The notes below the pieces were generated by a model. That model was not told the DNA's origin. It saw only the letters and a program-made list of their open reading frames with translations, and made no database searches. A program made the translations under genes and the position numbers. Below, piece after piece: positions 1 to 64,000 of a stretch of 64,000 bases of DNA. Position 1 is the first letter of the stretch, and each line of letters starts with the position of its first letter. This DNA comes from Alphaproteobacteria bacterium (lineage in GTDB: Bacteria > Pseudomonadota > Alphaproteobacteria > GCA-2731375), in the NCBI GenBank assembly GCA_965232515.1, contig CBDDPY010000002.1, forward strand, positions 5,216,001 to 5,280,000, read 5' to 3'.

Positions 1-926
1 TTCACTTCCGAATCCCAGGCGACGCCGGGGTTCACGGGGTATTCGTAGTTCACCGACGCATACATCTGCTGCGCTGCCTCGCCGGACAGGAATTCCATGA
101 GCTGCTGCGCCTGATCGCTGTTCTTCGACGACTTGGTCATCGCCACGCCGGAAATGTTGACGTGCGTGCCCCGATCAGACTGGTTGGGGAAGAACATGTT
201 CACCGCGGCGGCCCACTCCTTCTGTTCCGGCTTCTTGTCGTTGAACTTCATCTTGCCGTAGTAGTAGTTGTTGCCGAGCGCGATATCGCAAACGCCTTCC
301 TTCACGGCCTTCACCTGCGCCCGGTCGTTGCCCGACGGTTTGCGCGCCATATTCTCCTTCAGGCCCATGGCCCAGTTCTTGGCGTCGGCTTCGCCGTGCG
401 CGGCGATCATCGAGGCCATCAGTGCCCGGTTGTAGATGTGCTTCGATGTCCGCATGCAGATCCGGCCCTTCCACTTCGGGTCGGCCAGATCCTCGTACGT
501 CGACAGCTCGGATTCCTTGACCCGGTCCTTCGCGTAGTAAATCACGCGCGAGCGCGTCGTCAGGCCAAACCAAAGGTTCTCCGGATGACGGTATTGCGCC
601 GGGATGTGCTTGGACAGAACCGGTGAATTGATCGGCTGAAGCAGATCCGCTTTCGCCAGCGCGTCGAGGCGCGACACGTCGACCGTCAGCACCAGATCGG
701 CCGGGCTGTTCATGCCCTCCGCCTTCAGGCGCTCCAGGATGCCGGTCTTGGCGAAGACGACGTTAACCCTGATCCCGGTCTCGTCGGTGAACTTGTCCAG
801 GAACGGCCGGATCAGGAACTCCTGACGGTAGGAATAGACGTTTACCTCGGCGGCATGGGCGGCGATTGCGGTTCCGACCGCCAGTATTCCCGCCAGGACA
901 GCGCCGGCGCGTGCCGTGGTGCGCAT
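1..926 (-). CDS. Fe(III) ABC transporter substrate-binding protein (FutA/FbpA family), 3' end runs off the window
   Basis: Manual translation from ATG at 926: MRTTARAGAVLAGILAVGTAIAAHAA-EVNVYSYRQEFLIRPFLDKFTDETGIRVNVVF...LERLKAEGMNSPADLVLTVD; signal peptide plus typical FutA N-terminus and NNYYYG Tyr-ligand motif; absent from ORF track because truncated. Confidence 0.88.
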   Translation of the reverse strand, partial: MRTTARAGAVLAGILAVGTAIAAHAAEVNVYSYRQEFLIRPFLDKFTDETGIRVNVVFAKTGILERLKAEGMNSPADLVLTVDVSRLDALAKADLLQPINSPVLSKHIPAQYRHPENLWFGLTTRSRVIYYAKDRVKESELSTYEDLADPKWKGRICMRTSKHIYNRALMASMIAAHGEADAKNWAMGLKENMARKPSGNDRAQVKAVKEGVCDIALGNNYYYGKMKFNDKKPEQKEWAAAVNMFFPNQSDRGTHVNISGVAMTKSSKNSDQAQQLMEFLSGEAAQQMYASVNYEYPVNPGVAWDSEV

Positions 927-1018
927 GGATGATCTCCCGATATTAGCCCGTGTTAATGTGCGAATGACTTTGATATCCATTCGCAAAGCGTCCGCCAATT
1001 TAATTGCGCCGTTATGTT

Positions 1019-1037
1019 ATTGCAAGTCATTCGCAAT
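1019..1037. promoter_or_regulatory. Fur/Mur-type operator upstream of iron-binding protein gene
   Basis: ATTGCAAGTCATTCGCAAT, imperfect 19-bp palindrome resembling alphaproteobacterial Fur/Mur boxes; related inverted repeat TGCGAATG-N11-CATTCGCA at 959-985. Confidence 0.55.
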
Positions 1038-1067
1038 GAATGGCCTGACCTGTGTCAATCCGCCGCA

Positions 1068-1508
1068 TCATCCGCGCGGTGTCGGGCGCCAGTCCGGCGG
1101 CGCCATCTCGAACCCTTCGAACGAGAAGGCCGGTCCGACCGTGCAGCCGACCAGCGTCCAGGCGCCCAGGCTCTCCGCCGTCTGCCAGCAGCCGGCCGGC
1201 ACCACGACTTGCGGTTTCTGTGCCTGTGCGATGTCCGGGCCGAGGTGGTGGGCTTCGGCGTCGTGGCCATTCGGCGACAAGGTCAGCACCAGCGGCGCGC
1301 CGGCATAATAGTGCCAGATCTCGTCGGCATCGTTGACCCTGTGCCAGGCGGAAACGTCGCCCACGGCCAGCAAATAGTAGATTGCCGTCATGGCGCCGCG
1401 GCCGCCATCGGCCGGCGCATGGCGGTAGGTTTCACGGTAGTGCCCGCCCTCGGCGTGCGGCTGTAGCCCCAGCGCCGCGATGATTTCGGCTGCCGTTGAG
1501 TCGGTCAT
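1068..1508 (-). CDS. Cupin domain protein (DUF985/cupin_5 family)
   Basis: MTDSTAAEIIAALGLQPHAEGGHYRETY...SAWHRV...EIWHYYAG...GCTVGPAFSFEGFE; true start at 1508 overlaps the GST stop. Confidence 0.9.
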   Translation of the reverse strand: MTDSTAAEIIAALGLQPHAEGGHYRETYRHAPADGGRGAMTAIYYLLAVGDVSAWHRVNDADEIWHYYAGAPLVLTLSPNGHDAEAHHLGPDIAQAQKPQVVVPAGCWQTAESLGAWTLVGCTVGPAFSFEGFEMAPPDWRPTPRG

Positions 1509-2119
1509 CCGATCTGCGCCGGCAGGGTGTCGGCGATTGCCGGCCGGGTCGCGAAGCCATCGAACCAGCGTGCCAGCGCCGGACGGCCGTTCCGCCAGCC
1601 CATATCGGCGAAGCGGAAGTCGAGGTAGCCGAGTGCGCAGGCAATCGACAGCGTGCCGATATCCGACGCATCGGACAGCCCGTCCGCGGCGGCGTCGGTT
1701 TCCAGGGCGTCGAGGGCGCTCACGATCATGCCTTCCAGACGCGCCAGCCATTCGGGCGACTGCTGCGCCTCCGGCCGCAGGGTCTCGTGCCGCAGCGGCA
1801 CCGCCGCGTCCATGATGCCGTCGCCGATCGCCTGTTGCTTCAACGCCGGCCAGCGCGCCGGTCCGGGCGGCGGATAGACCGTCTGTTCGGGGACCAGGTG
1901 GGCGAGAAACTCGCAGATCACCGGGCTGTCGAACAGCACGTCGCCGTCATCGGTTTCCAGCGCCGGAATGCGGGCCAGCGGGTTCTTGGCGCGGTAAGCG
2001 CCGGTCGGCTCCCGCGGGTCCTGCGGCACTTGTTCGATGCGGTCGACGAGGCCAAGTGTGATAGCGACGGCGCGGACTTTGCGCACGTAGGGCGACATCG
2101 GCGAATAGTAAAGTTTCAT
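1505..2119 (-). CDS. Glutathione S-transferase family protein
   Basis: MKLYYSPMSPYVRKV, NPLARIPAL, LFDSPVICEFL, ACALGYLDFRF motifs. Confidence 0.9.
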   Translation of the reverse strand: MKLYYSPMSPYVRKVRAVAITLGLVDRIEQVPQDPREPTGAYRAKNPLARIPALETDDGDVLFDSPVICEFLAHLVPEQTVYPPPGPARWPALKQQAIGDGIMDAAVPLRHETLRPEAQQSPEWLARLEGMIVSALDALETDAAADGLSDASDIGTLSIACALGYLDFRFADMGWRNGRPALARWFDGFATRPAIADTLPAQIG

Positions 2120-2197
2120 TAACCACTGCGTTTCAGGCTTAAGGAATGATTCAGGATATCACCGCGGTCCGGGACAACCATGTGGTAATCTGCCGCG

Positions 2198-2956
2198 ATG
2201 CGCCCTGACGTAATCGACCTGCGAGAGTTCTATGCCGGCCGGCTAGGGCAGGTCGCGCGCCATCTGGTGCGCCGGCACATTCGCCTGCTGTGGCCCAACG
2301 TGACCGGCCAATGCGTCGTCGGCCTGGGTTATGCGACGCCTTATCTCAGGCAGTTCAACGACGAGGCCGCCCGGGTGCTGGGTTTTATGCCGGCGGCACA
2401 GGGCGTGACGCGCTGGCCGGCCGACGAGCCCGGCCTGGTCGCCCTCGTCGACGACTATGAGCTACCGCTGCCGGACGCCAGCGTCGACCGTGTGCTGTTG
2501 GTGCATGCACTGGAGAATACCGAGCAGGCCCGGCCGTTCCTGCGCGAGATCTGGCGGGTGCTGTCGTCGAGCGGCCGGCTGCTGGTGGTCGTGCCGAACC
2601 GGCGCGGTATCTGGTCCCGCTTCGAACGCACGCCGTTCGGCCACGGTCAGCCGTTCAGCCCCGGCCAGCTGTCGCGGCTGTTGCGCGACAACATGTTTCA
2701 GCCGACGCACCGGTCGACGGCGCTCTACGTGCCGCCGATCAACTCGAAGATGTTGCTGCGCGCGGCGCCGGCCTGGGAACGACTCGGCAGCCGCACAGGA
2801 CCGGCCTTCGCCGGCGTCCTGCTGGCGGAAGCCGACAAGCAGATCTACGCCATGACCACGGCACAGCCGCGCCTTCGCCGGCGTCCGGTGCTGATCTCGC
2901 CGGCCCGCGTCGCCCGCGAGGCCGACGGGCCGGGATTGCGGCGGGACCGCGACTAA
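2198..2956 (+). CDS. Class I SAM-dependent methyltransferase (YafS-like)
   Basis: VVGLGYATPYL, LPLPDASVDRVLLVHALE, VVVPNRRGIW...TPFGHGQPFS conserved in this alphaproteobacterial family. Confidence 0.85.
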   Translation: MRPDVIDLREFYAGRLGQVARHLVRRHIRLLWPNVTGQCVVGLGYATPYLRQFNDEAARVLGFMPAAQGVTRWPADEPGLVALVDDYELPLPDASVDRVLLVHALENTEQARPFLREIWRVLSSSGRLLVVVPNRRGIWSRFERTPFGHGQPFSPGQLSRLLRDNMFQPTHRSTALYVPPINSKMLLRAAPAWERLGSRTGPAFAGVLLAEADKQIYAMTTAQPRLRRRPVLISPARVAREADGPGLRRDRD

Positions 2957-3600
2957 TCGCGTTTCAGCAGGAAGATCGCCTGTTCGCCCAGCAGGTTGGC
3001 GAAGGCCGACGGGCGCCCGTTCGACATCGACAGCGGACTGGCATCGCCGTTGTGGCTGACGGCGATGCCGCGCTCGATGGTGATGCCGAGGTCGGTCGCG
3101 AGCGCTAGGAAATCGCGGATCGTGCAGAGATGGATGTTCGGCGTGTCGTACCAGCGCGACGGCAGGCCGTTGGTCACCGGCATGCGGCCCGTCGCCAGCA
3201 GCGCCCAGCGCACTCGCCAGTAGCCGAAATTCGGGAACGAGACGATGCCATGCCGGCCGATGCGCAGCATCTCCTGCAGCACGTCGTGCGGCTTGTGGGT
3301 CGCCTGCAGCGTCTGGCTGAGGATCACATAGTCGAAGGCTTCCGACGGATAGTGCTTGAGGTCTGTGTCGGCATCGCCCTGGACCACGGACAGGCCCTGC
3401 GCCACGCAGGCGTTGACGCCGGTCTGGCTCAATTCGATGCCGCGGCCGTCGACATTCTTCTGGTTGATCAGCAGGTCGAGCAAGGCGCCGTCGCCGCAGC
3501 CGACATCGAGCACGCGGGAATCGTTCGCCACCATGTCGGCGACCAGCAGCAGGTCGGTCCGGATCCCGCCGGTGCCTGTCGGCCGCGCCATCATGTTCAC
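2953..3600 (-). CDS. metW: Methionine biosynthesis protein MetW
   Basis: [42 protein letters not shown]; directly downstream of metX. Confidence 0.93.
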
Positions 3601-4769
3601 GGCGCTGTCAGGCCACGTTTGCGCGCCGCCGCGTTGAGAAAGCCGTTCAACGTTTTGAACATTTCCGGTTCATCCAGCAGGAAGGCGTCGTGACCCTTGT
3701 CGGATTCGACCTCGACGAAGCTGACATTCGCCGCGACAGCGTTGAGCGCCTGTACGATCTCGCGGTTCTCCGAGGTCGGGTAGAGCCAGTCGCTGGTGAA
3801 CGAGATGATGCAGAAGCGCGTGTCGGTGCCGCGAAAGGCGTTGGCGAGCACGCCGTCATACTCGGCCGGCAGGTCGAAATAGTCCATCGCCCGGGTGATG
3901 TAGAGGTAGGCGTTGGCGTCGAAGCGCTCGACGAAGCTCGAGCCCTGATAGCGCAGATAGCTCTCGACCTGAAAATCGGCGTCGAAGCCGAACGACAGTG
4001 CCTGGCGATCCTGCAGCTTGCGGCCGAACTTGGCCTGCAACGCGGCTTCGGACAGATAGGTGATATGGGCCGTCATCCGCGCCACCGACAGGCCCGCGCG
4101 TGGCCGGGTGTGGGCGCTGTAATAATCGCCCTGGCGCCAGTCGGGATCGGCCATGATGGCCTGGCGGCCGACTTCGTGGAAGGCGATGTTCTGGGCCGAA
4201 TGCTTGGCCGCGGTGGCGATCGGCACGGCGGTATAGACGCGCTCGGGGAAGTTCGCCGCCCACTGCAGCACCTGCATGCCGCCCATGGAGCCGCCGATCA
4301 CGCAGAACAGCTGCTCGATGCCCAGCGCGTCGATCACCAGCTTCTGCGCCGTGACCATGTCGCGGATGGTGATCACCGGGAATGACAGGCCGTAGGGCCG
4401 CCCGGTGGCGGGATCGACCTCCTGCGGCCCCGTGGTGCCCATGCAGCCGCCGAGAACGTTGGCGCAGATCACGAAATAGCGGTCGGTGTCGAGCGTCAGG
4501 CCAGGCCCGACCATCATCGGCCACCAGCCTTCCCGCCCGGTCACCGGGTTTATGCCGGCGACATACTGATCGCCGGTCAACGCATGGCAGACCAGAACCG
4601 CATTGGACTTGTCGGCGTTCAGTTCGCCGTAGGTCTGATAGGCGACCGTAACCGGTCCCAGACTGACGCCGGAGGCGAGGCGCAACGGCTGGTCGGCCGG
4701 CAGGGTCAGGACATGGCTCAGCCCGTTCTGCCGGTCGTTGCTTGCCGCATCGCCAATCGTGGCGGCCAT
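3597..4769 (-). CDS. metX: Homoserine O-acetyl/succinyltransferase MetX
   Basis: [16 protein letters not shown] nucleophile elbow, KGHDAFLLD; start at 4769 (or 4790) rather than the ORF-track 4958. Confidence 0.95.
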
Positions 4770-4843
4770 GGATGTGCCTGCCTCTTCCATCACACCGGGA
4801 TGCTGTTCTGGATTTTGCCGTCGATATGCCACGGCGTCGACGA

Positions 4844-4910
4844 TAGCTAGGAATGCCGGTGTGCGTGTGTCAACGTTTTCTTTGCTTTTGGGGCCTCCTG
4901 TGACTATATG
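4844..4910. promoter_or_regulatory. Divergent sigma70-type promoters for metX and the chorismate mutase-hisC-tyrC operon
   Basis: Minus strand TTGACA(4873-4868)-18 bp-TAGCTA; plus strand TTGCTT(4882-4887)-17 bp-TATATG. Confidence 0.45.
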
Positions 4911-4956
4911 TGCGCACCATTTGGCGGTCCCCTTGGTCGTCCGTAAAACTCCGGTC

Positions 4957-5859
4957 ATGACGGCAAAAGACAGCAGCCTCGACGCGCTTCGCCGCGAGAT
5001 CGACGCGATCGACGACGCGATACACGACGCGTTGATTCAGCGGTCGTCGTTGATCGGCGATGTCGCCAAGGCCAAGCGCGGCGCGCGCACGCCGCTGGCC
5101 ATGCGCCCGGCGCGCGAGGCGGAAATCCTGCGGCGGCTGGCCGAGCGCCACAGCGGCGCCTTGCCGATGCATGTCGTCGCCCGCATCTGGCGCGAGATGG
5201 TGAATGGTGCCACGGCGCAGCAGGGACCGTTCGCGGTGGCCGTCTGCGCGCCGGAAAAATCGGTCGGCTACTGGGACATGGCGCGCAGCCATTTCGGCTC
5301 GTCGACCTGGATGAGCCTGCAGACCTCGGCCATGCCGGTGCTGCGGATCGTCGCCGAGAATCCCGGCACGGTCGGCGTGCTGCCGCTGCCGCAGGAGGGC
5401 GAGACCGACCCCTGGTGGCTGGGGCTGGTGACCGAATCGGCCAACGGCGACATCCCCCGCATCGTCTGGCGACTGCCGTTCTTCACCTCGCCGGCCGGCT
5501 TGTTCGAGCGGCTGGAGGCGCTTGCCATCGCCTTTATCGAACCCGAACCGACGGGCCGCGACACCACGGTGCTGGCGATCGAGACCCGGGTCGATACCAG
5601 CCGGGCGAGTCTGCTGACGGCGATGCAGAAGGGCGGCTTGCCGGCGCGCGTGATGGCCTGGCACGAGGACATGGAGGCCGGCTACCGGGTCAACCTGACC
5701 GAGATCGACGATTTCGTCACCCAGCGCGATCCGCGTCTCGCCGATTTGGCCAAGGAACTCGGCGATACCGCCGGCCGCATCGTCGTGCTGGGCGCCTATC
5801 CGCGACCGATGAGCGAGGAAGAGCTTGCCGCCGGCGGCGCGGCGAATACGAGTGGTTGA
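4957..5859 (+). CDS. Chorismate mutase (AroQ domain with PDT-like extension)
   Basis: [29 protein letters not shown]...[13 protein letters not shown]...IWREM; upstream of hisC-tyrC. Confidence 0.88.
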
Positions 5860-5868
5860 GGGCAGCGT

Positions 5869-6969
5869 ATGGCGTCACCGACACCGATCGACGGCATTCT
5901 CGATATCGCGCCTTATGTGGGTGGCGATTCGAAGGCGGAAGGTGTGGCCCAGGCGGTCAAGCTGTCGTCCAACGAGTCCGCCATCGGCCCGAGCCCGCGG
6001 GCGGTTGAGGCCTATCAGAAACTGGCCGGCGAACTGCACCGCTATCCCGACGGCGGCTTCAACGTGCTGCGCGAGACCATCGCCGAAATCCACGGCCTGG
6101 CGCCGGAGCGGCTGATCTGCGGCAACGGGTCGGACGAGATCATCAGCTATCTGACGCATGCCTATGCCGGGCCGGGCGACGACGTGCTGTTCAGCGCGCA
6201 CGGATTCCTGATGTACCCGCTCAGCGCCATGGCCGCCGGCGCGCGGCCGGTGAAGGCGCCGGAGACCGATTACCAGGCCTCGGTCGACGCGCTGCTCGGC
6301 GCCGTGACGGGCGCCACAAAAATCGTCTTCCTGGCGAACCCCAACAACCCGACCGGCACCTATCTGTCGGCCGACGAGGTGGCGCGGCTGCGGGCCGGCC
6401 TGCCCGACCACGTGCTGCTGGTGCTCGACGGGGCCTATGCGGAGTATGTCAGCCGCAACGATTATTCCGCCGGTATCGAGCTGGTGGATGCCGGCGAGAA
6501 CGTCGTGATGACCCGCACCTTCTCGAAGATCTACGGGCTGGCGGCGCTGAGGCTCGGCTGGGCCTATTGCCCGCAGGCCATCGCCGACGTCTATCACCGC
6601 GTGCGGCCGCCGTTCAACGTGAACGCGGCCGCGCAGGCCGCCGGCGCGGCGGCCATGCGCGACGTCTCGCACACCGACGCGGCGCGCACGCACAACGATA
6701 TCTGGCAGCCCTGGCTGACTGCCGAGATGGCTCGGTTGGGCCTGTTCGTGATCCCGTCGGTCGCCAATTTCATCACCGTGCGCTTCGGCGCCGAAGGTCC
6801 GCAATCGGCGACCGAAGCGCTCGCCTTCCTGAAACGCCGCGGCGTCCTGGCCCGCGGCATCGCGCCTTACGGGCTGGGCGACTGCGTGCGCTTCACGATC
6901 GGGCTCGAGGACGAGAACCGCGCCGTGGTCGAGGCGGTCGAAGCGTTCCTCGGGGGCGCGGATGCCTAG
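5869..6969 (+). CDS. hisC: Histidinol-phosphate aminotransferase
   Basis: KLSSNE, HRYPD, ANPNNPTG, DGAYAEY, TRTFSKIYGLAALRLGW (PLP lysine). Confidence 0.95.
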   Translation: MASPTPIDGILDIAPYVGGDSKAEGVAQAVKLSSNESAIGPSPRAVEAYQKLAGELHRYPDGGFNVLRETIAEIHGLAPERLICGNGSDEIISYLTHAYAGPGDDVLFSAHGFLMYPLSAMAAGARPVKAPETDYQASVDALLGAVTGATKIVFLANPNNPTGTYLSADEVARLRAGLPDHVLLVLDGAYAEYVSRNDYSAGIELVDAGENVVMTRTFSKIYGLAALRLGWAYCPQAIADVYHRVRPPFNVNAAAQAAGAAAMRDVSHTDAARTHNDIWQPWLTAEMARLGLFVIPSVANFITVRFGAEGPQSATEALAFLKRRGVLARGIAPYGLGDCVRFTIGLEDENRAVVEAVEAFLGGADA

Positions 6970-7951
6970 GCGGGCGAAGAAGAAGCCGCTGTTCGAGAAG
7001 CTGGCGCTGATCGGCGTCGGCCTGATCGGCTCGTCGATCGCGCGGGCCGCGCGCGAAAAGGGCGTTGTCGAAAAGATCGCCGGCTGCGCCCGTTCGGAAG
7101 CCAATCGGGCCCGCTGTCTGGAGCTGGGCATCGCCGACAGCATGCACGGCGATCCCTCGGCCGCAGTGGTCGGCGCCGACCTGGTGATCATCTGCCATCA
7201 TCTCGGCGACTATGAAGCGACCGCCCAACGCATCGCGCCGGTGCTGCGTCCGGGCGCCATCGTTTCCGACGTCGGTTCGGTCAAGGGCATCATGTTCCGC
7301 GACGTGGCGCCGCATCTGCCGGACAACGTCCACATGGTGCCGGGCCATCCGGTTTCCGGCACCGAGAAGTCGGGACCGGATGCCGGTTTTGCCGAGCTGT
7401 TCGAGGATCGCTGGTGCATCCTGACCCCGGGCGATGCCGACCCGGAGGCGGTCGAGAAGGTGACGGCGTTCTGGCAGGCGCTCGGCAGCCGGATCGAAAT
7501 CATGGAAGCCGAGCACCACGACCTGGTGCTGGGCGTGACGTCGCATCTGCCGCACCTGATCGCCTACAACATCGTCGGCACGGCCGCCGATCTGGAAACC
7601 GTGACCAAGGGCGAGGTGATCAAATACTCGGCCGGCGGCTTCCGCGACTTCACGCGCATCGCCGCCTCCGACCCGGTGTTCTGGCGCGACGTGTTCCTGA
7701 ACAACCGCGAGGCCGTGCTGGAGATGCTCGGCCGTTTCACCGAGGACCTGATCGCGCTGCAGCGCTCGATCCGCTGGGGCGAGGGTGACCGGCTCTTGGA
7801 CCTGTTCACCCGGACGCGCGAAATCCGTCAGCGCATCATTGACGCCGGGCAGGAGACGGACGCGCCCGACTTCGGCCGTCGTCCGGAAACAAAGGACGAA
7901 GTCGCCCAACCAGAACCGGGCCAAGGTAAGCGGATCCGTTCTGGAGCCTGA
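6962..7951 (+). CDS. tyrC: Prephenate/cyclohexadienyl dehydrogenase
   Basis: GVGLIGSS Rossmann motif, SDVGSVK, GHPVSGTEKSG, TSHLPHLIAY, GGFRDFTRIAASDP. Confidence 0.93.
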   Translation: MPRRAKKKPLFEKLALIGVGLIGSSIARAAREKGVVEKIAGCARSEANRARCLELGIADSMHGDPSAAVVGADLVIICHHLGDYEATAQRIAPVLRPGAIVSDVGSVKGIMFRDVAPHLPDNVHMVPGHPVSGTEKSGPDAGFAELFEDRWCILTPGDADPEAVEKVTAFWQALGSRIEIMEAEHHDLVLGVTSHLPHLIAYNIVGTAADLETVTKGEVIKYSAGGFRDFTRIAASDPVFWRDVFLNNREAVLEMLGRFTEDLIALQRSIRWGEGDRLLDLFTRTREIRQRIIDAGQETDAPDFGRRPETKDEVAQPEPGQGKRIRSGA

Positions 7952-8888
7952 CCGGCACCGACAGCACGCCGCCGCCGGCCGCCGCCAGCAGCCCCAGCGC
8001 CGATTTCGCCAGATCGAGATCCCGGGCGCGAATGCGGCCCGTCGCCGCGGCCGCGTCCAGCAGCGCCTCATGGCCGCGGATCTTCGCCGTCATCTCGCCG
8101 GCCGGTCGGGTGGTTTCGTCGAGTTGCAGCGTGCCGGACGCCGCGGCCTTCACCGCGCCCCAGGTCACGTCGAATTTCTGCACTTCCACCGTGCCGCCGG
8201 CGTCGCGCCAGGCGATTACGGCGTCGGAAGGTGGCAGGCCGTTCGGCAACGCGCCGGTCAGGCCCAGAATGACGTCCAGCAGATCGATGTCGCGGCCCAG
8301 CGGCGCCTCGACGCCCGCCGGCAGCCGCAGACCCTCCACCTTCAACGCGGCGTCGCCGAGCCGGTTCGTCGCCTCGGCCCGGCGCATGTGCAGCGTCGCG
8401 CGGCGGACCGTTGCCGGGCCGGGCATGTCGGCGCTGCGCAATTCCAACCCGTCCGCCTCGAACGACAGTCGCAAGGGCTTGCCGTTTGTTGTCGTGCGGA
8501 AACTGCCGACGTTGTCGGCCATGGTCACGTCAACCACGCGGCTTCGCCGCCGCTCGACGAAGGCGATCCGCTGGCGGCCCTCGAAGTGAAACAGGATATG
8601 CGTCAGGTTCCAGGGATGGGCGACGGCGTCGATCCGCTCGCCCTCCCAGGCCGGCGCCGCGGGGCCGCCGGATTGGGCGAGGCGCGGCGCCATCACCGAG
8701 GCCTCGAGGCGGAACGGAAACCCGCTGACCTGCACGTCCTCATAGCCGACGGTCCAGCCGCGGGCGCGCTGCTGATCGGCCCAGGCATCCAGCTGCTCGG
8801 GCACCAGGCCCGCCAGATAGAACCAGTAGACGGCATAGCCGACCGCCACCGCGACGACGACGCCAAGGAGGATGAAATATCGCATCAA
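7836..8888 (-). CDS. DUF2125 family membrane-anchored protein
   Basis: N-terminal TM with YAVYWFY, VSGFPFRL, WRDAGGTVEV, C-terminal YLGPV; usual neighbour of tyrC/chaC in Alphaproteobacteria. Confidence 0.75.
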   Translation of the reverse strand: MMRYFILLGVVVAVAVGYAVYWFYLAGLVPEQLDAWADQQRARGWTVGYEDVQVSGFPFRLEASVMAPRLAQSGGPAAPAWEGERIDAVAHPWNLTHILFHFEGRQRIAFVERRRSRVVDVTMADNVGSFRTTTNGKPLRLSFEADGLELRSADMPGPATVRRATLHMRRAEATNRLGDAALKVEGLRLPAGVEAPLGRDIDLLDVILGLTGALPNGLPPSDAVIAWRDAGGTVEVQKFDVTWGAVKAAASGTLQLDETTRPAGEMTAKIRGHEALLDAAAATGRIRARDLDLAKSALGLLAAAGGGVLSVPVRLQNGSAYLGPVLVGRLRPLFPDDGRSRARPSPARRQ

Positions 8889-9031
8889 GCAGCCTGTTCC
8901 GATCCGGTCGGGGCGTTATAAACGCCGATATGGCGCCGGTCGATAGCGGTTTCGCCGTCGTCGGCCCCTTGCGCCCGGTGTGTCATTTAACTAACTAGCC
9001 GCCGTATCGGCTTCGACAATGATCGCTCGCC

Positions 9032-9598
9032 ATGAATGTCTGTTTTCCACCGCCGCCGAGTCCTGATCTGACCCTGCCCGAGGGGGATCTGTGGGTGTTC
9101 GGCTACGGCTCGTTGATGTGGCGGCCGGGTTTCGCCCACGTCGAGAGCCTCCCGGCGCGCCTGTACGGCTATCACCGGGCGCTCTGCGTCTGGTCGTGGG
9201 TGCATCGCGGCACGGAACGGCAGCCGGGCCTGGTGCTGGGCCTCGATCTCGGCGGCTCCTGTCTTGGCCGCGCGATCCGGGTCGCGGCGGACGACAAGCA
9301 TGGCGTCGCCGACTATCTCTACGCGCGCGAGATGGTGACGCCGGTTTATCAGCCGGCGCTGCTGCCGATCCGGATCGACGGGCAGGTCCACACGGCGCTG
9401 ACCTTCACCATCGACCGCGCCCATCCGCAGTATGCCGGCAAGCTCAGTGACGCGGCCGCGGCGAAGGCCGTACGCAACGGCCGCGGCGTCAGCGGCCCGA
9501 ACCCGGAATACCTCGCCAACACCGTCACCCACCTCGACGAGCTCGGCATCAACGACGGCCCCCTGCACCGCATCGCGGCACTGCTTGGGGTCGATTAA
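9032..9598 (+). CDS. chaC: Gamma-glutamylcyclotransferase (ChaC family)
   Basis: LWVFGYGSLMWRPGF, HRGTERQPGLVLGLD, GPNPEYL. Confidence 0.9.
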   Translation: MNVCFPPPPSPDLTLPEGDLWVFGYGSLMWRPGFAHVESLPARLYGYHRALCVWSWVHRGTERQPGLVLGLDLGGSCLGRAIRVAADDKHGVADYLYAREMVTPVYQPALLPIRIDGQVHTALTFTIDRAHPQYAGKLSDAAAAKAVRNGRGVSGPNPEYLANTVTHLDELGINDGPLHRIAALLGVD

Positions 9599-10698
9599 CC
9601 GGCGGCCAGGCCCAGACGCGACTGACGCAGCAATTGCCGGCTGCGGAACAGCACCTGCTCCTTCCAGTCGTCGGTATCGGGGTAGTACTGCTTGCGGATC
9701 TGCGCCTTGATGCGCCTGGTTTCCGGATGGTCCCAGTCGTGCTTGCCGTATTCGTGCAACCAGTTGTCCTCGCGCAGTGATTTGCGGCCGGCTTCCATGT
9801 CGTAGGTGCCGTATTCCAGCGCCACGTAGGTCAGCTTGTCGCCCAACACGCGGTACCAGTTCTGCTCCGACAGGCCGACCTTCGGCACCGAAGACGAGGT
9901 GCCGAGGCTGGGCACGGTGACGGAATCGCCGAACCAGCGCAGCGAGCGCTCCAGGCCGACCGTGTCCGGCTCGTGGCCGCTGATCGGCTCGCCGTAGCCG
10001 AACGGCCCCAGGCCGGTGTGATAGTCGATCACGGCGACCGCATCGCGGGCAGTGAGATTGAAATCGGCGAAGATCGCCTCCAGCGTCCGGCGCGACCAGG
10101 TCGGTCCGCTGCCGCCATAAAACATGCCTTCGGGATTGGTGTACTGACCGCCGCCACGGGCGATCTGGAACGCATGCTCGCCATGCTCTTGTCGCCAGGC
10201 TGTCAGTTTGGCCTCGGCCGCCTCGAACACGGGGCCCGTGATGTCGCGCGGCACGAAGGCGTCGGCCAACTCGACATAGCCGGGGTTTTCCGGCGCCGGC
10301 TGATCGAAATCGATGTGATTGCGGTTCAGGTCGACGCCTTCCTCCGTCACCCGGCGCAGCCAGGCGAAGCCATAGGGATTGATGGCGTGGATCATCAGCG
10401 CCGCCATGCCGTCCGTGAGGCGCGCCGGCCCGCCGGCGGTCAGCCAGTCGATCTGCGCGCCAGAGCCACAGAAACCCTCGACGCCATGCGTCGCCGACAC
10501 GGTCGCCAGCACCAGTTTGGCGTCCGTCGGGCCGATCCAGGCGACATCCGTCGCCAGCTCCTCGCCCGCCGGCCCCTGGTTGGGGTTCACATAGGTCTTG
10601 ATCGTGCCGCCGGCCGCGTCGACGGCGGCGGCGAAACGCGTGCGCGCTTCGGTATAGTCGGCCGAAAAGCAGGCCGACAGCTCCATCCCATGGTCCAT
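9595..10698 (-). CDS. M14-like metallopeptidase / DUF2817 family protein
   Basis: SATHGVEGFCGS, HAINPYGFAWLRR...VDLNRN, IDYHTGLG zinc-binding motifs. Confidence 0.8.
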   Translation of the reverse strand: MDHGMELSACFSADYTEARTRFAAAVDAAGGTIKTYVNPNQGPAGEELATDVAWIGPTDAKLVLATVSATHGVEGFCGSGAQIDWLTAGGPARLTDGMAALMIHAINPYGFAWLRRVTEEGVDLNRNHIDFDQPAPENPGYVELADAFVPRDITGPVFEAAEAKLTAWRQEHGEHAFQIARGGGQYTNPEGMFYGGSGPTWSRRTLEAIFADFNLTARDAVAVIDYHTGLGPFGYGEPISGHEPDTVGLERSLRWFGDSVTVPSLGTSSSVPKVGLSEQNWYRVLGDKLTYVALEYGTYDMEAGRKSLREDNWLHEYGKHDWDHPETRRIKAQIRKQYYPDTDDWKEQVLFRSRQLLRQSRLGLAAG

Positions 10699-10799
10699 TT
10701 TTCTTTCCCGTAAATGACAGGCTGAGCCGCACACTATATTTTCGAGTGCGGGCGGCTTTCAAAGCCAATCGTCGGTTATTGCATTCGGGAGTGGCCGAT

Positions 10800-11513
10800 A
10801 TGGGCGCGGCGGACATCAAGGCCTGTCTATTCGACGTGTTCGGCACCGTGGTCGATTGGCGCGGCAGCATCACGCGCGAGGGCGAGGCGTTGGGCCGCGC
10901 CAAGGGCATCGAGGCGGACTGGGCCGCCTTCGCCGACGGTTGGCGCGGGCTCTACCAGCCAGCGATGGAGAAGGTGCGCAGCGGCGGCATGGATTGGGTC
11001 GCGCTCGACGTGCTGCACCGCATGAACCTGGACGAGATGCTGGCGAAACACGGCATCGACAATCTCACGGAAGACGAGATCGACCACTTCAACCGGGCCT
11101 GGCACCGGCTCGATCCGTGGCCGGATTCCGTCGTTGGCCTGACCCGGCTGAAAGCCAAGTTCATCATCGCCACGCTGTCGAACGGCAATATCGCGCTGAT
11201 GGTCAACATGGCGAAGCGCGCCGGCTTGCCCTGGGACATGGTGCTCGGCGCCGAGATCGCCCGGGCCTACAAGCCGCAACCGGAGGCCTATCTCCGCTCC
11301 TGCGCCGCGCTCGGCCTCGACCCCGGCCAATGCATGCTGGTCGCCGCGCACAACAGCGACCTGGTCGCCGCCGGCGATTGCGGCATGCGCACCGCCTTCG
11401 TCTCCCGTCCGACAGAATACGGCCCGCACCAGGACAGAGATTTCGAAGCCGAGCACGATTTCGACTATGTCGCGCGGGATTTCCTCGACCTGGCCGACCA
11501 GTTGGGGTGTTGA
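10800..11513 (+). CDS. Haloacid dehalogenase type II
   Basis: FDVFGTVVDW (motif I), TLSNGN, YKPQP, MLVAAHNSDL. Confidence 0.9.
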   Translation: MGAADIKACLFDVFGTVVDWRGSITREGEALGRAKGIEADWAAFADGWRGLYQPAMEKVRSGGMDWVALDVLHRMNLDEMLAKHGIDNLTEDEIDHFNRAWHRLDPWPDSVVGLTRLKAKFIIATLSNGNIALMVNMAKRAGLPWDMVLGAEIARAYKPQPEAYLRSCAALGLDPGQCMLVAAHNSDLVAAGDCGMRTAFVSRPTEYGPHQDRDFEAEHDFDYVARDFLDLADQLGC

Positions 11514-11524
11514 GGCGTATTCTG

Positions 11525-11613
11525 CTGGATGCCCGCGTCAAGCGCGGGCATGACGAGTAAGCTATTGAAATTATTGCGACACCGTCATTGCCGGGCTTGA
11601 CCCGGCAATCCAG
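11525..11613. repeat. Inverted pair of CGTC-tagged REP-like palindromes between convergent genes
   Basis: CTGGATGCCCGCGTCAAGCGCGGGCATGACG ... CGTCATTGCCGGGCTTGACCCGGCAATCCAG. Confidence 0.8.
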
Positions 11614-11649
11614 CCATAGATGCGACGGCGCAGATAACTCGGCGCTACG

Positions 11650-13992
11650 CTAACTGCACTTCGAATAGCCGCAGCTGATGCAGGTGTCGCAGTTCTCCTG
11701 CCGGATCAGGCTGGGCGAGCCGCATTTCGGGCAGCCGCGCAGGCGCGGCCGCTGGTCGTCGCCGGCACTGTCGCCGGCCGCGGCCGCGAGCGCCACGACG
11801 TCGCTCTCGGCGTCCCCGCTTTCGGCCTTCGGATCGGGGATGAAGCCGATGGCGATCATGTGCCGCTCGATAACCTCGCCGATCGCCGCCAGCAGCGACG
11901 GCACGTAGTGGCCGGAGACCCAGTGGCCGCCGCGCGGATCGAACACCGCCTTCAACTCGTCGACCACGAAGGAAACATCGCCGCCGCGCCGGAACACGGC
12001 CGAGATCATCCGCGTCAGCGCCACGGTCCAGGCGAAGTGCTCCATATTCTTGGAGTTGATGAACACCTCGAAGGGCCGCCGCCGGCCATCTTGAATCACG
12101 TCATTGACGGTGATGTACATGGCGTGGTCGCTTTCCGGCCACTTCACCTTGTAGGTGCTGCCGGGCAGCGCCTCCGGCCGGTCCAGCGGTCGGGTCATGT
12201 AGACGACACCGCCGGCCTCGAATTCATCCCGCGGTTTCGGCGGCGGCGCCTCGAACGGCAGTTCCGGTTCGCCCGCCTTGGCCGCGGCGTCGGCCGCGTC
12301 CTTCACCGACAGCACTGCGCCGGTCACATCGTTCGGCCGATAGGTCGTGCAGCCCTTGCAGCCGGTGTCGTAGGCCTGCATGTAGACGTCCTTGAAGGCC
12401 TCGAACGAGATGTCCTCGGGGCAGTTGATGGTCTTCGAGATCGAGCTGTCGATGTATTTCTGCACCGCCGCCTGCATGCGCACATGGTCCGCCGGCTGCA
12501 GGGTCTGGGCGTCGACGAAATAGTCCGGCAGCTGCGCCGCCTCGCCGAATTTCGCCCGGAACAGGCGGTAGGCGTAGTCGGTGACCGGCTCTTCCTGTCG
12601 GCTGCCGTCGGGCAGCGTGACGTAGCGGTTGTAGGTGAAGCTGAACACCGGCTCCAGGCCGCTGGAGACGTTGTCGGCGAACAGCGAGATCGTACCGGTC
12701 GGCGCCACCGAAGTGATCAGCGCGTTGCGCACGCCATGTTTGCGGATGGCGGCGCGCACATCGTCGTCCAAGCCGGCCACCGTCTCGCCGGCGAGAAACT
12801 TCTCGGCGTCATAGAGCGGGAAGGCGCCTTTTTCGGCGGCAAGGTCGGCGCTGGCGAGATAGGCCGCGCGCTGCAGCGCCTTCAGCCAGCTCTCGGTCAG
12901 CGCGATGGCCCGTTCGGCGCCGTAGCGCGCCTTGCAGAAGATCAGCGCGTCGGCGAGCCCGGTGACGCCGAGCCCGATGCGCCGCTTGGCCAAGGCCTCA
13001 TGCTGCTGCTGCGGCAGCGGAAAGCGCGACACGTCGGTCACGTTGTCCATCATCCGCACGGCCGTGCGCACCAGCTCGTCCAGCGCCGTGAGGTCCACAT
13101 GCGGATCCTCGCCGAACGGATCCACCACCAGCCGCGCCAGATTCACCGACCCCAGCAGACAGGCGCCATAGGGCGGCAATGGCTGTTCGCCGCAAGGATT
13201 GGTTGAATGAATTTCTTCGCAATAATGGAGATTGTTGCGGCGGTTGATGCGGTCGATGAAGATCACGCCGGGCTCGGCATAGGCGTAGGTCGCCTGCATG
13301 ATCCGGTCCCACAGCGCGCGGGCCCGCACGGTCTTGTAGACCCGGCCATCGAAGACCAGGTCCCAGGCGTCGTCGGCCTTGACCGCGGCCATGAATGGAT
13401 CGGTCGCCAGCACCGACAGGTTGAACATGCGTAAGCGCCCCGGCTCCTGCTTCGAGTCGATGAACGCCTCGATGTCCGGATGGTCGCAGCGCATGGTCGC
13501 CATCATGGCGCCGCGGCGGTGGCCGGCGCTCATGATCGTGCGGCACATGGCGTCCCAGACGTCCATGAAGGTGAGCGGGCCCGAGGCGTCGGCGCCGACG
13601 CCCTTCACCGGCGCGCCCTTAGGCCTGAGCGTCGAGAAGTCGTAGCCGATGCCGCCGCCCTGCTGCATGGTCAGCGCGGCCTCTTTCAAATGCTCGAAGA
13701 TGCCGCCCATGTCGTCCGGGATCGTGCCCATGACGAAGCAGTTGAACAGCGTCACGTTCCGGTCCGTGCCGGCGCCGGCGACGATGCGCCCGGCGGGCAG
13801 GAACTTGAAATCCTGCAACGCCGTCTGAAACCGGGGCGCCCATGCGTCCGGCTCGGTCTCGACCGCGGCCAGCGCCTTGGCGATCCGCGCCCAGGTCTCG
13901 TCGATCGTGTTGTCGACCGGCGTCCCGTCCGGCGTTTTCAGCCGGTACTTCATGTCCCAGATCTGCTGCGAAATCGGTGCGACGGTGGACAT
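11650..13992 (-). CDS. nrdJ: Adenosylcobalamin-dependent (class II) ribonucleotide reductase
   Basis: FLPAGR, TLFNCFV, TNPCGEQPL (thiyl Cys), SVAPTGTIS, CKGCTTYR, C-terminal zinc ribbon CPKC...CDTCISCGYSKC. Confidence 0.96.
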   Translation of the reverse strand: MSTVAPISQQIWDMKYRLKTPDGTPVDNTIDETWARIAKALAAVETEPDAWAPRFQTALQDFKFLPAGRIVAGAGTDRNVTLFNCFVMGTIPDDMGGIFEHLKEAALTMQQGGGIGYDFSTLRPKGAPVKGVGADASGPLTFMDVWDAMCRTIMSAGHRRGAMMATMRCDHPDIEAFIDSKQEPGRLRMFNLSVLATDPFMAAVKADDAWDLVFDGRVYKTVRARALWDRIMQATYAYAEPGVIFIDRINRRNNLHYCEEIHSTNPCGEQPLPPYGACLLGSVNLARLVVDPFGEDPHVDLTALDELVRTAVRMMDNVTDVSRFPLPQQQHEALAKRRIGLGVTGLADALIFCKARYGAERAIALTESWLKALQRAAYLASADLAAEKGAFPLYDAEKFLAGETVAGLDDDVRAAIRKHGVRNALITSVAPTGTISLFADNVSSGLEPVFSFTYNRYVTLPDGSRQEEPVTDYAYRLFRAKFGEAAQLPDYFVDAQTLQPADHVRMQAAVQKYIDSSISKTINCPEDISFEAFKDVYMQAYDTGCKGCTTYRPNDVTGAVLSVKDAADAAAKAGEPELPFEAPPPKPRDEFEAGGVVYMTRPLDRPEALPGSTYKVKWPESDHAMYITVNDVIQDGRRRPFEVFINSKNMEHFAWTVALTRMISAVFRRGGDVSFVVDELKAVFDPRGGHWVSGHYVPSLLAAIGEVIERHMIAIGFIPDPKAESGDAESDVVALAAAAGDSAGDDQRPRLRGCPKCGSPSLIRQENCDTCISCGYSKCS

Positions 13993-14107
13993 GTCGAAGA
14001 CTACCGTGGTTCAGGTTGCGGCGGCCGGATTGTAATGCCGGCAGGCGCTGACGGAAACAAACGATGTCCGCGCTCGAAGGTGATATGAATTTCGATCATA
14101 CATCGAT

Positions 14108-14122
14108 GTTCTTGTTTTGTAC
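14108..14122. promoter_or_regulatory. Candidate alphaproteobacterial LexA (SOS) box upstream of nrdJ
   Basis: GTTC-TTGTTTT-GTAC; one mismatch to GTTC-N7-GTTC. Confidence 0.45.
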
Positions 14123-14284
14123 ATATGCGCCTGTTCGTGTTATCGACCGGACGAGATCATTTGTGCCCGTGATTCCCGATATCAACAGCCCTGCCATCTG
14201 GTTTGCGCGTACAGTCGGCCGTTATCCAACAACAATCCACAGGATGTGCAGCAATCGGTTCGCCGGCGGGCCGGTGATTAGGGC

Positions 14285-15034
14285 CTAAAACCCACCACCG
14301 ACCGGCAGAATAGCCCCCGTGAGATAGTCCGGCGCGTCGCAGATCAGCCAGACAATGCTCTGGGCGATCTCGTCGGCGGTGCCGGCGCGCTTGACCGGGA
14401 TCCGTTCGGCCAGCGCCGCGACCCGGTCCGGTGCGCCCGCCCGGGCATGGATTTCGGTGTCGACCAGGCCCGGCGCCAGCGCGTTCACGCGGATGCCCTC
14501 GTCTGCCACTTCCAGCGCCAGGCCCTTGGTGAAGGTGTCGATGGCGGCCTTCGAGGCGGCATAGTCGACCCAGTCGTTCGGGCTGCCGCGACCAGCGGCG
14601 GTCGACGAGACGTTGACGATGCGGCCGCCGGCGCCGCCACGCGCGGTCGACATGCGGCGCACGGCCTCGCGGGCGCAAAGGAACGGCCCCGCGACATTGA
14701 CCCGCAGCACCCGGTCCAGGATGTCGGCGTCCTGATCCACCACCCGGCGGCCGTTCGGGCCGGTATAGCCGGCATTGTTGACAAGCGCCGTTATGGACCC
14801 GAGGTCGCGGTCGACGGTCTCGAACAGGGCGACGATGTCGGCCTCGCGCGCCATGTCGGCCTGCGCGGCGATGGCCCGGCCGCCCGATCCCTCGATCTCG
14901 GCGACGATCGCGGCCGCTTCGGCGGCGCTGTCGCGGTGATTGACACAGACGGCATGGCCGCGGGCGGCCAGCAATCGGGCCGTCGCAGCGCCAATGCCAC
15001 GGCTGGCGCCGGTGATGAGTGCGATCCCGGTCAT
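14285..15034 (-). CDS. Short-chain dehydrogenase/reductase
   Basis: MTGIALITGASRGIG, LVNNAG, NVSS, YAASK; start at 15034. Confidence 0.92.
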   Translation of the reverse strand: MTGIALITGASRGIGAATARLLAARGHAVCVNHRDSAAEAAAIVAEIEGSGGRAIAAQADMAREADIVALFETVDRDLGSITALVNNAGYTGPNGRRVVDQDADILDRVLRVNVAGPFLCAREAVRRMSTARGGAGGRIVNVSSTAAGRGSPNDWVDYAASKAAIDTFTKGLALEVADEGIRVNALAPGLVDTEIHARAGAPDRVAALAERIPVKRAGTADEIAQSIVWLICDAPDYLTGAILPVGGGF

Positions 15035-15795
15035 GCGGTCTCCTCTCGCGCCTGGGCGACGGCGGTCGCGGCCTGCGCTTCCGCCTCCAGCCGCGCCGTA
15101 CCGCCTTCGATGCGCTCGGTCAACATGGCCATGAAGCCGCGCCGGTCGAGGCCGGGCGGGATCGGTTCCTGATATTCCAGTACGATTGTGCCCGGCTGCT
15201 TCAGGAAGCTGCGCCGGGCCCAGAACAGACCGGAATTCAGCGACACCGGCACCACCGGTATGTCGAGCGCGCGATAAAGCGCGGCGACGCCCGGCTGATA
15301 GGGCGTCGCCTCGACCGGCGCGCCGGGCGCGGTCCGCGTGCCCTGCGGGAAGATCACGATCGGCCGGCCGGCGGCGATCTCGGCCCGGGCGTCGGCGACC
15401 ATGGCCTTCAGGGCCGACGGTCCGCCGGCACGGTCGACGGCGATCATCCGGCTCTTGCGGCACATCTGGCCGTAAATCGGGATCGACAGCAGCTCCTTCT
15501 TCAGCACGATGGCCGGATCGTCCAGCTCGGTGTGCCAGATCAGCGTGTCCCAGGCGGACTGGTGCTTGGCCGCGGCGATGAACGGCCCGGCCGGCAGCCG
15601 GTCCCTGCCGCGGATTTCGACCCGGATGCCGACGATTGTCCGCAACAGCGCGTTGACGTGGTTGGTCCAGCGGCGCTGGCCGCCGACCAGAATATGCCGT
15701 GGCATGAACAGCGACGGCGCGTAATAGAGCACCAGCACCGCCGACCATACGAAGAACGCCGTATTGAACGCCAGTGCGCGGACTTTGGTCCACAT
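15031..15795 (-). CDS. plsC: 1-acyl-sn-glycerol-3-phosphate acyltransferase (PlsC family)
   Basis: AKHQSAWDT (HX4D), IFPQGTR, PVVPV; start MWTKVRAL. Confidence 0.88.
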   Translation of the reverse strand: MWTKVRALAFNTAFFVWSAVLVLYYAPSLFMPRHILVGGQRRWTNHVNALLRTIVGIRVEIRGRDRLPAGPFIAAAKHQSAWDTLIWHTELDDPAIVLKKELLSIPIYGQMCRKSRMIAVDRAGGPSALKAMVADARAEIAAGRPIVIFPQGTRTAPGAPVEATPYQPGVAALYRALDIPVVPVSLNSGLFWARRSFLKQPGTIVLEYQEPIPPGLDRRGFMAMLTERIEGGTARLEAEAQAATAVAQAREETA

Positions 15796-15809
15796 GCCGG
15801 GCGGGCCGG

Positions 15810-16466
15810 TCACGTGGTGCCGTTGGCGGCGAGACCGGGGCCGGCCTGAACCCGCAGCAGGCTGACCAGATACTTGTTGAACTCGACGGCCAACAGCTTC
15901 GCCGTGCCGGGCCACAGCCACCAGCGCGCTTGCTTCACATGGGCCGGGAACACCGGATTGGCGACCAGTTCGACGTCGGGCATGTAGTGGCGGAACAGCA
16001 GCAGGCTGCGCGGCATATGATAGCTGGCCGTGACCACCCGCAACGAGCGGTAGCCGCCGCTCTTGACCCACATGGCGGTCTCGACGGCGTTGCCCACGGT
16101 GTCGACGGCCTCGTGACCGAGATCGACGCAACAGGCGAAGCGCTCCGGCGTCGTCGGGCTTTGCGCGCGCAAGGCCTCGGCCGTGGTCGCCCGGTCGACG
16201 CCAGATATCAACAGTCGCTTGGCGCGGTCCTGCACCAGCAGCGCCAGGCCCACGTCCAGCCGCTCGGCGCCGCCGGTCAGCACGACGATGGCGTCGGTGA
16301 TGCCGTCGGGATCGTCCACTGCCTGCGGCAGGCTGTTGGCGAAATAGATCAACCCGCCCAGCCAGATGCAGACGAGGCCGCCGATCAGCCACAACAGCGA
16401 CGGCAGAATCGGCCGCCGCATGGCGGCCTCTGATTTGCGCAGCTTGGCTTCCTTGTAGTCGTTCAT
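15810..16466 (-). CDS. YdcF/DUF218 family protein
   Basis: DAIVVLTGGAERL, LLISGV, DTVGNA, VTASYHMPRS; start may be 16421. Confidence 0.87.
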   Translation of the reverse strand: MNDYKEAKLRKSEAAMRRPILPSLLWLIGGLVCIWLGGLIYFANSLPQAVDDPDGITDAIVVLTGGAERLDVGLALLVQDRAKRLLISGVDRATTAEALRAQSPTTPERFACCVDLGHEAVDTVGNAVETAMWVKSGGYRSLRVVTASYHMPRSLLLFRHYMPDVELVANPVFPAHVKQARWWLWPGTAKLLAVEFNKYLVSLLRVQAGPGLAANGTT

Positions 16467-16528
16467 CTCAACCTCACGCCGCGGTCAGGCGTCCGGTCGG
16501 ACACAATTCTCGCCGTCATGGTGCGGTC

Positions 16529-17404
16529 CTACGGCATCCGCGACAGGGCCCGCAACACCGTCGTGCGCGCAGTGACCAATGCGATCAGCGCGGCCGACGC
16601 CGGGATCAGCAACAAGAGCGCCGCCTGCAAGGGTGGCAGCAGCAGTTCCGGCAGGACCAGCATGCCGAGATCGTTGGCGGCGTAGCCGAGCGGCAGCAGG
16701 GTCAACGCGGCCAAGACCAACCCCACCAGACCGCCGCGCAGCCCCATGGCCAGCGCGTGATTCTGGAAATGCCGGGCAATATAGGCGTCGCGGGCGCCGA
16801 TCAGATGCAACACCTCGATCACATCGTGATGCGCGGCGAAAGCGGCGCGGGTGGCGAACACGATCACGCAGATCATGGCGAGGCCGATCAGCAGCACGAT
16901 ACCGGCGGCCAGCAGCTGCAGGCTGCGCGCGAGATGCACCAGCCGGTCGAGCCAGGCCGTGTGATTGTCGATGCGGGCGCCCGGCACGCGCTCGGCCAGC
17001 CGTTCGGCCAGCCGGTCGATGTCGAGGCCTTGCGCGCTGTCCAACTGCACGTCGATCAGGCGCGGCACCGGCAGATCGTCGATCAAGTTGTTCTGGCCCA
17101 GCCATGGCTCCAGCAACAGCGCGATCTCGTCGCGCGCCAGCGGCCGGGCGTCCCGCACGCCGGCGGTCGCGCGCAGCAGCCCGACGGCGTCCTCGACGCG
17201 GGCGCTCATGTCGGCGTCCGGATCGGCGGCGATCTCGACGGTCAGCGTGCCGGTCAGCGATGTGTTCCAGCCGCGGATCGCCGTGTCGGTCGCCAGCGCG
17301 CCCGCCATCATCAACGTCGCCAGGAAGGTCATGACCGCGATCACCCAGGGCAGGAAACGGCCGGCGCCTTCGCTGTCGGGAACCAGGACGGGCTGCTTCG
17401 CCAT
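16529..17404 (-). CDS. ftsX: Cell division ABC permease FtsX
   Basis: FLPWVIAVM TM, LLEPWLG...LPVPRLI, IEVLHLIGARDAYIA; follows ftsE. Confidence 0.9.
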   Translation of the reverse strand: MAKQPVLVPDSEGAGRFLPWVIAVMTFLATLMMAGALATDTAIRGWNTSLTGTLTVEIAADPDADMSARVEDAVGLLRATAGVRDARPLARDEIALLLEPWLGQNNLIDDLPVPRLIDVQLDSAQGLDIDRLAERLAERVPGARIDNHTAWLDRLVHLARSLQLLAAGIVLLIGLAMICVIVFATRAAFAAHHDVIEVLHLIGARDAYIARHFQNHALAMGLRGGLVGLVLAALTLLPLGYAANDLGMLVLPELLLPPLQAALLLLIPASAALIALVTARTTVLRALSRMP

Positions 17405-17407
17405 TTC

Positions 17408-18085
17408 TCAGCCCACCCGGCTGACGCCGCTGACGTCGCTCAACTCGCCGTTCTCGATCACCAGCCGCGGATGCTGGAAGCGGTTGACTAGCGACTTGTT
17501 GTGTGTCGCCACCACGACCGTGGTGCCGGTTTTGTGCAATTCCTCGAACAGGCGCACCAGTCGATAGCCGACATGGTCATCGACATTGCCGGTGGGCTCG
17601 TCGGCCAACAGCAGGTTGGGCTTGCTGATCACTGCGCGGGCGATGGCGACGCGTTGCTGCTCGCCGCCGGACAGCGTCGTCGGCCGGGCCTGCAGTTTCT
17701 CGCCCAGCCCAACCCATTCCAGCAGCTCGACCGCGTTGTCGCGCACCCGCGGTCCGTCATCGCCGGCGATTCGCATCGGCAATGCGACATTGTCCAGCAC
17801 GCTCAAGTGATTCAGCAGGCGGAAGTCTTGAAACACGATGCCGATCTGCCGCCGCAGCGCCGGCAGATCGGCGCGCGTCATTGTCGACACGTCATGGCCC
17901 AGCAGCGTGACCAAACCGCGCGACGGCCGTTGCGCCAGATAGAGCAGCTTCAGCAGCGACGACTTGCCGGCGCCGCTCGGACCGGTCAGGAAGCTGAAGG
18001 TGCCAGCATTGAGCGTAAAGCTGATATCGCGCAACACTTCCGGGCCGCGGCCGTAGCGCATGCCGACATTCTCGAATCGGACCAC
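17408..18085 (-). CDS. ftsE: Cell division ATP-binding protein FtsE
   Basis: GTG start [11 protein letters not shown]; [33 protein letters not shown]. Confidence 0.94.
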
Positions 18086-18304
18086 CGAGATTGAGATCCT
18101 CCAACTGCGGCGGCGCGAGCATGCCATGGCCCGGCGCCGTCAGTCCAGCAACACGGAACCACACGATCTTGCCGAAAGGTAAACAAACGCCTACAACTCG
18201 GCGAAGATGCAAGCCAAAACAGGATCATCAACGGGGTCGGCGTGTGAAGGGCGGATGAGTGGGGATACCTTCGTGAGACAACCCGCTGGGCCGACGCGCA
18301 TGGC

Positions 18305-19156
18305 ATGATCCTGACTTGTCCTTCCTGTGCCACCCGGTACATGGTCGACGCGACAGCGTTGGGCGACGGTGGTCGGACCGTGAAATGCGTGCGCTGCGGT
18401 CACCGATGGCATCAGACACCGGTCGACGAAGAGGTGCCGGCGGCCGAGGTCGCGTCAGCTGTGGCCGAACCCGCGCCGGAACCGGAACCCGCGGCCGAAG
18501 CCGAACCGGAATCGGGCGTCGACTCCGAGCCCGACGCGTCGGCCATGGCCGCCGCGATGACCGAGGCCATGGAGACGGCCGATGCGGCGTCCGAACCCGC
18601 CGAATCTACGCCCGAACCCGCCGCACCGGCCGAATCGGTGCCGGAAACGCCTGCGGATCCGCCGGCAGCGCCACCGCCGCCGTCTGTCGCGGCCAGTGCG
18701 ACAGGCGGTGGCCGCTGGCTGTGGGTCGGCTGGGTGATGCTTGTGGTTTTCGTGGCCGGTATCGTCGGCGGCGTCGTAATGTTCCGCGAACCGTTGGTCG
18801 CGTTCTGGCCGCCGGCATCGCAGCTCTACGAGATCGTCAAGCTGCCCGAGGAACCGCCGCCGCCGGAGGAGTTCGCGCTCGATATCGGCAATGTCACGTT
18901 CGAGCGCGCGCGCGAGGGCGGTCAGCCCGTATTGCTGGTCGGTGGCGAGATATCGAACACCAGCGAGATCGCGCAGGAGGTGCCGCGCCTGCGCGTGGCG
19001 CTCAGCGACGAGGCGGGCGAGGAAATCTTCCATTGGACCGTGACGTTGGCGGCCAGCGAGCTTGCCGCCGGCCAGCAGGTGCCGTTCAATACGCGCCTGC
19101 CGAATCCGCCGGCGAATGCCCGCAGCCTTGCCGTCACGTTCATTGTCGAACCCTAG
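18305..19156 (+). CDS. MJ0042-type zinc-ribbon / DUF3426 membrane protein (ZitP-like)
   Basis: MILTCPSCATRY...VKCVRCGHRW, acidic Pro-rich linker, one TM, periplasmic domain; divergent from ftsE. Confidence 0.85.
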   Translation: MILTCPSCATRYMVDATALGDGGRTVKCVRCGHRWHQTPVDEEVPAAEVASAVAEPAPEPEPAAEAEPESGVDSEPDASAMAAAMTEAMETADAASEPAESTPEPAAPAESVPETPADPPAAPPPPSVAASATGGGRWLWVGWVMLVVFVAGIVGGVVMFREPLVAFWPPASQLYEIVKLPEEPPPPEEFALDIGNVTFERAREGGQPVLLVGGEISNTSEIAQEVPRLRVALSDEAGEEIFHWTVTLAASELAAGQQVPFNTRLPNPPANARSLAVTFIVEP

Positions 19157-19202
19157 GGCGCGGTCGCATGCCGGTCCGCGCGCAAAAACGTTGAGGTAGG
19201 TT

Positions 19203-19751
19203 GTGAGCAGGCCGGAAGCGCAGGTCGAGATCCTTTATTCCGCCGGCGAGATCGACGCACGGGTCACCGCGTTGGCCGAGGAGATCGCCGAATCGCTCGG
19301 CGACGACCTGATGATTATCGCGGTGCTCAAGGGCAGCTTCGTGTTCGCCGCCGATCTGCTGCGGGCGCTGCACCATACCGGCGCGCACCCGCAGGTCGAC
19401 TTCATGTCGCTGTCGAGCTACGGCAAGGGCATGAAAAGCAGCGGCACGGTCACTGTCCTGCGCGACATCACCGACGACGTTGCCGGCCGCAACGTCCTGC
19501 TCGTCGACGATATCCTCGAATCCGGCCGGACGCTCGCGTTCGCCCGCGACCTGATCCGCGACCGCGGCGCCGCCCGGGTCGAGATCTGCGTGCTGCTGGA
19601 GAAGCCGGGCAAGCGCAAGGCCGAGGTCACCGCCGATCATATCGGCTTCGAAACGCCCGATCTGTTCGTGGTCGGCTATGGCCTGGACTATGCCAACTTC
19701 TATCGCGAACTGCCGTATATCGGCGTCGTCCAGAATGGCAACGCGGACTGA
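19203..19751 (+). CDS. hpt: Hypoxanthine phosphoribosyltransferase
   Basis: VLKGSFVFAADL, VLLVDDILESGRTL PRPP motif, FVVGYGLD. Confidence 0.95.
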   Translation: MSRPEAQVEILYSAGEIDARVTALAEEIAESLGDDLMIIAVLKGSFVFAADLLRALHHTGAHPQVDFMSLSSYGKGMKSSGTVTVLRDITDDVAGRNVLLVDDILESGRTLAFARDLIRDRGAARVEICVLLEKPGKRKAEVTADHIGFETPDLFVVGYGLDYANFYRELPYIGVVQNGNAD

Positions 19752-19759
19752 GGCTCGGC

Positions 19760-20134
19760 ATGGCGCGCATTCTGGTCGCCGACGACGAGGAATCGGTCCG
19801 CAGCTTCGTCACCCGCGCGCTCGAGGCGCACGGCCATGAGGCCGAGGGTGTTGCCGACGGCGCCCAGGCGCTGGAGGCGCTGGCGCGGGAACGCTTCGAT
19901 CTGCTGCTGACCGATATCGTCATGCCGATCATGGACGGCATCGCGCTGGCGCTGAAAGCGGCGCGCGACTATCCGGATCTGCGCATCCTGATGATGACCG
20001 GCTTCGCCGAGCAGAAAAAGCGCGCCTACAACCTCGACACGCTGATCCATGACGTGATCTCGAAGCCGTTCAACCTGGAACAGATCGTCGCCGCCGTCGA
20101 TGCGGCGCTGGCAGCCGAAAAATCGCGTGATTGA
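19760..20134 (+). CDS. Single-domain response regulator (CpdR-like)
   Basis: MARILVADDE, LLTDIVMPIMDGI, MMTGFA, ISKPF. Confidence 0.85.
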   Translation: MARILVADDEESVRSFVTRALEAHGHEAEGVADGAQALEALARERFDLLLTDIVMPIMDGIALALKAARDYPDLRILMMTGFAEQKKRAYNLDTLIHDVISKPFNLEQIVAAVDAALAAEKSRD

Positions 20135-20135
20135 C

Positions 20136-20166
20136 CGTCATGCCCGCGCCTGACGCGGGCATCCAG
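20136..20166. repeat. Single CGTC-tagged REP-like palindrome
   Basis: CGTCATGCCCGCGCCTGACGCGGGCATCCAG, near-identical to the reverse complement of 11525-11555. Confidence 0.8.
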
Positions 20167-20198
20167 GAACGTTTGGGCAGGACGCGGCCAGAAGACCC

Positions 20199-22679
20199 CT
20201 AAAACTGCTCCAGCAGGCGGTCGATATAGTCGTGCTCGGCCGGCGCGCGGGTGCGGTCGGCGGCGCGGCGGCGCAACTCGTCCAGGATTTCGCGGGCCCG
20301 CTGCAGATCGGCCTCCTCGGGGATCGCCACGTCGCTGGTGTTGAGGCCGCCCTGCGGGTTGTTGCGGCCCAGCGGATCCTCGTCGGTCACGCCCATCTGC
20401 TCACCGTTCTGCTGGGCGTTGCCGAACTGCTGCGCCATCTCCTCCGCGAGCGACCGCATGCCCTCCGCCAATTGATCGAGGGCGCGGGTCTGGGCCTCGG
20501 CCGACGGCGATGCCTGGCCCTGCTGCAGCGCGTCGCGGGAATCGCGCATCGCCTGCTCGGCGCGGCCGAAGGGGCGCGGAATGTCGCCCAGGCTTTCGCC
20601 CATCTGCCGCATGATGTCGAACAGCTGCCGGCGCAGCGCTTCCTGCTCGGCCGACATGCCGGGCATGGGCTGGCCCTGCTGGCCGAACTGCTGCTGTCCC
20701 GGTTGCTGGCCGCGTTGTCCCGGCTGCGGCATCTGACCGCGCTGGCCCATTTGCGGCATCTGCCCGCGTTGGCCTTGCTGTTGCTGACCGCGCTGACCTT
20801 GCTGGGATTGGCGGAAGGTCTCGTCCAGCAGGCGCTGCTGCTGGCGCATCAGGTCGTTCAGCTCGCGCATGGCGCGCTCGGCGCCCTGCATCTGCTGCGG
20901 CATGGCCATCATCTGGCCGTTACGCATGTTCTCGAGCATTTCTTGCAGCTGGCGCAGCATCTCGCGGGCCGCGTCCTTGGCGCCCATGCGGCTCAGCTCG
21001 CGGGCCCGCTCGATCATGTCCTGCAGGTCCTGGGATTCGACCATCTGGCTGTTCGGATCCATCTGCTGCGGCTGCTCGCCGTTCTGGGCCTGCCGCATCG
21101 CCTGCTCGGCCATGGCCTGCAGATATTCCTGCAGCGCCCGGCTCAACTCGTCCATCAGACGCTCGATCTCGGCGTCGTCGGCGTCGCGGGCCAGCGCGTC
21201 CATCAGTGCCTGCTGGGCGTCGCGCAAGGCCCGTTCGGCCAGCGACACCTTGCCGTCCTCGATCCGGAGCGCGGTATCCCACAGCAGATCCTGCACGCTG
21301 GCGATGTCCTGTTTCTCGCCACTCCGGCGCAGCCGCGACACCGCGCTGTTCAGCGACAGATAGACGACGACGTCCTCATCGTAGGTTTCCGGGCCAGAGG
21401 CGATGCCGGCCAGCGCCAGCGCGATGATCCGCCGCCGCTCGGGCGCGCGCGACAGCTCCTTGCGCTGCTCGATAATGGCTTTCGCGACCGGATGGTTGAA
21501 GGTGCGTTCCGGCAGCACGAAATCGATCTGCTCGCTATAGCCGTCCTGCTCGATGCCGTCGGTCGCGATCAATTCGAGCGTGACCGGCAGGCCGGCCCAT
21601 GGATGCGGCGTCAGGTCGTGAAAGGCGGTGTCGGTCGCCGTCTGCAGGCCGATGCCCGGCAGCGGCATGTCCAGCGCCAGCACGTCGTCATTTTCGCTGT
21701 CACGCAGCCGGATTTCGGCGCGCACGGAGGCAATGCCGTAGTCGTCGGCGGCCTCGTAGTCGATCTTCAGCGCGTTGCGCAGCGTGACCGACAGCTCTTC
21801 GCTGAGTGCGATCTCCGGCGGCAGGTCGGGCACCAGCGAGATCGGCCAGGCCGCCAGCTCGGTCTCGCCCTGGGACACCGACAGGCGCTGGCCCTCGGTC
21901 AGTTCCCGGCTCAGTTCGTGGTTCAGGGCATCGACGGTCTCGAACGGCTGGGCCGCCTCGTCGACCTTCAGGACCGGCTGGGCGTCGCCGCCGAAGACTC
22001 GGGCCAGTACCGTGCTGCCGACGGGCACGTGCACGACGCTATCGCTGCCCTGCGGCGGCAACTGGGTCGGCGCGATACGGGTATAGGCGGGCGGGTTGAT
22101 CCAGACGTCGATCTCGGCCGCGACCGGCGCGGGGCCCGAAAAATCGGGCGTCACGGCGCGGGCAATGCGGTCGGCGCCGTCGCCGATACCGACGGCGAGG
22201 CCGATGATCAGGGCCAGAAACACCACCGCGCGGGTCGCGAACCGGTCGCGGATGGCCAGGCCGGGATGCGGCAGTCCGACCTTCAGGCGCGCCACGGTCT
22301 CGCGCATGCGGCGCTGGTGGGTCTGCCACAGGATTTGCGCGGCGCTGTCGCGTTCACTCGACAGCGTGTCTTCGATGGCCGTCAGGGGGCGGTGCGGCAG
22401 CTCGCTGACCCGCTCGACCCGGCGCTGCGCCAGCGGGAAGTCCGGCAGCCGCAGGTTCCGCAGGCCCCGCCAGAGCAGGACGCCGAATGCGGCGAGCGCG
22501 CCCAGCAGCAGGATGGCGTGCAGCCAGCCCGGCAGCGCCGGCAGCAGGTCGGTCAGCGCCAACGCGACGAAGCCCGCCGCCACGGCGGTCGCCGGCCAAA
22601 GCGCCGGCCACAGCCGCTCCCAGCACAGGGCCAGCCAGGCCAGGACCAACCGACGTCCGATATAGGCTTTGTCGTGCAC
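20199..22679 (-). CDS. TIGR02302/DUF4175 family membrane protein
   Basis: WERLWP N-terminus, WINPPAYT, DLTPHPWAG, ALRIEDG, Gln-rich region, DPLGR...RAREILDELRRR...DYIDRLL; downstream of lysA. Confidence 0.9.
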   Translation of the reverse strand: MHDKAYIGRRLVLAWLALCWERLWPALWPATAVAAGFVALALTDLLPALPGWLHAILLLGALAAFGVLLWRGLRNLRLPDFPLAQRRVERVSELPHRPLTAIEDTLSSERDSAAQILWQTHQRRMRETVARLKVGLPHPGLAIRDRFATRAVVFLALIIGLAVGIGDGADRIARAVTPDFSGPAPVAAEIDVWINPPAYTRIAPTQLPPQGSDSVVHVPVGSTVLARVFGGDAQPVLKVDEAAQPFETVDALNHELSRELTEGQRLSVSQGETELAAWPISLVPDLPPEIALSEELSVTLRNALKIDYEAADDYGIASVRAEIRLRDSENDDVLALDMPLPGIGLQTATDTAFHDLTPHPWAGLPVTLELIATDGIEQDGYSEQIDFVLPERTFNHPVAKAIIEQRKELSRAPERRRIIALALAGIASGPETYDEDVVVYLSLNSAVSRLRRSGEKQDIASVQDLLWDTALRIEDGKVSLAERALRDAQQALMDALARDADDAEIERLMDELSRALQEYLQAMAEQAMRQAQNGEQPQQMDPNSQMVESQDLQDMIERARELSRMGAKDAAREMLRQLQEMLENMRNGQMMAMPQQMQGAERAMRELNDLMRQQQRLLDETFRQSQQGQRGQQQQGQRGQMPQMGQRGQMPQPGQRGQQPGQQQFGQQGQPMPGMSAEQEALRRQLFDIMRQMGESLGDIPRPFGRAEQAMRDSRDALQQGQASPSAEAQTRALDQLAEGMRSLAEEMAQQFGNAQQNGEQMGVTDEDPLGRNNPQGGLNTSDVAIPEEADLQRAREILDELRRRAADRTRAPAEHDYIDRLLEQF

Positions 22680-23968
22680 TAGGCCGCTCCGCGTTCGGCG
22701 CCGTCGTCCGCCGCCAGCCAGGGCGGCAGATTGTCGAGCGTCAGCAGTTCATCGAGGGTCTGGCGCGACCGCACCACGGCGAAGTCGCTGCCGTTCACCA
22801 ACACCTCGGCCGCCAGCGGCCGGCTGTTGTAGGTCGAGGACATCACCGCACTATAGGCGCCGGCGGACCGGACCGCGATCAAATCGTCGGGATCGAGCGG
22901 CGGTGCCGGCCGGTTCGAGGCCAGCACGTCGCCGGATTCGCAGACCGGGCCGACATAGTCGACCGCGCCGAGCGTGGCGTCGGACGCGGCCTGCCGGACC
23001 GGCACGATATCGTGCCAGGCGTCGTAGAGCGACGGCCGGATCAGATCGTTCATGGCGGCGTCGAGGATCACGAAGCGCCGGCCCTCGTCCTTCACATAGA
23101 TGACCTTGGCCACCAGCACGCCGGCATTGCCGACCAGCATGCGGCCTGGTTCGAATATAAGGCGGCAATCGGTATTGCCAACGACCCGCCGTACCATGGC
23201 GGCGTATTCGGCCGGCGTCGGCGGCGTCTCGCCGCCGTAAGGAATGCCCAGGCCGCCGCCCAGGTCGATGCGGGCGATGTCGTGGCCCTCGGCCCTGAGC
23301 GCGCCGGCCAGATCGACGATGCGGCCGAACGCGGTCTCATAGGGCGCCAGATCCGTCAGTTGCGAGCCGATATGCAGCGACACGCCGACCACCTCGATGC
23401 CCGGCAGCCTGGCGGCCATCCCGTAGATATCGTGCGCCCGGTTCCAGGGAATGCCGAACTTGTTGTCGAACTTGCCGGTTGTGATCTTTGCGTGTGTTTT
23501 GGCATCGACGTCAGGGTTGACCCGGACCGTCACCGGCGCGGCGACTCCGCGGCCCGCCGCCACCTCGCTCAAGGCCTTCAGTTCGGGCTCGCTCTCGACG
23601 TTGAACTGGTAGATGCCGGCGTCCAGCGCTTCGGCCATCTCGACCCTGGTCTTACCGACGCCGGCGAAGACGATGCGGTCGGCCGGGATGCCGGCGGTCA
23701 GCGCGCGCCGCAGCTCGCCGCCGGAGACGACGTCGGCGCCGGCGCCCATCTCGCCGAAGGTGCGGATCACGGCCTGGTTCGAATTCGCCTTCAGCGCATA
23801 GCAGACCAGCGCGTCGCGGTCGGCGAATTCGCCGGCGAAGACCTGATAGTGCCGGGCCATGGTGGCGGTCGAATAGCAGAAGAACGGCGTGCCGACGTCA
23901 GCCGCGATGCGGGCCAGCGGCACATCCTCGGCATACATCTCGCCGTCGCGATAACTGAAATGGTCCAT
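22679..23968 (-). CDS. lysA: Diaminopimelate decarboxylase
   Basis: YALKANSN, DVVSGGE, HIGSQ, DLGGG, EPGR, GPVCESGD, SSTYNSRP. Confidence 0.96.
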   Translation of the reverse strand: MDHFSYRDGEMYAEDVPLARIAADVGTPFFCYSTATMARHYQVFAGEFADRDALVCYALKANSNQAVIRTFGEMGAGADVVSGGELRRALTAGIPADRIVFAGVGKTRVEMAEALDAGIYQFNVESEPELKALSEVAAGRGVAAPVTVRVNPDVDAKTHAKITTGKFDNKFGIPWNRAHDIYGMAARLPGIEVVGVSLHIGSQLTDLAPYETAFGRIVDLAGALRAEGHDIARIDLGGGLGIPYGGETPPTPAEYAAMVRRVVGNTDCRLIFEPGRMLVGNAGVLVAKVIYVKDEGRRFVILDAAMNDLIRPSLYDAWHDIVPVRQAASDATLGAVDYVGPVCESGDVLASNRPAPPLDPDDLIAVRSAGAYSAVMSSTYNSRPLAAEVLVNGSDFAVVRSRQTLDELLTLDNLPPWLAADDGAERGAA

Positions 23969-23972
23969 GGCC

Positions 23973-24119
23973 TCAGTTCGTCGTTGCCGGACGCCGCTTC
24001 TTCGCGTCCTCCTCGTCCGCGGCCTTCGGCGGATCCTCCAACGGTCCCTTCTTGCCGCAGGCGGACAGTCCGGCCGTGGCCGCGAAAGCGAACAGAATAG
24101 CGAAAATCAGCCGGGTCAT
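23973..24119 (-). CDS. Small lipoprotein, LptM/YifL family (48 aa, below ORF-track cutoff)
   Basis: [31 protein letters not shown]...; lipobox followed by CGxKGPL; ATGA overlap with argH stop. Confidence 0.85.
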
Positions 24120-25516
24120 GCCAGCCGCGCCTTCGCCGCCGCGATCGCCTGCAGCACCTGGCTCGGCGCCGTGCCGCCATAGCTCGTGCGGCTGCGCACC
24201 GAATTCTCGACGCCCAGCACCTCGAACACCTCCGATGTGATCGCCGGCTCGACGCCCGTCATGTCGTCGAGCGACAGCTCGGCGAGGTCGCAGCCGCGCT
24301 GTTCGGCAATCGCCACCAGCCGGCCCGTGACATGGTGCGCCTGCCGGAACGGCAGTCCGGCCGCGCGCACCAGCCAGTCGGCGAGATCGGTCGCCGTGCT
24401 GAAGCCGGCGCCGGCGGCGCTCGCCATGGCATCTCGGTTGACGCCCATGTCCCGCACCATGCCGGCCATGGCGGCGAGCGTCAGCGCCATCGTGTCGGCG
24501 ACCTCGAAAACCGGTTCCTTGTCTTCCTGCATGTCCTTCGAATAAGTCATCGGCAGGCCTTTCATGACAATCAGCAGCGCGTTCAGATCGCCGATCACCC
24601 GGCCGGCCTTGGCGCGGATCAGCTCGGCGGCATCCGGATTGCGTTTCTGCGGCATGATCGACGAGCCGGTGCTGAAGGCGTCGCTCAACTGCACGAAGCC
24701 GAACTGTGCCGACGACCAGTTAACGATTTCTTCAGCGAGCCGCGACAGGTGCGTCGCGCAGATCGCCGCCGCCGCGAGATATTCGATCGCGAAGTCGCGC
24801 GACGCGACCGCGTCCATCGAGTTCGCCATCGGCCGGTCGAAACCGAGCGCCTTGCTGGTCGCCTCGCGGTCGATCGGAAACGACGTGCCGGCCAGCGCCG
24901 CCGCGCCCAGCGGACATTCGTTCATGCGCCGCCGGCAATCGGCGGCTCGGCCGGCGTCGCGCGCAAACATCTCGACATAGGCCATCATGTGGTGGCCGAA
25001 GGTGACGGGCTGGGCCGCCTGCAGGTGCGTGAAACCCGGCATCACCGCATCCACATGGGCCTCGGCCTGGCTCAACAGCGCCCGTTGCAGGTCGTCCAGC
25101 CCGGCGATCAGCTCGTCGAGCGCGCCGCGCACCCAGATCCGGAAGTCGGTCGCCACCTGGTCGTTGCGCGACCGCCCCGTATGCAGCCGGCCGGCCGGCT
25201 CGCCGATGATCTCGGCCAGGCGCGCCTCGACATGCATGTGAATATCCTCGCGCGCCGCCGAATAGGTGAACGTGCCGGCCCGGATCTCGTCTTCGACCTG
25301 GTCAAGCCCTTTCAAGATCGCGTGACCGTCGTCCTCGGTCAGGATTCCCTGGGCGACCAGCATGTTACAATGCGCGCGGCTGCCGGCGATGTCTTCGGCA
25401 TAAAAACGGCGGTCGAAGTCGATGGAGGCGTTGATCCGCTCCATGATCTCCGCGTGGCCTCCGGCGAAGCGGCCGCCCCAGAGCGCATTGGCGTCGCGAC
25501 GCGGCTTGTCGGTCAT
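24116..25516 (-). CDS. argH: Argininosuccinate lyase
   Basis: [39 protein letters not shown] signature. Confidence 0.97.
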
Positions 25517-25575
25517 ATCTTGAACTCCTACCTAACGAAGTGCGTTTACAAAGCAGGCGCGTGCAAAGGGTGACG

Positions 25576-26157
25576 ATGTCGAAACTACGGTCGAAGTTGC
25601 GCATTCTCCGGACCGGCCTGATCGGCTTCTGCCTGGGCATCGCGCTCACGTTGCCAGCGGCGGCCGAACCGCCGGCCGATCTCGCCTCCGGCGCGATGGC
25701 GAACTTTACAATTTTGCCCGAGCCCAAGCCAGGGCCCGAGGTCAGTTTCGTCAACGGCGACGGCAAGGAACTCAGTCTGGCTGATTTCCGCGGCAAGGTG
25801 CTGCTGGTCAACCTGTGGGCCACCTGGTGCGGACCGTGCCGGCGCGAGATGCCGGATCTCGACGCTCTGCAGGCGGAATTCGGCGGCGACAAGTTCGAGG
25901 TCGTGGCGATCTCGGCCGACCGGCAGGGACCGTCGGTAATCGGCCCGTTCTATGACGAGGTCGGCGTCAAGAACCTGGTGCACTACAACGACAAGACCAT
26001 GAAGACGCACCGCGCGATGCGGTCGCTCGGCCTGCCCACCACGATCATGTACGATGCCAAGGGCCGCGAGGTCGGGCGCCTGATCGGCCCGGCCCACTGG
26101 GCCGCGCCCGAGGCCTTCCGTCTGGTCCGATACTTCGTCGACGCGGCGGGTTCCTAG
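25576..26157 (+). CDS. TlpA family thiol-disulfide oxidoreductase
   Basis: LVNLWATWCGPCRREMP, GLPTT; divergent from argH. Confidence 0.9.
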   Translation: MSKLRSKLRILRTGLIGFCLGIALTLPAAAEPPADLASGAMANFTILPEPKPGPEVSFVNGDGKELSLADFRGKVLLVNLWATWCGPCRREMPDLDALQAEFGGDKFEVVAISADRQGPSVIGPFYDEVGVKNLVHYNDKTMKTHRAMRSLGLPTTIMYDAKGREVGRLIGPAHWAAPEAFRLVRYFVDAAGS

Positions 26158-26180
26158 ATCGAATTCGATGCCGCTCGGCT

Positions 26181-26480
26181 TCAGCCGTCGTCGTCGATCT
26201 GATCGGTCAGCCAGTCGATCACGCGGTTGACGTTCGGCTGGGTCATGTCGAAGGTCAGCGCCAGGCCGTCCGGCATCGACCGCACCACGGTGACCTGAAA
26301 GCGGTTGTCGGCGTCGATCACCAGGGCGCCGATGCTGCCGGCGCCGGCCTTCAGCGTGGTCTTCACGCAAACCCCGCCCATCGACAGGTTGCACAGGGTG
26401 CAAGGCGCCGAATCCTTGCCGATCACCAGCTCGTATTGGCCGGACGCATCTCGTCGCGTGTGTTCGCGTCGTTCGTTCAC
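26181..26480 (-). CDS. PilZ domain protein
   Basis: RREHTR (RxxxR) and NLSMGG (D/NxSxxG) c-di-GMP-binding motifs. Confidence 0.75.
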   Translation of the reverse strand: MNERREHTRRDASGQYELVIGKDSAPCTLCNLSMGGVCVKTTLKAGAGSIGALVIDADNRFQVTVVRSMPDGLALTFDMTQPNVNRVIDWLTDQIDDDG

Positions 26481-27349
26481 CGGGTCGGCATCGGCGTGTC
26501 GCCGCTATAATCGTAGAAACCGCGTCCGGTCTTGCGGCCAAGCCAGCCGGCCTCGACGTATTTCACCAGCAGCGGACAGGGGCGGTATTTGCTGTCGGCC
26601 AGACCCTCGTACAGCACCTGCATGATCGACAGGCAGGTATCGAGGCCGATGAAGTCGGCGAGCTGCAATGGGCCCATGGGATGATGCGCGCCGAGCCGCA
26701 TGCTGGTGTCGATCGCCTCGACGCTGCCGACGCCCTCATAAAGCGTGTAGATCGCCTCGTTGATCATCGGCAGCAGGATCCGGTTGACGATGAAGGCCGG
26801 GAAATCCTCGGCGTTCGCCGGCGTCTTGCCCAACTTGACGACGATCTCCCGGATCGCGTCGAAGGTCGCTTGATCCGTGGCGATGCCGCGGATCAGCTCG
26901 ACCAGCTCCATCGCCGGCACCGGGTTCATGAAATGCATGCCCATGAACTTCTCGGGCCGATCGGTGGCGGCGGCGAGGCGGGTGATCGAAATCGACGAGC
27001 TGTTGGTCGTGATCAGCGCGGTCTCGGACAATTGCGGGCACAGCTCGGCGAAGATCTGGCGTTTGACCTGCTCGTCCTCGGTCGCCGCTTCGACCGCCAG
27101 GTCGACCTTGTCGAAGGCCTCCAGGCTGTCGACCTCCTGAATGCGGCCGAGGGCCGCGTTCATTTCGTCCTCGCTGATCTTTTCGCGCGCGACCTGTCGC
27201 TTCAGGTTGCCGTGGATTGTCGCCATGGCGCGGTCGCGCTGATCGGCGTTGCTGTCGTAGAGCAGAATGTCGTACCCGGCGAGCGAGCAGACATGGGCGA
27301 TGCCGTTGCCCATCTGGCCGGCGCCGATAATGCCGATCGTATTTATCAT
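26477..27349 (-). CDS. hbd: 3-hydroxybutyryl-CoA dehydrogenase
   Basis: GAGQMGNGIA, GMHFMNPVP, FIVNRIL, HPMGPLQLADFIGLD, LGRKTGRGFY. Confidence 0.93.
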   Translation of the reverse strand: MINTIGIIGAGQMGNGIAHVCSLAGYDILLYDSNADQRDRAMATIHGNLKRQVAREKISEDEMNAALGRIQEVDSLEAFDKVDLAVEAATEDEQVKRQIFAELCPQLSETALITTNSSSISITRLAAATDRPEKFMGMHFMNPVPAMELVELIRGIATDQATFDAIREIVVKLGKTPANAEDFPAFIVNRILLPMINEAIYTLYEGVGSVEAIDTSMRLGAHHPMGPLQLADFIGLDTCLSIMQVLYEGLADSKYRPCPLLVKYVEAGWLGRKTGRGFYDYSGDTPMPTR

Positions 27350-27377
27350 CTCGCTACCTCGGGGCCGGCCGCGCGGC

Positions 27378-28325
27378 TCAGGCCGGCGGCAGCTTTTCCA
27401 GCTCCTGCTCGAGTTCGGGCACCGCGTTGAACAGGTCGGCGACCAGGCCGTAATCGGCGACCTGGAAAATCGGCGCCTCCTCGTCCTTGTTGATGGCGAC
27501 GATCACCTTGCTGTCCTTCATGCCGGCCAGATGCTGAATGGCGCCGGAGATGCCGACGGCGATATAGAGCTCCGGCGCGACCACCTTGCCGGTCTGGCCG
27601 ACCTGGTAATCGTTCGGCACGAAGCCGGCGTCGACCGCGGCCCGGCTGGCGCCGACGGCGGCGCCCAGCTTGTCGGCGACCTTCTCGATCAGATGGAAGT
27701 TATCGCCGGACTGCATGCCGCGACCGCCCGAAATCACCACTCGGGCGCTGGTCAGCTCGGGCCGTTCCGACTTCGACAGCTCGGCGCCGACGAAGCTCGA
27801 CAGGCCCGGATCGTTCGCCGCGCCGACGGTCTTGACCGCCGCCGAGCCGCCGGTCGCTTCGGCCTTGGCGAAGGTCGTGGTGCGTACGGTGATGGCCTTG
27901 AAGCCATCGCTCGACTGCACCGTCGCCATGGCGTTGCCGGCATAGATCGGCCGCACGAAGGTATCGGCGGACTCGACGGCGGTGATGTCGGAGATCTGGC
28001 TCACGTCCTTCAGCGCGGCGACGCGGGGCATGTAGTTCTTGCCCGTGGTCGTGGCCGCGGCCAGCACGGCGCCGTAATTGTCGGCCAACGACACCAGCAG
28101 ATCGGCCATCGGCTCGGCCAGCGCGTGCTCGTAGTGCGGCGCGTCGGCGACCAGCACTTTCGACACACCGGCGATCTGCGCCGCGGCTTCGGCCACCGCG
28201 CCGCAACCGGCCCCGGCGACCAGGACATGCACGTCGCTGTCGATGGCGGCGGCGGCGGTGACAACGTTCAACGTGGCCGGCTTCAGCTCGGCATTGTCGT
28301 GTTCGGCAACGACCAGGACGGCCAT
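27378..28325 (-). CDS. etfA: Electron transfer flavoprotein alpha subunit
   Basis: [46 protein letters not shown]. Confidence 0.97.
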
Positions 28326-29074
28326 CAGATCACTCCCGCTTCGTTACGCAGTTTGTCGACCAGTTCGGCGATGGTCTCGACCTTGACGCCGGCCTGGCGC
28401 TTCGGCGGCTCCTCGACCTTCAGCGTGGTCTGGCGCGGCGCCGTGTCGACGCCCAGATCCGCCGGCGCGCTCTCGTCGATTGGCTTCTTCTTCGCCTTCA
28501 TGATGTTCGGCAGCGAGGCATAGCGCGGCTCGTTCAGGCGCAGGTCCGTTGTGACCACGGCCGGCATGTTCAATGCCACCGTCTGCAGCCCGCCGTCGAC
28601 CTCGCGGGTGACGTTCAGCTTGCCGTCGGCCAGCTCCAGCTTCGAGGCGAACGTGCCCTGCGACCAGTTCAACAGCGCGCCAAGCATCTGGCCGGTCTGG
28701 TTGCAGTCGTCGTCGATCGCCTGCTTGCCCATGATGATCAGGTCGGGGCTTTCCTTCTCGACCAACGCCTTCAGGATCTTCGCCACGTGCAGCGGCTCCA
28801 GCGCGTCCTCGGTCTTCACCAGAATGCCGCGGTCGGCGCCCATGGCCAGTGCCGTGCGGATCGTCTCCTGGCATTGCTGCACGCCGATGCTGACGGCGAC
28901 GATCTCTTCAGCCTGGCCGGCCTCCTTCAGGCGGATGGCCTCCTCGACGGCGATCTCGTCGAACGGATTCATCGACATTTTGACGTTGTTCAGGTCGACG
29001 CCGGTGCCGTCCGCCTTGACGCGGATCTTCACGTTGTAGTCGACCACCCGTTTGACGGGGACCAGGATCTTCAT
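28325..29074 (-). CDS. etfB: Electron transfer flavoprotein beta subunit
   Basis: [46 protein letters not shown]. Confidence 0.97.
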
Positions 29075-29224
29075 TCTTGACGCGCTCCGGGTGAGTAGCG
29101 GGACCGCCGTCCGGGCTCGGAAAATCGGCGGCGGTATTGGAAATTCGTTCGAAAATCGAGCGGCAAAATAGTTCTCCGGTCAGGGCAAGTCAACGAATCG
29201 CGTGCAGTGCAGCATGGATCGCCG

Positions 29225-29788
29225 TCAGCGGTTCGCCCCCGGCGTCCACAGCACGTCGCGGGCGCCGTCATCGTTGAGGTGCCGGCCCAGGACGAACAGG
29301 TGGTCCGACAGCCGGTTGATGTATTTCATCGCCTGCTCGTTGACCGGCTCGGCCGCGGCCAGCTCGACCATCAGCCGCTCGGCCCGGCGGCTAACGGTGC
29401 GGGCGAGATGCAGGTGCGCCGCGGCCGCCGTGCCGCCCGGCAGGATGAAGGATTTCAACGGCGCCAGTTTTTCGTTCATGGCGTCGATCTCGGCCTCGAG
29501 CCGGGTCACCTGCGGCGCGACGATGCGCAATGCGCCGGCGCTGCGTTCGTTGCCTTCCGGCGTGCAGAGATCGGCGCCCAGGTCGAACAGGTCGTTCTGG
29601 ATCCGCGCCAGCATGGCGTCGGCCTCGCCGTCGGTATGCAGGCGTGCGAGGCCGATGGCGGCGTTGGCCTCATCGACGGTGCCGTAGGCGGCGATGCGCA
29701 CATCCGTCTTCGGCCGGCGGCTGCCGTCGCCCAGGCCGGTCTCGCCGGCATCGCCGGTGCGCGTATAGATCTTCGACAGCGTCACCAT
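29225..29788 (-). CDS. pduO: Cob(I)alamin adenosyltransferase, PduO type
   Basis: KIYTRTGDAGET, YGTVDEAN, QNDLFDLGADL, FILPGG, RTVSRRAER, NRLSDHLF. Confidence 0.93.
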   Translation of the reverse strand: MVTLSKIYTRTGDAGETGLGDGSRRPKTDVRIAAYGTVDEANAAIGLARLHTDGEADAMLARIQNDLFDLGADLCTPEGNERSAGALRIVAPQVTRLEAEIDAMNEKLAPLKSFILPGGTAAAAHLHLARTVSRRAERLMVELAAAEPVNEQAMKYINRLSDHLFVLGRHLNDDGARDVLWTPGANR

Positions 29789-29800
29789 GATCGATGTTTC

Positions 29801-29995
29801 CTAACCCCGGTTGGCCAGGTAGATCAGCAGGATGATGCCCAGCGCCACGGCCTGCAGGATCACGCGCCAGCGCATCAGCGCATTGCCGTGCTTGCGGTTG
29901 AAGTCGCCGCCTTTCGCCATGCTGACCACGCCAAACAGCAGCACGCCGGTAATCGCGATCAGCGCGGCGACCAGCAGGATATTCAGAAATGCCAT
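29801..29995 (-). CDS. Twin-transmembrane-helix small protein (HIG1-like)
   Basis: Two hydrophobic helices around GNALMRWRVILQ; typical position upstream of pduO-etfB. Confidence 0.8.
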   Translation of the reverse strand: MAFLNILLVAALIAITGVLLFGVVSMAKGGDFNRKHGNALMRWRVILQAVALGIILLIYLANRG

Positions 29996-30058
29996 GCGTC
30001 AACATATACGCCGGCCGTCCGGCGCAGCCAGCCTAATTTAGCGAGGCGCGTTGGTGCG

Positions 30059-30868
30059 CTAGCTCTGGTCGCCAACCGCCAGCCAGTAACGCCGGTTCAG
30101 CTCCCACATGGCGTAGTCGTGCGCGTGCTCCAGACAGCGCCGCAGGCTGAAGGGGCCGTCCGACGACACCTCGGCAAGACACGCGTCATAGGCGCGCTTG
30201 GCCCTGTCGCCACCGCTGTCCAGCAATGCCGTCGCTGCCGTTGCCGTGCTTCGCGACCATAGGGACTGCTGCGTCTCGTCATCGACGCGGCCCACCGTCG
30301 GCAAGGCGTTGATCAGGCCGTTCAACAGCCGCGCGGCGTCAGCGCCCGCCCCGCCATTGTCGACGATATCGGCGCCGGTGGCGCGGTTCGGCCCCAGCGC
30401 CCGAGCGATCTGCTCGGGCTTGTGCGGCCGGTGGTGGCTCGGCAGCGTCACGGGCAGCAGCGCCACGTCGGCGCCGACCTCGATCGCCAGCGCCGTCGCG
30501 TCCAGATCGGCCAGCAGGCTTTCCGGCAGGCTGATGCGCACCGCGGCATATCCGCGCAGGCTTTCGAATTGGGCGTCGTCGCCGACCTGCAGGCGCAACT
30601 CGTCGCCCGTCGATGTGCGCGCGACCAGCGTCAGGTCGCCGTTCGCCGGCGTGTCGGCCAGCCGGTAGGGGCTCTTGTGCCCCGGCCCGGCGCGGTCCGG
30701 CTCCATGCAAAAGGCGCTGAACTCGGCCGCGCAGACGCCGTCGGCGCAACTCAGCGGCGTCGCGCCGTTGGTGGTGATCAACGCCAGGATCTGCGGCGCC
30801 GCCTGGGCGGCCGTCAGCGGCGCGGTCAAAATCACTGCAAGCGACGTCAGGAATAAGCGGAAGGACAT
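30059..30868 (-). CDS. Secreted Cys-containing hypothetical protein
   Basis: GGAGG RBS, signal peptide MSFRLFLTSLAVILTAPLTAAQA, SCADGVCAAEFSAFC motif; no recognised family. Confidence 0.7.
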   Translation of the reverse strand: MSFRLFLTSLAVILTAPLTAAQAAPQILALITTNGATPLSCADGVCAAEFSAFCMEPDRAGPGHKSPYRLADTPANGDLTLVARTSTGDELRLQVGDDAQFESLRGYAAVRISLPESLLADLDATALAIEVGADVALLPVTLPSHHRPHKPEQIARALGPNRATGADIVDNGGAGADAARLLNGLINALPTVGRVDDETQQSLWSRSTATAATALLDSGGDRAKRAYDACLAEVSSDGPFSLRRCLEHAHDYAMWELNRRYWLAVGDQS

Positions 30869-31100
30869 GGTCTGGCCTCCTTTCCCCATGGTCCCGTGCT
30901 TTGGCGCGCTTATCGGCGTGGCTTCGGGACCGGCAGCCATGACGGCGGTGCCTTCACCGCAAACCGGCATCGTTCCACCCGGTGGATCAACGGTCAACCT
31001 TGCCGGCAGCCCACTGGCGGCAACGTGATCGGGCGGAAAGGCCTTCACGCGATGCGCGTTTCGCGCTTTGATCGCCGCCTGGCATTCGGGAGGAACGGCC

Positions 31101-31463
31101 ATGTCTCAATCCCAGCCCACGCTGTTCGCCGGCGCCGAGCCCTGGCGCGCGACGCTCGACGAGGCCCGCGCGACGCCGCTGTCGGAGGGCCGGGCCAGCG
31201 CGCTGTTGATGCAGCACGGCAGCATGACCTTGCGCTACTACGCCCCGCGCGGCAGCGATCCGCAGCAGCCGCACGACCAGGACGAGGTCTATATCGTCGC
31301 CAACGGCAGCGGCACTTTCGTCAACGGCGACGACCGCGTGCCGTTCGGCCCTGGCGACGTATTGTTCGCGGCGGCCGGCGCCGTGCATCGGTTCGAGGAT
31401 TTCAGCGACGACTTCGAGACCTGGGTCGTGTTTTATGGACCGCAAGGCGGCGAAGGCGTCTAG
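31101..31463 (+). CDS. Cupin domain protein
   Basis: QQPHDQDEVYIV...GDVLFAAAGAVHRF; GGAGG RBS. Confidence 0.87.
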   Translation: MSQSQPTLFAGAEPWRATLDEARATPLSEGRASALLMQHGSMTLRYYAPRGSDPQQPHDQDEVYIVANGSGTFVNGDDRVPFGPGDVLFAAAGAVHRFEDFSDDFETWVVFYGPQGGEGV

Positions 31464-31484
31464 GGCGGATAGCGAGGAGAGATC

Positions 31485-32264
31485 GTGATGGTTGTTTTGT
31501 ATGAAGTGGCATTGTCGCCCTATGCGCAGAAGGTGAAGATCGCGCTGATCGAGAAGGGCATCGATTTCGAGGCGCGGGTCGCCCAGCTCGGCGGCGACGA
31601 TCAGGACCTGGCGCGAGCCAATCCGCGCGGCGAGGTGCCGGCGCTGCTCGACGGCGAGGCCTGCATCTTCGATTCCAGCATCATCCTCGAATATCTCGAG
31701 GACAAGTGGCCGACGCCGCCGCTGCTGCCAGCCGCCGCTGCCGACCGCGCCCGCGTGCGCATGATCGAGGAGGTCTGCGACAGCCAGTTCGAGGCCGCCT
31801 GCTGGGGCATGACCGAGCTGCTGGTCTTCAAGCGCGCCGAGGGCGAGACGGCGAAGGCGATGCAGGCCCAGGCCGCGAAGGACGTCGGCGCGATCTGCGG
31901 CTGGCTCGAGCGCCAGCTCGGCGGCCGCGACTATTTCAACGGCGCTGATTTCGGCTTCGGCGACATCGCCGTGTTCCCCTACCTGCAGATCGCGTCGCTT
32001 TACAAGCTCGGTCCGGCCGAGAGCAGTGCGCTCGCCGCCTGGCTCGACCGTGTCCGCGCCCGCGACAGCGTGCAACGCGCGATCGCCGATGCAAAGGCCG
32101 CGCTCGACGGTCTCCGCGCCGTCGCCGGCAAGATCATGTCGGGCGAGGCGCAACGGCAATACCGCGACCACCGCCTGGAATGGATGGTCCGCGCCGGCGG
32201 CCTCGACGTCGTCCGGCAAGGCATGGACAACGGCACCATCCGCTTCTCGACCCCGCCGTCCTAA
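31485..32264 (+). CDS. Glutathione S-transferase family protein
   Basis: LYEVALSPYAQKVKIAL, NPRGEVPAL, FDSSIILEYLE, C-terminal RQYRDHRLEWM. Confidence 0.9.
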   Translation: MMVVLYEVALSPYAQKVKIALIEKGIDFEARVAQLGGDDQDLARANPRGEVPALLDGEACIFDSSIILEYLEDKWPTPPLLPAAAADRARVRMIEEVCDSQFEAACWGMTELLVFKRAEGETAKAMQAQAAKDVGAICGWLERQLGGRDYFNGADFGFGDIAVFPYLQIASLYKLGPAESSALAAWLDRVRARDSVQRAIADAKAALDGLRAVAGKIMSGEAQRQYRDHRLEWMVRAGGLDVVRQGMDNGTIRFSTPPS

Positions 32265-32296
32265 GGCCGGGAGCTTTACGGCGACCCATCACAAGT

Positions 32297-32383
32297 CGTC
32301 ATGCTGGCGAAGGCCAGCATCCAGCGGCTTTAACGCTTAATTGAGCGGCAACGAAATGGATCCTGGCCTTCGCCAGGATGACG
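32297..32383. repeat. Inverted pair of CGTC-tagged REP-like palindromes
   Basis: CGTCATGCTGGCGAAGGCCAGCATCCAG ... TGGATCCTGGCCTTCGCCAGGATGACG. Confidence 0.78.
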
Positions 32384-32406
32384 ATCGTTCAATTTCCCAT
32401 TCAAAT

Positions 32407-32442
32407 ATTTCCATTTGGAATTATTCCATTTGGAATTATAAT
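32407..32442 (+). promoter_or_regulatory. Tandem palindromic operator overlapping the marR-P450 promoter
   Basis: TTCCATTTGGAA at 32409-32420 and 32424-32435, immediately followed by TATAAT at 32437-32442. Confidence 0.7.
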
Positions 32443-32462
32443 GGGCCGACACGGAGAAACGC

Positions 32463-32924
32463 GTGGACGCGCTCAAGCTCGATGAATTGCTGCCTTATCT
32501 CGTGAACCGGCTCGGGCCCAAGGTCGAGGCCGGCTTCGCGGGGCCACTGCGGGCGAACGGCATTACGCTGCCCATGTGGCGGGTGCTGGCGGTGCTGCGG
32601 GTATCGGGGCCGCAGGGCTTGAACGATCTCGGCGCCGGCACCAGCCTGCCCTTGTCGACGCTTTCGCGCCTGGTCGGCGACATGGTCTCGCGCGGCCTGT
32701 TGAGCCGCGTCCGCAAGCCGGACGACGCCCGTGCGGTCGAGGTGGATCTGACCGAGCATGGCCGCGCCGTCGCCGATGCCGTGACGCCGCTGGCGCGGCA
32801 CTACGAGACCGTCATGGCCCGCGGGTTTGCACCGGCGGAGTTGGCCGAGCTCCGGCGTCTGCTGATCAAGCTCTACGCCAATATGGATGGCATCGAGACG
32901 ACTTGGCGAGCGGCCGCCGAGTAG
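32463..32924 (+). CDS. MarR family transcriptional regulator
   Basis: LPYLVNR, MWRVLAVL, STLSRLVGDM, DDARAVEVDLTEHG. Confidence 0.9.
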   Translation: MDALKLDELLPYLVNRLGPKVEAGFAGPLRANGITLPMWRVLAVLRVSGPQGLNDLGAGTSLPLSTLSRLVGDMVSRGLLSRVRKPDDARAVEVDLTEHGRAVADAVTPLARHYETVMARGFAPAELAELRRLLIKLYANMDGIETTWRAAAE

Positions 32925-32953
32925 CGCCGCCGACCGCCGGGAGGGAGAAACCA

Positions 32954-34162
32954 ATGGCGCTCACCGAAGAAACCCGTCGGTTCGACATCTACGATCTGAC
33001 GAGAGAATTCCTCGACGACCCGTTCCCGACCTACCACTGGCTGCGCGAGACCGACTCCGTGCACCGCAACAAGGACGGCACCTACTACATCACGCGCTAT
33101 GACGATGTGACGCGGGTCTACCGCACCAAGTCGATGACCTCGGACAAGACCGAGATGTATGTCGCCAAATTCGGCGAGGGGCCGCTGTTGGAGCAGCACA
33201 CCAATTCGATGCTGTTCAGCGATCCGCCCAATCACACGCGCATCCGCCGGCTGGTGGCGCACGCCTTCACGCCGCGCGCCATGCAGGTGCTGGAGCACCG
33301 CGTCATCGAGCTGGTCGACCGGCTGCTGAACGATTGCGCCGCCAACGGCGGCATGGACCTGATCAAGGATTTCGCCTTCGCGCTGCCGGTCGAGGTGGTT
33401 TGCGCAATGCTCGGCATTCCGCCGGCCGAGCGCGAGCCGCTGCAGCGCTGGTCGAACGCCATCCTGACGCCGCTGGAGCCGGTGGCGACGCCCGAGATGA
33501 TCGCCAAGGGCAATGAGGCGGTGACCGAGTTCAAGGCCTACCTGAAGGATGTGCTGGCCGATCGTCGCCAGCATCCGGAACGCTATGGCGAGGACGTCAT
33601 GGCCGAGCTGCTGGCGGCCGAGGAGGACGGCGACCGGCTGAGCGAAACCGAACTGGTGCAGAACTGCATCTTCCTGCTGAACGCCGGCCACGAGACTACG
33701 ACCAACCTGGTCGGCAACGGCGTCAACGCGCTGCTAGACTTTCCCGACCAGCTCAAGCGCCTGCAGCAACAGCCCGAGCTGATCGACAGCGCCATCGAGG
33801 AAATGCTGCGTTTCGACAGTCCGCTGCAGATCGGCAACCGCGGCGTCTCGGAAACGATCGAGATCGGTGGCGTCACCATGCCACCCGGCACCCAGATCAT
33901 GACCTCGATCGGCGGCGCCAACCGCGATCCCGCCCAGTTCCCGGAGCCCGACCGCTTCGACATCGCCCGCACGCCGAACCGCCACGTCGCCTTCGCCGCC
34001 GGCATCCACGCCTGCCTCGGCGCGCCGCTCGCCCGCATGGAGGGCCGCATCGCCATCGGCCAACTGGTCGAGCGCTTCCCCGACCTGCGCCGCGCCGGCG
34101 ACATCGTCCGCGGCGGCCGCGCCCGCTTCCGCGGCCTCGCTTCGCTGCCGGTCGCGGTTTGA
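32954..34162 (+). CDS. Cytochrome P450
   Basis: DPPNHTRIR, AGHETT I-helix, EEMLR (ExxR), ANRDP, FAAGIHACLG heme-thiolate motif. Confidence 0.95.
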   Translation: MALTEETRRFDIYDLTREFLDDPFPTYHWLRETDSVHRNKDGTYYITRYDDVTRVYRTKSMTSDKTEMYVAKFGEGPLLEQHTNSMLFSDPPNHTRIRRLVAHAFTPRAMQVLEHRVIELVDRLLNDCAANGGMDLIKDFAFALPVEVVCAMLGIPPAEREPLQRWSNAILTPLEPVATPEMIAKGNEAVTEFKAYLKDVLADRRQHPERYGEDVMAELLAAEEDGDRLSETELVQNCIFLLNAGHETTTNLVGNGVNALLDFPDQLKRLQQQPELIDSAIEEMLRFDSPLQIGNRGVSETIEIGGVTMPPGTQIMTSIGGANRDPAQFPEPDRFDIARTPNRHVAFAAGIHACLGAPLARMEGRIAIGQLVERFPDLRRAGDIVRGGRARFRGLASLPVAV

Positions 34163-34188
34163 GGGTCACGTCGGCACGCGATGGCCGA

Positions 34189-34300
34189 CCCTTCGAGACG
34201 CGGCTTCGCCGCTCCTCAGGGTGAGGTTCGGCCCTGCTATCAAGCCTCAGCCTCATGTTGAGGAGGGCCCGAAGGGGCCGTCTCGAAACATGCGATATCG
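34189..34300. repeat. Inverted pair of second-family REP-like elements
   Basis: CCCTTCGAGACG..GCTCCTCAGGGTGAGG and CCTCATGTTGAGGAGGGCCCGAAGGGGCCGTCTCGAAACATGCGATATCG; related copies at 57013-57059 and 58269-58319. Confidence 0.75.
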
Positions 34301-34323
34301 GGCTCGGCGGTTGACGTGCGCCG

Positions 34324-35226
34324 CTACGCCATCGCGTCCGCATACGCGCCGCCAGCGGCCAACAACCAGTCGCGGAAGGCAGTGACGCGGTCGTCGCTGG
34401 CTGCGGCCTTGCGGTAGAGCAGGTAGATCGAGCGGCCGCCGGGGACGAAGCCGAAGGGGGCGGCGAGGCGGCCGGCGGCGAGGTCGTCGGCGACCAGCGG
34501 GTGCGGGCCGATGGCGACGCCGAAGCCGGTGGCGGCGGCTTGCAGTAGGAAATAGAAGGTCTCGAAGCGCTGCTCGGCGACCGGCCGCACGACCGGCGCG
34601 CCGCCCGCCGCGAACCAGTCGGTCCAGGCCGAGGGCCGTGATTCCGTGTGCAGCCAGGTCTGATTGGCCAGCTTTCCAGGGTCCGTGAGGCCGCCGCCTG
34701 CGACCAGTCCCGGCGTGCAGACCGGCCCGATCAGTTCCTCCATGAACGGCTCGGCCGCGATGTCGCGGTCGGCCTCGTCGCGGTCGGCGCGGATCATCAG
34801 ATCGACATCGGTGCGCTGAAACGGCAGCGGCGTGTCGGGCGCCGACAACCGCACCTCGATGTCGGGATGCCGGGCCGCGAAATCATGCAGCCGCGGCATC
34901 AGCCAGCGCATGCTGAAGGTGGCGATGCACGACACGACGAGGGGTCGCTTCGTCGCCGCGACGCGCGCCTCGTTGGCGCCCATCTCCAGCACGTCGAAAG
35001 CGCCGCGCACCCGGGCATAGAGCGCCTCGCCCGCCGGGGTCAGCTCGATGCGCCGGTGCAGCCGCCGGAACACCGGCACGCCAAGATCGGCCTCCAACGC
35101 CTTCACCTGCCGGCTAACCGCGCCATGGGTGACCAGCAACTCGTCCGCAGCCGCGCTCAGGCTGATATGCCGGGCCGCGGCCTCGAAGGCGCGCAAGGCG
35201 TTCAGCGGCGGCAGACGTCGGCGCAT
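34324..35226 (-). CDS. LysR family regulator (GcvA-like)
   Basis: MRRRLPPLNALRAFEAAARH...VTHGAVSRQVKALE, WLMPRL. Confidence 0.92.
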   Translation of the reverse strand: MRRRLPPLNALRAFEAAARHISLSAAADELLVTHGAVSRQVKALEADLGVPVFRRLHRRIELTPAGEALYARVRGAFDVLEMGANEARVAATKRPLVVSCIATFSMRWLMPRLHDFAARHPDIEVRLSAPDTPLPFQRTDVDLMIRADRDEADRDIAAEPFMEELIGPVCTPGLVAGGGLTDPGKLANQTWLHTESRPSAWTDWFAAGGAPVVRPVAEQRFETFYFLLQAAATGFGVAIGPHPLVADDLAAGRLAAPFGFVPGGRSIYLLYRKAAASDDRVTAFRDWLLAAGGAYADAMA

Positions 35227-35322
35227 CGGTCACTCGATTTGTATGAGTTTTTTTCACACGATACTGGAAGAGAACTCCTTTGTCATAGCTATTTAGACCG
35301 GCGTAATCTGAACTCAGCTCTT

Positions 35323-36546
35323 ATGGAGGCTGAGATTCGCAAGCCCACGCATATGGTCATGGCGGTCTGCGCGGCGCAGGCTATGGGCGCCAGCGGCACG
35401 ATGTATTTCCCCGCGCTGCTGCCGGCCTTTCAGGCGGAATGGCAGCTCAGCAACGTCGAGGCGGGCTGGATCACCGGCGTGTTCTATGCCGGCTATGCCG
35501 CCGCGGTGCCGGTGCTGGTCAGCCTGACCGACCGTATCGACGCGCGGCAGATCTTTCTGTTCTCCTGTGCCGCCGGTGCCGCCGCCATGCTGGGCTTTGC
35601 CTTTTTCGCCGACGGCGCCTGGAGCGCGGCGCTCTGGCGTTTGCTGGCCGGCATCGGTTTCGCCGCCGCCTACATGCCGGGCGCGCGGGCCTTGAGCGAC
35701 CGGCTGGACGGCGCCGCCCAGGTGCGGGCCGTCGCCATCTACACCGCGTTCTCGGCCGTCGGTTCTGCGGCCTCGGTCGGACTCGCCGGTCTGCTCGCCG
35801 CCCTGTTGGGCTGGCGGTGGGGGGCGGCCGCGACCGCGATCGGACCACTGCTGGCGGCTGCCTCCTTCGCCGCCGTGGTGGCGCCTAAACCACTCGCGTT
35901 CGCGGCCGACGGCCGGCTGCGCGACGTTTTCGACATCCGCCGCGTGCTACGCAATCGGCCGGCCGTCGGCTATATGCTGGCCTATGCCGTGCACAGCTTC
36001 GAGCTGTTCGGCTACCGCGCCTGGTTGGTCGCGTTCCTGGCCGCCAGCCTCGCGCTCCAGCCGGCGAACGCGCTGCCGCTCGGCGCGCCGCTGGTGGCGA
36101 CCGTGATCATGCTGGCCGGCGTGCCGGCGAGCATCCTCGGCAACGAGGGTGCCATGCGCTGGGGCCGGCGCCGTGCGATCACCGCCTATGTCGGTCTGAC
36201 GGCGCTGATCGGCTGCGCGCTCGGCTTCGGCCTGACCTGGCCGTTCGCGATCGTCGCCGGCCTGGCGCTGGTCTACGGCATGGCGACCATGCTCGACAGC
36301 GGTTCGCTCACCGCCGGTCTGGTCGCCTCGGCCAACGAAGCCGAACGTGGCGTGACCATGGCGATGCATTCCTTCCTCGGCTTCGGCGCCGGCCTGTTGG
36401 CGCCGCTCGCCTTCGGCGCCGTGCTTGACGTGGCCGGCACCGGCAGCCTCGGCTGGGGGTTGGCTTTCGGCGGCCTCGCGCTCACGGCGCTGACCGGTCC
36501 GCTCTGGCTGCGCCTGTTCGGTTCCGGAAAAGGTCGATACGCATGA
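35323..36546 (+). CDS. MFS transporter
   Basis: About 12 hydrophobic segments, SLTDRIDAR motif A; divergent from the LysR gene. Confidence 0.85.
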   Translation: MEAEIRKPTHMVMAVCAAQAMGASGTMYFPALLPAFQAEWQLSNVEAGWITGVFYAGYAAAVPVLVSLTDRIDARQIFLFSCAAGAAAMLGFAFFADGAWSAALWRLLAGIGFAAAYMPGARALSDRLDGAAQVRAVAIYTAFSAVGSAASVGLAGLLAALLGWRWGAAATAIGPLLAAASFAAVVAPKPLAFAADGRLRDVFDIRRVLRNRPAVGYMLAYAVHSFELFGYRAWLVAFLAASLALQPANALPLGAPLVATVIMLAGVPASILGNEGAMRWGRRRAITAYVGLTALIGCALGFGLTWPFAIVAGLALVYGMATMLDSGSLTAGLVASANEAERGVTMAMHSFLGFGAGLLAPLAFGAVLDVAGTGSLGWGLAFGGLALTALTGPLWLRLFGSGKGRYA

Positions 36547-37079
36547 CCCAGGACACCATCGTCATCCGCGACAGCCGCGACGACGACATCGCCGCGATCC
36601 ACGAGATCTACGCGCATCACGTGCTGACCGGCACGGCCTCGTTCGAGCTGACAGCGCCGGATGCCGCGGAAATCGCGCGCCGGCGCGAGGCGACGCTTGC
36701 CGCCGGCTATCCCTATTTCGTCGCCGAGATCGACGGCCGTATCGCCGGCTACACCTACGCCGGCCCCTACCGGCCGCGCCCGGCCTACCGAGACACTGTG
36801 GAGAACTCGGTCTACGTCGCCGACTGGGCGCAGCGCCGCGGCGTCGCCCGGGCGCTGCTCAAGGCCCTGATCGCCGCCTGCGAGGCCGCCGGCCGCCGGC
36901 AGATGATCGCCGTCATCGGCGACAGCGCGCACACCGCCTCGATCCGTCTTCACGAGACGCTCGGCTTTGCCCATGTCGGTGTGCTTCGCAGCGTCGGCTA
37001 CAAGCACGACCGCTGGCTCGACAGCGTGCTCATGCAGCGCACCCTCGGCCTCGGCGACACGGTGCCGCCGACCGTCTAG
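36543..37079 (+). CDS. GNAT N-acetyltransferase (phosphinothricin/methionine sulfoximine acetyltransferase family)
   Basis: TASFE, RPAYRDTVENSVYV, ASIRLHETLGF, VGYKHDRWLD. Confidence 0.88.
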   Translation: MTQDTIVIRDSRDDDIAAIHEIYAHHVLTGTASFELTAPDAAEIARRREATLAAGYPYFVAEIDGRIAGYTYAGPYRPRPAYRDTVENSVYVADWAQRRGVARALLKALIAACEAAGRRQMIAVIGDSAHTASIRLHETLGFAHVGVLRSVGYKHDRWLDSVLMQRTLGLGDTVPPTV

Positions 37080-37262
37080 AGCACGGGGTTTTGCGGGCGC
37101 CCCGCGCTTATTGGCCGCCTTGCCCTTGTGGCTTGACCGGATTCTCGGCGGCGATCTATTGTAAAGAAATATTTTTACGCGCGGTAAGATTTTGAGGCCG
37201 TTGTCGTCAAGATCGTCTGCGCGATCGATCGGCGCGCGGCGCGAGTTTCGGGAGGTGGCGGC

Positions 37263-38294
37263 ATGGATGGGCGCAAGATCAAGAACATGGAGGAGTTCGC
37301 CGCCGTCAGCGGGATTTCCCGGCCGACCGTCTCGAAGTACTTCAACGATCCCGACAGTGTCCGTGCCTCGACGCGCAAACGCATAGAGGCGGCGCTGGCG
37401 GACTACGACTATCGCCCGAACATCTTCGCGATGAACCAGAATCGCCGCCTGACAAAGAATGTCGGAATCGTTGTCCCGTATCTGGCCGACCCGTTCTTTG
37501 CCGAGATCGCGCGAAATCTGGAACGTCGCTGCATCGACGCCGGCTTCTCGCCAATACTTTTCAGCTCCCACGGCGTGCCCGCCTACGAGAGCGACATTCT
37601 GGACAGCCTCCGTTCGCTGAAGCCGGCCGGCGTGCTTTTGGCGCCGCTCGGGCGCACCTCCAAGCGTGACGCGCTGGAGAAGTTCTGCGCCGACGTGCCG
37701 ACGGTCCTGTTCGACAGCTATGTCGAAGAGGTCGGCGACGTGTTCATCGGCTCGAACAACCAGCAGAGTATTGCCTTGATCGTGGAATATCTCAGCCGGA
37801 CCGGCGAGCCGCCGTGCTTCTTCGAGATGGAGACGCCGGTGAACCCGAACGCGAAACGGCGCCGGGCCGCCTATCTGGCCGCCATGGAAAGCCTCGGCCA
37901 TGCGCCGCGCATCTTTCAGGCCAAAGGCATGGACTGGGACTTCGAGAACATCGGCTACGTCGAGGGCATGCGCGCGCTTTCCGAGGGCGCCTTTTCGACG
38001 AATACGATTCTGTGCAGCAACGATCGTCTCGCCATCGGCGTCCTCGCGGCGGCGTATCACAAGGGATTGCGCGTGGGGCGGGGGCATGGGCATGCCCTGC
38101 GGATCGCCGGGCACGACGATCATCCGTTTTCACGCTTCACCTGCCCGCCGCTGACCACAGTATCGCAGGACTATGCCGCGATCGCCGAGCGCAGCGTGGA
38201 GACGCTGTTCGAGGTCATCGAGTCCGGCGCGCGCGGCATCTCGCACAAGACGACGTTCTTCGACGGCCAGTTGGTGATGCGGGAGTCGGCATAG
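37263..38294 (+). CDS. LacI family regulator of the polyol operon (SmoC-like position)
   Basis: SGISRPTVSKYFN HTH, CSNDRLAIG, GHDD...PPLTTV. Confidence 0.9.
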   Translation: MDGRKIKNMEEFAAVSGISRPTVSKYFNDPDSVRASTRKRIEAALADYDYRPNIFAMNQNRRLTKNVGIVVPYLADPFFAEIARNLERRCIDAGFSPILFSSHGVPAYESDILDSLRSLKPAGVLLAPLGRTSKRDALEKFCADVPTVLFDSYVEEVGDVFIGSNNQQSIALIVEYLSRTGEPPCFFEMETPVNPNAKRRRAAYLAAMESLGHAPRIFQAKGMDWDFENIGYVEGMRALSEGAFSTNTILCSNDRLAIGVLAAAYHKGLRVGRGHGHALRIAGHDDHPFSRFTCPPLTTVSQDYAAIAERSVETLFEVIESGARGISHKTTFFDGQLVMRESA

Positions 38295-38312
38295 CCACCG
38301 TCGCATTCTGAT

Positions 38313-38366
38313 ATTTTACACGCGTAAAATTATTTCTTGACACGAAGTCAGGTAGGTTACTAGGCT
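38313..38366 (+). promoter_or_regulatory. LacI-type operator plus sigma70 promoter of the polyol operon
   Basis: ATTTTACACGCGTAAAAT palindrome (38313-38330), weaker copy TTTTACGCGCGGTAAGAT at 37173-37190, TTGACA at 38337-38342. Confidence 0.7.
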
Positions 38367-38398
38367 CCCTGAAACATCTAAGCAAAGGGAGGAAAAGC

Positions 38399-39700
38399 AT
38401 GCATTCGACGTCATCGTTCTGTGCGGCCACCGCCGTCGCCCTTCTCCTGGCGGGCGGCGCGCTGGCCGAGACCATCACGATCGCGACCGTGAACAACGGC
38501 GACATGATCCGCATGCAGGGTCTGGCCGACGACTTCACGGCCAAGACCGGCCATCAGGTCGAATGGGTCACGCTGGAAGAAAACGTGCTTCGCCAGCGGG
38601 TGACGCAGGACATCGCCACCAAGGGCGGTCAGTTCGACATCATGACGATCGGCATGTACGAAACGCCGATCTGGGGACGCCAGGGCTGGCTGGTGCCGCT
38701 CGACGATCTGCCCGCGTCCTATGACGTCGACGATATTCTTCCCGCGATGCGGGCCGGCCTCTCGGTCGATGGCACGCTCTATGCCGCGCCGTTCTACGGC
38801 GAAAGCTCGATGATCATGTATCGGACCGATCTCATGGATGCCGCCGGGCTGCAGATGCCAAAGGCGCCGACCTGGGATTTCGTCGCCGCGGCGGCCCGCA
38901 AGATCACCGACAGGGACAAGGAGATCTACGGCATCTGTCTGCGCGGCAAGGCCGGCTGGGGCGAGAACATGGCCTTCCTGACCGCCACCTCGAACGCCTT
39001 CGGCGCGCGCTGGTTCGACGAGGACTGGACGCCGCAGTTCGACAGTCCTGAATGGAAGCAGACGCTGACCTTCTACCTCGATCTGATGAACGATGCCGGC
39101 CCTCCGGGCGCCTCGACCAACGGCTTCAACGAAAACCTTTCGCTGTTCCAGCAGGGCAGGTGCGGCATGTGGATCGACGCCACGGTCGCCGCGTCCTTCG
39201 TGACCAACCCCAACGACTCGACCGTCGCCGACAAGGTCGGATTCGCGCTGGCGCCCGACACCGGCAAGGGCAAGCGCGGCAACTGGCTCTGGGCCTGGGC
39301 GCTGGCGATCCCGGCGGGTACGCAGAAAGAAGCCGCCGCGAAGGAGTTCATCCAATGGGCGACGTCGAAGGAATATCTCGAGCTCGTCGCCGCGAAGGAA
39401 GGCTGGGCCAACGTGCCCCCCGGCAGCCGGACCTCGCTTTACCAGAACCCGGAATACGCCAAGGTGCCGTTTGCCGCGATGACGCTCGACAGCATCAATG
39501 CGGCCGACCCGACCAATCCGACCGTGGAGCCCGTTCCCTATGTCGGCGTCCAGTTCGTGGCGATCCCTGAGTTCGCCGGCATCGCCACGCAGGTCGGTCA
39601 GGAATTCTCGGCCGCGCTCGCCGGTCAGCAGACCGCCGAGGAGGCGCTGGCGAAGGCGCAGGCGCTGACCGCCGAGGAGATGGAAGCCGCCGGCTACTGA
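38399..39700 (+). CDS. smoE: Sorbitol/mannitol ABC transporter substrate-binding protein
   Basis: TIATVNNGDMIRMQ, WVTLEENVLRQRVTQDIAT, APFYGESS, WLWAWAL, PVPYVGVQFVAIPEF. Confidence 0.9.
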   Translation: MHSTSSFCAATAVALLLAGGALAETITIATVNNGDMIRMQGLADDFTAKTGHQVEWVTLEENVLRQRVTQDIATKGGQFDIMTIGMYETPIWGRQGWLVPLDDLPASYDVDDILPAMRAGLSVDGTLYAAPFYGESSMIMYRTDLMDAAGLQMPKAPTWDFVAAAARKITDRDKEIYGICLRGKAGWGENMAFLTATSNAFGARWFDEDWTPQFDSPEWKQTLTFYLDLMNDAGPPGASTNGFNENLSLFQQGRCGMWIDATVAASFVTNPNDSTVADKVGFALAPDTGKGKRGNWLWAWALAIPAGTQKEAAAKEFIQWATSKEYLELVAAKEGWANVPPGSRTSLYQNPEYAKVPFAAMTLDSINAADPTNPTVEPVPYVGVQFVAIPEFAGIATQVGQEFSAALAGQQTAEEALAKAQALTAEEMEAAGY

Positions 39701-39815
39701 GGCGCGCCGCTTCGACCCGGAGGGCGGCCGCGACCGCCGCCCTCCGGGATTTCCCGACACCCGCGATACCATCCGTCCGAGACGGCGTGAGTCCGTCAAC
39801 AGAGGAGGTGTCTCC

Positions 39816-40682
39816 ATGGCGACCCAGCATTCCCGATCCGCCGCCAGACTGATGATGGCCCCCGCGGTCGTTCTGCTCCTGGGATGGATGCTCGTCCCGC
39901 TGACGATGACGCTGTACTTCTCGTTCAAGAAGTATCTGCCTCTGCGCGGCGGCGACCTGGGCTGGACGGGCTTCGACAACTATGTCCGCTTCGTCACCTC
40001 GAGCACTTTCTGGCCCAGCGTGCAAACCACGCTCGTCATCGTCGGCGGCGTGCTCCTGATCACCGTCGTTCTGGGCGTGCTGCTCGCCATCCTGCTCGAT
40101 CAGCCGATGTGGGGACGGGGCGCCGTCCGCATTCTCGTGATCGCCCCGTTCTTCGTGATGCCCACGGTTTCGGCGCTGGTCTGGAAGAATATGTTCATGG
40201 ACCCGGTGAACGGCTTGCTGGCGCATTTATGGAAATTCTTCGGCGCGCAGCCGGTCGAGTGGCTGAGCGACGCGTCGATATTCTCGATCGTTCTGATCGT
40301 GTCCTGGCAATGGCTGCCGTTTGCGACCCTGATCTTGCTGACCGCCATTCAGTCGCTCGACAGCGAGCAGCTCGAGGCCGCGGAGATGGACGGTGCGCCG
40401 CCGCTTTCCCGCTTCGGGTTCATCATCCTGCCGCATCTCAGCCGGGCCATCACTATCGTCATCCTGATCCAGACGATCTTCCTGTTGTCGATCTTCGCCG
40501 AGATTTTCGTCACTACCGGCGGCGCCTTCGGCACCCGCACGCTGACCTACCTGATCTTCCAGCGCGTGCTGGAAAGCCAGAATGTCGGGCTCGGCTCGGC
40601 GGGCGGGGTCTACGCCATCATCCTGGCCAATATCGTCGCGATCTTCCTGATGCGCATCGTCGGCAAGAACCTGGACAGGTGA
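39816..40682 (+). CDS. smoF: Sorbitol/mannitol ABC permease
   Basis: PLTMTLYFS, WQWLPFA, EAAEMDGA loop. Confidence 0.88.
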   Translation: MATQHSRSAARLMMAPAVVLLLGWMLVPLTMTLYFSFKKYLPLRGGDLGWTGFDNYVRFVTSSTFWPSVQTTLVIVGGVLLITVVLGVLLAILLDQPMWGRGAVRILVIAPFFVMPTVSALVWKNMFMDPVNGLLAHLWKFFGAQPVEWLSDASIFSIVLIVSWQWLPFATLILLTAIQSLDSEQLEAAEMDGAPPLSRFGFIILPHLSRAITIVILIQTIFLLSIFAEIFVTTGGAFGTRTLTYLIFQRVLESQNVGLGSAGGVYAIILANIVAIFLMRIVGKNLDR

Positions 40683-40694
40683 GGAGGTAGGAAA

Positions 40695-41525
40695 ATGGCC
40701 CGCGCTGTCACGACCCGTCGGAAGACCGTCTACACGTTCGCCGCTTGGGGCATCGGCCTGCTGATCTTCTTCCCCATCCTCTGGACGATCCTGACCGGCT
40801 TCAAGACCGAAGCGCAGGCGATCGCCGGCCCGCCGGTTTTCCTGTTCTTCGACTGGACGCTGGAGAACTACACCGTGGTCCAGGAGCGGTCCGACTACAT
40901 GCGGTTCCTCTGGAACTCGGTGATCATCGCCGGCGGGTCGACGGTTCTGGGCATCATCGTCGCGGTTCCCGCGGCCTGGTCCATGGCCTTCGTTCCTTCG
41001 AGGCGCACCAAGGATGTCCTGCTCTGGATGCTGTCGACCAAGATGCTGCCCGCCGTCGGGGTGCTCTATCCGATCTATCTTCTGTTCATCCAGCTCGGCC
41101 TGCTCGACACGCGGACCGGCCTGGTGATCGTGATGATGCTGATCAACCTGCCGATCATCGTCTGGATGCTCTACACCTATTTCCGGGAGATTCCGGGCGA
41201 GATCCTCGAAGCCGCGCGGATGGATGGCGCCTCGCTCAGAAGCGAGATCCTCTACGTGCTGACGCCGATGGCGGTGCCCGGCATCGCCTCGACCGTCCTA
41301 CTGAATTTCATTCTGGCCTGGAACGAAGCGTTCTGGACGCTCAACCTGACGGCGGCCAAGGCCGGACCGCTGACCGCGTTCATCGCCAGCTACTCCAGCC
41401 CCGAAGGCCTGTTTTACGCGAAGCTCAGCGCCGCCTCGACCATGGCCATCGCGCCGATCCTGATCCTGGGCTGGTTCAGTCAGAAACAACTCGTCCGCGG
41501 CCTGACCTTCGGCGCGGTGAAGTGA
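40695..41525 (+). CDS. smoG: Sorbitol/mannitol ABC permease
   Basis: [33 protein letters not shown]. Confidence 0.88.
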
Positions 41526-41535
41526 GGGGGATGAC

Positions 41536-42536
<1,001 letters not shown>

Positions 42537-42540
<4 letters not shown>

Positions 42541-43310
42541 ACAGGCTCGCGGGTAAGGCCGCACTGATAACGGGAGCCGCGCGCGGCATCGGTCTCGCCT
42601 TTGCCGAAGCCTATGTCCGCGAAGGCGCGCGGGTCGCCGTCGCGGATATCGATGTCGGGCGCGCCCGACAATCGGCAAGCGACATCGGCGACGGGGCGAT
42701 CGCGGTTGAGATCGACGTAACGCGACAGGACAGCATCGACCGCGCCGTGGCCGAAACGGTGGACGTTTTCGGCCGCATCGACATCCTGGTCAACAACGCC
42801 GCGGTCTTCACCGCCGCGCCTATTGTCGACATCACGCGTGAGGACTACGAGCGAATCTTCGACATCAACGTCGCTGGCACATTGTTCACGATGCAGGCCG
42901 TCGCCCGACACATGATCGCGCGCGGCGGCGGCGGAAAAATCATCAACATGGCCAGCCAGGCGGGGCGACGCGGCGAGGCGCTGGTCGCGGTCTATTGCGC
43001 GAGCAAGGCCGCCGTCATCAGTCTGACCCAGTCCGCGGGGCTGAACCTGATCAAACATGGCATCAACGTGAACGCCATCGCGCCTGGCGTGGTGGATGGC
43101 GAGCACTGGGATGGCGTCGACGCCTATTTCGCCAGATACGAGAACAAGGCGCCGGGACAGAAGAAAAAGGAAGTCGGCGACGCCGTGCCCTACGGCCGCA
43201 TGGGCAAAGCGGCCGACCTCACGGGCATGGCGATCTTTCTGGCCAGCGACGAGGCCGACTACATCGTCGCGCAGTGCTACAACGTGGATGGCGGCCAGTG
43301 GATGAGCTGA
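42537..43310 (+). CDS. smoS: Sorbitol (L-iditol) 2-dehydrogenase, SDR
   Basis: [47 protein letters not shown]. Confidence 0.92.
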
Positions 43311-44776
43311 CGCGCCTGTCGAACGCCACGCTGGGCCGGGTCCCCGACGGCATCGCGCGGCCGAATTACGACCGCGCCCTGCTCACGCCCGGCATCGTCC
43401 ATATCGGCGTCGGCAACTTTCACCGGGCGCATCAGGCCTGGTACCTGCACCGCCTGATGCAGGCCGGGCAGGCGTTCGACTGGGCCATTGTCGGCGCCGG
43501 CGTGCGCGGCCAGGACGCGCGCATGCGCGAAAAGCTGCTGGCGCAGGACTGCCTTACGAACCTCATCGAACTCGAGCCCACCGGCAAATCCGCCGAGATC
43601 GTGGGGTCGATGATCGACTATCTGCCCATCGAGGACGGAAATGCACCCCTCATCGCGCGGATGGCGGATCCGGCGATCCGGATCGTCGCGCTGACCGTGA
43701 CGGAAGGCGGCTACTACCTCAATCCCGCGACCAACTGTTTCGATGCGGATCACCCGGATATGCGCCACGACGCCGCAATCCCCGACACGCCGCGAACCGC
43801 GTTCGGCGCCATGGTTGCCGCGCTGAAGCTTCGGCGCGATCGGGGTGTCGGGCCGTTTACGGGACAGAGCTGCGACAATCTGTTGGGGAACGGCCGCGTC
43901 CTGCGCCAGACCGTCGTTTCGCTGGCGGGTCTGTCGGACCCGGATCTGGCCGACTGGATCGACGCAAACTGCAGCTTCCCCAACGCCATGGTCGATTGCA
44001 TCGTGCCAGCGACGGGCTCGCAAGAGATCGCGCTCACCCGCGCGTTCGGCGTCGACGACCGCGCGCCCGTGACCCATGAGAGATTCCGCCAGTGGGTCAT
44101 CGAGGATGACTTCTGCGCGGGCCGCCCGGATTGGGACCGCGTTGGCGCGACGTTTACCGACGATGTGCGCGCCTACGAAATGATGAAGCTCCGCATCCTC
44201 AACGCCGGACATCAGATCCTCGCCAATCCGGGCGAGATCCTCTCGATCGACACGATTGCGGGCTGCATGGCCCATCCATTGATCGCCGCATTCTTTCGAA
44301 AGGTTCTGACCGAAGAGATCGTGCCGCATGTCGAGGCAGTGCCCGGAATGACTCCACGGCAGTATGTCAACCTCATCGACCGCCGTTTCAGCAACGACGC
44401 CATCGTGGACACAACCCGGCGGGTCGCCTTCGACGGCGCGTCACGCCATGCCGGCTTTGTCCTTCCGATCGTTCGCGACGGATTGGCGTCGGATACGCCG
44501 ATAGCCGGGCTTGCGCTGGTCGAGGCCATGTGGGCGCGGATGTGCGAGGGCACGCGCGAAGACGGCGGCGCAATCGCGCCCAACGATCCGCTCTGGGACG
44601 ATCTGATCGCGGCGGCGAAAGCGGCGCGGGATCGCCCGCGCGCCTGGCTCGAGCAACGGCCGTTCTATGGCGATCTGATCGACGCGCCGCGCTTCGCCGA
44701 CGCATTCGGGCACTGGCTCGGCGTGATCTGGTCGCAGGGATGCGAAACCGCCCTGCGGGAATACATCGGCGAATAA
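43298..44776 (+). CDS. mtlK: Mannitol 2-dehydrogenase
   Basis: IVHIGVGNFHRAHQA, LTVTEGGY, SCDNL, FPNAMVDCIVP, FRQWVIED, MKLRILNAGH; start GTG 43298 or CTG 43307. Confidence 0.9.
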   Translation: MDELTRLSNATLGRVPDGIARPNYDRALLTPGIVHIGVGNFHRAHQAWYLHRLMQAGQAFDWAIVGAGVRGQDARMREKLLAQDCLTNLIELEPTGKSAEIVGSMIDYLPIEDGNAPLIARMADPAIRIVALTVTEGGYYLNPATNCFDADHPDMRHDAAIPDTPRTAFGAMVAALKLRRDRGVGPFTGQSCDNLLGNGRVLRQTVVSLAGLSDPDLADWIDANCSFPNAMVDCIVPATGSQEIALTRAFGVDDRAPVTHERFRQWVIEDDFCAGRPDWDRVGATFTDDVRAYEMMKLRILNAGHQILANPGEILSIDTIAGCMAHPLIAAFFRKVLTEEIVPHVEAVPGMTPRQYVNLIDRRFSNDAIVDTTRRVAFDGASRHAGFVLPIVRDGLASDTPIAGLALVEAMWARMCEGTREDGGAIAPNDPLWDDLIAAAKAARDRPRAWLEQRPFYGDLIDAPRFADAFGHWLGVIWSQGCETALREYIGE

Positions 44777-44779
44777 GCC

Positions 44780-45685
44780 TCAATCCGGGAAGTGGCGCTT
44801 GGCGTCTGCCTTGATGTGGTCGATCAGGACGCGCAGGCGTGGCGGCATCCGGCGGCGGTGCACGTAGGTGGCGGAGATCGTGCCCGGCCGGTGGTGCCAG
44901 TCCGGCAGGATGCGCACGAGGTCGCCATACTTTAATTCGTTCCGCACCGCGTAGTTCGGCAGCAGGCCGGCCGCCGCGCCCTCCAGCACGAACTGCTTCG
45001 CCGTCAGGCCGGAATTGGTCCGGAAGGTCGAGTTCAGCCGCACGGTCAGGTGCTCGCTGTCGCCGCGGTCGAGCGTCAGCCGGTCGAAATCCGGAAAGAT
45101 CGTCAGCGCCACCCAGGGCCGGTGCGCCAGATCGTAGGGCGAGCGCACGGCGCCGACGCGTGCGAGATAAGCGGGCGACGCGCAGGGGATCATGGCGAAG
45201 TCGCAGATTTTCACCGCGTGCAGCTCGGTGTTCTTCAGCCAGCCGACGCGGAAGGCCAGATCGTAGCCGCCCTCGATCAGGTCCGTGATCGCGTCCTGCA
45301 CGTCGAGCTCGACCGAGATCTTCGGATGCGCGGTATGAAACCGCGCGATGCTGCCGGTCAGATAATGCACCGCCAGATTTTGCGAGGCGGTGATGCGGAT
45401 CAGGCCAGACGGGCTCTCCTGCTGCGTTTCCAGCCGGTTCACCGCCGTCGACACCGTGTCCAGCATGGCGCTGCCGGCCTGGCACAGCTCGTCGCCCTCC
45501 TGCGTCACCGAGATCGACCGCGTCGACCGGTTCAGCAGCCGTACCTGAAGCTGCCGTTCCAGGTCCGAGACATGCTGGCTGACCACCGATTTGCTCAGGC
45601 CCAACGCCTCGGCGGCGCCGGTGAACGAGCCGGCCTCGACCACGCGCTGGAAGATGCCGATGCGGTAGAGAATCTTCAGGTCCAT
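44780..45685 (-). CDS. LysR family regulator (DmlR/CrgA-like), divergent from the monooxygenase operon
   Basis: MDLKILYRIGIFQRVVEAGSFTGAAEALGLSKSVVSQHVSDLE...LLNRSTR, CASPAYL. Confidence 0.92.
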   Translation of the reverse strand: MDLKILYRIGIFQRVVEAGSFTGAAEALGLSKSVVSQHVSDLERQLQVRLLNRSTRSISVTQEGDELCQAGSAMLDTVSTAVNRLETQQESPSGLIRITASQNLAVHYLTGSIARFHTAHPKISVELDVQDAITDLIEGGYDLAFRVGWLKNTELHAVKICDFAMIPCASPAYLARVGAVRSPYDLAHRPWVALTIFPDFDRLTLDRGDSEHLTVRLNSTFRTNSGLTAKQFVLEGAAAGLLPNYAVRNELKYGDLVRILPDWHHRPGTISATYVHRRRMPPRLRVLIDHIKADAKRHFPD

Positions 45686-45706
45686 TGTTCGATTATACCG
45701 AACAAT
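45684..45706. promoter_or_regulatory. LysR recognition site overlapping the lysR start codon
   Basis: Perfect inverted repeat ATTGTTCG-ATTATAC-CGAACAAT containing T-N11-A. Confidence 0.7.
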
Positions 45707-45796
45707 CCGTTTCGGCAATGGCCATAGCCGGGCCACGCGCCGCTCCCCTATCGTCTTGGGCAACGATGTTTATCGATTTCTGACGGAGTTCAGTCG

Positions 45797-47026
45797 ATGC
45801 CGGGACCGCTTGATGGCGTACGCATCATCGATCTGACGACCATGTTGTCGGGCCCCTGGGCCACCATGATCCTGGCCGACCAGGGCGCCGATGTGATCAA
45901 GGTCGAGGTGCCAGGCGCCGGCGACCACGTGCGCTCGCTCGGCAATCAGAGCGCCGGCATGTCGGCCATGTTCCTCAACATCAACCGCAACAAGCGCTCG
46001 GTGACGCTGGACCTGAAATCGGACGCCGGCAAGGACCTGCTGCGGCGGCTGGCGAAGACGGCCGACGTGTTCGTGCAGAATTTCCGCCCCGGCGTCGTCG
46101 ACCGACTCGGCATCGGCTACGACGACATCGCAGCCGTCAATCCGTCAATTCTGTATGTCTCGATCTCCGGCTTCGGCGAGGCCGGGCCCTATGCCGGCAA
46201 GCCGGTCTACGACCCCGTGATCCAGGCGGTCTCCGGCCTGACCACCGTGCAGGCCGGCTCGGACGCGGAACGGCCGCGGCTGGTGCGCACGGTCCTGCCG
46301 GACAAGGTCTCGGCCATCACCGCCGCGCAGACCATCGCCTCGGGCCTGTTCGCGCGCGAGCGCACGGGCCAGGGCCAGCACGTCAAGCTGTCCATGCTCG
46401 ACGCCGTGCTCGCCTTCCTGTGGGCGAGCGACTTCGGCGCGCAGACCTATCCCGAGCGCCCGACCACCAACCAGGCGGCCGCCAGCTTCATCGACCTGAT
46501 CTACGAAACCAGCGACGGTTTCATGACCGTCGCGGTGATGAGCAACAAGGAGTGGGTGGCGCTGACCCGGGCGCTCGGCAGGCCGGAATGGCTGGAGGAC
46601 GAACGGTTCGCGACGCCGTCGGCCCGCGACCGCCATGTCGACGAGCGGCTGCAGATGACGCAAGAGGTGCTGAAGACACGCACGACGGCAGAGTGGCTCG
46701 AACGTCTCGAGGCCGAGGGCGTGCCCTGCGCGCCGGCGCTGACTCGCAACGAGGTGATCGATTTTCCGCAGGTCGTCGCTGGCGACTCCATCGTCGAGTA
46801 TCGGCATCATGCCGCCGGTCTGCTGCGCCAGGCGCGGCCGCCGGCGCGCTACCAGCAGACACCGGCCGAGATCCGCGTCGGCGCGCCGCTGCTGGGCGAG
46901 CACAATGAAGAGATCCTGTCCGAGATCGGTCTGTCGGAAGCCGAGATCGGGCAATTCAGGGCCAGCGGCGCGATCGGCGCCGAGCAGCAGGCCCGCGCCG
47001 CCGACATGTCCGCGGCGGACGACTAA
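45797..47026 (+). CDS. isoG: Family III CoA-transferase (CaiB/BaiF), IsoG-like
   Basis: PLDGVRIIDL...GPWATMILADQGADVIKVE, NRNKRS, QNFRPG, YDPVIQA, APLLGEH; first gene of the G-H-I-A-B-C-D-E-F operon. Confidence 0.8.
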   Translation: MPGPLDGVRIIDLTTMLSGPWATMILADQGADVIKVEVPGAGDHVRSLGNQSAGMSAMFLNINRNKRSVTLDLKSDAGKDLLRRLAKTADVFVQNFRPGVVDRLGIGYDDIAAVNPSILYVSISGFGEAGPYAGKPVYDPVIQAVSGLTTVQAGSDAERPRLVRTVLPDKVSAITAAQTIASGLFARERTGQGQHVKLSMLDAVLAFLWASDFGAQTYPERPTTNQAAASFIDLIYETSDGFMTVAVMSNKEWVALTRALGRPEWLEDERFATPSARDRHVDERLQMTQEVLKTRTTAEWLERLEAEGVPCAPALTRNEVIDFPQVVAGDSIVEYRHHAAGLLRQARPPARYQQTPAEIRVGAPLLGEHNEEILSEIGLSEAEIGQFRASGAIGAEQQARAADMSAADD

Positions 47027-47055
47027 GGCAAGCGCTCGGGGGGAGAGACGGACGC

Positions 47056-47736
47056 ATGGCAACCTATCTGATCGTCGGCAGCGACCGCGGCATCGGCCTG
47101 GCCATCTGCGAGCAGTTGCACGCGCGCGGCGACGAAGTTATCGCCGCCTGTCTCGGCAACGGCGACGACCTGACCCGCCAGGGCATCCGGGTGATCCGGC
47201 AGATCGACGTGACGTCGGACGAGGCCGCCCAGCGGCTCGGAGAGACTCTGCGCGGCGACGACATAAGCCTCGACGTCGTCATTCACGTCGCAGGCGTGCT
47301 GGGGCTGGACGAGCTCGGCAACATCGATTTCGACGACGTCCGGCGGCAGATCGAGATCAACACCATCGGTCCGTTGCGCATCGCGCAGGCCGTCCTCGAC
47401 CAGCTCGGCGAGGGCGCGAAGCTCGGCATCGTCACCAGCCGCGTCGGCTCGCTCGCCGACAACGGCAGCGGCGGCATGTACGCCTACCGGGTCTCGAAAT
47501 GCGCTGCCAACATGGTCGGCCTCAACCTGCACCATGACCTGGCGAAGCGCGGCATCTCAGTGCTGCTGCTGCATCCCGGCATGGTCGCGACCGATCTGAC
47601 CAAGGATCTGCCGGGGGACTTTGACTACATCCAGCCAACCGAAGCCGCGGCCGGCCTGATCCGCAACATGGACGAGCTGACGCCGGAGACGGCGGGCCGG
47701 TTCCGGCACGCGAACGGGGACTATCTGCCGTGGTGA
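47056..47736 (+). CDS. isoH: Short-chain dehydrogenase, IsoH-like (glutathionyl-alcohol dehydrogenase)
   Basis: GSDRGIG, TSRVGS, YRVSK, HPGMVATD; 226 aa; between the CoA-transferase and GST genes as in iso clusters. Confidence 0.78.
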   Translation: MATYLIVGSDRGIGLAICEQLHARGDEVIAACLGNGDDLTRQGIRVIRQIDVTSDEAAQRLGETLRGDDISLDVVIHVAGVLGLDELGNIDFDDVRRQIEINTIGPLRIAQAVLDQLGEGAKLGIVTSRVGSLADNGSGGMYAYRVSKCAANMVGLNLHHDLAKRGISVLLLHPGMVATDLTKDLPGDFDYIQPTEAAAGLIRNMDELTPETAGRFRHANGDYLPW

Positions 47737-47832
47737 GGTGCGGAACGTAAAGCCGTTTGATCCGCCAAGAAAACGCCCGGCCGGCAACGCATTCGGTTAT
47801 CGGGGTCGAAAAACGAAGGGGAGGACGATCAC

Positions 47833-48585
47833 ATGATGAAGGTCTATCAATACGTGCCAGGCTGGACCGTCGCCTGCATCAGTCCCTATGTCTCCAAGCT
47901 CGCGAACTATCTGCGCATGGTCGGACATCCGTTCGAGCTGGTACAGCAGGACCTGTCGCGCCTGCAGGAAGACGCGCCGCGCGGCAAGCTGCCGTTCATC
48001 ATCGACGATGACGGCACCAAGGTGGCGGATTCCAACGAGATCATCGCCTATCACAAGGCGAAATACGGCGACAAACTCGACGCCGACCTGACGCGGGAAG
48101 AAAAGGCCGTGGCCACGGCCTGGATGCGGCTGATCGACGAGCACCTCTACTGGTCCGGCGTCATTCAGCCGCGCTGGCGCATGGACGACGGCTGGGAAAC
48201 CTATGTGCCGATCATCTGCGGCGGCGCCACCGAGATTCCGGCCGAGGTCCGCGAAGGCCTCGACGCCTTCCGCGTCCATATCCGCGACGAGTTCGTGCAT
48301 CAGGGCATGGGCCTCAAGACCGACGAGGAAGTCCTCGAGACCTTCAAGGTCGATGTCGACGCCATGGAAGACTTCCTGCACCACAAGAGCTTCTTCATGG
48401 GTCCGAACCCGACCTCGATCGACGCGGCCGTGTTTTCGATCCTGACGCATATGATCGAAAGCCCGTTTGCCTGGCCGGGGCGCGATTACATCCGCGGCAA
48501 GCAGTCGTTCGTCGACTACATGGCGCGCATGCGAGAACGCTTCGATCTTGATTTCGGCATTGCGCCGGGGGCCGAAGCCGCCTGA
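47833..48585 (+). CDS. isoI: Epoxide-conjugating glutathione S-transferase, IsoI-like
   Basis: MMKVYQYVPGWTVACISPYVSK resembles the recalled IsoI N-terminus; PRGKLPFI, VADSNEII, DEHLYW, PTSIDAAVF. Confidence 0.78.
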   Translation: MMKVYQYVPGWTVACISPYVSKLANYLRMVGHPFELVQQDLSRLQEDAPRGKLPFIIDDDGTKVADSNEIIAYHKAKYGDKLDADLTREEKAVATAWMRLIDEHLYWSGVIQPRWRMDDGWETYVPIICGGATEIPAEVREGLDAFRVHIRDEFVHQGMGLKTDEEVLETFKVDVDAMEDFLHHKSFFMGPNPTSIDAAVFSILTHMIESPFAWPGRDYIRGKQSFVDYMARMRERFDLDFGIAPGAEAA

Positions 48586-48710
48586 CGGCGGGCCATCGGC
48601 CATGCGCGGGCCGCAGCCCGCATCTCCACTTTTTGCCGCCGCACCGCACGTGCCGGCCGGCCCGCGCGCGGCCGGCCGCAGCGGGCGAGGTCATCTCGAA
48701 AGGACCTGAT

Positions 48711-50207
48711 ATGGCATTGCTTAATCGCGACGACTGGTACGACATCGCCCGCGACGTCGACTGGACCTTCAGCTACGTCGACCGGGACGAGGCCTTCCCC
48801 GAGGAATGGGTCGGCGCCAAGGGCATTCCGCTCGAAGCCTGGGAGGATTGGGAGGAGCCGTTCCGGGTCTCCTACCGCGACTACGTCAAGGTCCAGCGCG
48901 AGAAGGAAACCGGCGTCGGCGCTATTCGCGACGCCATGATGCGGGCCAATCTCTACGCCCATCTCGATGCCGGCCACCAGGCTTCGTCGCATCTGCACAT
49001 GGGCACGACCTGCATGGTCGAGCAGATGGCCGTCACCATGCAGAGCCGCTTCTGCCGTTTCGCCCCGTCGCCGAAATGGCGCAGCCTCGGCGTGTTCGGC
49101 ATGCTCGACGAGATCCGCCACGCCCAGCTCGACATGCGTTTCTCGCACGACCTGTTGAAGGACGAGCCGCGGTTCGACTGGTGTCAAAAGGCGTTCCACA
49201 CCAACGAGTGGGGCGTGATCGCGGTCCGGAACTTCTTCGACGACGTCATGCTGAACGCCGACTGCATCGAGGCGGCGCTCGCCACCAGTCTCACCGTCGA
49301 GCACGGCTTCACCAACATTCAGTTCGTGGCGCTGGCGTCGGACGCCATGGACGCCGGCGACATCAACTTCTCGAACCTGCTGTCCAGCATCCAGACCGAC
49401 GAGGCGCGTCACGCCCAGGTCGGCTTCCCGACGCTCGACGTGATCATCAAGCACGATCCCGCCCGCGCGCAGCGGATCATCGACATCGCCTTCTGGCGCT
49501 CGGTCCGGCTGTTCCAGACGCTGACCGGCACGGCCATGGACTATTACACGCCGGTCGAGAAGCGGAAGATGTCGTTCAAGGAGTTCATGCTCGAGTGGAT
49601 CGTCAAGCACCACGAACGCATCCTGCGCGACTACGGCCTGAAGCTGCCGTGGTACTGGGACAAGTTCCTGCTGGCCCTCGACCACGGCCACCATGCGCTG
49701 CAGATCGGCACCTGGTTCTGGCGCCCGACGCTGTTCTGGAAGCCGAACGGCGGTATCTCCAAGGCCGAGCGCCGCTGGCTGAATGAGAAGTACCCGTCCT
49801 GGGAAGACAGCTGGGGCGTGCTCTGGGACGAGATCATCAAGAACATCCGCGCCGGCCGAATGGAAAAGACCCTGCCGGAGACGCTGCCGGCACTCTGCAA
49901 CCTGACGCAGTTGCCGCTCGGTTCGGCTATCGACCGGCATCACCTGGCCAAACACCAGGTCGAGTACCAGGGCCGCGTCTATCACTTCGATTCCGACGTC
50001 TCGCGCTGGATCTTCGAACTCGAGCCTGATCGCTATGCCGGCCACATGAACGTCGTCGACCGCTTTATCGCCGGTCAGATCCAGCCGATGAACCTGGAAG
50101 GCGGCCTCAACTGGATGGGCCTGACGCCCGATGTGATGGGCGATGACGCCCACGACTATCGCTGGGCTCTGGACGAGGCCGAGCAGCCGTTGCAGGCGGC
50201 CGAATGA
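48711..50207 (+). CDS. isoA: Soluble di-iron monooxygenase hydroxylase alpha subunit (alkene/isoprene monooxygenase, XamoA/IsoA-like)
   Basis: MALLNRDDWYDIARDVDW N-terminus; di-iron ligands VEQMA, DEIRH, EHGFTN, DEARH; C-terminal YHS-like region; 498 aa. Confidence 0.93.
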   Translation: MALLNRDDWYDIARDVDWTFSYVDRDEAFPEEWVGAKGIPLEAWEDWEEPFRVSYRDYVKVQREKETGVGAIRDAMMRANLYAHLDAGHQASSHLHMGTTCMVEQMAVTMQSRFCRFAPSPKWRSLGVFGMLDEIRHAQLDMRFSHDLLKDEPRFDWCQKAFHTNEWGVIAVRNFFDDVMLNADCIEAALATSLTVEHGFTNIQFVALASDAMDAGDINFSNLLSSIQTDEARHAQVGFPTLDVIIKHDPARAQRIIDIAFWRSVRLFQTLTGTAMDYYTPVEKRKMSFKEFMLEWIVKHHERILRDYGLKLPWYWDKFLLALDHGHHALQIGTWFWRPTLFWKPNGGISKAERRWLNEKYPSWEDSWGVLWDEIIKNIRAGRMEKTLPETLPALCNLTQLPLGSAIDRHHLAKHQVEYQGRVYHFDSDVSRWIFELEPDRYAGHMNVVDRFIAGQIQPMNLEGGLNWMGLTPDVMGDDAHDYRWALDEAEQPLQAAE

Positions 50208-50226
50208 ACCGGACAGGGAGGATGTA

Positions 50227-50493
50227 ATGGCCTTGTTTCCCATTATCGGCCGCTTCGACGGCGACTTCGTGCCGCACCTGGTGGCGGTCGACACCGAGGA
50301 CTCGATGGATCAGATCGCCGAGAAGGTGGCGGTCCATAGCGTCGGCCGCCGCATGCCGGTCAACCCTGACGCCAGCGGCTACGAAGTGCTGCTGGACGAC
50401 CGGGTGCTGGACGGCGGCCAGACGCTCGAGGCGCTGATGGGCGAGACGCCTGTGCCGCCGCTGCAATGGTTCGACGTCAGGTGGAAGACGTGA
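50227..50493 (+). CDS. isoB: Monooxygenase gamma subunit (XamoB/IsoB/TmoB family)
   Basis: MALFPIIGRFDGDFVPHLVAVDTEDSMDQIAEKVAVHSVGRR; 88 aa. Confidence 0.9.
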   Translation: MALFPIIGRFDGDFVPHLVAVDTEDSMDQIAEKVAVHSVGRRMPVNPDASGYEVLLDDRVLDGGQTLEALMGETPVPPLQWFDVRWKT

Positions 50494-50843
50494 CGGACGC
50501 CGCTACGGTCGTTCCAATCAGCGACGTCACATACGTCGAGATCTGCGCCGAGGACGAGCTGTGGGATGGCGAGATGGACGCCTTCGATGTCGGCGAGCAC
50601 GAGGTGCTGCTGATCCGTCTCGACGGCCGCTATCACGCCTACGACGGCATCTGCCCGCATCAGAGCGTGTCGCTGGTCGACGGTGAGCTGACCGAAGCCG
50701 GCGTGCTGATCTGCAGCGCCCACCAATGGCAGTTCGACGCCGCCTCCGGCAACGGGGTCAATCCGGCGACGGCCTGCCTGAAGCGCTTTCCCGTGAAAGT
50801 CGAGGACGGCCGCGTGTTCGTCGGCGATCAGCCGTTGGGCTGA
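50490..50843 (+). CDS. isoC: Rieske [2Fe-2S] ferredoxin (XamoC/IsoC/TmoC)
   Basis: CPHQ...CSAHQWQFD Rieske ligands; GTGA coupling to isoB. Confidence 0.92.
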   Translation: MTDAATVVPISDVTYVEICAEDELWDGEMDAFDVGEHEVLLIRLDGRYHAYDGICPHQSVSLVDGELTEAGVLICSAHQWQFDAASGNGVNPATACLKRFPVKVEDGRVFVGDQPLG

Positions 50844-50872
50844 CGCCGCGGACCGCGAAAAGGGAGAACGAC

Positions 50873-51184
50873 ATGAACGAAACAGCCGATGCCGCTGAGG
50901 GTATGAACGAAGACTTGGTCGGCCCGGTGATCCGCGCCGGCGATCTGGCCGAGGCCGTGATCGACGCCGTGGCCGAGGACAACCCGCACAGCGAGGTGAC
51001 CGTCGTGGACCGCGGCGACTACGTGCGCATCCACACCGAGCGCGAATGCCGGCTGACAAAATCGTCGCTGGAAAAGCATCTCGGCCGGGACTTCGATCTC
51101 GCGCTCCTGGAAGCGGAGATGCCGTCCTTCAAGGGCCGCATGCGCTCCAAATGGGACGAGATGGTCTGGTTCTACAGCAACTGA
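50873..51184 (+). CDS. isoD: Monooxygenase coupling/effector protein (XamoD/IsoD/TmoD)
   Basis: VGPVIRAGDLAEAVIDAVAEDNP...VDRGDYVRI...LEAEMPSFKGR. Confidence 0.92.
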   Translation: MNETADAAEGMNEDLVGPVIRAGDLAEAVIDAVAEDNPHSEVTVVDRGDYVRIHTERECRLTKSSLEKHLGRDFDLALLEAEMPSFKGRMRSKWDEMVWFYSN

Positions 51185-51217
51185 CGCGGCCGTTGACCGG
51201 CCCGAGGAGAGGAAGAC

Positions 51218-52243
51218 ATGGCACAGCCAGCCGGCAACCGGCGCGAACGGCGCCGCAAGACCTGGAGCGCGCTGGGCGATCTCGGCCGCAAGCCGACGGA
51301 ATACGAGATCGTCACGCACGGCATGAACCATACCGGCGGCGAGACGCCGCTGGAGATGGGCCCCGACGTCCACGGCAATGCCTGGCTGAAGAAGTATCGC
51401 GACGACATCGCGCTGAAGGTCGGCAACTGGGACGAATTCCGCGATCCCGACCAGCTCACCTACGGCAAATACGTCCGCCTGCAGGACGAGCAGGAGGCCT
51501 ATATCGACAACCTGCTCGAGGAGTACACCGAGCGCAAGCCGTCGGACGAAAAGCTGTCGAGCACGGCGCTGGCGTTTCTCGGTTCATGCCTCACGCCCGG
51601 CCGCTATCTGGTGCACGGCCAGCAGATGATGTCGGCCTATATTCAGCAGATCGCGGCTTCGAGCTACGTCGCCAACGGCGCCTCGTTCCAGGCCGCCGAT
51701 CAGCTGCGCCGGGTGCAGCGCATCGCCTACCGCACCAAGCAGCTCGATCTCGCGCATCCGACCCACGGCTTCGGCAGCAGCGAGCGCGGGATCTGGGAGA
51801 ACGAGCCGCTCTGGCAGCCCATGCGCCAGGCGGTCGAACGGTTGCTCGTCACCTTCGCCTGGGACGAGGCGCTGATCGCCACCAATCTCGTGGTAAAGCC
51901 GATCTGCGACGACATCTTCCTGCGGCAGTTTGCCCGGGTCGCCTGGTCGCTCGACGACGGCCTCGACGCGCTGATCGCCGACAACCTCTATCGCGATGCC
52001 GAGCGGCACCAGCGCTTTATCGTCGCCGCCTGCCAGCACGCTATCGCCGCCGACCGGGCGAATCGCGACGTGATCTGGGGCCATGTCGAGGCCTGGCAGG
52101 AGACTGGCGAGGCCATCATCGTATCCGGCGCCAAGCTGATCACGCAGCACGCTGACGGCATGGTCGCGGGCGAGATCGAGGCCGAATTGCGAAGCGCTTG
52201 GCAGCAGCTGCTACGGGACGCCGGCCTGACCCACGATGCCTGA
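51218..52243 (+). CDS. isoE: Monooxygenase hydroxylase beta subunit (XamoE/IsoE/TmoE)
   Basis: KTWSALG..RKPTEYEIVT, WDEFRDPDQLTYGKYV, FQAADQLRRVQRIAYR, NLVVKP. Confidence 0.92.
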   Translation: MAQPAGNRRERRRKTWSALGDLGRKPTEYEIVTHGMNHTGGETPLEMGPDVHGNAWLKKYRDDIALKVGNWDEFRDPDQLTYGKYVRLQDEQEAYIDNLLEEYTERKPSDEKLSSTALAFLGSCLTPGRYLVHGQQMMSAYIQQIAASSYVANGASFQAADQLRRVQRIAYRTKQLDLAHPTHGFGSSERGIWENEPLWQPMRQAVERLLVTFAWDEALIATNLVVKPICDDIFLRQFARVAWSLDDGLDALIADNLYRDAERHQRFIVAACQHAIAADRANRDVIWGHVEAWQETGEAIIVSGAKLITQHADGMVAGEIEAELRSAWQQLLRDAGLTHDA

Positions 52244-53267
52244 CGGCGGCGCCGGGGCACGGTCGTATCGGATCACGCTGTCGGGCAGCGGCGCGACGTT
52301 CGATTGTCGGTCCGACGAGACGTTGCTGCGGGCCGGTCTCGCCGCCGGTCTGGCCATGCCGTATGAATGCGCCAGCGGCGCCTGCGGTTCCTGCAAGGCG
52401 CGGCTGGTCGACGGCGAGGTGAACATGCGCTGGCCGGACGCCCCCGGCCTGTCGGCGCGCGACCGGGCGAAGGGCAACCGTATCCTCTGCTGTCAGTCCC
52501 TGCCGACCGAGGACTGCACCATCAACGTGCGGGCCGAGGCCGGCAGTCCGGAACCGGCGCCCCGTCCGATATCGGCCGAGGTCGCGGAGATCGCCGACCT
52601 CTGCGACGGCGTGCGCCGGATCGTGCTGACCACCGCGACGCCGATTGATTTCCTTGCCGGTCAGTTCGTGCTGCTACGCCTGCCGGGCGACGGCGGCTAC
52701 CGCGCCTATTCCATGGCCAACGCGCCGGCGGGCACGACAGACCTGATTCTCCTGATCAAGGCCAAGCCGGGCGGCCAGGCAACGGCGCATTTGTTCGATC
52801 GCATGGCCGTTGGCGACGGCGTCGATCTCGAGGGTCCCTATGGGCGGGGCTATTTGCGCGAGGACAGCGACCGGCCGCTGATCGCCGTTGCCGGCGGTTC
52901 GGGGTTGGCGCCGATGCTGTCGATCGTGCGCCGCGCGGTCGGTCTGTGGCCGGACAGGCCGGTGCATCTCTATTTCGGCGCCGACACGCGGGCGGCGCTG
53001 TTCTGCCTCGACGAAATCGCCGCACTGGCGGCGCTGTTTCCCCGCTTCCGTCCGACGCTGGCGTTGCGCGATGGCCGGCCGGACGCCGGTTCGCTGCCTG
53101 TCGAGACCGGCCTGGTCGGCGACGTCATGTTGCGCGGCGAACCCGACCCGCAGGGAGCGGACCTCTATCTCGCCGGGCCCGGCGGCATGGTCGATGCCGT
53201 GCTGGCCCAGACCGTCCGCGCCAACGCCATCCCCGCCGACCGCGTGTTCTTCGATCGCTTCGTTTGA
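52236..53267 (+). CDS. isoF: NADH:ferredoxin reductase (XamoF/IsoF/TmoF)
   Basis: CASGACGSC...ILCC [2Fe-2S], RAYS FAD motif, AGGSGLAP, C-terminal FFDRFV. Confidence 0.92.
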   Translation: MPDGGAGARSYRITLSGSGATFDCRSDETLLRAGLAAGLAMPYECASGACGSCKARLVDGEVNMRWPDAPGLSARDRAKGNRILCCQSLPTEDCTINVRAEAGSPEPAPRPISAEVAEIADLCDGVRRIVLTTATPIDFLAGQFVLLRLPGDGGYRAYSMANAPAGTTDLILLIKAKPGGQATAHLFDRMAVGDGVDLEGPYGRGYLREDSDRPLIAVAGGSGLAPMLSIVRRAVGLWPDRPVHLYFGADTRAALFCLDEIAALAALFPRFRPTLALRDGRPDAGSLPVETGLVGDVMLRGEPDPQGADLYLAGPGGMVDAVLAQTVRANAIPADRVFFDRFV

Positions 53268-53277
53268 GCAAACCGCC

Positions 53278-54423
53278 GTGACCCACGATCCGGATCGCTT
53301 CGAGCGCAACTTCATCGGCGGCCATTGGGTCTTCACCCGCGAGGGCTACGACTTCGACATCTACGATCCGTCCAACAGCCGGGTCATCGGAACCGTGCCG
53401 CTGTCGTCGCGCTTCGACGTCGCCCGCGCCGTCGCCGCGGCCGAGGCGGCGCTGCCGGACTGGTCGGGACGCGCGGCCGCCGACCGCGCCGCCATCGTCT
53501 TCCGCGCCATATCGCTGATGGAGGCGGATCTCGACGCCATCGCCGCGCTCGAAGCCCGCGACACCGGCCTGCCGGTCATCCAGGCTCGCGCCGAGATCGC
53601 GGCCGCGCTGGCCCGGGCCGGCACGACGCGGCAAGCCGCGTCGCGGCCCGCCGGCGTGGTCGGCCAGATTCTGTCCTGGAGTGGCCCGTTCGCGCATGCC
53701 TGCCGCACGCTGCTGCCGGCGCTCGCCGATGGCGACGCGGTCGTCGTCAAACCGTCGCTGCGGGCGCCCCTGTCGCTCGTCCGGTTCGCCGAAAGCCTGC
53801 AGGCGACCGGCCTCCCGGCCGGCGTTCTCAATCTGGTGCAGGGCACGGGCATCGACGTGGGCGCCGCGCTCGCCGCGCATGCCGGCCTGTCCGAGCTCGG
53901 TTTCCAGGGCTCGCGCCAGACCGGCAGGAGCGTCACGCGCGCCGCGGCAAACAACGACACACCCTTGCAGTCCGCCTTCCGCCACCCTGTCCGGACAATC
54001 GTGCAGGCCGACACCGACCTCGATGCGACGATCGGTGACATCGCCGACAGAACTCTGGGCCACGCCGCGCGTGCCGGCTATGGCGGCCAGATCGTCCAGA
54101 TCGCGCCATCCCGCATTGATGACCTGATGACCGGGCTAACAGGGATCTTCGATGCCGTGCGCTACGACACCGCGTCGCAAGGATCGGGCTCGATCGCGCC
54201 CATGATCGCCGAGACCTACCGCGACGCGCGGCGGGCGCTGTTGGACGAATTCCGCGAGGCGGGCGTCGAAACGCTACATACCGGCCCGGAACCGTCGGCC
54301 CGGATCGCGCGCATGGGCTGGTTCGTGCCGCCGGTGATCCTGCGCGACGACGCGCAAACCATCGACATCGACGGCGATCAGCCTCTTGGGCCCACCGTGA
54401 TCCTACGAGTGCTCGCCGGTTAG
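53278..54423 (+). CDS. Aldehyde dehydrogenase-fold protein lacking catalytic residues (pseudoenzyme or decaying gene)
   Basis: ALDH-like NFIGGHW, DVARAVAAAEAA, VVVKPS, LPAGVLNLVQG, FQGS; but SWSGP for PWNFP, SAFRHP for LELGGK, HAARAGY for NAGQxC; 381 aa. Confidence 0.75.
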   Translation: MTHDPDRFERNFIGGHWVFTREGYDFDIYDPSNSRVIGTVPLSSRFDVARAVAAAEAALPDWSGRAAADRAAIVFRAISLMEADLDAIAALEARDTGLPVIQARAEIAAALARAGTTRQAASRPAGVVGQILSWSGPFAHACRTLLPALADGDAVVVKPSLRAPLSLVRFAESLQATGLPAGVLNLVQGTGIDVGAALAAHAGLSELGFQGSRQTGRSVTRAAANNDTPLQSAFRHPVRTIVQADTDLDATIGDIADRTLGHAARAGYGGQIVQIAPSRIDDLMTGLTGIFDAVRYDTASQGSGSIAPMIAETYRDARRALLDEFREAGVETLHTGPEPSARIARMGWFVPPVILRDDAQTIDIDGDQPLGPTVILRVLAG

Positions 54424-56087
54424 TTCCGGCTTTCCAGCAGGCGGCGGGCGATGACCTGGGCCTGGATCTCGCCGGCGCCCTCGAAGATGTTGAGGATGCG
54501 GGCGTCGCAGAGCACGCGGCTGATCGGGTATTCCAGCGCGAAGCCGTTGCCGCCGTGGATCTGCAGCGCGTTGTCGGCCGACGACCAGGCGACCCGCGCG
54601 GCCAGCAGCTTGGCCATGCCGGCCTCCAGATCGCAGCGTCGGTCCTGATCCTTCTCGCGGGCCGAGAAATAGACGAGTTGGCGCGCCATCATGGTCTCGA
54701 CCGCCATCCAGGCGAGCTTGCCGTGCACGCGCGGGAACTCGAAGATGGCGCCGCCGAACTGCTGCCGCTCGTTGGCGTAGGCGAGCCCTAAATCGATGGC
54801 GCTCTGAGCAACGCCGACGGCGCGCGCCGCGGTCTGGATGCGGGCCGACTCGAAGGTCGCCATCAGCTGCTTGAAGCCGTGGCCCTCCTGGCCGCCCAGC
54901 AAGTTTTCGGCTTTCACTTCGAATCCGTCGAAGCCGAGCTCGTATTCCTTCATGCCGCGATAGCCCAGCACCTCGATCTCGCCGCCCGTCATGCCGGCGG
55001 CCGGGAACGGCTCGGCGTCGGTGCCGCGCGGCTTCTCGGCCAGGAACATCGACAGGCCGCGATAGCCGGCCTCGTCCGGATCGGTCCGGGCCAGCAACGT
55101 CATCAGGTCGGCGCGCGCCGCGTGCGTGATCCAGGTCTTGTTGCCGGTGACCTTGTAGACCTCGCCGTCGCGCACCGCGCGCGTGCGCAGGCTGGCGAGA
55201 TCCGAGCCGGTATTGGGCTCGGTGAACACTGCCGTCGGCAGGATCTCGCCGCTGGCGATCTTCGGCAGCCATTTTTGCTTCTGTTCCTCGGTGCCGCCGC
55301 ACATGATCAGCTCGGCGGCGATCTCCGAGCGGGTGCCCAGCGAGCCGACGCCGATATAGCCGCGGCAGAGCTCCTCCGAGACCACGCACATCGCCATCTT
55401 GCCCATGCCGTGGCCGCCATAAGCTTCCGGGATCGTCAGGCCGAACACGCCGAGTTCATTCATCCGCTCGATCACGTCCATGGGGATCAGCTTGTCGCCC
55501 AGGTGCCAGTCGTGCGCGTCGGGGGTGACGTGGTCGACGGTGAAGCGGCGGAACTGGTCGCGCACCATGACCATGGTGTCGTCGAGGCCGTCCTCGCCGA
55601 AATGGCCGTCGCGGATCAACTCGCCGATGCGGCCGCGGACCGCCGCCGTGTTGCCGTTGCGGATCAGCTCGGCCACCGCCTCGGTCCAGAAGGCGTGGAT
55701 CTCGTCGTCGCTCAGGCCCAGGTCGGCCGGACGCACGACCTCGACCTGGCTCATCGCGATGCCGCCGGCCATCTCGGCCAGATAGCCTCCGAAGCCGGCC
55801 CGCAGCATCAGGCTCTCCAGCTCGCCGAACCGGCCCTCAGCCTGCAGGCGCTCGGCCCAGGCCAGCGACTGACGCAGCGCTTCGAGATAGGTCGCGTACC
55901 AGGCGAAGCCGTGTACGGCGAACTGCTGCTGGTTGATCAGGCCCGCGTCGATCCGGCCGTCGCGGCCGACCAGCGTGCGCAGCCGCTGGCGCGCAGCCTC
56001 GACCAGCCGCTCGGCCGCGTTCAGCACCTCGCGATAGGTGGCGGGAATGTCGTGCGCGTGCGTGTCCGAGGCCGGTTGGAGCGACAT
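54420..56087 (-). CDS. mcd: (2S)-methylsuccinyl-CoA dehydrogenase (ethylmalonyl-CoA pathway)
   Basis: 555-aa ACAD with N-terminal extension QQFAVHGFAWYATYLEALRQ, PTAVFTEPNTGSDL, IEVLGYRGMKEY, NIFEGAGEIQ. Confidence 0.85.
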   Translation of the reverse strand: MSLQPASDTHAHDIPATYREVLNAAERLVEAARQRLRTLVGRDGRIDAGLINQQQFAVHGFAWYATYLEALRQSLAWAERLQAEGRFGELESLMLRAGFGGYLAEMAGGIAMSQVEVVRPADLGLSDDEIHAFWTEAVAELIRNGNTAAVRGRIGELIRDGHFGEDGLDDTMVMVRDQFRRFTVDHVTPDAHDWHLGDKLIPMDVIERMNELGVFGLTIPEAYGGHGMGKMAMCVVSEELCRGYIGVGSLGTRSEIAAELIMCGGTEEQKQKWLPKIASGEILPTAVFTEPNTGSDLASLRTRAVRDGEVYKVTGNKTWITHAARADLMTLLARTDPDEAGYRGLSMFLAEKPRGTDAEPFPAAGMTGGEIEVLGYRGMKEYELGFDGFEVKAENLLGGQEGHGFKQLMATFESARIQTAARAVGVAQSAIDLGLAYANERQQFGGAIFEFPRVHGKLAWMAVETMMARQLVYFSAREKDQDRRCDLEAGMAKLLAARVAWSSADNALQIHGGNGFALEYPISRVLCDARILNIFEGAGEIQAQVIARRLLESRN

Positions 56088-56304
56088 GGGCGGAATCCTT
56101 TTTGAACAACTGTTTTCTAATTTACCGCCATGGACTGGTGTCGCACCAGGGACGCGGCAACGATGAGTCTAATATAGGGCAAACGAGCGCGCGACCGCAC
56201 GAACCCGGGCATTTGGTTAAAAAATCGCAAAAAACCGGGATTGTTGTGACGGGTGTCACTGGCCGCGAGGATTGCTTGCGCCAATCTACCAAGCGTACCC
56301 GATG

Positions 56305-56497
56305 AGTGTCGTCAAGCGGTCCCCGAGGGACCCCCCAACCCCGAAGGGGACCGTCAGAGTAAGCGTAAAATTGCGTACCCCGATAGTAAGTTGATCGCGA
56401 GCGCATGACCTCCGCGCCCGTGTGTAAAGCGCCGAAGAGATCCCTCCCTCGGCGCGCGTACAGCCCGGCCGTTCCCCCCAAGGCGGCCGGGCTTTTC
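56305..56497 (+). ncRNA. Candidate small regulatory RNA (5' end uncertain)
   Basis: No credible ORF; hairpins at 56317-56353 and 56429-56455 (loop with CCCTCCC) and a terminator at 56462-56496. Confidence 0.35.
56462..56496 (+). terminator. Rho-independent terminator
   Basis: AGCCCGGCCG/CGGCCGGGCT 10-bp stem followed by a short T run (TTTCATT). Confidence 0.65.
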
Positions 56498-56659
56498 ATT
56501 GCCTCCTGACCACCGATCTCGACTTCTCGGGCCGATTCTGCTAGTATTCATCCATGCTTTTGGACCACAGCCCCGTGGGCGCGATTGCGCGAATTACGGG
56601 CCCGGCCATGTCAGGTGGCCGGGACGTTTTCGTTCGCCGCAATTCCAGCCCCACGGAGT

Positions 56660-56989
56660 ATGTCGTCCATGTCGTTGCAATCGGCTGAGTACAGCCCCAA
56701 CCCACCCTCTCTGAACCCGACCGAGCCGGCCTATCGCTTTTGCGTGCGTTCGGCCGTCGATCCGTCCGTGCTGTCGCGCGTCGTCGAGCTGTTCGCGCTG
56801 CGCAATCTCGTGCCGCACGCCGTTTCAAGCCGCCTCGACGGCCGGCGCGAGCCGGAGCTGCGCATCGATGTCGATGTCTGCGGCCTGGCCGACAACGAGG
56901 CCGAACACATCGCCCGGCGCATCGACCAGTTCATGCCGGTGATCAGCGTCCTGCTGGAACGCGACGAGGCGGTCCGGGCCAGCGCCTGA
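56660..56989 (+). CDS. Small stand-alone ACT-like domain protein
   Basis: GGAG RBS; FCVRSAVDPSVLSRVVELFALRNLVP...HIARRIDQFMPVISV resembles an IlvM-type ACT fold. Confidence 0.6.
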   Translation: MSSMSLQSAEYSPNPPSLNPTEPAYRFCVRSAVDPSVLSRVVELFALRNLVPHAVSSRLDGRREPELRIDVDVCGLADNEAEHIARRIDQFMPVISVLLERDEAVRASA

Positions 56990-57058
56990 CGCTTTGCCAC
57001 CACGTCGCGGGTCGATATCGCATGCTTCGAGACGGGTCCTTCGGACCCTCCTCAGGAT

Positions 57059-58235
57059 GGAGACCTTTGCACGGTTTTGGGAAGCGTGATTCACTGACGG
57101 TATAGGGGCTGTCGGTGAGGGTTTGAGATGTCTCGCAAGCGTGTTGGTCAGCTGGGGTTTGAGGACGCGGTTGTCGAGGCGCGGCTTGGCGCTCGGTTCG
57201 ATCGGCTGTCGAAGATCAATGATCTTGTGGACTGGCGGCCGTTTGAGGCGCTGCTGGAGGGGCTTTATCCGTCGCGTCGGGGCGAGCCGTCTTATCCGGC
57301 GCTGATCATGTTCAAGGTGCTGCTGTTGCAGCGCTGGTACAATCTGTCGGATCCGATGATGGAGGAGGCGTTGGCGGACCGGATCTCGTTCCGTCGGTTT
57401 GTCGGTCTGAGCCTGAGCGATCCGGTTCCCGATCACTCGACGATCCACCGTTTCCGGGACCGTCTACGCGGGGCGGCGCGTCTTGAGGCGCTGATGGGGG
57501 AGTTGTCGCGTCAGCTCGAAGCGCACCAGGTCGTGCTCAAACAAGGCACGTTGATTGATGCCAGCCTGGTGAGCAGCGCGGCGCGGCGGCCTCGGATCAA
57601 GGAAGGCCGGACCAGCCGGACCGATCCGGATGCGCGCTTTGGCACCAACAACGAGCGCCGGCGCTATAGCTTTGGCTACAAGCTGCATGTGGCCGTGGAT
57701 CAGGGCTCGGCGCTGATCCGCGGCCTGTTTCTGACGCCGGCCAATCGCCAGGAGATCGACTTTGCCGCCGATTTGGTTCAGGGCGACGAGCAGGCCGTCT
57801 ATGCCGACCGTGGTTATGACGCCCGGCGCCTGCGCGATCATCTGGCGGCGCTCGGCATCGCCGACGGGGTCATGCGCCATGCCCGTAAAGGCAGGCCGCT
57901 CAACGCCGAAGAGACCGCCCGGAACCACCGGCTGGTGGCCCGGCGCCGACCGGTCGAGAAGATCTTCGGCACCCTCAAACGAAGCTACCGCCTCAGCCGC
58001 CTGCCGCATTTCAGCCAAGCACGCAACGAAGTCACCGTCACGCTCGCCTGTTTCGCCTACAACCTGCGACGCCTCGCCGTCCTCTGCGCAACTTGAGGCC
58101 GCTCGATATCGACCTCATCGACAGCAAACAGGCCTCAAGCCGGTCAGCGGCTCGAAAACAGGCGCGATCGCCGCTAACAACCCAGCGCCAAGCTCGAACA
58201 TAGCGACAAACAACACCTACCGTGCAAAGGTCTCC
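57059..58235 (+). mobile_element. IS5-family insertion sequence (IS5/IS1106-like ends)
   Basis: Perfect 17-bp terminal inverted repeats GGAGACCTTTGCACGGT (57059-57075) / ACCGTGCAAAGGTCTCC (58219-58235) around a single transposase gene. Confidence 0.93.
57128..58096 (+). CDS. IS5 family DDE transposase
   Basis: MFKVLLLQRWYNLSDP, PDHSTIHRFR, TLIDASLV (D), VYADRGY (D), RPVEKIFGTLK (E); intact frame. Confidence 0.95.
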   Translation: MSRKRVGQLGFEDAVVEARLGARFDRLSKINDLVDWRPFEALLEGLYPSRRGEPSYPALIMFKVLLLQRWYNLSDPMMEEALADRISFRRFVGLSLSDPVPDHSTIHRFRDRLRGAARLEALMGELSRQLEAHQVVLKQGTLIDASLVSSAARRPRIKEGRTSRTDPDARFGTNNERRRYSFGYKLHVAVDQGSALIRGLFLTPANRQEIDFAADLVQGDEQAVYADRGYDARRLRDHLAALGIADGVMRHARKGRPLNAEETARNHRLVARRRPVEKIFGTLKRSYRLSRLPHFSQARNEVTVTLACFAYNLRRLAVLCAT

Positions 58236-58336
58236 AGCATGAGGTAAGGCATTGATGTCAAACCCAAACCTCATCCTGAGGAACGCCCGTCAGGGCGTGT
58301 CTCGAAGGATGCGCTATCGGGTTCCGATCTGAGTCG

Positions 58337-59188
58337 TTAACCCAGGCCGGCCATCCGCCTGACGTCGTCGGCGCTGGCGCCGGCGGCGCGCAACTCCTGC
58401 AAGGTTTGCGCGCGGTCACGCTTCGACAACCGCTGTCCCTCGGCGTTGGTCAGCAGGGCGTGGTGCCGGTAGGCCGGTGTCGGCAGGTCCAGCAGCGCCT
58501 GCAGCAGCCGATGCACGTGCGTCGCATGGAACAGGTCGCGGCCGCGGATCACGTGCGAGATGCCTTGCAACGCATCGTCCACCGTCACCGATAGATGATA
58601 GCTGGTCGGCGTGTCCTTGCGGGCCAGCACCACATCACCCAGGGGACGCGGATCGCAGGCCATCATGCCGGCATCGACATCGTGCCAGGTCAGGCCGTCG
58701 CCGGCCGTCTCGAGCGCCATTTCCAGGTCCAGCCGCAAGGCGAAGGCGTTGCCGGCCGCGATCCGCAGCGCCCGTTCCTCGGCTGAGCGCTGCCGGCAGG
58801 TGCCCGGATAGATCGGTCCATCGGGCCCATGCGGCGCGTTTGCGCTGCGGGCGATCTCGGCGGCGATGTCCTTGCGCGTGCAGAAGCAGGGATAGAGCAG
58901 CCCCATGGCGTCCAGCCGGTCCAGACGCTCGGCGAAATCCGCGAAATGATCGGACTGCCGGCGCACCGGCTCTTCCCATGTCAGACCGAGCCAGGCGAGG
59001 TCATCGAAGATGGCCTGCTCGAATTCCGGCCGGCAGCGGCCGGCATCGATATCCTCGATCCGCAGCAGGAACCGGCCATCCGACGCCCGCGCCGCATTGA
59101 AGGCGGTGAGCGCCGAGAAGGCGTGGCCCAGATGCAGATAGCCCGTCGGGCTGGGGGCGAAGCGGGTGACGAAAGCGGTATCCGACAT
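58337..59188 (-). CDS. gluQ: tRNA glutamyl-Q(34) synthetase
   Basis: TRFAPSPTGYLHLGH, LRIEDID, YPCFCTR, RGRDL, LSKRD; no anticodon-binding domain. Confidence 0.92.
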   Translation of the reverse strand: MSDTAFVTRFAPSPTGYLHLGHAFSALTAFNAARASDGRFLLRIEDIDAGRCRPEFEQAIFDDLAWLGLTWEEPVRRQSDHFADFAERLDRLDAMGLLYPCFCTRKDIAAEIARSANAPHGPDGPIYPGTCRQRSAEERALRIAAGNAFALRLDLEMALETAGDGLTWHDVDAGMMACDPRPLGDVVLARKDTPTSYHLSVTVDDALQGISHVIRGRDLFHATHVHRLLQALLDLPTPAYRHHALLTNAEGQRLSKRDRAQTLQELRAAGASADDVRRMAGLG

Positions 59189-59248
59189 AGGGTGACAGAC
59201 TAGCAAAGGCTGGCTATGTCTTCAGGCACGCTAGTGTCAGGAGTAGGC

Positions 59249-60142
59249 ATGCCGACAGACAAGATCCAGGTTTTGGTCGCGGGCTCGGGGGTCATGGGCC
59301 GCGGCATTGCCGCGACGTTCGCCCGCGCCGGCATGGCGACCGCCGTGCTGTCCCGCAACCCCGGTGGCGTCAGCGGTCTCGATCCGGCCGTGCAGGTGAT
59401 CGCCGATCTGCCGGCGGACGCGCCGGAGCTGATTGTCGAGTCCGTGCCGGAAGTCGTCGACACCAAGCGCGAACTCTATGACCGCATCGAGACCGCCTAT
59501 GACGGCGCGGCGATCCTCGGCTCGAACACCTCGGGCCTGCCGTTGCAGGATCTCGCCGACGGCCTCACGCATCCCGAACGCTTTCTCGGTCTGCACTACA
59601 TGCAGCCGGCGGACGTCATGCCCGTGGTCGAGGTGGCGCGGGTCGGGCAAACGCGGCCAGAGGTCCTGAACCGGGCGGTCGCGCTCGTCGAGGCCAGCGG
59701 CCGCGACGCGATCGTGCTGCAGCGGCCGGTGCCCGGCCTGCTGATCAACCGCATTCAGCACGCCATCCTGCACGAGGCCTACAGCCTGATCGAAGCCGGG
59801 ATCGTCACCGCGGCCGACGTCGACCGGGTCGCGAAGGAACTGCTCGGCCCGCGCATGGCCGTCACCGGCCTGATTCAGCAAAAGGACATCAGCGGCCTCG
59901 ATACGCACGCGCTGGCGCAGGCGGCGATCGTGCCGGATCTGCACCACGGCGATGCGCCGCTCGCCGTGGTCCAGGACAAGGCGCGCGACAACCGCCTTGG
60001 GGTCAAGACCGGCACCGGCTTCTACGACTGGCGTAACATCGACGTCGACGCGCACCGCAGCCAGGCCGCCGAACTGCTGACCCGGATCATCGATCTGGCG
60101 GCGCGGCAACGACCCACATCGCCGCCGCTGGCCGGCGACTGA
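59249..60142 (+). CDS. 3-hydroxyacyl-CoA dehydrogenase family protein
   Basis: GSGVMGRG, ESVPE, SNTSGL, GLHYMQP, INRIQHAILHEA, GVKTGTGFYDW. Confidence 0.85.
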   Translation: MPTDKIQVLVAGSGVMGRGIAATFARAGMATAVLSRNPGGVSGLDPAVQVIADLPADAPELIVESVPEVVDTKRELYDRIETAYDGAAILGSNTSGLPLQDLADGLTHPERFLGLHYMQPADVMPVVEVARVGQTRPEVLNRAVALVEASGRDAIVLQRPVPGLLINRIQHAILHEAYSLIEAGIVTAADVDRVAKELLGPRMAVTGLIQQKDISGLDTHALAQAAIVPDLHHGDAPLAVVQDKARDNRLGVKTGTGFYDWRNIDVDAHRSQAAELLTRIIDLAARQRPTSPPLAGD

Positions 60143-60215
60143 ACCCCGTCGGTTTGAAAAATTTACCGCCAATCGGCTATGAAGGCGGCCTGGTAAGGCT
60201 CGGAGGGAAAGCTTT

Positions 60216-60884
60216 ATGGCCAGCATGGTCAAAATCGACGGCCCGCGCCGCCCGCCCGCGAATGGGCAGCCGGCGGCGAAGCTGGTCATTCTGCTGCACG
60301 GCTATGGGGCCGACGGTGAGGATCTGATCGGCCTGGCGCCGCATCTGGCCCGCGTTCTGCCCGACGCCGTCTTCGTCTCGCCGCACGCGCCCGAGCCCTG
60401 CGGCATGAATCCGGCCGGCCGGCAGTGGTTCGGTATCTCCACCTTCGCGCAGGACGAGCGCATCGCCGGCGCGGAGCGCGCTGCGCCGATTTTGAACGCC
60501 TTCATCGATGCCGAGCTTGCCCGCTATGGCCTGAGCGACCGGGATCTGGCGCTGATCGGCTTCAGTCAGGGCACCATGATGTCGCTGCACGTTGCGCTCA
60601 GGCGCGAACGGCCGATCGCCGGCGTGCTCGGCTATTCCGGCGCGCTGGTCGGCCCGGACACGCTCGCCGACGAAATCACCGCCCGGCCGCCGGTGCTGCT
60701 GGTGCATGGCGACCGCGACGAGATGCTGCCCGTCGAGTCGCTGTTCGAGGCGGTGCAGGGGCTCGGCGCCGCCGACGTCAAGACCGAGTGGCACATCAGC
60801 CAGGGCGTCGGCCATTCCATCGCCCAGGACGGCCTGGTGCTGGGCGCACAGTTCCTGAAGCGCGTGTTGACCAGGCCGGCCTGA
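60216..60884 (+). CDS. Phospholipase/carboxylesterase
   Basis: LHGYGADG, GFSQG nucleophile, HGDRD, GHSI. Confidence 0.9.
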   Translation: MASMVKIDGPRRPPANGQPAAKLVILLHGYGADGEDLIGLAPHLARVLPDAVFVSPHAPEPCGMNPAGRQWFGISTFAQDERIAGAERAAPILNAFIDAELARYGLSDRDLALIGFSQGTMMSLHVALRRERPIAGVLGYSGALVGPDTLADEITARPPVLLVHGDRDEMLPVESLFEAVQGLGAADVKTEWHISQGVGHSIAQDGLVLGAQFLKRVLTRPA

Positions 60885-60920
60885 GCGCCGCGTCGAATAA
60901 GAGAAACGCAGGACAGCGTC

Positions 60921-61808
60921 ATGAGCAGCTCGATCCCCGGCCCAACCTCGCACTCATACTATTCGCAGCGCCTGCGCCTGCACTATGTCGACTGGGGCAA
61001 CGAGGGGGCGCCGCCGCTGCTGATGGTGCATGGCGGGCGCGACCATTGCCGCAACTGGGACTGGGTCGCAGAAGCCATGCGCGACGACTATCACATCATC
61101 GCGCCCGACCTGCGCGGTCATGGCGACTCGCAATGGATGCTCGGCGGCACCTACGGCCAGCTCGACTTCGTCTACGACATCGCCCAGCTCGTGCATCAGA
61201 AAAACCTGGCGCCGGTCACCATCCTCAGCCATTCGCTGGGCGGCATGATCAGCCTGCAATATGCCGGCCTCTATCCCGAGAACGTGAAGAAGCTCGTCGC
61301 TATCGAAGGCCTCGGCTTCTCGCCCAAACGGTTGGCCGAACGCGAGGCCAAGCCGCTTTCCGACCGGCTCGAAGAATGGGTCGACACCATGCGCGGCCTG
61401 TCGGGCCGGGTGCCGCGCCGCTACGTCAGCCTGGAAGAGGCGTTCCAGCGTATGCAGACCGAAAACCCGCATCTGACCCCGGATCAGGCCCGGCATCTGA
61501 CCATCCACGGCAGCAGCCAGAACGAGGACGGCAGCTATAGCTGGAAGTTCGACAACTACGTGCGGGCCTGGCCGCCCTACGGCCTCAGCCAGGACGAGCT
61601 GCACGGGCTGTGGTCGCGCATCGCCTGCCCGACGCTGCTGATCCGCGGTACCGAGAGCTGGGCCAGCGACCCGGTCGAGGACGGCCGGGCGGCGCACTTC
61701 CGCAACGCCACCGTCGTCAACGTCGAGGAGGCCGGCCACTGGGTGCACCACGACAAGCTCGACGAGTTCCTCGGCCTGGTCCGCGATTTCCTGGCCGACG
61801 ACGGCTGA
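60921..61808 (+). CDS. Alpha/beta fold hydrolase
   Basis: VHGGRD, DLRGHGDS, SHSLGG, AGHWVHHD. Confidence 0.9.
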   Translation: MSSSIPGPTSHSYYSQRLRLHYVDWGNEGAPPLLMVHGGRDHCRNWDWVAEAMRDDYHIIAPDLRGHGDSQWMLGGTYGQLDFVYDIAQLVHQKNLAPVTILSHSLGGMISLQYAGLYPENVKKLVAIEGLGFSPKRLAEREAKPLSDRLEEWVDTMRGLSGRVPRRYVSLEEAFQRMQTENPHLTPDQARHLTIHGSSQNEDGSYSWKFDNYVRAWPPYGLSQDELHGLWSRIACPTLLIRGTESWASDPVEDGRAAHFRNATVVNVEEAGHWVHHDKLDEFLGLVRDFLADDG

Positions 61809-61889
61809 TCGAAGCCGTTTCGGGGCGGACGTCAGGCAAGCAAGTGGCCGCGTCGGCGACGATCCGGCCTCGCGCGATGCCGCGACGGA

Positions 61890-62486
61890 TCAGCCGAACG
61901 ACGTCGTCTCCGATTCCAGGATATGCCGGGTGAGATCGCCGGTCTTAAGCAAGGCCGCCTCGCGGAGCTTCCACCAGGCCGCGAAGTAGGTCTGAAACGA
62001 CTCGTTGGTCGTCCAAATCTGCTCGTGGTCCAGCATCACGGACCAATCCGTTGCCTGCTCAGAAAAGAAGCTCCGCAATTCATCGAGGACCTGACCGCGA
62101 TACGGCTGGCTGAATGTGCCGGAAAGGCGATACAGCGCCGACACGGCCTCGGAAAGAGACGCCCATTCCGTTGCGATACCGGGGTTACGGAATTGACCGC
62201 GAAGCTCACTCGCCAACGTCGCTCGCCGGACCTCCCATTCCTGATACGCCGCGTCATAGGTGTCTTGCTCGATGGATTTTCGTTCCGCGAGCTGGACGGT
62301 CAGCAGGAACTTCACGACGGCTTCGGTGACCTCACTGGCAAATCGGGTCTTTGACTCAACGGCTTTCTGGTGGTCCTGCCAGCGCTTGGTGAAGCGGGGT
62401 ATCAGATAGGCGGAGACCAATCCCGTCGCCAGCACCAGAAACAGCGGATGCCGCAGAATTTCGTCAATGGTCTGAAACGCTTGCAT
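61890..62486 (-). CDS. Orphan single-TM hypothetical protein
   Basis: MQAFQTIDEILRHPLFLVLATGLVSAYLIPRF + helical domain; AAGGGA RBS; visibly less GC-biased than neighbours. Confidence 0.6.
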   Translation of the reverse strand: MQAFQTIDEILRHPLFLVLATGLVSAYLIPRFTKRWQDHQKAVESKTRFASEVTEAVVKFLLTVQLAERKSIEQDTYDAAYQEWEVRRATLASELRGQFRNPGIATEWASLSEAVSALYRLSGTFSQPYRGQVLDELRSFFSEQATDWSVMLDHEQIWTTNESFQTYFAAWWKLREAALLKTGDLTRHILESETTSFG

Positions 62487-62864
62487 TTGTCCCTTGTCCT
62501 CTGCTGCTGACAAACAACAAGGCAAATGCCGGCGATGCCGGCGCAACCGATATCGGACGTTGCCGCTGGGCTGGTACATGCTCAAGCCGTGCCCCAGGGG
62601 CAGGACGGTCATCATAAACCCTTCGTGGTCCCAAAAGCGATTTGCGGCAATTTTAGGCACGCGATCGACCGCAATCGCGTTCAGCCGCGCATCATGACCG
62701 GCACCGCCGGATATGATGCGCCGCAAAAACGAGATGCGGTAATGTCATGTTAACGACATACTTGATTTAGTATTTTGTCGCGCGTCGCCGCCGCGCTATC
62801 TTCTTGTCTATCAGCGTCACCGGCGGTGCGACGGTGTGAGGACAGTCAAGAAGGGCCGAGATCG

Positions 62865-63410
62865 ATGTCTCAGGATGCCAGCCCGGCATTGGTACTGAAC
62901 GCCGATTATCGGCCGCTCAGCTACTATCCGCTGTCCGTCTGGCCGTGGCAGGAGGTGGTGAAGGCGGTGTTCCTGAACCGCGTCAACGTGGTCTCGGAAT
63001 ACGAGCGCAAGGTGCGTTCGCCCGGCTTCGAGATGGCGCTGCCCAGCGTCGTCTCGCTGAAGCGCTACGTGACGCCGGCGAAGTATCCGGCCTTCACCCG
63101 GTTCAACCTGTTCCTGCGCGACCGGTTCAGCTGTCAGTATTGCGGCGACAAGAACGACCTGACCTTCGATCACGTGACGCCGCGGCGCTGCGGCGGCCGC
63201 ACCACGTGGGAGAACGTCGTCACGGCCTGCGCCTCGTGCAACCTGTTGAAGGGCGGGCGGCTGCCGCACGAATGCAAGATGCACCCGGCGCACAAGCCGC
63301 ACCGGCCGACCGTGCACGAGCTGCACCAGGCCGGCCGGGCGTTCCCGCCGAACTACCTGCACGAAAGCTGGAGCGATTTCCTCTACTGGGATACCGAGCT
63401 GGAGCCGTAA
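62865..63410 (+). CDS. HNH endonuclease (McrA-like)
   Basis: LVLNADYRPLS, FLRDRFSCQYCG, TFDHV, WENVVTACASCN..KG. Confidence 0.92.
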   Translation: MSQDASPALVLNADYRPLSYYPLSVWPWQEVVKAVFLNRVNVVSEYERKVRSPGFEMALPSVVSLKRYVTPAKYPAFTRFNLFLRDRFSCQYCGDKNDLTFDHVTPRRCGGRTTWENVVTACASCNLLKGGRLPHECKMHPAHKPHRPTVHELHQAGRAFPPNYLHESWSDFLYWDTELEP

Positions 63411-63540
63411 GCACGGCTGGCCATCGGATCCGTCCGGACTTCGGCCGCCGAAGTCTGCTTGAGCGCGTATTAGCACTCCCTACATCTCCAATTGACGGTC
63501 GCCGCGTCTGGCGGCCGTGCGAGAGGGGAGATGACAACAG

Positions 63541-63867
63541 ATGTCCGAGCAGGTTTTCGACGAGACCCGCCGGCGGCACATGACCTCGAAGGACACGTGG
63601 CTGCGCGGCTTTTTCATGCTGGTGGTCGCGTTTATCTACGGGATTGCCAAGGCGCTGGTGCTGGTCGTGGCGTTGTTCCAGTTCGTGGCCACGCTCCTGA
63701 ACGGCACGCCGAACCGGCAGTTGCTCGATTTCGGCCGCAACTTGAGCACCTACACCTACGAGATCGCGCTGTACCTGACGTTTAACCGCGATGTCCGGCC
63801 CTGGCCGTTCAGCCCCTGGCCCAGCCAGACCGCAGTCGCCCCGACGTCGGATCCGAACCGCGATTGA
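63541..63867 (+). CDS. DUF4389 family membrane protein
   Basis: TWLRGFFM, PNRQLLDFGRNLSTY..EIALYLTFN...PWPFSPWP. Confidence 0.85.
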   Translation: MSEQVFDETRRRHMTSKDTWLRGFFMLVVAFIYGIAKALVLVVALFQFVATLLNGTPNRQLLDFGRNLSTYTYEIALYLTFNRDVRPWPFSPWPSQTAVAPTSDPNRD

Positions 63868-63880
63868 GTTTGAACCGGTA

Positions 63881-63909
63881 AGGCAGTTCCCACCGAACGG
63901 GAACTGCCT
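63881..63909. terminator. Stable hairpin downstream of the DUF4389 gene
   Basis: AGGCAGTTCCC-ACCGAAC-GGGAACTGCCT 11-bp perfect stem, no strong U-tract. Confidence 0.4.
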
Positions 63910-64000
63910 CCCAGGCCGCGACTGCGGTCCGCCGGCTTATCCGGCGCGCCCGCGCAGGCGCGATCCGTCAGGATCGCTGCCGTGAGCGCAAAACTCAGAT

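Follow-up and report, generated by a model that had tools for sequence, protein, structure and literature searches.

A reduced iso-type gene cluster for probable glutathione-dependent alkene oxidation in an alphaproteobacterial lineage without cultured isoprene degraders

Positions 44780-54423 of the window (the whole 64,000-nucleotide stretch of DNA that was analysed) carry a LysR gene and, divergent from it and all in one orientation, isoG-isoH-isoI-isoABCDEF followed by a gene for a protein with an aldehyde dehydrogenase (ALDH) fold, and we consider that these genes probably make up a working chromosomal operon, of the iso (isoprene) type and under LysR control, that oxidises alkenes by a glutathione-dependent route. 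The cluster is genuine, a reduced form of the known iso cluster, and no isoprene degraders have been cultured from its lineage. Isoprene emissions are of a size similar to those of methane, and bacteria form the biological sink. Surveys of these bacteria assume, according to passages of PMC12141778 and PMC10057887, that isoGHIJ and aldH are found wherever isoABCDEF occur, and that the guild is picked up by isoA primers. The clade of the window cluster breaks both assumptions, having no isoJ, no aldH1 and a primer mismatch.

Gene content and order of the cluster

The gene content and order claimed in the preliminary description were borne out, with all eleven genes found at the positions listed here together with a palindrome.

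44780..45685, minus strand: LysR-type transcriptional regulator (Pfam HTH_1 and LysR_substrate), divergent from isoG
45684..45706, no strand: perfect palindrome ATTGTTCG-N7-CGAACAAT (repeat search; 8-nt arms, 100% complementary)
45797..47026, plus strand: isoG, family III CoA-transferase (CoA_transf_3, E 1e-113)
47056..47736, plus strand: isoH, 1-hydroxy-2-glutathionyl-2-methyl-3-butene dehydrogenase, an SDR (NCBIfam NF049951 equivalog)
47833..48585, plus strand: isoI, isoprene-epoxide glutathione S-transferase (NF049950 equivalog)
48711..50207, plus strand: isoA/xamoA-type di-iron hydroxylase alpha subunit, 498 aa (Phenol_Hydrox and YHS domains)
50227..50493, plus strand: isoB, hydroxylase gamma subunit of the TmoB family (PF06234)
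50466..50843, plus strand: isoC, Rieske-type ferredoxin (PF00355; CxH...CxxH)
50873..51184, plus strand: isoD, effector/coupling protein of the MmoB/DmpM family (PF02406)
51218..52243, plus strand: isoE, hydroxylase beta subunit (Phenol_Hydrox)
52236..53267, plus strand: isoF, NADH:ferredoxin oxidoreductase with 2Fe-2S, FAD and NAD domains (Fer2, FAD_binding_6, NAD_binding_1)
53278 (GTG)..54423, plus strand: aldh2-type ALDH-fold protein, 381 aa (positions 7-373 of 461 of the Pfam Aldedh profile)

The longest open reading frame of the LysR gene spans 44780-45763 (minus strand), and its likely true start, judged from the position of the HTH, is the ATG at 45685; the alpha open reading frame opens at 48633, and its real ATG is at 48711. 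The palindrome is located at the start of the LysR gene inside the 111-bp divergent intergenic region and is a putative LTTR binding site. A consensus scan for promoters returned 0 sigma-70-like sites, and terminator-like sites occurred at chance level. The order isoGHI-ABCDEF with a divergent LysR gene is that of betaproteobacterial iso clusters minus isoJ and aldH1; isoJ is absent between isoI and isoA, where the gap of 125 bp holds no gene.

Monooxygenase subunits and phylogeny of the alpha subunit

The six oxygenase parts and their metal ligands had been described as intact, which the residues themselves upheld: the alpha subunit carries E104, E134, H137, E197, E231 and H234, all intact (numbered as in ToMO/T4MO), IsoC has the motif CxH...CxxH, and IsoF has Cx4Cx2C...C and RxYS. 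In comparison with the 94%-identical cluster of L004, an uncultured alphaproteobacterial MAG contig, the iso genes had dN/dS values of 0.09-0.24 and the ALDH-like gene a value of 0.34; between these two genomes of the genus, purifying selection acts on all eleven genes. The alpha subunit was 94% identical to that of L004, 77% to IsoA of Variovorax sp. WS11, 76-77% to XamoA of Xanthobacter autotrophicus Py2 and about 51% to TouA/TmoA-type proteins. The likeness of its N-terminus to XamoA, stated in the preliminary description, proved correct, as the first 19 residues are identical to those of Py2 XamoA, and WS11 IsoA departs at 2 of the first 18.

In the alpha-subunit tree, the window protein, XamoA and sequences from uncultured Alphaproteobacteria formed one group (UFBoot 100, SH-aLRT 99), within an IsoA/XamoA supergroup (100/100) that is far from the aromatic monooxygenases, and outside both clades holding IsoA of validated isoprene degraders. 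The one characterised enzyme in the clade of the window alpha acts on propene. A single group of the window alpha with the betaproteobacterial IsoA clade was rejected (AU p 0.0006, for groups named after the tree was seen), and XamoA nested within, versus sister to, the glutathione-linked alphaproteobacterial sequences gave an AU p of 0.064. It is extremely improbable that the genes encode an aromatic (toluene/benzene) four-component monooxygenase with unrelated neighbours. Although the best solved-structure matches are the ToMO and T4MO alpha subunits (E 1e-172) and many database relatives bear the annotation toluene monooxygenase, identity is only about 50%, a 100/100 branch sets the aromatic group apart as an outgroup, the aromatic-type loci compared have other pocket residues (I100, A101 and F196), and isoGHI run in the same direction as the oxygenase genes and closely adjoin them. 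Assignment to the Group 2 aromatic monooxygenases (T4MO/ToMO) was rejected, as by both trees and identity the alpha subunit does not fall with TmoA/TouA.

At pocket positions 100, 101, 172, 196 and 270, the window alpha has T, C, V, V and T, a set found in 13 of 14 further isoGHI-linked alphas that were compared, L033 having V270; position 101 is not C in two isoGHI-linked alphas, of which L013 has G. XamoA has I, T, T, L and A at these positions, and the window alpha, counting 5-6 differing pocket positions, departs from XamoA and matches the validated IsoA proteins. The signature M76, R173 and S210 is common to the window alpha and XamoA. The affinity to XamoA that had been proposed is real, given the single clade (100/99) and a shared seven-gene module of A-F plus a short ALDH-like gene. 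As for the hybrid of a XamoA-type oxygenase with iso partners that had been suggested, the lineage stood, but the pocket is of the IsoA type and not the XamoA type, and identity to IsoA is equal. Nor is the hybrid a recent one, since the cluster is part of an entire alphaproteobacterial clade whose common state is to have the glutathione genes (4/4 members with context), with XamoA as its divergent member. The monooxygenase module (A-F and the short, catalytically dead ALDH-fold protein) is of the Py2 alkene monooxygenase lineage, and its pocket residues remain those of validated IsoA. Some loci without isoGHI encode IsoA-like alphas of 69-72% identity, and therefore the substrate cannot be read from the alpha subunit by itself.

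Genes of the glutathione route

The claim that G, H and I are iso orthologues was confirmed. IsoH scored 371 bits against a curated equivalog cut-off of 350 (NF049951) and IsoI 350 bits against a cut-off of 300 (NF049950); IsoI was the sole match over the NF049950 cut-off in the genome, and 0/14 control genomes had one. When IsoG, H, I, A, E and F of WS11 were used as queries, the best match in the genome was each time the window gene. IsoH is 66% identical to WS11 IsoH (next genome match, 33%), and IsoI is 49% identical to WS11 IsoI, with higher identity to IsoI of the actinobacterial type (50-56%) than of the betaproteobacterial type (45-50%). IsoG, for which no curated model exists, is 71% identical to its WS11 counterpart and is predicted to form GMBA-CoA; its call is carried by context, because a second IsoG-like CoA-transferase, 66% identical to WS11 IsoG, is encoded elsewhere in the genome. 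That paralogue, whose neighbour is a peptide ABC transporter, was judged to lie in an unrelated context and was rejected as a pathway gene. Glutathione synthesis domains were found in the genome.

On the isoprene pathway biochemistry given in passages of PMC10057887 and PMC9804861, isoprene would be epoxidised by the IsoABE hydroxylase, with electrons passing from NADH through IsoF to the Rieske ferredoxin IsoC and with tuning by the effector IsoD. IsoI would then open the epoxide with glutathione to yield HGMB, IsoH would convert HGMB to GMBA in two NAD+-dependent oxidation steps, and IsoG would form the CoA thioester. Removal of glutathione, the task of IsoJ in known degraders, might here be carried out by one of six paralogous Nu-class GSTs whose genes lie at other places in the genome, after which the carbon would enter beta-oxidation-like routes.

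A different substrate would fit part of these data. Another small alkene (propene, butenes, butadiene or chloroethenes) might be oxidised as by XAMO and its epoxide detoxified or assimilated via glutathione and not coenzyme M, isoprene then not being the physiological substrate; we regard this as unlikely. It draws on the clade and signature residues shared with XamoA, on the module and its short ALDH-like gene, in which B, C and F are nearer to Py2 (72, 63 and 57%) than to WS11 (51, 51 and 47%), and on an accessory set unlike that of every validated isoprene degrader. However, IsoH and IsoI score above isoprene-specific equivalog cut-offs, the pocket is of the validated IsoA type, and an isoGHI-type glutathione route for short linear epoxyalkanes was not described in the literature searched. 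The equivalog models may also accept enzymes acting on conjugates of other small epoxides.

Absence of isoJ, aldH1 and the coenzyme M route

The genome contains no isoJ orthologue, its best GSTs being 42-48% identical to WS11 IsoJ and placed outside the IsoJ clade, in which 21 cluster-encoded IsoJ proteins were united (87/91). It also contains no aldH1-type gene, the best genomic ALDH being 35-37% identical to WS11 AldH. In WS11, as passages of PMC9804861 report, isoJ and aldH are each essential for growth on isoprene, and the deletion mutants do not grow on isoprene yet consume it with pyruvate. Of the minimal glutathione-dependent pathway that had been proposed, isoGHI are therefore present, but the two genes essential in WS11 are without orthologues, and because these are missing, growth of the host on isoprene is uncertain.

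The pathway might accordingly be a reduced or partial one that does not support growth, with co-oxidation and epoxide detoxification ending at a glutathione or CoA conjugate for want of the isoJ and aldH1 functions. The WS11 mutants and the two missing orthologues speak for this, but it is quite unlikely in our judgement, given the purifying selection on all eleven genes, an isoJ-less layout kept in the more distant loci L005 and L006, and the six Nu-class GSTs and several ALDHs available in trans. In L005, a Nu-class GST gene, orthologous to G000 C2:2642481-2643143, adjoins isoG.

The earlier finding of no coenzyme M genes in the window was extended to the whole genome, where a profile search gave 0 matches to ComA (PF02679) and Py2 xecA and xecC had homologues of only 27-29% identity.

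The ALDH-fold gene and comparison with known systems

An ALDH-fold gene is present in the operon as first described, but its product requires a correction: the protein is short, the fold being cut by about 90 residues at its C-terminal end, and the catalytic Cys and Glu are replaced, with A and G at those columns (ELGG and GQxC motifs), as judged by alignment to PDB 4ywe and AldH1 proteins. Both catalytic residues were missing from 58/123 aligned rows, all the closest relatives included. By its sequence, the gene is of the aldh2 type and is not expected to encode a catalytic aldehyde dehydrogenase (PF00171). The aldh2 protein appears to be a pseudo-enzyme, and its conservation next to XAMO as well points to a possible role with the monooxygenase.

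In Py2, the alkene monooxygenase genes lie on plasmid pXAUT01 (Xaut_4857-4863), and the ALDH-fold homologue Xaut_4863, of 387 aa and likewise without Cys and Glu, directly follows xamoF. Identities between the window and Py2 modules for A-F and the ALDH-like protein were 77, 72 (to Xaut_4858), 63, 51, 53 (as for the WS11 beta subunit), 57 and 43%. The Py2 module is followed by the xec genes and coenzyme M biosynthesis, being coupled to 2-hydroxypropyl-CoM lyase, 2-KPCC, SDRs and phosphosulfolactate synthase, whereas the chromosomal window module is coupled to isoGHI. The WS11 cluster (LysR, isoGHIJ, aldH, isoABCDEF) has the same divergent LysR gene and co-oriented isoG, isoH and isoI before isoABCDEF, but only in WS11 do isoJ and a catalytic aldH lie between isoI and isoA, and the WS11 cluster has no aldh2-type gene after isoF, it is megaplasmid-borne, and its alpha subunit is in a different clade.

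Gram-positive iso clusters, that of Rhodococcus sp. AD45 among them, contain isoGHIJ, isoABCDEF, aldh2 and gshB and, like the window, have an aldh2-type gene directly after isoF; the downstream ALDH of Rhodococcus WS4 is likewise without Cys and Glu. They differ in having isoJ, aldh1, gshA/gshB, CoA-disulfide reductase and MarR regulators, and in a longer aldh2 product (about 450-460 aa). The AD45 aldh2 gene is reported in PMC4676930 to be highly induced by isoprene, and the possible role of its product with the monooxygenase is testable.

Through the common monooxygenase module, the clade connects the glutathione pathway with the coenzyme M pathway for alkenes in Xanthobacter, and the module offers a concrete test case for the swapping of epoxide-handling modules. 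We tentatively propose, as a possibility still open to considerable doubt, that isoABCDEF and the remodelled, inactive ALDH-fold gene form a portable module that can be coupled to isoGHI or xec, with XAMO a derived offshoot of an isoprene-type alphaproteobacterial lineage and the ALDH-fold protein a dedicated monooxygenase accessory factor rather than a dehydrogenase of the pathway; on this view, neither IsoJ nor AldH1 would take part in isoprene assimilation by uncultured Rhodospirillales-like bacteria, which would escape standard isoA primers.

Among uncultured relatives, L004 has the identical order from isoG through the acyl-CoA dehydrogenase (ACAD) gene (77-95% per protein). The MAG contigs L005 and L006, also alphaproteobacterial, have isoG, isoH, isoI, isoA-E and a short ALDH-like gene without isoJ, but their LysR gene is between isoG and isoH, isoF was not found in the locus, and their IsoI is 47-49% identical. 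No description of these three clusters or of the isoJ-less layout was found in the literature searched, on which supplementary MAG-cluster lists and primer tables may bear. In that literature, Sphingopyxis sp. OPL5 is the only alphaproteobacterial iso-type degrader in culture; it has isoABCDEF and glutathione genes and, in passages of PMC7600658 and PMC12917321, is reported with all ten iso genes, aldH1 between isoJ and isoA, and proteins that group with those of other Gram-negative degraders; its differences from the window are given as published, the comparison of loci having been made on other sequences.

Host, flanking genes and primer match

The host is probably a Rhodospirillales-like member of the Alphaproteobacteria without a close cultured relative, the best named cultured ArgH matches being Rhodospirillales-like and only 70-71% identical, in agreement with the earlier remark that the lineage is not one of known isoprene degraders. 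The adjacent acyl-CoA dehydrogenase gene (54420-56087, minus strand) was rejected as a cluster member, as it is a core gene in 25/32 family genomes; in G006, gluQ, HADH and HNH are still its other neighbours, with iso genes absent. On the left, the flanking genes (sugar ABC transporter and mannitol dehydrogenase) show no synteny in the four relatives compared, GC content is unremarkable, and a search for island borders found neither flanking direct repeats nor, in the window, any tRNA gene. The suspicion that isoA surveys may miss the cluster gained support from an in silico check of the published reverse primer isoA511R, which has 2 mismatches near its 3' end, at a codon that the clade shares with XamoA.

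Gene content and genomic setting of the cluster

The window is part of a 7.33-Mb contig (C2) in a genome of 7.39 Mb with 65.5% G+C. The genes found between 44780 and 54423 are exactly those listed in the preliminary description, and the start codons of four of them were refined (LysR, 45685; alpha, 48711; gamma, 50227; effector, 50873):

44780-45685, minus strand: LysR regulator (refined start 45685)
Plus strand, in order: family III CoA-transferase (isoG), SDR (isoH), GST (isoI)
Then, plus strand: di-iron hydroxylase alpha (isoA), TmoB-type gamma (isoB), Rieske ferredoxin (isoC), MmoB-type effector (isoD), beta (isoE), Fer2/FAD/NAD reductase (isoF)
53278-54423, plus strand: ALDH-fold gene, last in the cluster

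The metal ligands had been described as intact, and the cluster proteins do contain the di-iron ligands as well as the Rieske and reductase motifs. Within the 111-bp divergent region, the start of LysR is marked by a perfect 8-N7-8 palindrome (45684-45706). The surrounding housekeeping genes, namely a class II-type ribonucleotide reductase with a TSCPD domain (11650-13992), DUF4175-lysA-argH (20199-25516) and a cytochrome P450 (32576-34162), are consistent with a chromosomal location of the cluster.

The neighbouring acyl-CoA dehydrogenase (ACAD) gene and gluQ, which adjoin in the relative G006, are separated here by an inserted IS5-family element (57050-58244) with 26-nt terminal inverted repeats (92%) and a transposase gene at 57128-58096; a further copy of this transposase is found at C2:310639-311607. 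Two small contigs of 5516 bp (C3) and 10862 bp (C4) have 46% and 42% G+C compared to 65.5% for the chromosome, and could represent contamination of the assembly or other foreign DNA. The genome also encodes a second, distant soluble di-iron monooxygenase (C2:1147600-1154900; alpha 28% identical) next to a reductase, a catechol 2,3-dioxygenase and a 2-hydroxymuconic semialdehyde dehydrogenase; this locus is a phenol hydroxylase/meta-cleavage cluster.

Glutathione-dependent rather than coenzyme M-dependent partners

With a cut-off of 350 bits for the NCBIfam IsoH equivalog, the SDR scored 371; with one of 300 bits for the IsoI equivalog, the GST scored 350. The IsoI cut-off was passed by a single protein of this genome and by no protein of 14 control genomes. 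When IsoG, IsoH, IsoI, IsoA, IsoE and IsoF of the isoprene degrader Variovorax WS11 (locus L007) were used as queries, the best matches in the genome were the window genes, with 71, 66, 49, 77, 53 and 47% identity, respectively. By these scores and best matches, the glutathione route is real, bearing out the earlier view of the partners as isoGHI-like. The reported absence of coenzyme M genes also held for the whole genome: ComA had no match, and the xecA and xecC queries from Xanthobacter autotrophicus Py2 retrieved only homologues of 27-29% identity. Glutathione synthesis domains were found in the genome. The cluster is a true operon of the iso type for glutathione-dependent alkene oxidation; isoprene is its most likely substrate, an assignment made with moderate confidence. 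A second CoA-transferase (C2:303781-304962; L119 7776-8963), 66% identical to WS11 IsoG, adjoins a peptide ABC transporter and an IS5-family transposase and has no iso context.

Phylogeny and pocket of the alpha subunit

Of the 8000 candidates scored in a protein search with the alpha subunit, 854 had E <= 1e-50; identity was 97-94% to three metagenome proteins and 82-84% to one tight group. Identity was 77% to WS11 IsoA, 76% to Py2 XamoA, 70-74% to actinobacterial IsoA and ~50% to toluene-monooxygenase-type sequences. A scan of species-representative genomes gave 80 loci. Trees were built from 85 alphas (quick tree; 4 partial alphas left out) and from 51 alphas (careful tree; 34 rows dropped, these being distant 50%-type sequences and near-duplicates). 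In both trees, the window alpha, those of three uncultured alphaproteobacterial relatives (L004, L005 and L006), P0009 and XamoA formed one clade (SH-aLRT 99 in the quick tree; UFBoot 100/SH-aLRT 99 in the careful tree), apart from the betaproteobacterial (WS11, Ramlibacter WS9) and actinobacterial IsoA clades; a phylogeny against IsoA, XamoA and toluene types, proposed in the preliminary description, thus places the alpha with XamoA. A FastTree of 111 rows put 16 rows in this clade with support of 99. In topology tests, with both groups defined on inspection of the tree, a forced union of the window alpha and L004 with the betaproteobacterial IsoA clade was rejected (AU p 0.0006), and the test did not distinguish XamoA nested in the glutathione-linked sequences from XamoA as their sister (p 0.064). 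The preliminary observation holds, as does its interpretation for the most part; the label "hybrid" is better replaced by that of a third IsoA clade with XamoA branching from it.

M76, R173 and S210, together with T100, C101 and V196, are common to 14 of the 16 rows of the FastTree clade; XamoA has the first three but carries I100, T101 and L196. At the pocket positions of the T4MO/ToMO work, the window alpha has T100, C101, V172, V196 and T270. Of the 14 other isoGHI-linked alphas compared, 13 have the same residues, L033 carrying V270; a further row, L013, departs at position 101 (G). XamoA departs at 100, 101, 172, 179, 196 and 270. In short, the monooxygenase is of XAMO descent with an IsoA-like pocket.

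Alphas of 69-72% identity to IsoA were also found without isoGHI in the fetched flanks (L023, L030, L036, L038-L041, L044, L045, L047 and L071; flanks short in L036 and L044), in Streptomyces, uncultured Actinomycetota and gammaproteobacterial MAGs, so IsoA similarity by itself is no indicator of a glutathione pathway.

A reduced accessory gene set shared with uncultured relatives

A full-length alpha is encoded at 76 loci. Two or more of the genes isoG, isoH and isoI accompany it at 24 of them and fewer than two at 32 whose flanks are long enough to reveal them, while the contigs of the other 20 are too short for a call. The MAG contig L004 from GenBank, assigned to the same genus (G001), has a gene order identical to the window from isoG to the ACAD gene. 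In the alphaproteobacterial MAG loci L005 (cluster 6027-14844) and L006 (6023-14738), the order is isoG, LysR, isoH, isoI, isoA-E and a short ALDH-like gene directly after isoE; isoF was not found in either 21-kb locus. The same isoE-to-ALDH-like junction occurs in several actinobacterial loci (L015, L035 and L037). In a search of 60 relatives, the queried gene of the cluster was found in G001 only, i.e., in one of 32 genomes of the family, and one genome of another family had a 45%-identical homologue.

Betaproteobacterial clusters carry isoJ and a catalytic aldH between isoI and isoA, whereas both are absent there from the window; isoJ is likewise absent from this interval in L004, L005 and L006. 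Actinobacterial clusters have isoJ, and many an aldH1-type gene. Deletion of isoJ or aldH in WS11 is reported to abolish growth on isoprene (PMC9804861), and three papers treat isoGHIJ and aldH as invariable or almost invariable components (PMC10057887; PMC12141778; PMC12917321). With WS11 IsoJ as query, 25 GSTs of the genome were matched, the closest of them at 42-50% identity. In a 30-row IsoJ/GST tree, the 21 cluster-encoded IsoJ proteins formed one clade (87/91), and six Nu-class GST paralogues of the genome fell outside it, as did the GST adjoining isoG in L005, which paired with C2:2642481-2643143 (100/97). WS11 AldH matched the ALDHs of the genome at 29-37% identity only. By gene content, the operon joins an XAMO-lineage monooxygenase module to a reduced accessory set, in a lineage without a cultured degrader; no description of this layout was found in the article texts searched.

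A conserved ALDH-fold protein lacking catalytic residues

The ALDH-fold protein aligns to positions 7-373 of the 461-position ALDH profile. Compared to PDB 4ywe and AldH1 proteins, its general-base Glu and nucleophilic Cys are replaced and the final ~90 residues of the fold are missing. The gene is of the type found 3' of isoF and named aldh2 in Rhodococcus AD45, where it is described as highly induced by isoprene and as lacking close relatives in the databases of 2015 (PMC4676930); aldh2 is among the accessory genes listed for Gram-positive clusters (PMC7271495). In an alignment of 123 rows (120 database matches and 3 references), both residues were absent from 58 (two of them fragments), which include all the closest matches, and both were present in the other 65. 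The 22 short ALDH-like forms aligned share 68 invariant positions, and dN/dS of the gene against L004 was 0.34 (iso genes, 0.09-0.24), which indicates a constrained protein and not debris.

Of 37 loci whose sequence extends 3.8 kb or more past isoE, 18 carry such an ALDH-like gene (12 of 17 with isoGHI context, 6 of 20 without), one of them doubtful (L012, 23% identity); apart from L012, no betaproteobacterial locus among the 37 has it. In Py2, Xaut_4863 (387 aa, 43% identical) lies directly 3' of xamoF on pXAUT01, before the xec/CoM genes. Since the gene stands beside both glutathione- and CoM-linked monooxygenases, we infer that its role is tied to the monooxygenase. Cys and Glu are lost in every close aldh2-type member examined, including those of Rhodococcus WS4 and Py2 (Xaut_4863), and conserved Arg and His/Gly motifs replace them in the proteins encoded after isoF/xamoF. 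Members were located as follows:

Window 53278-54423, plus strand: aldh2-type gene
L121 16596-17759: aldh2-type gene
L020 ~14666-16009: aldh2-type gene

The aldh2-type protein seems to be a conserved pseudo-dehydrogenase that accompanies IsoMO and XAMO.

Detection by isoA primers

Primer isoA14F matches 48727-48744 without mismatch, and isoA511R has two adjacent mismatches to 49224-49243, 4-5 bases from the 3' end, which fall on the Arg173 codon. The reverse primer has three mismatches in each of L004, L005 and L006, one in WS11 and none in WS9, Rhodococcus WS4 or Gordonia OPL2. Py2, which also has Arg173, served as negative control when the primers were designed and gave no amplification, according to the designers' paper, where the product is stated as 497 bp (PMC6286570); the product predicted from coordinates is 517 bp for the window and the positive controls alike. 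It is plausible that the cluster is under-detected by isoA14F/isoA511R.
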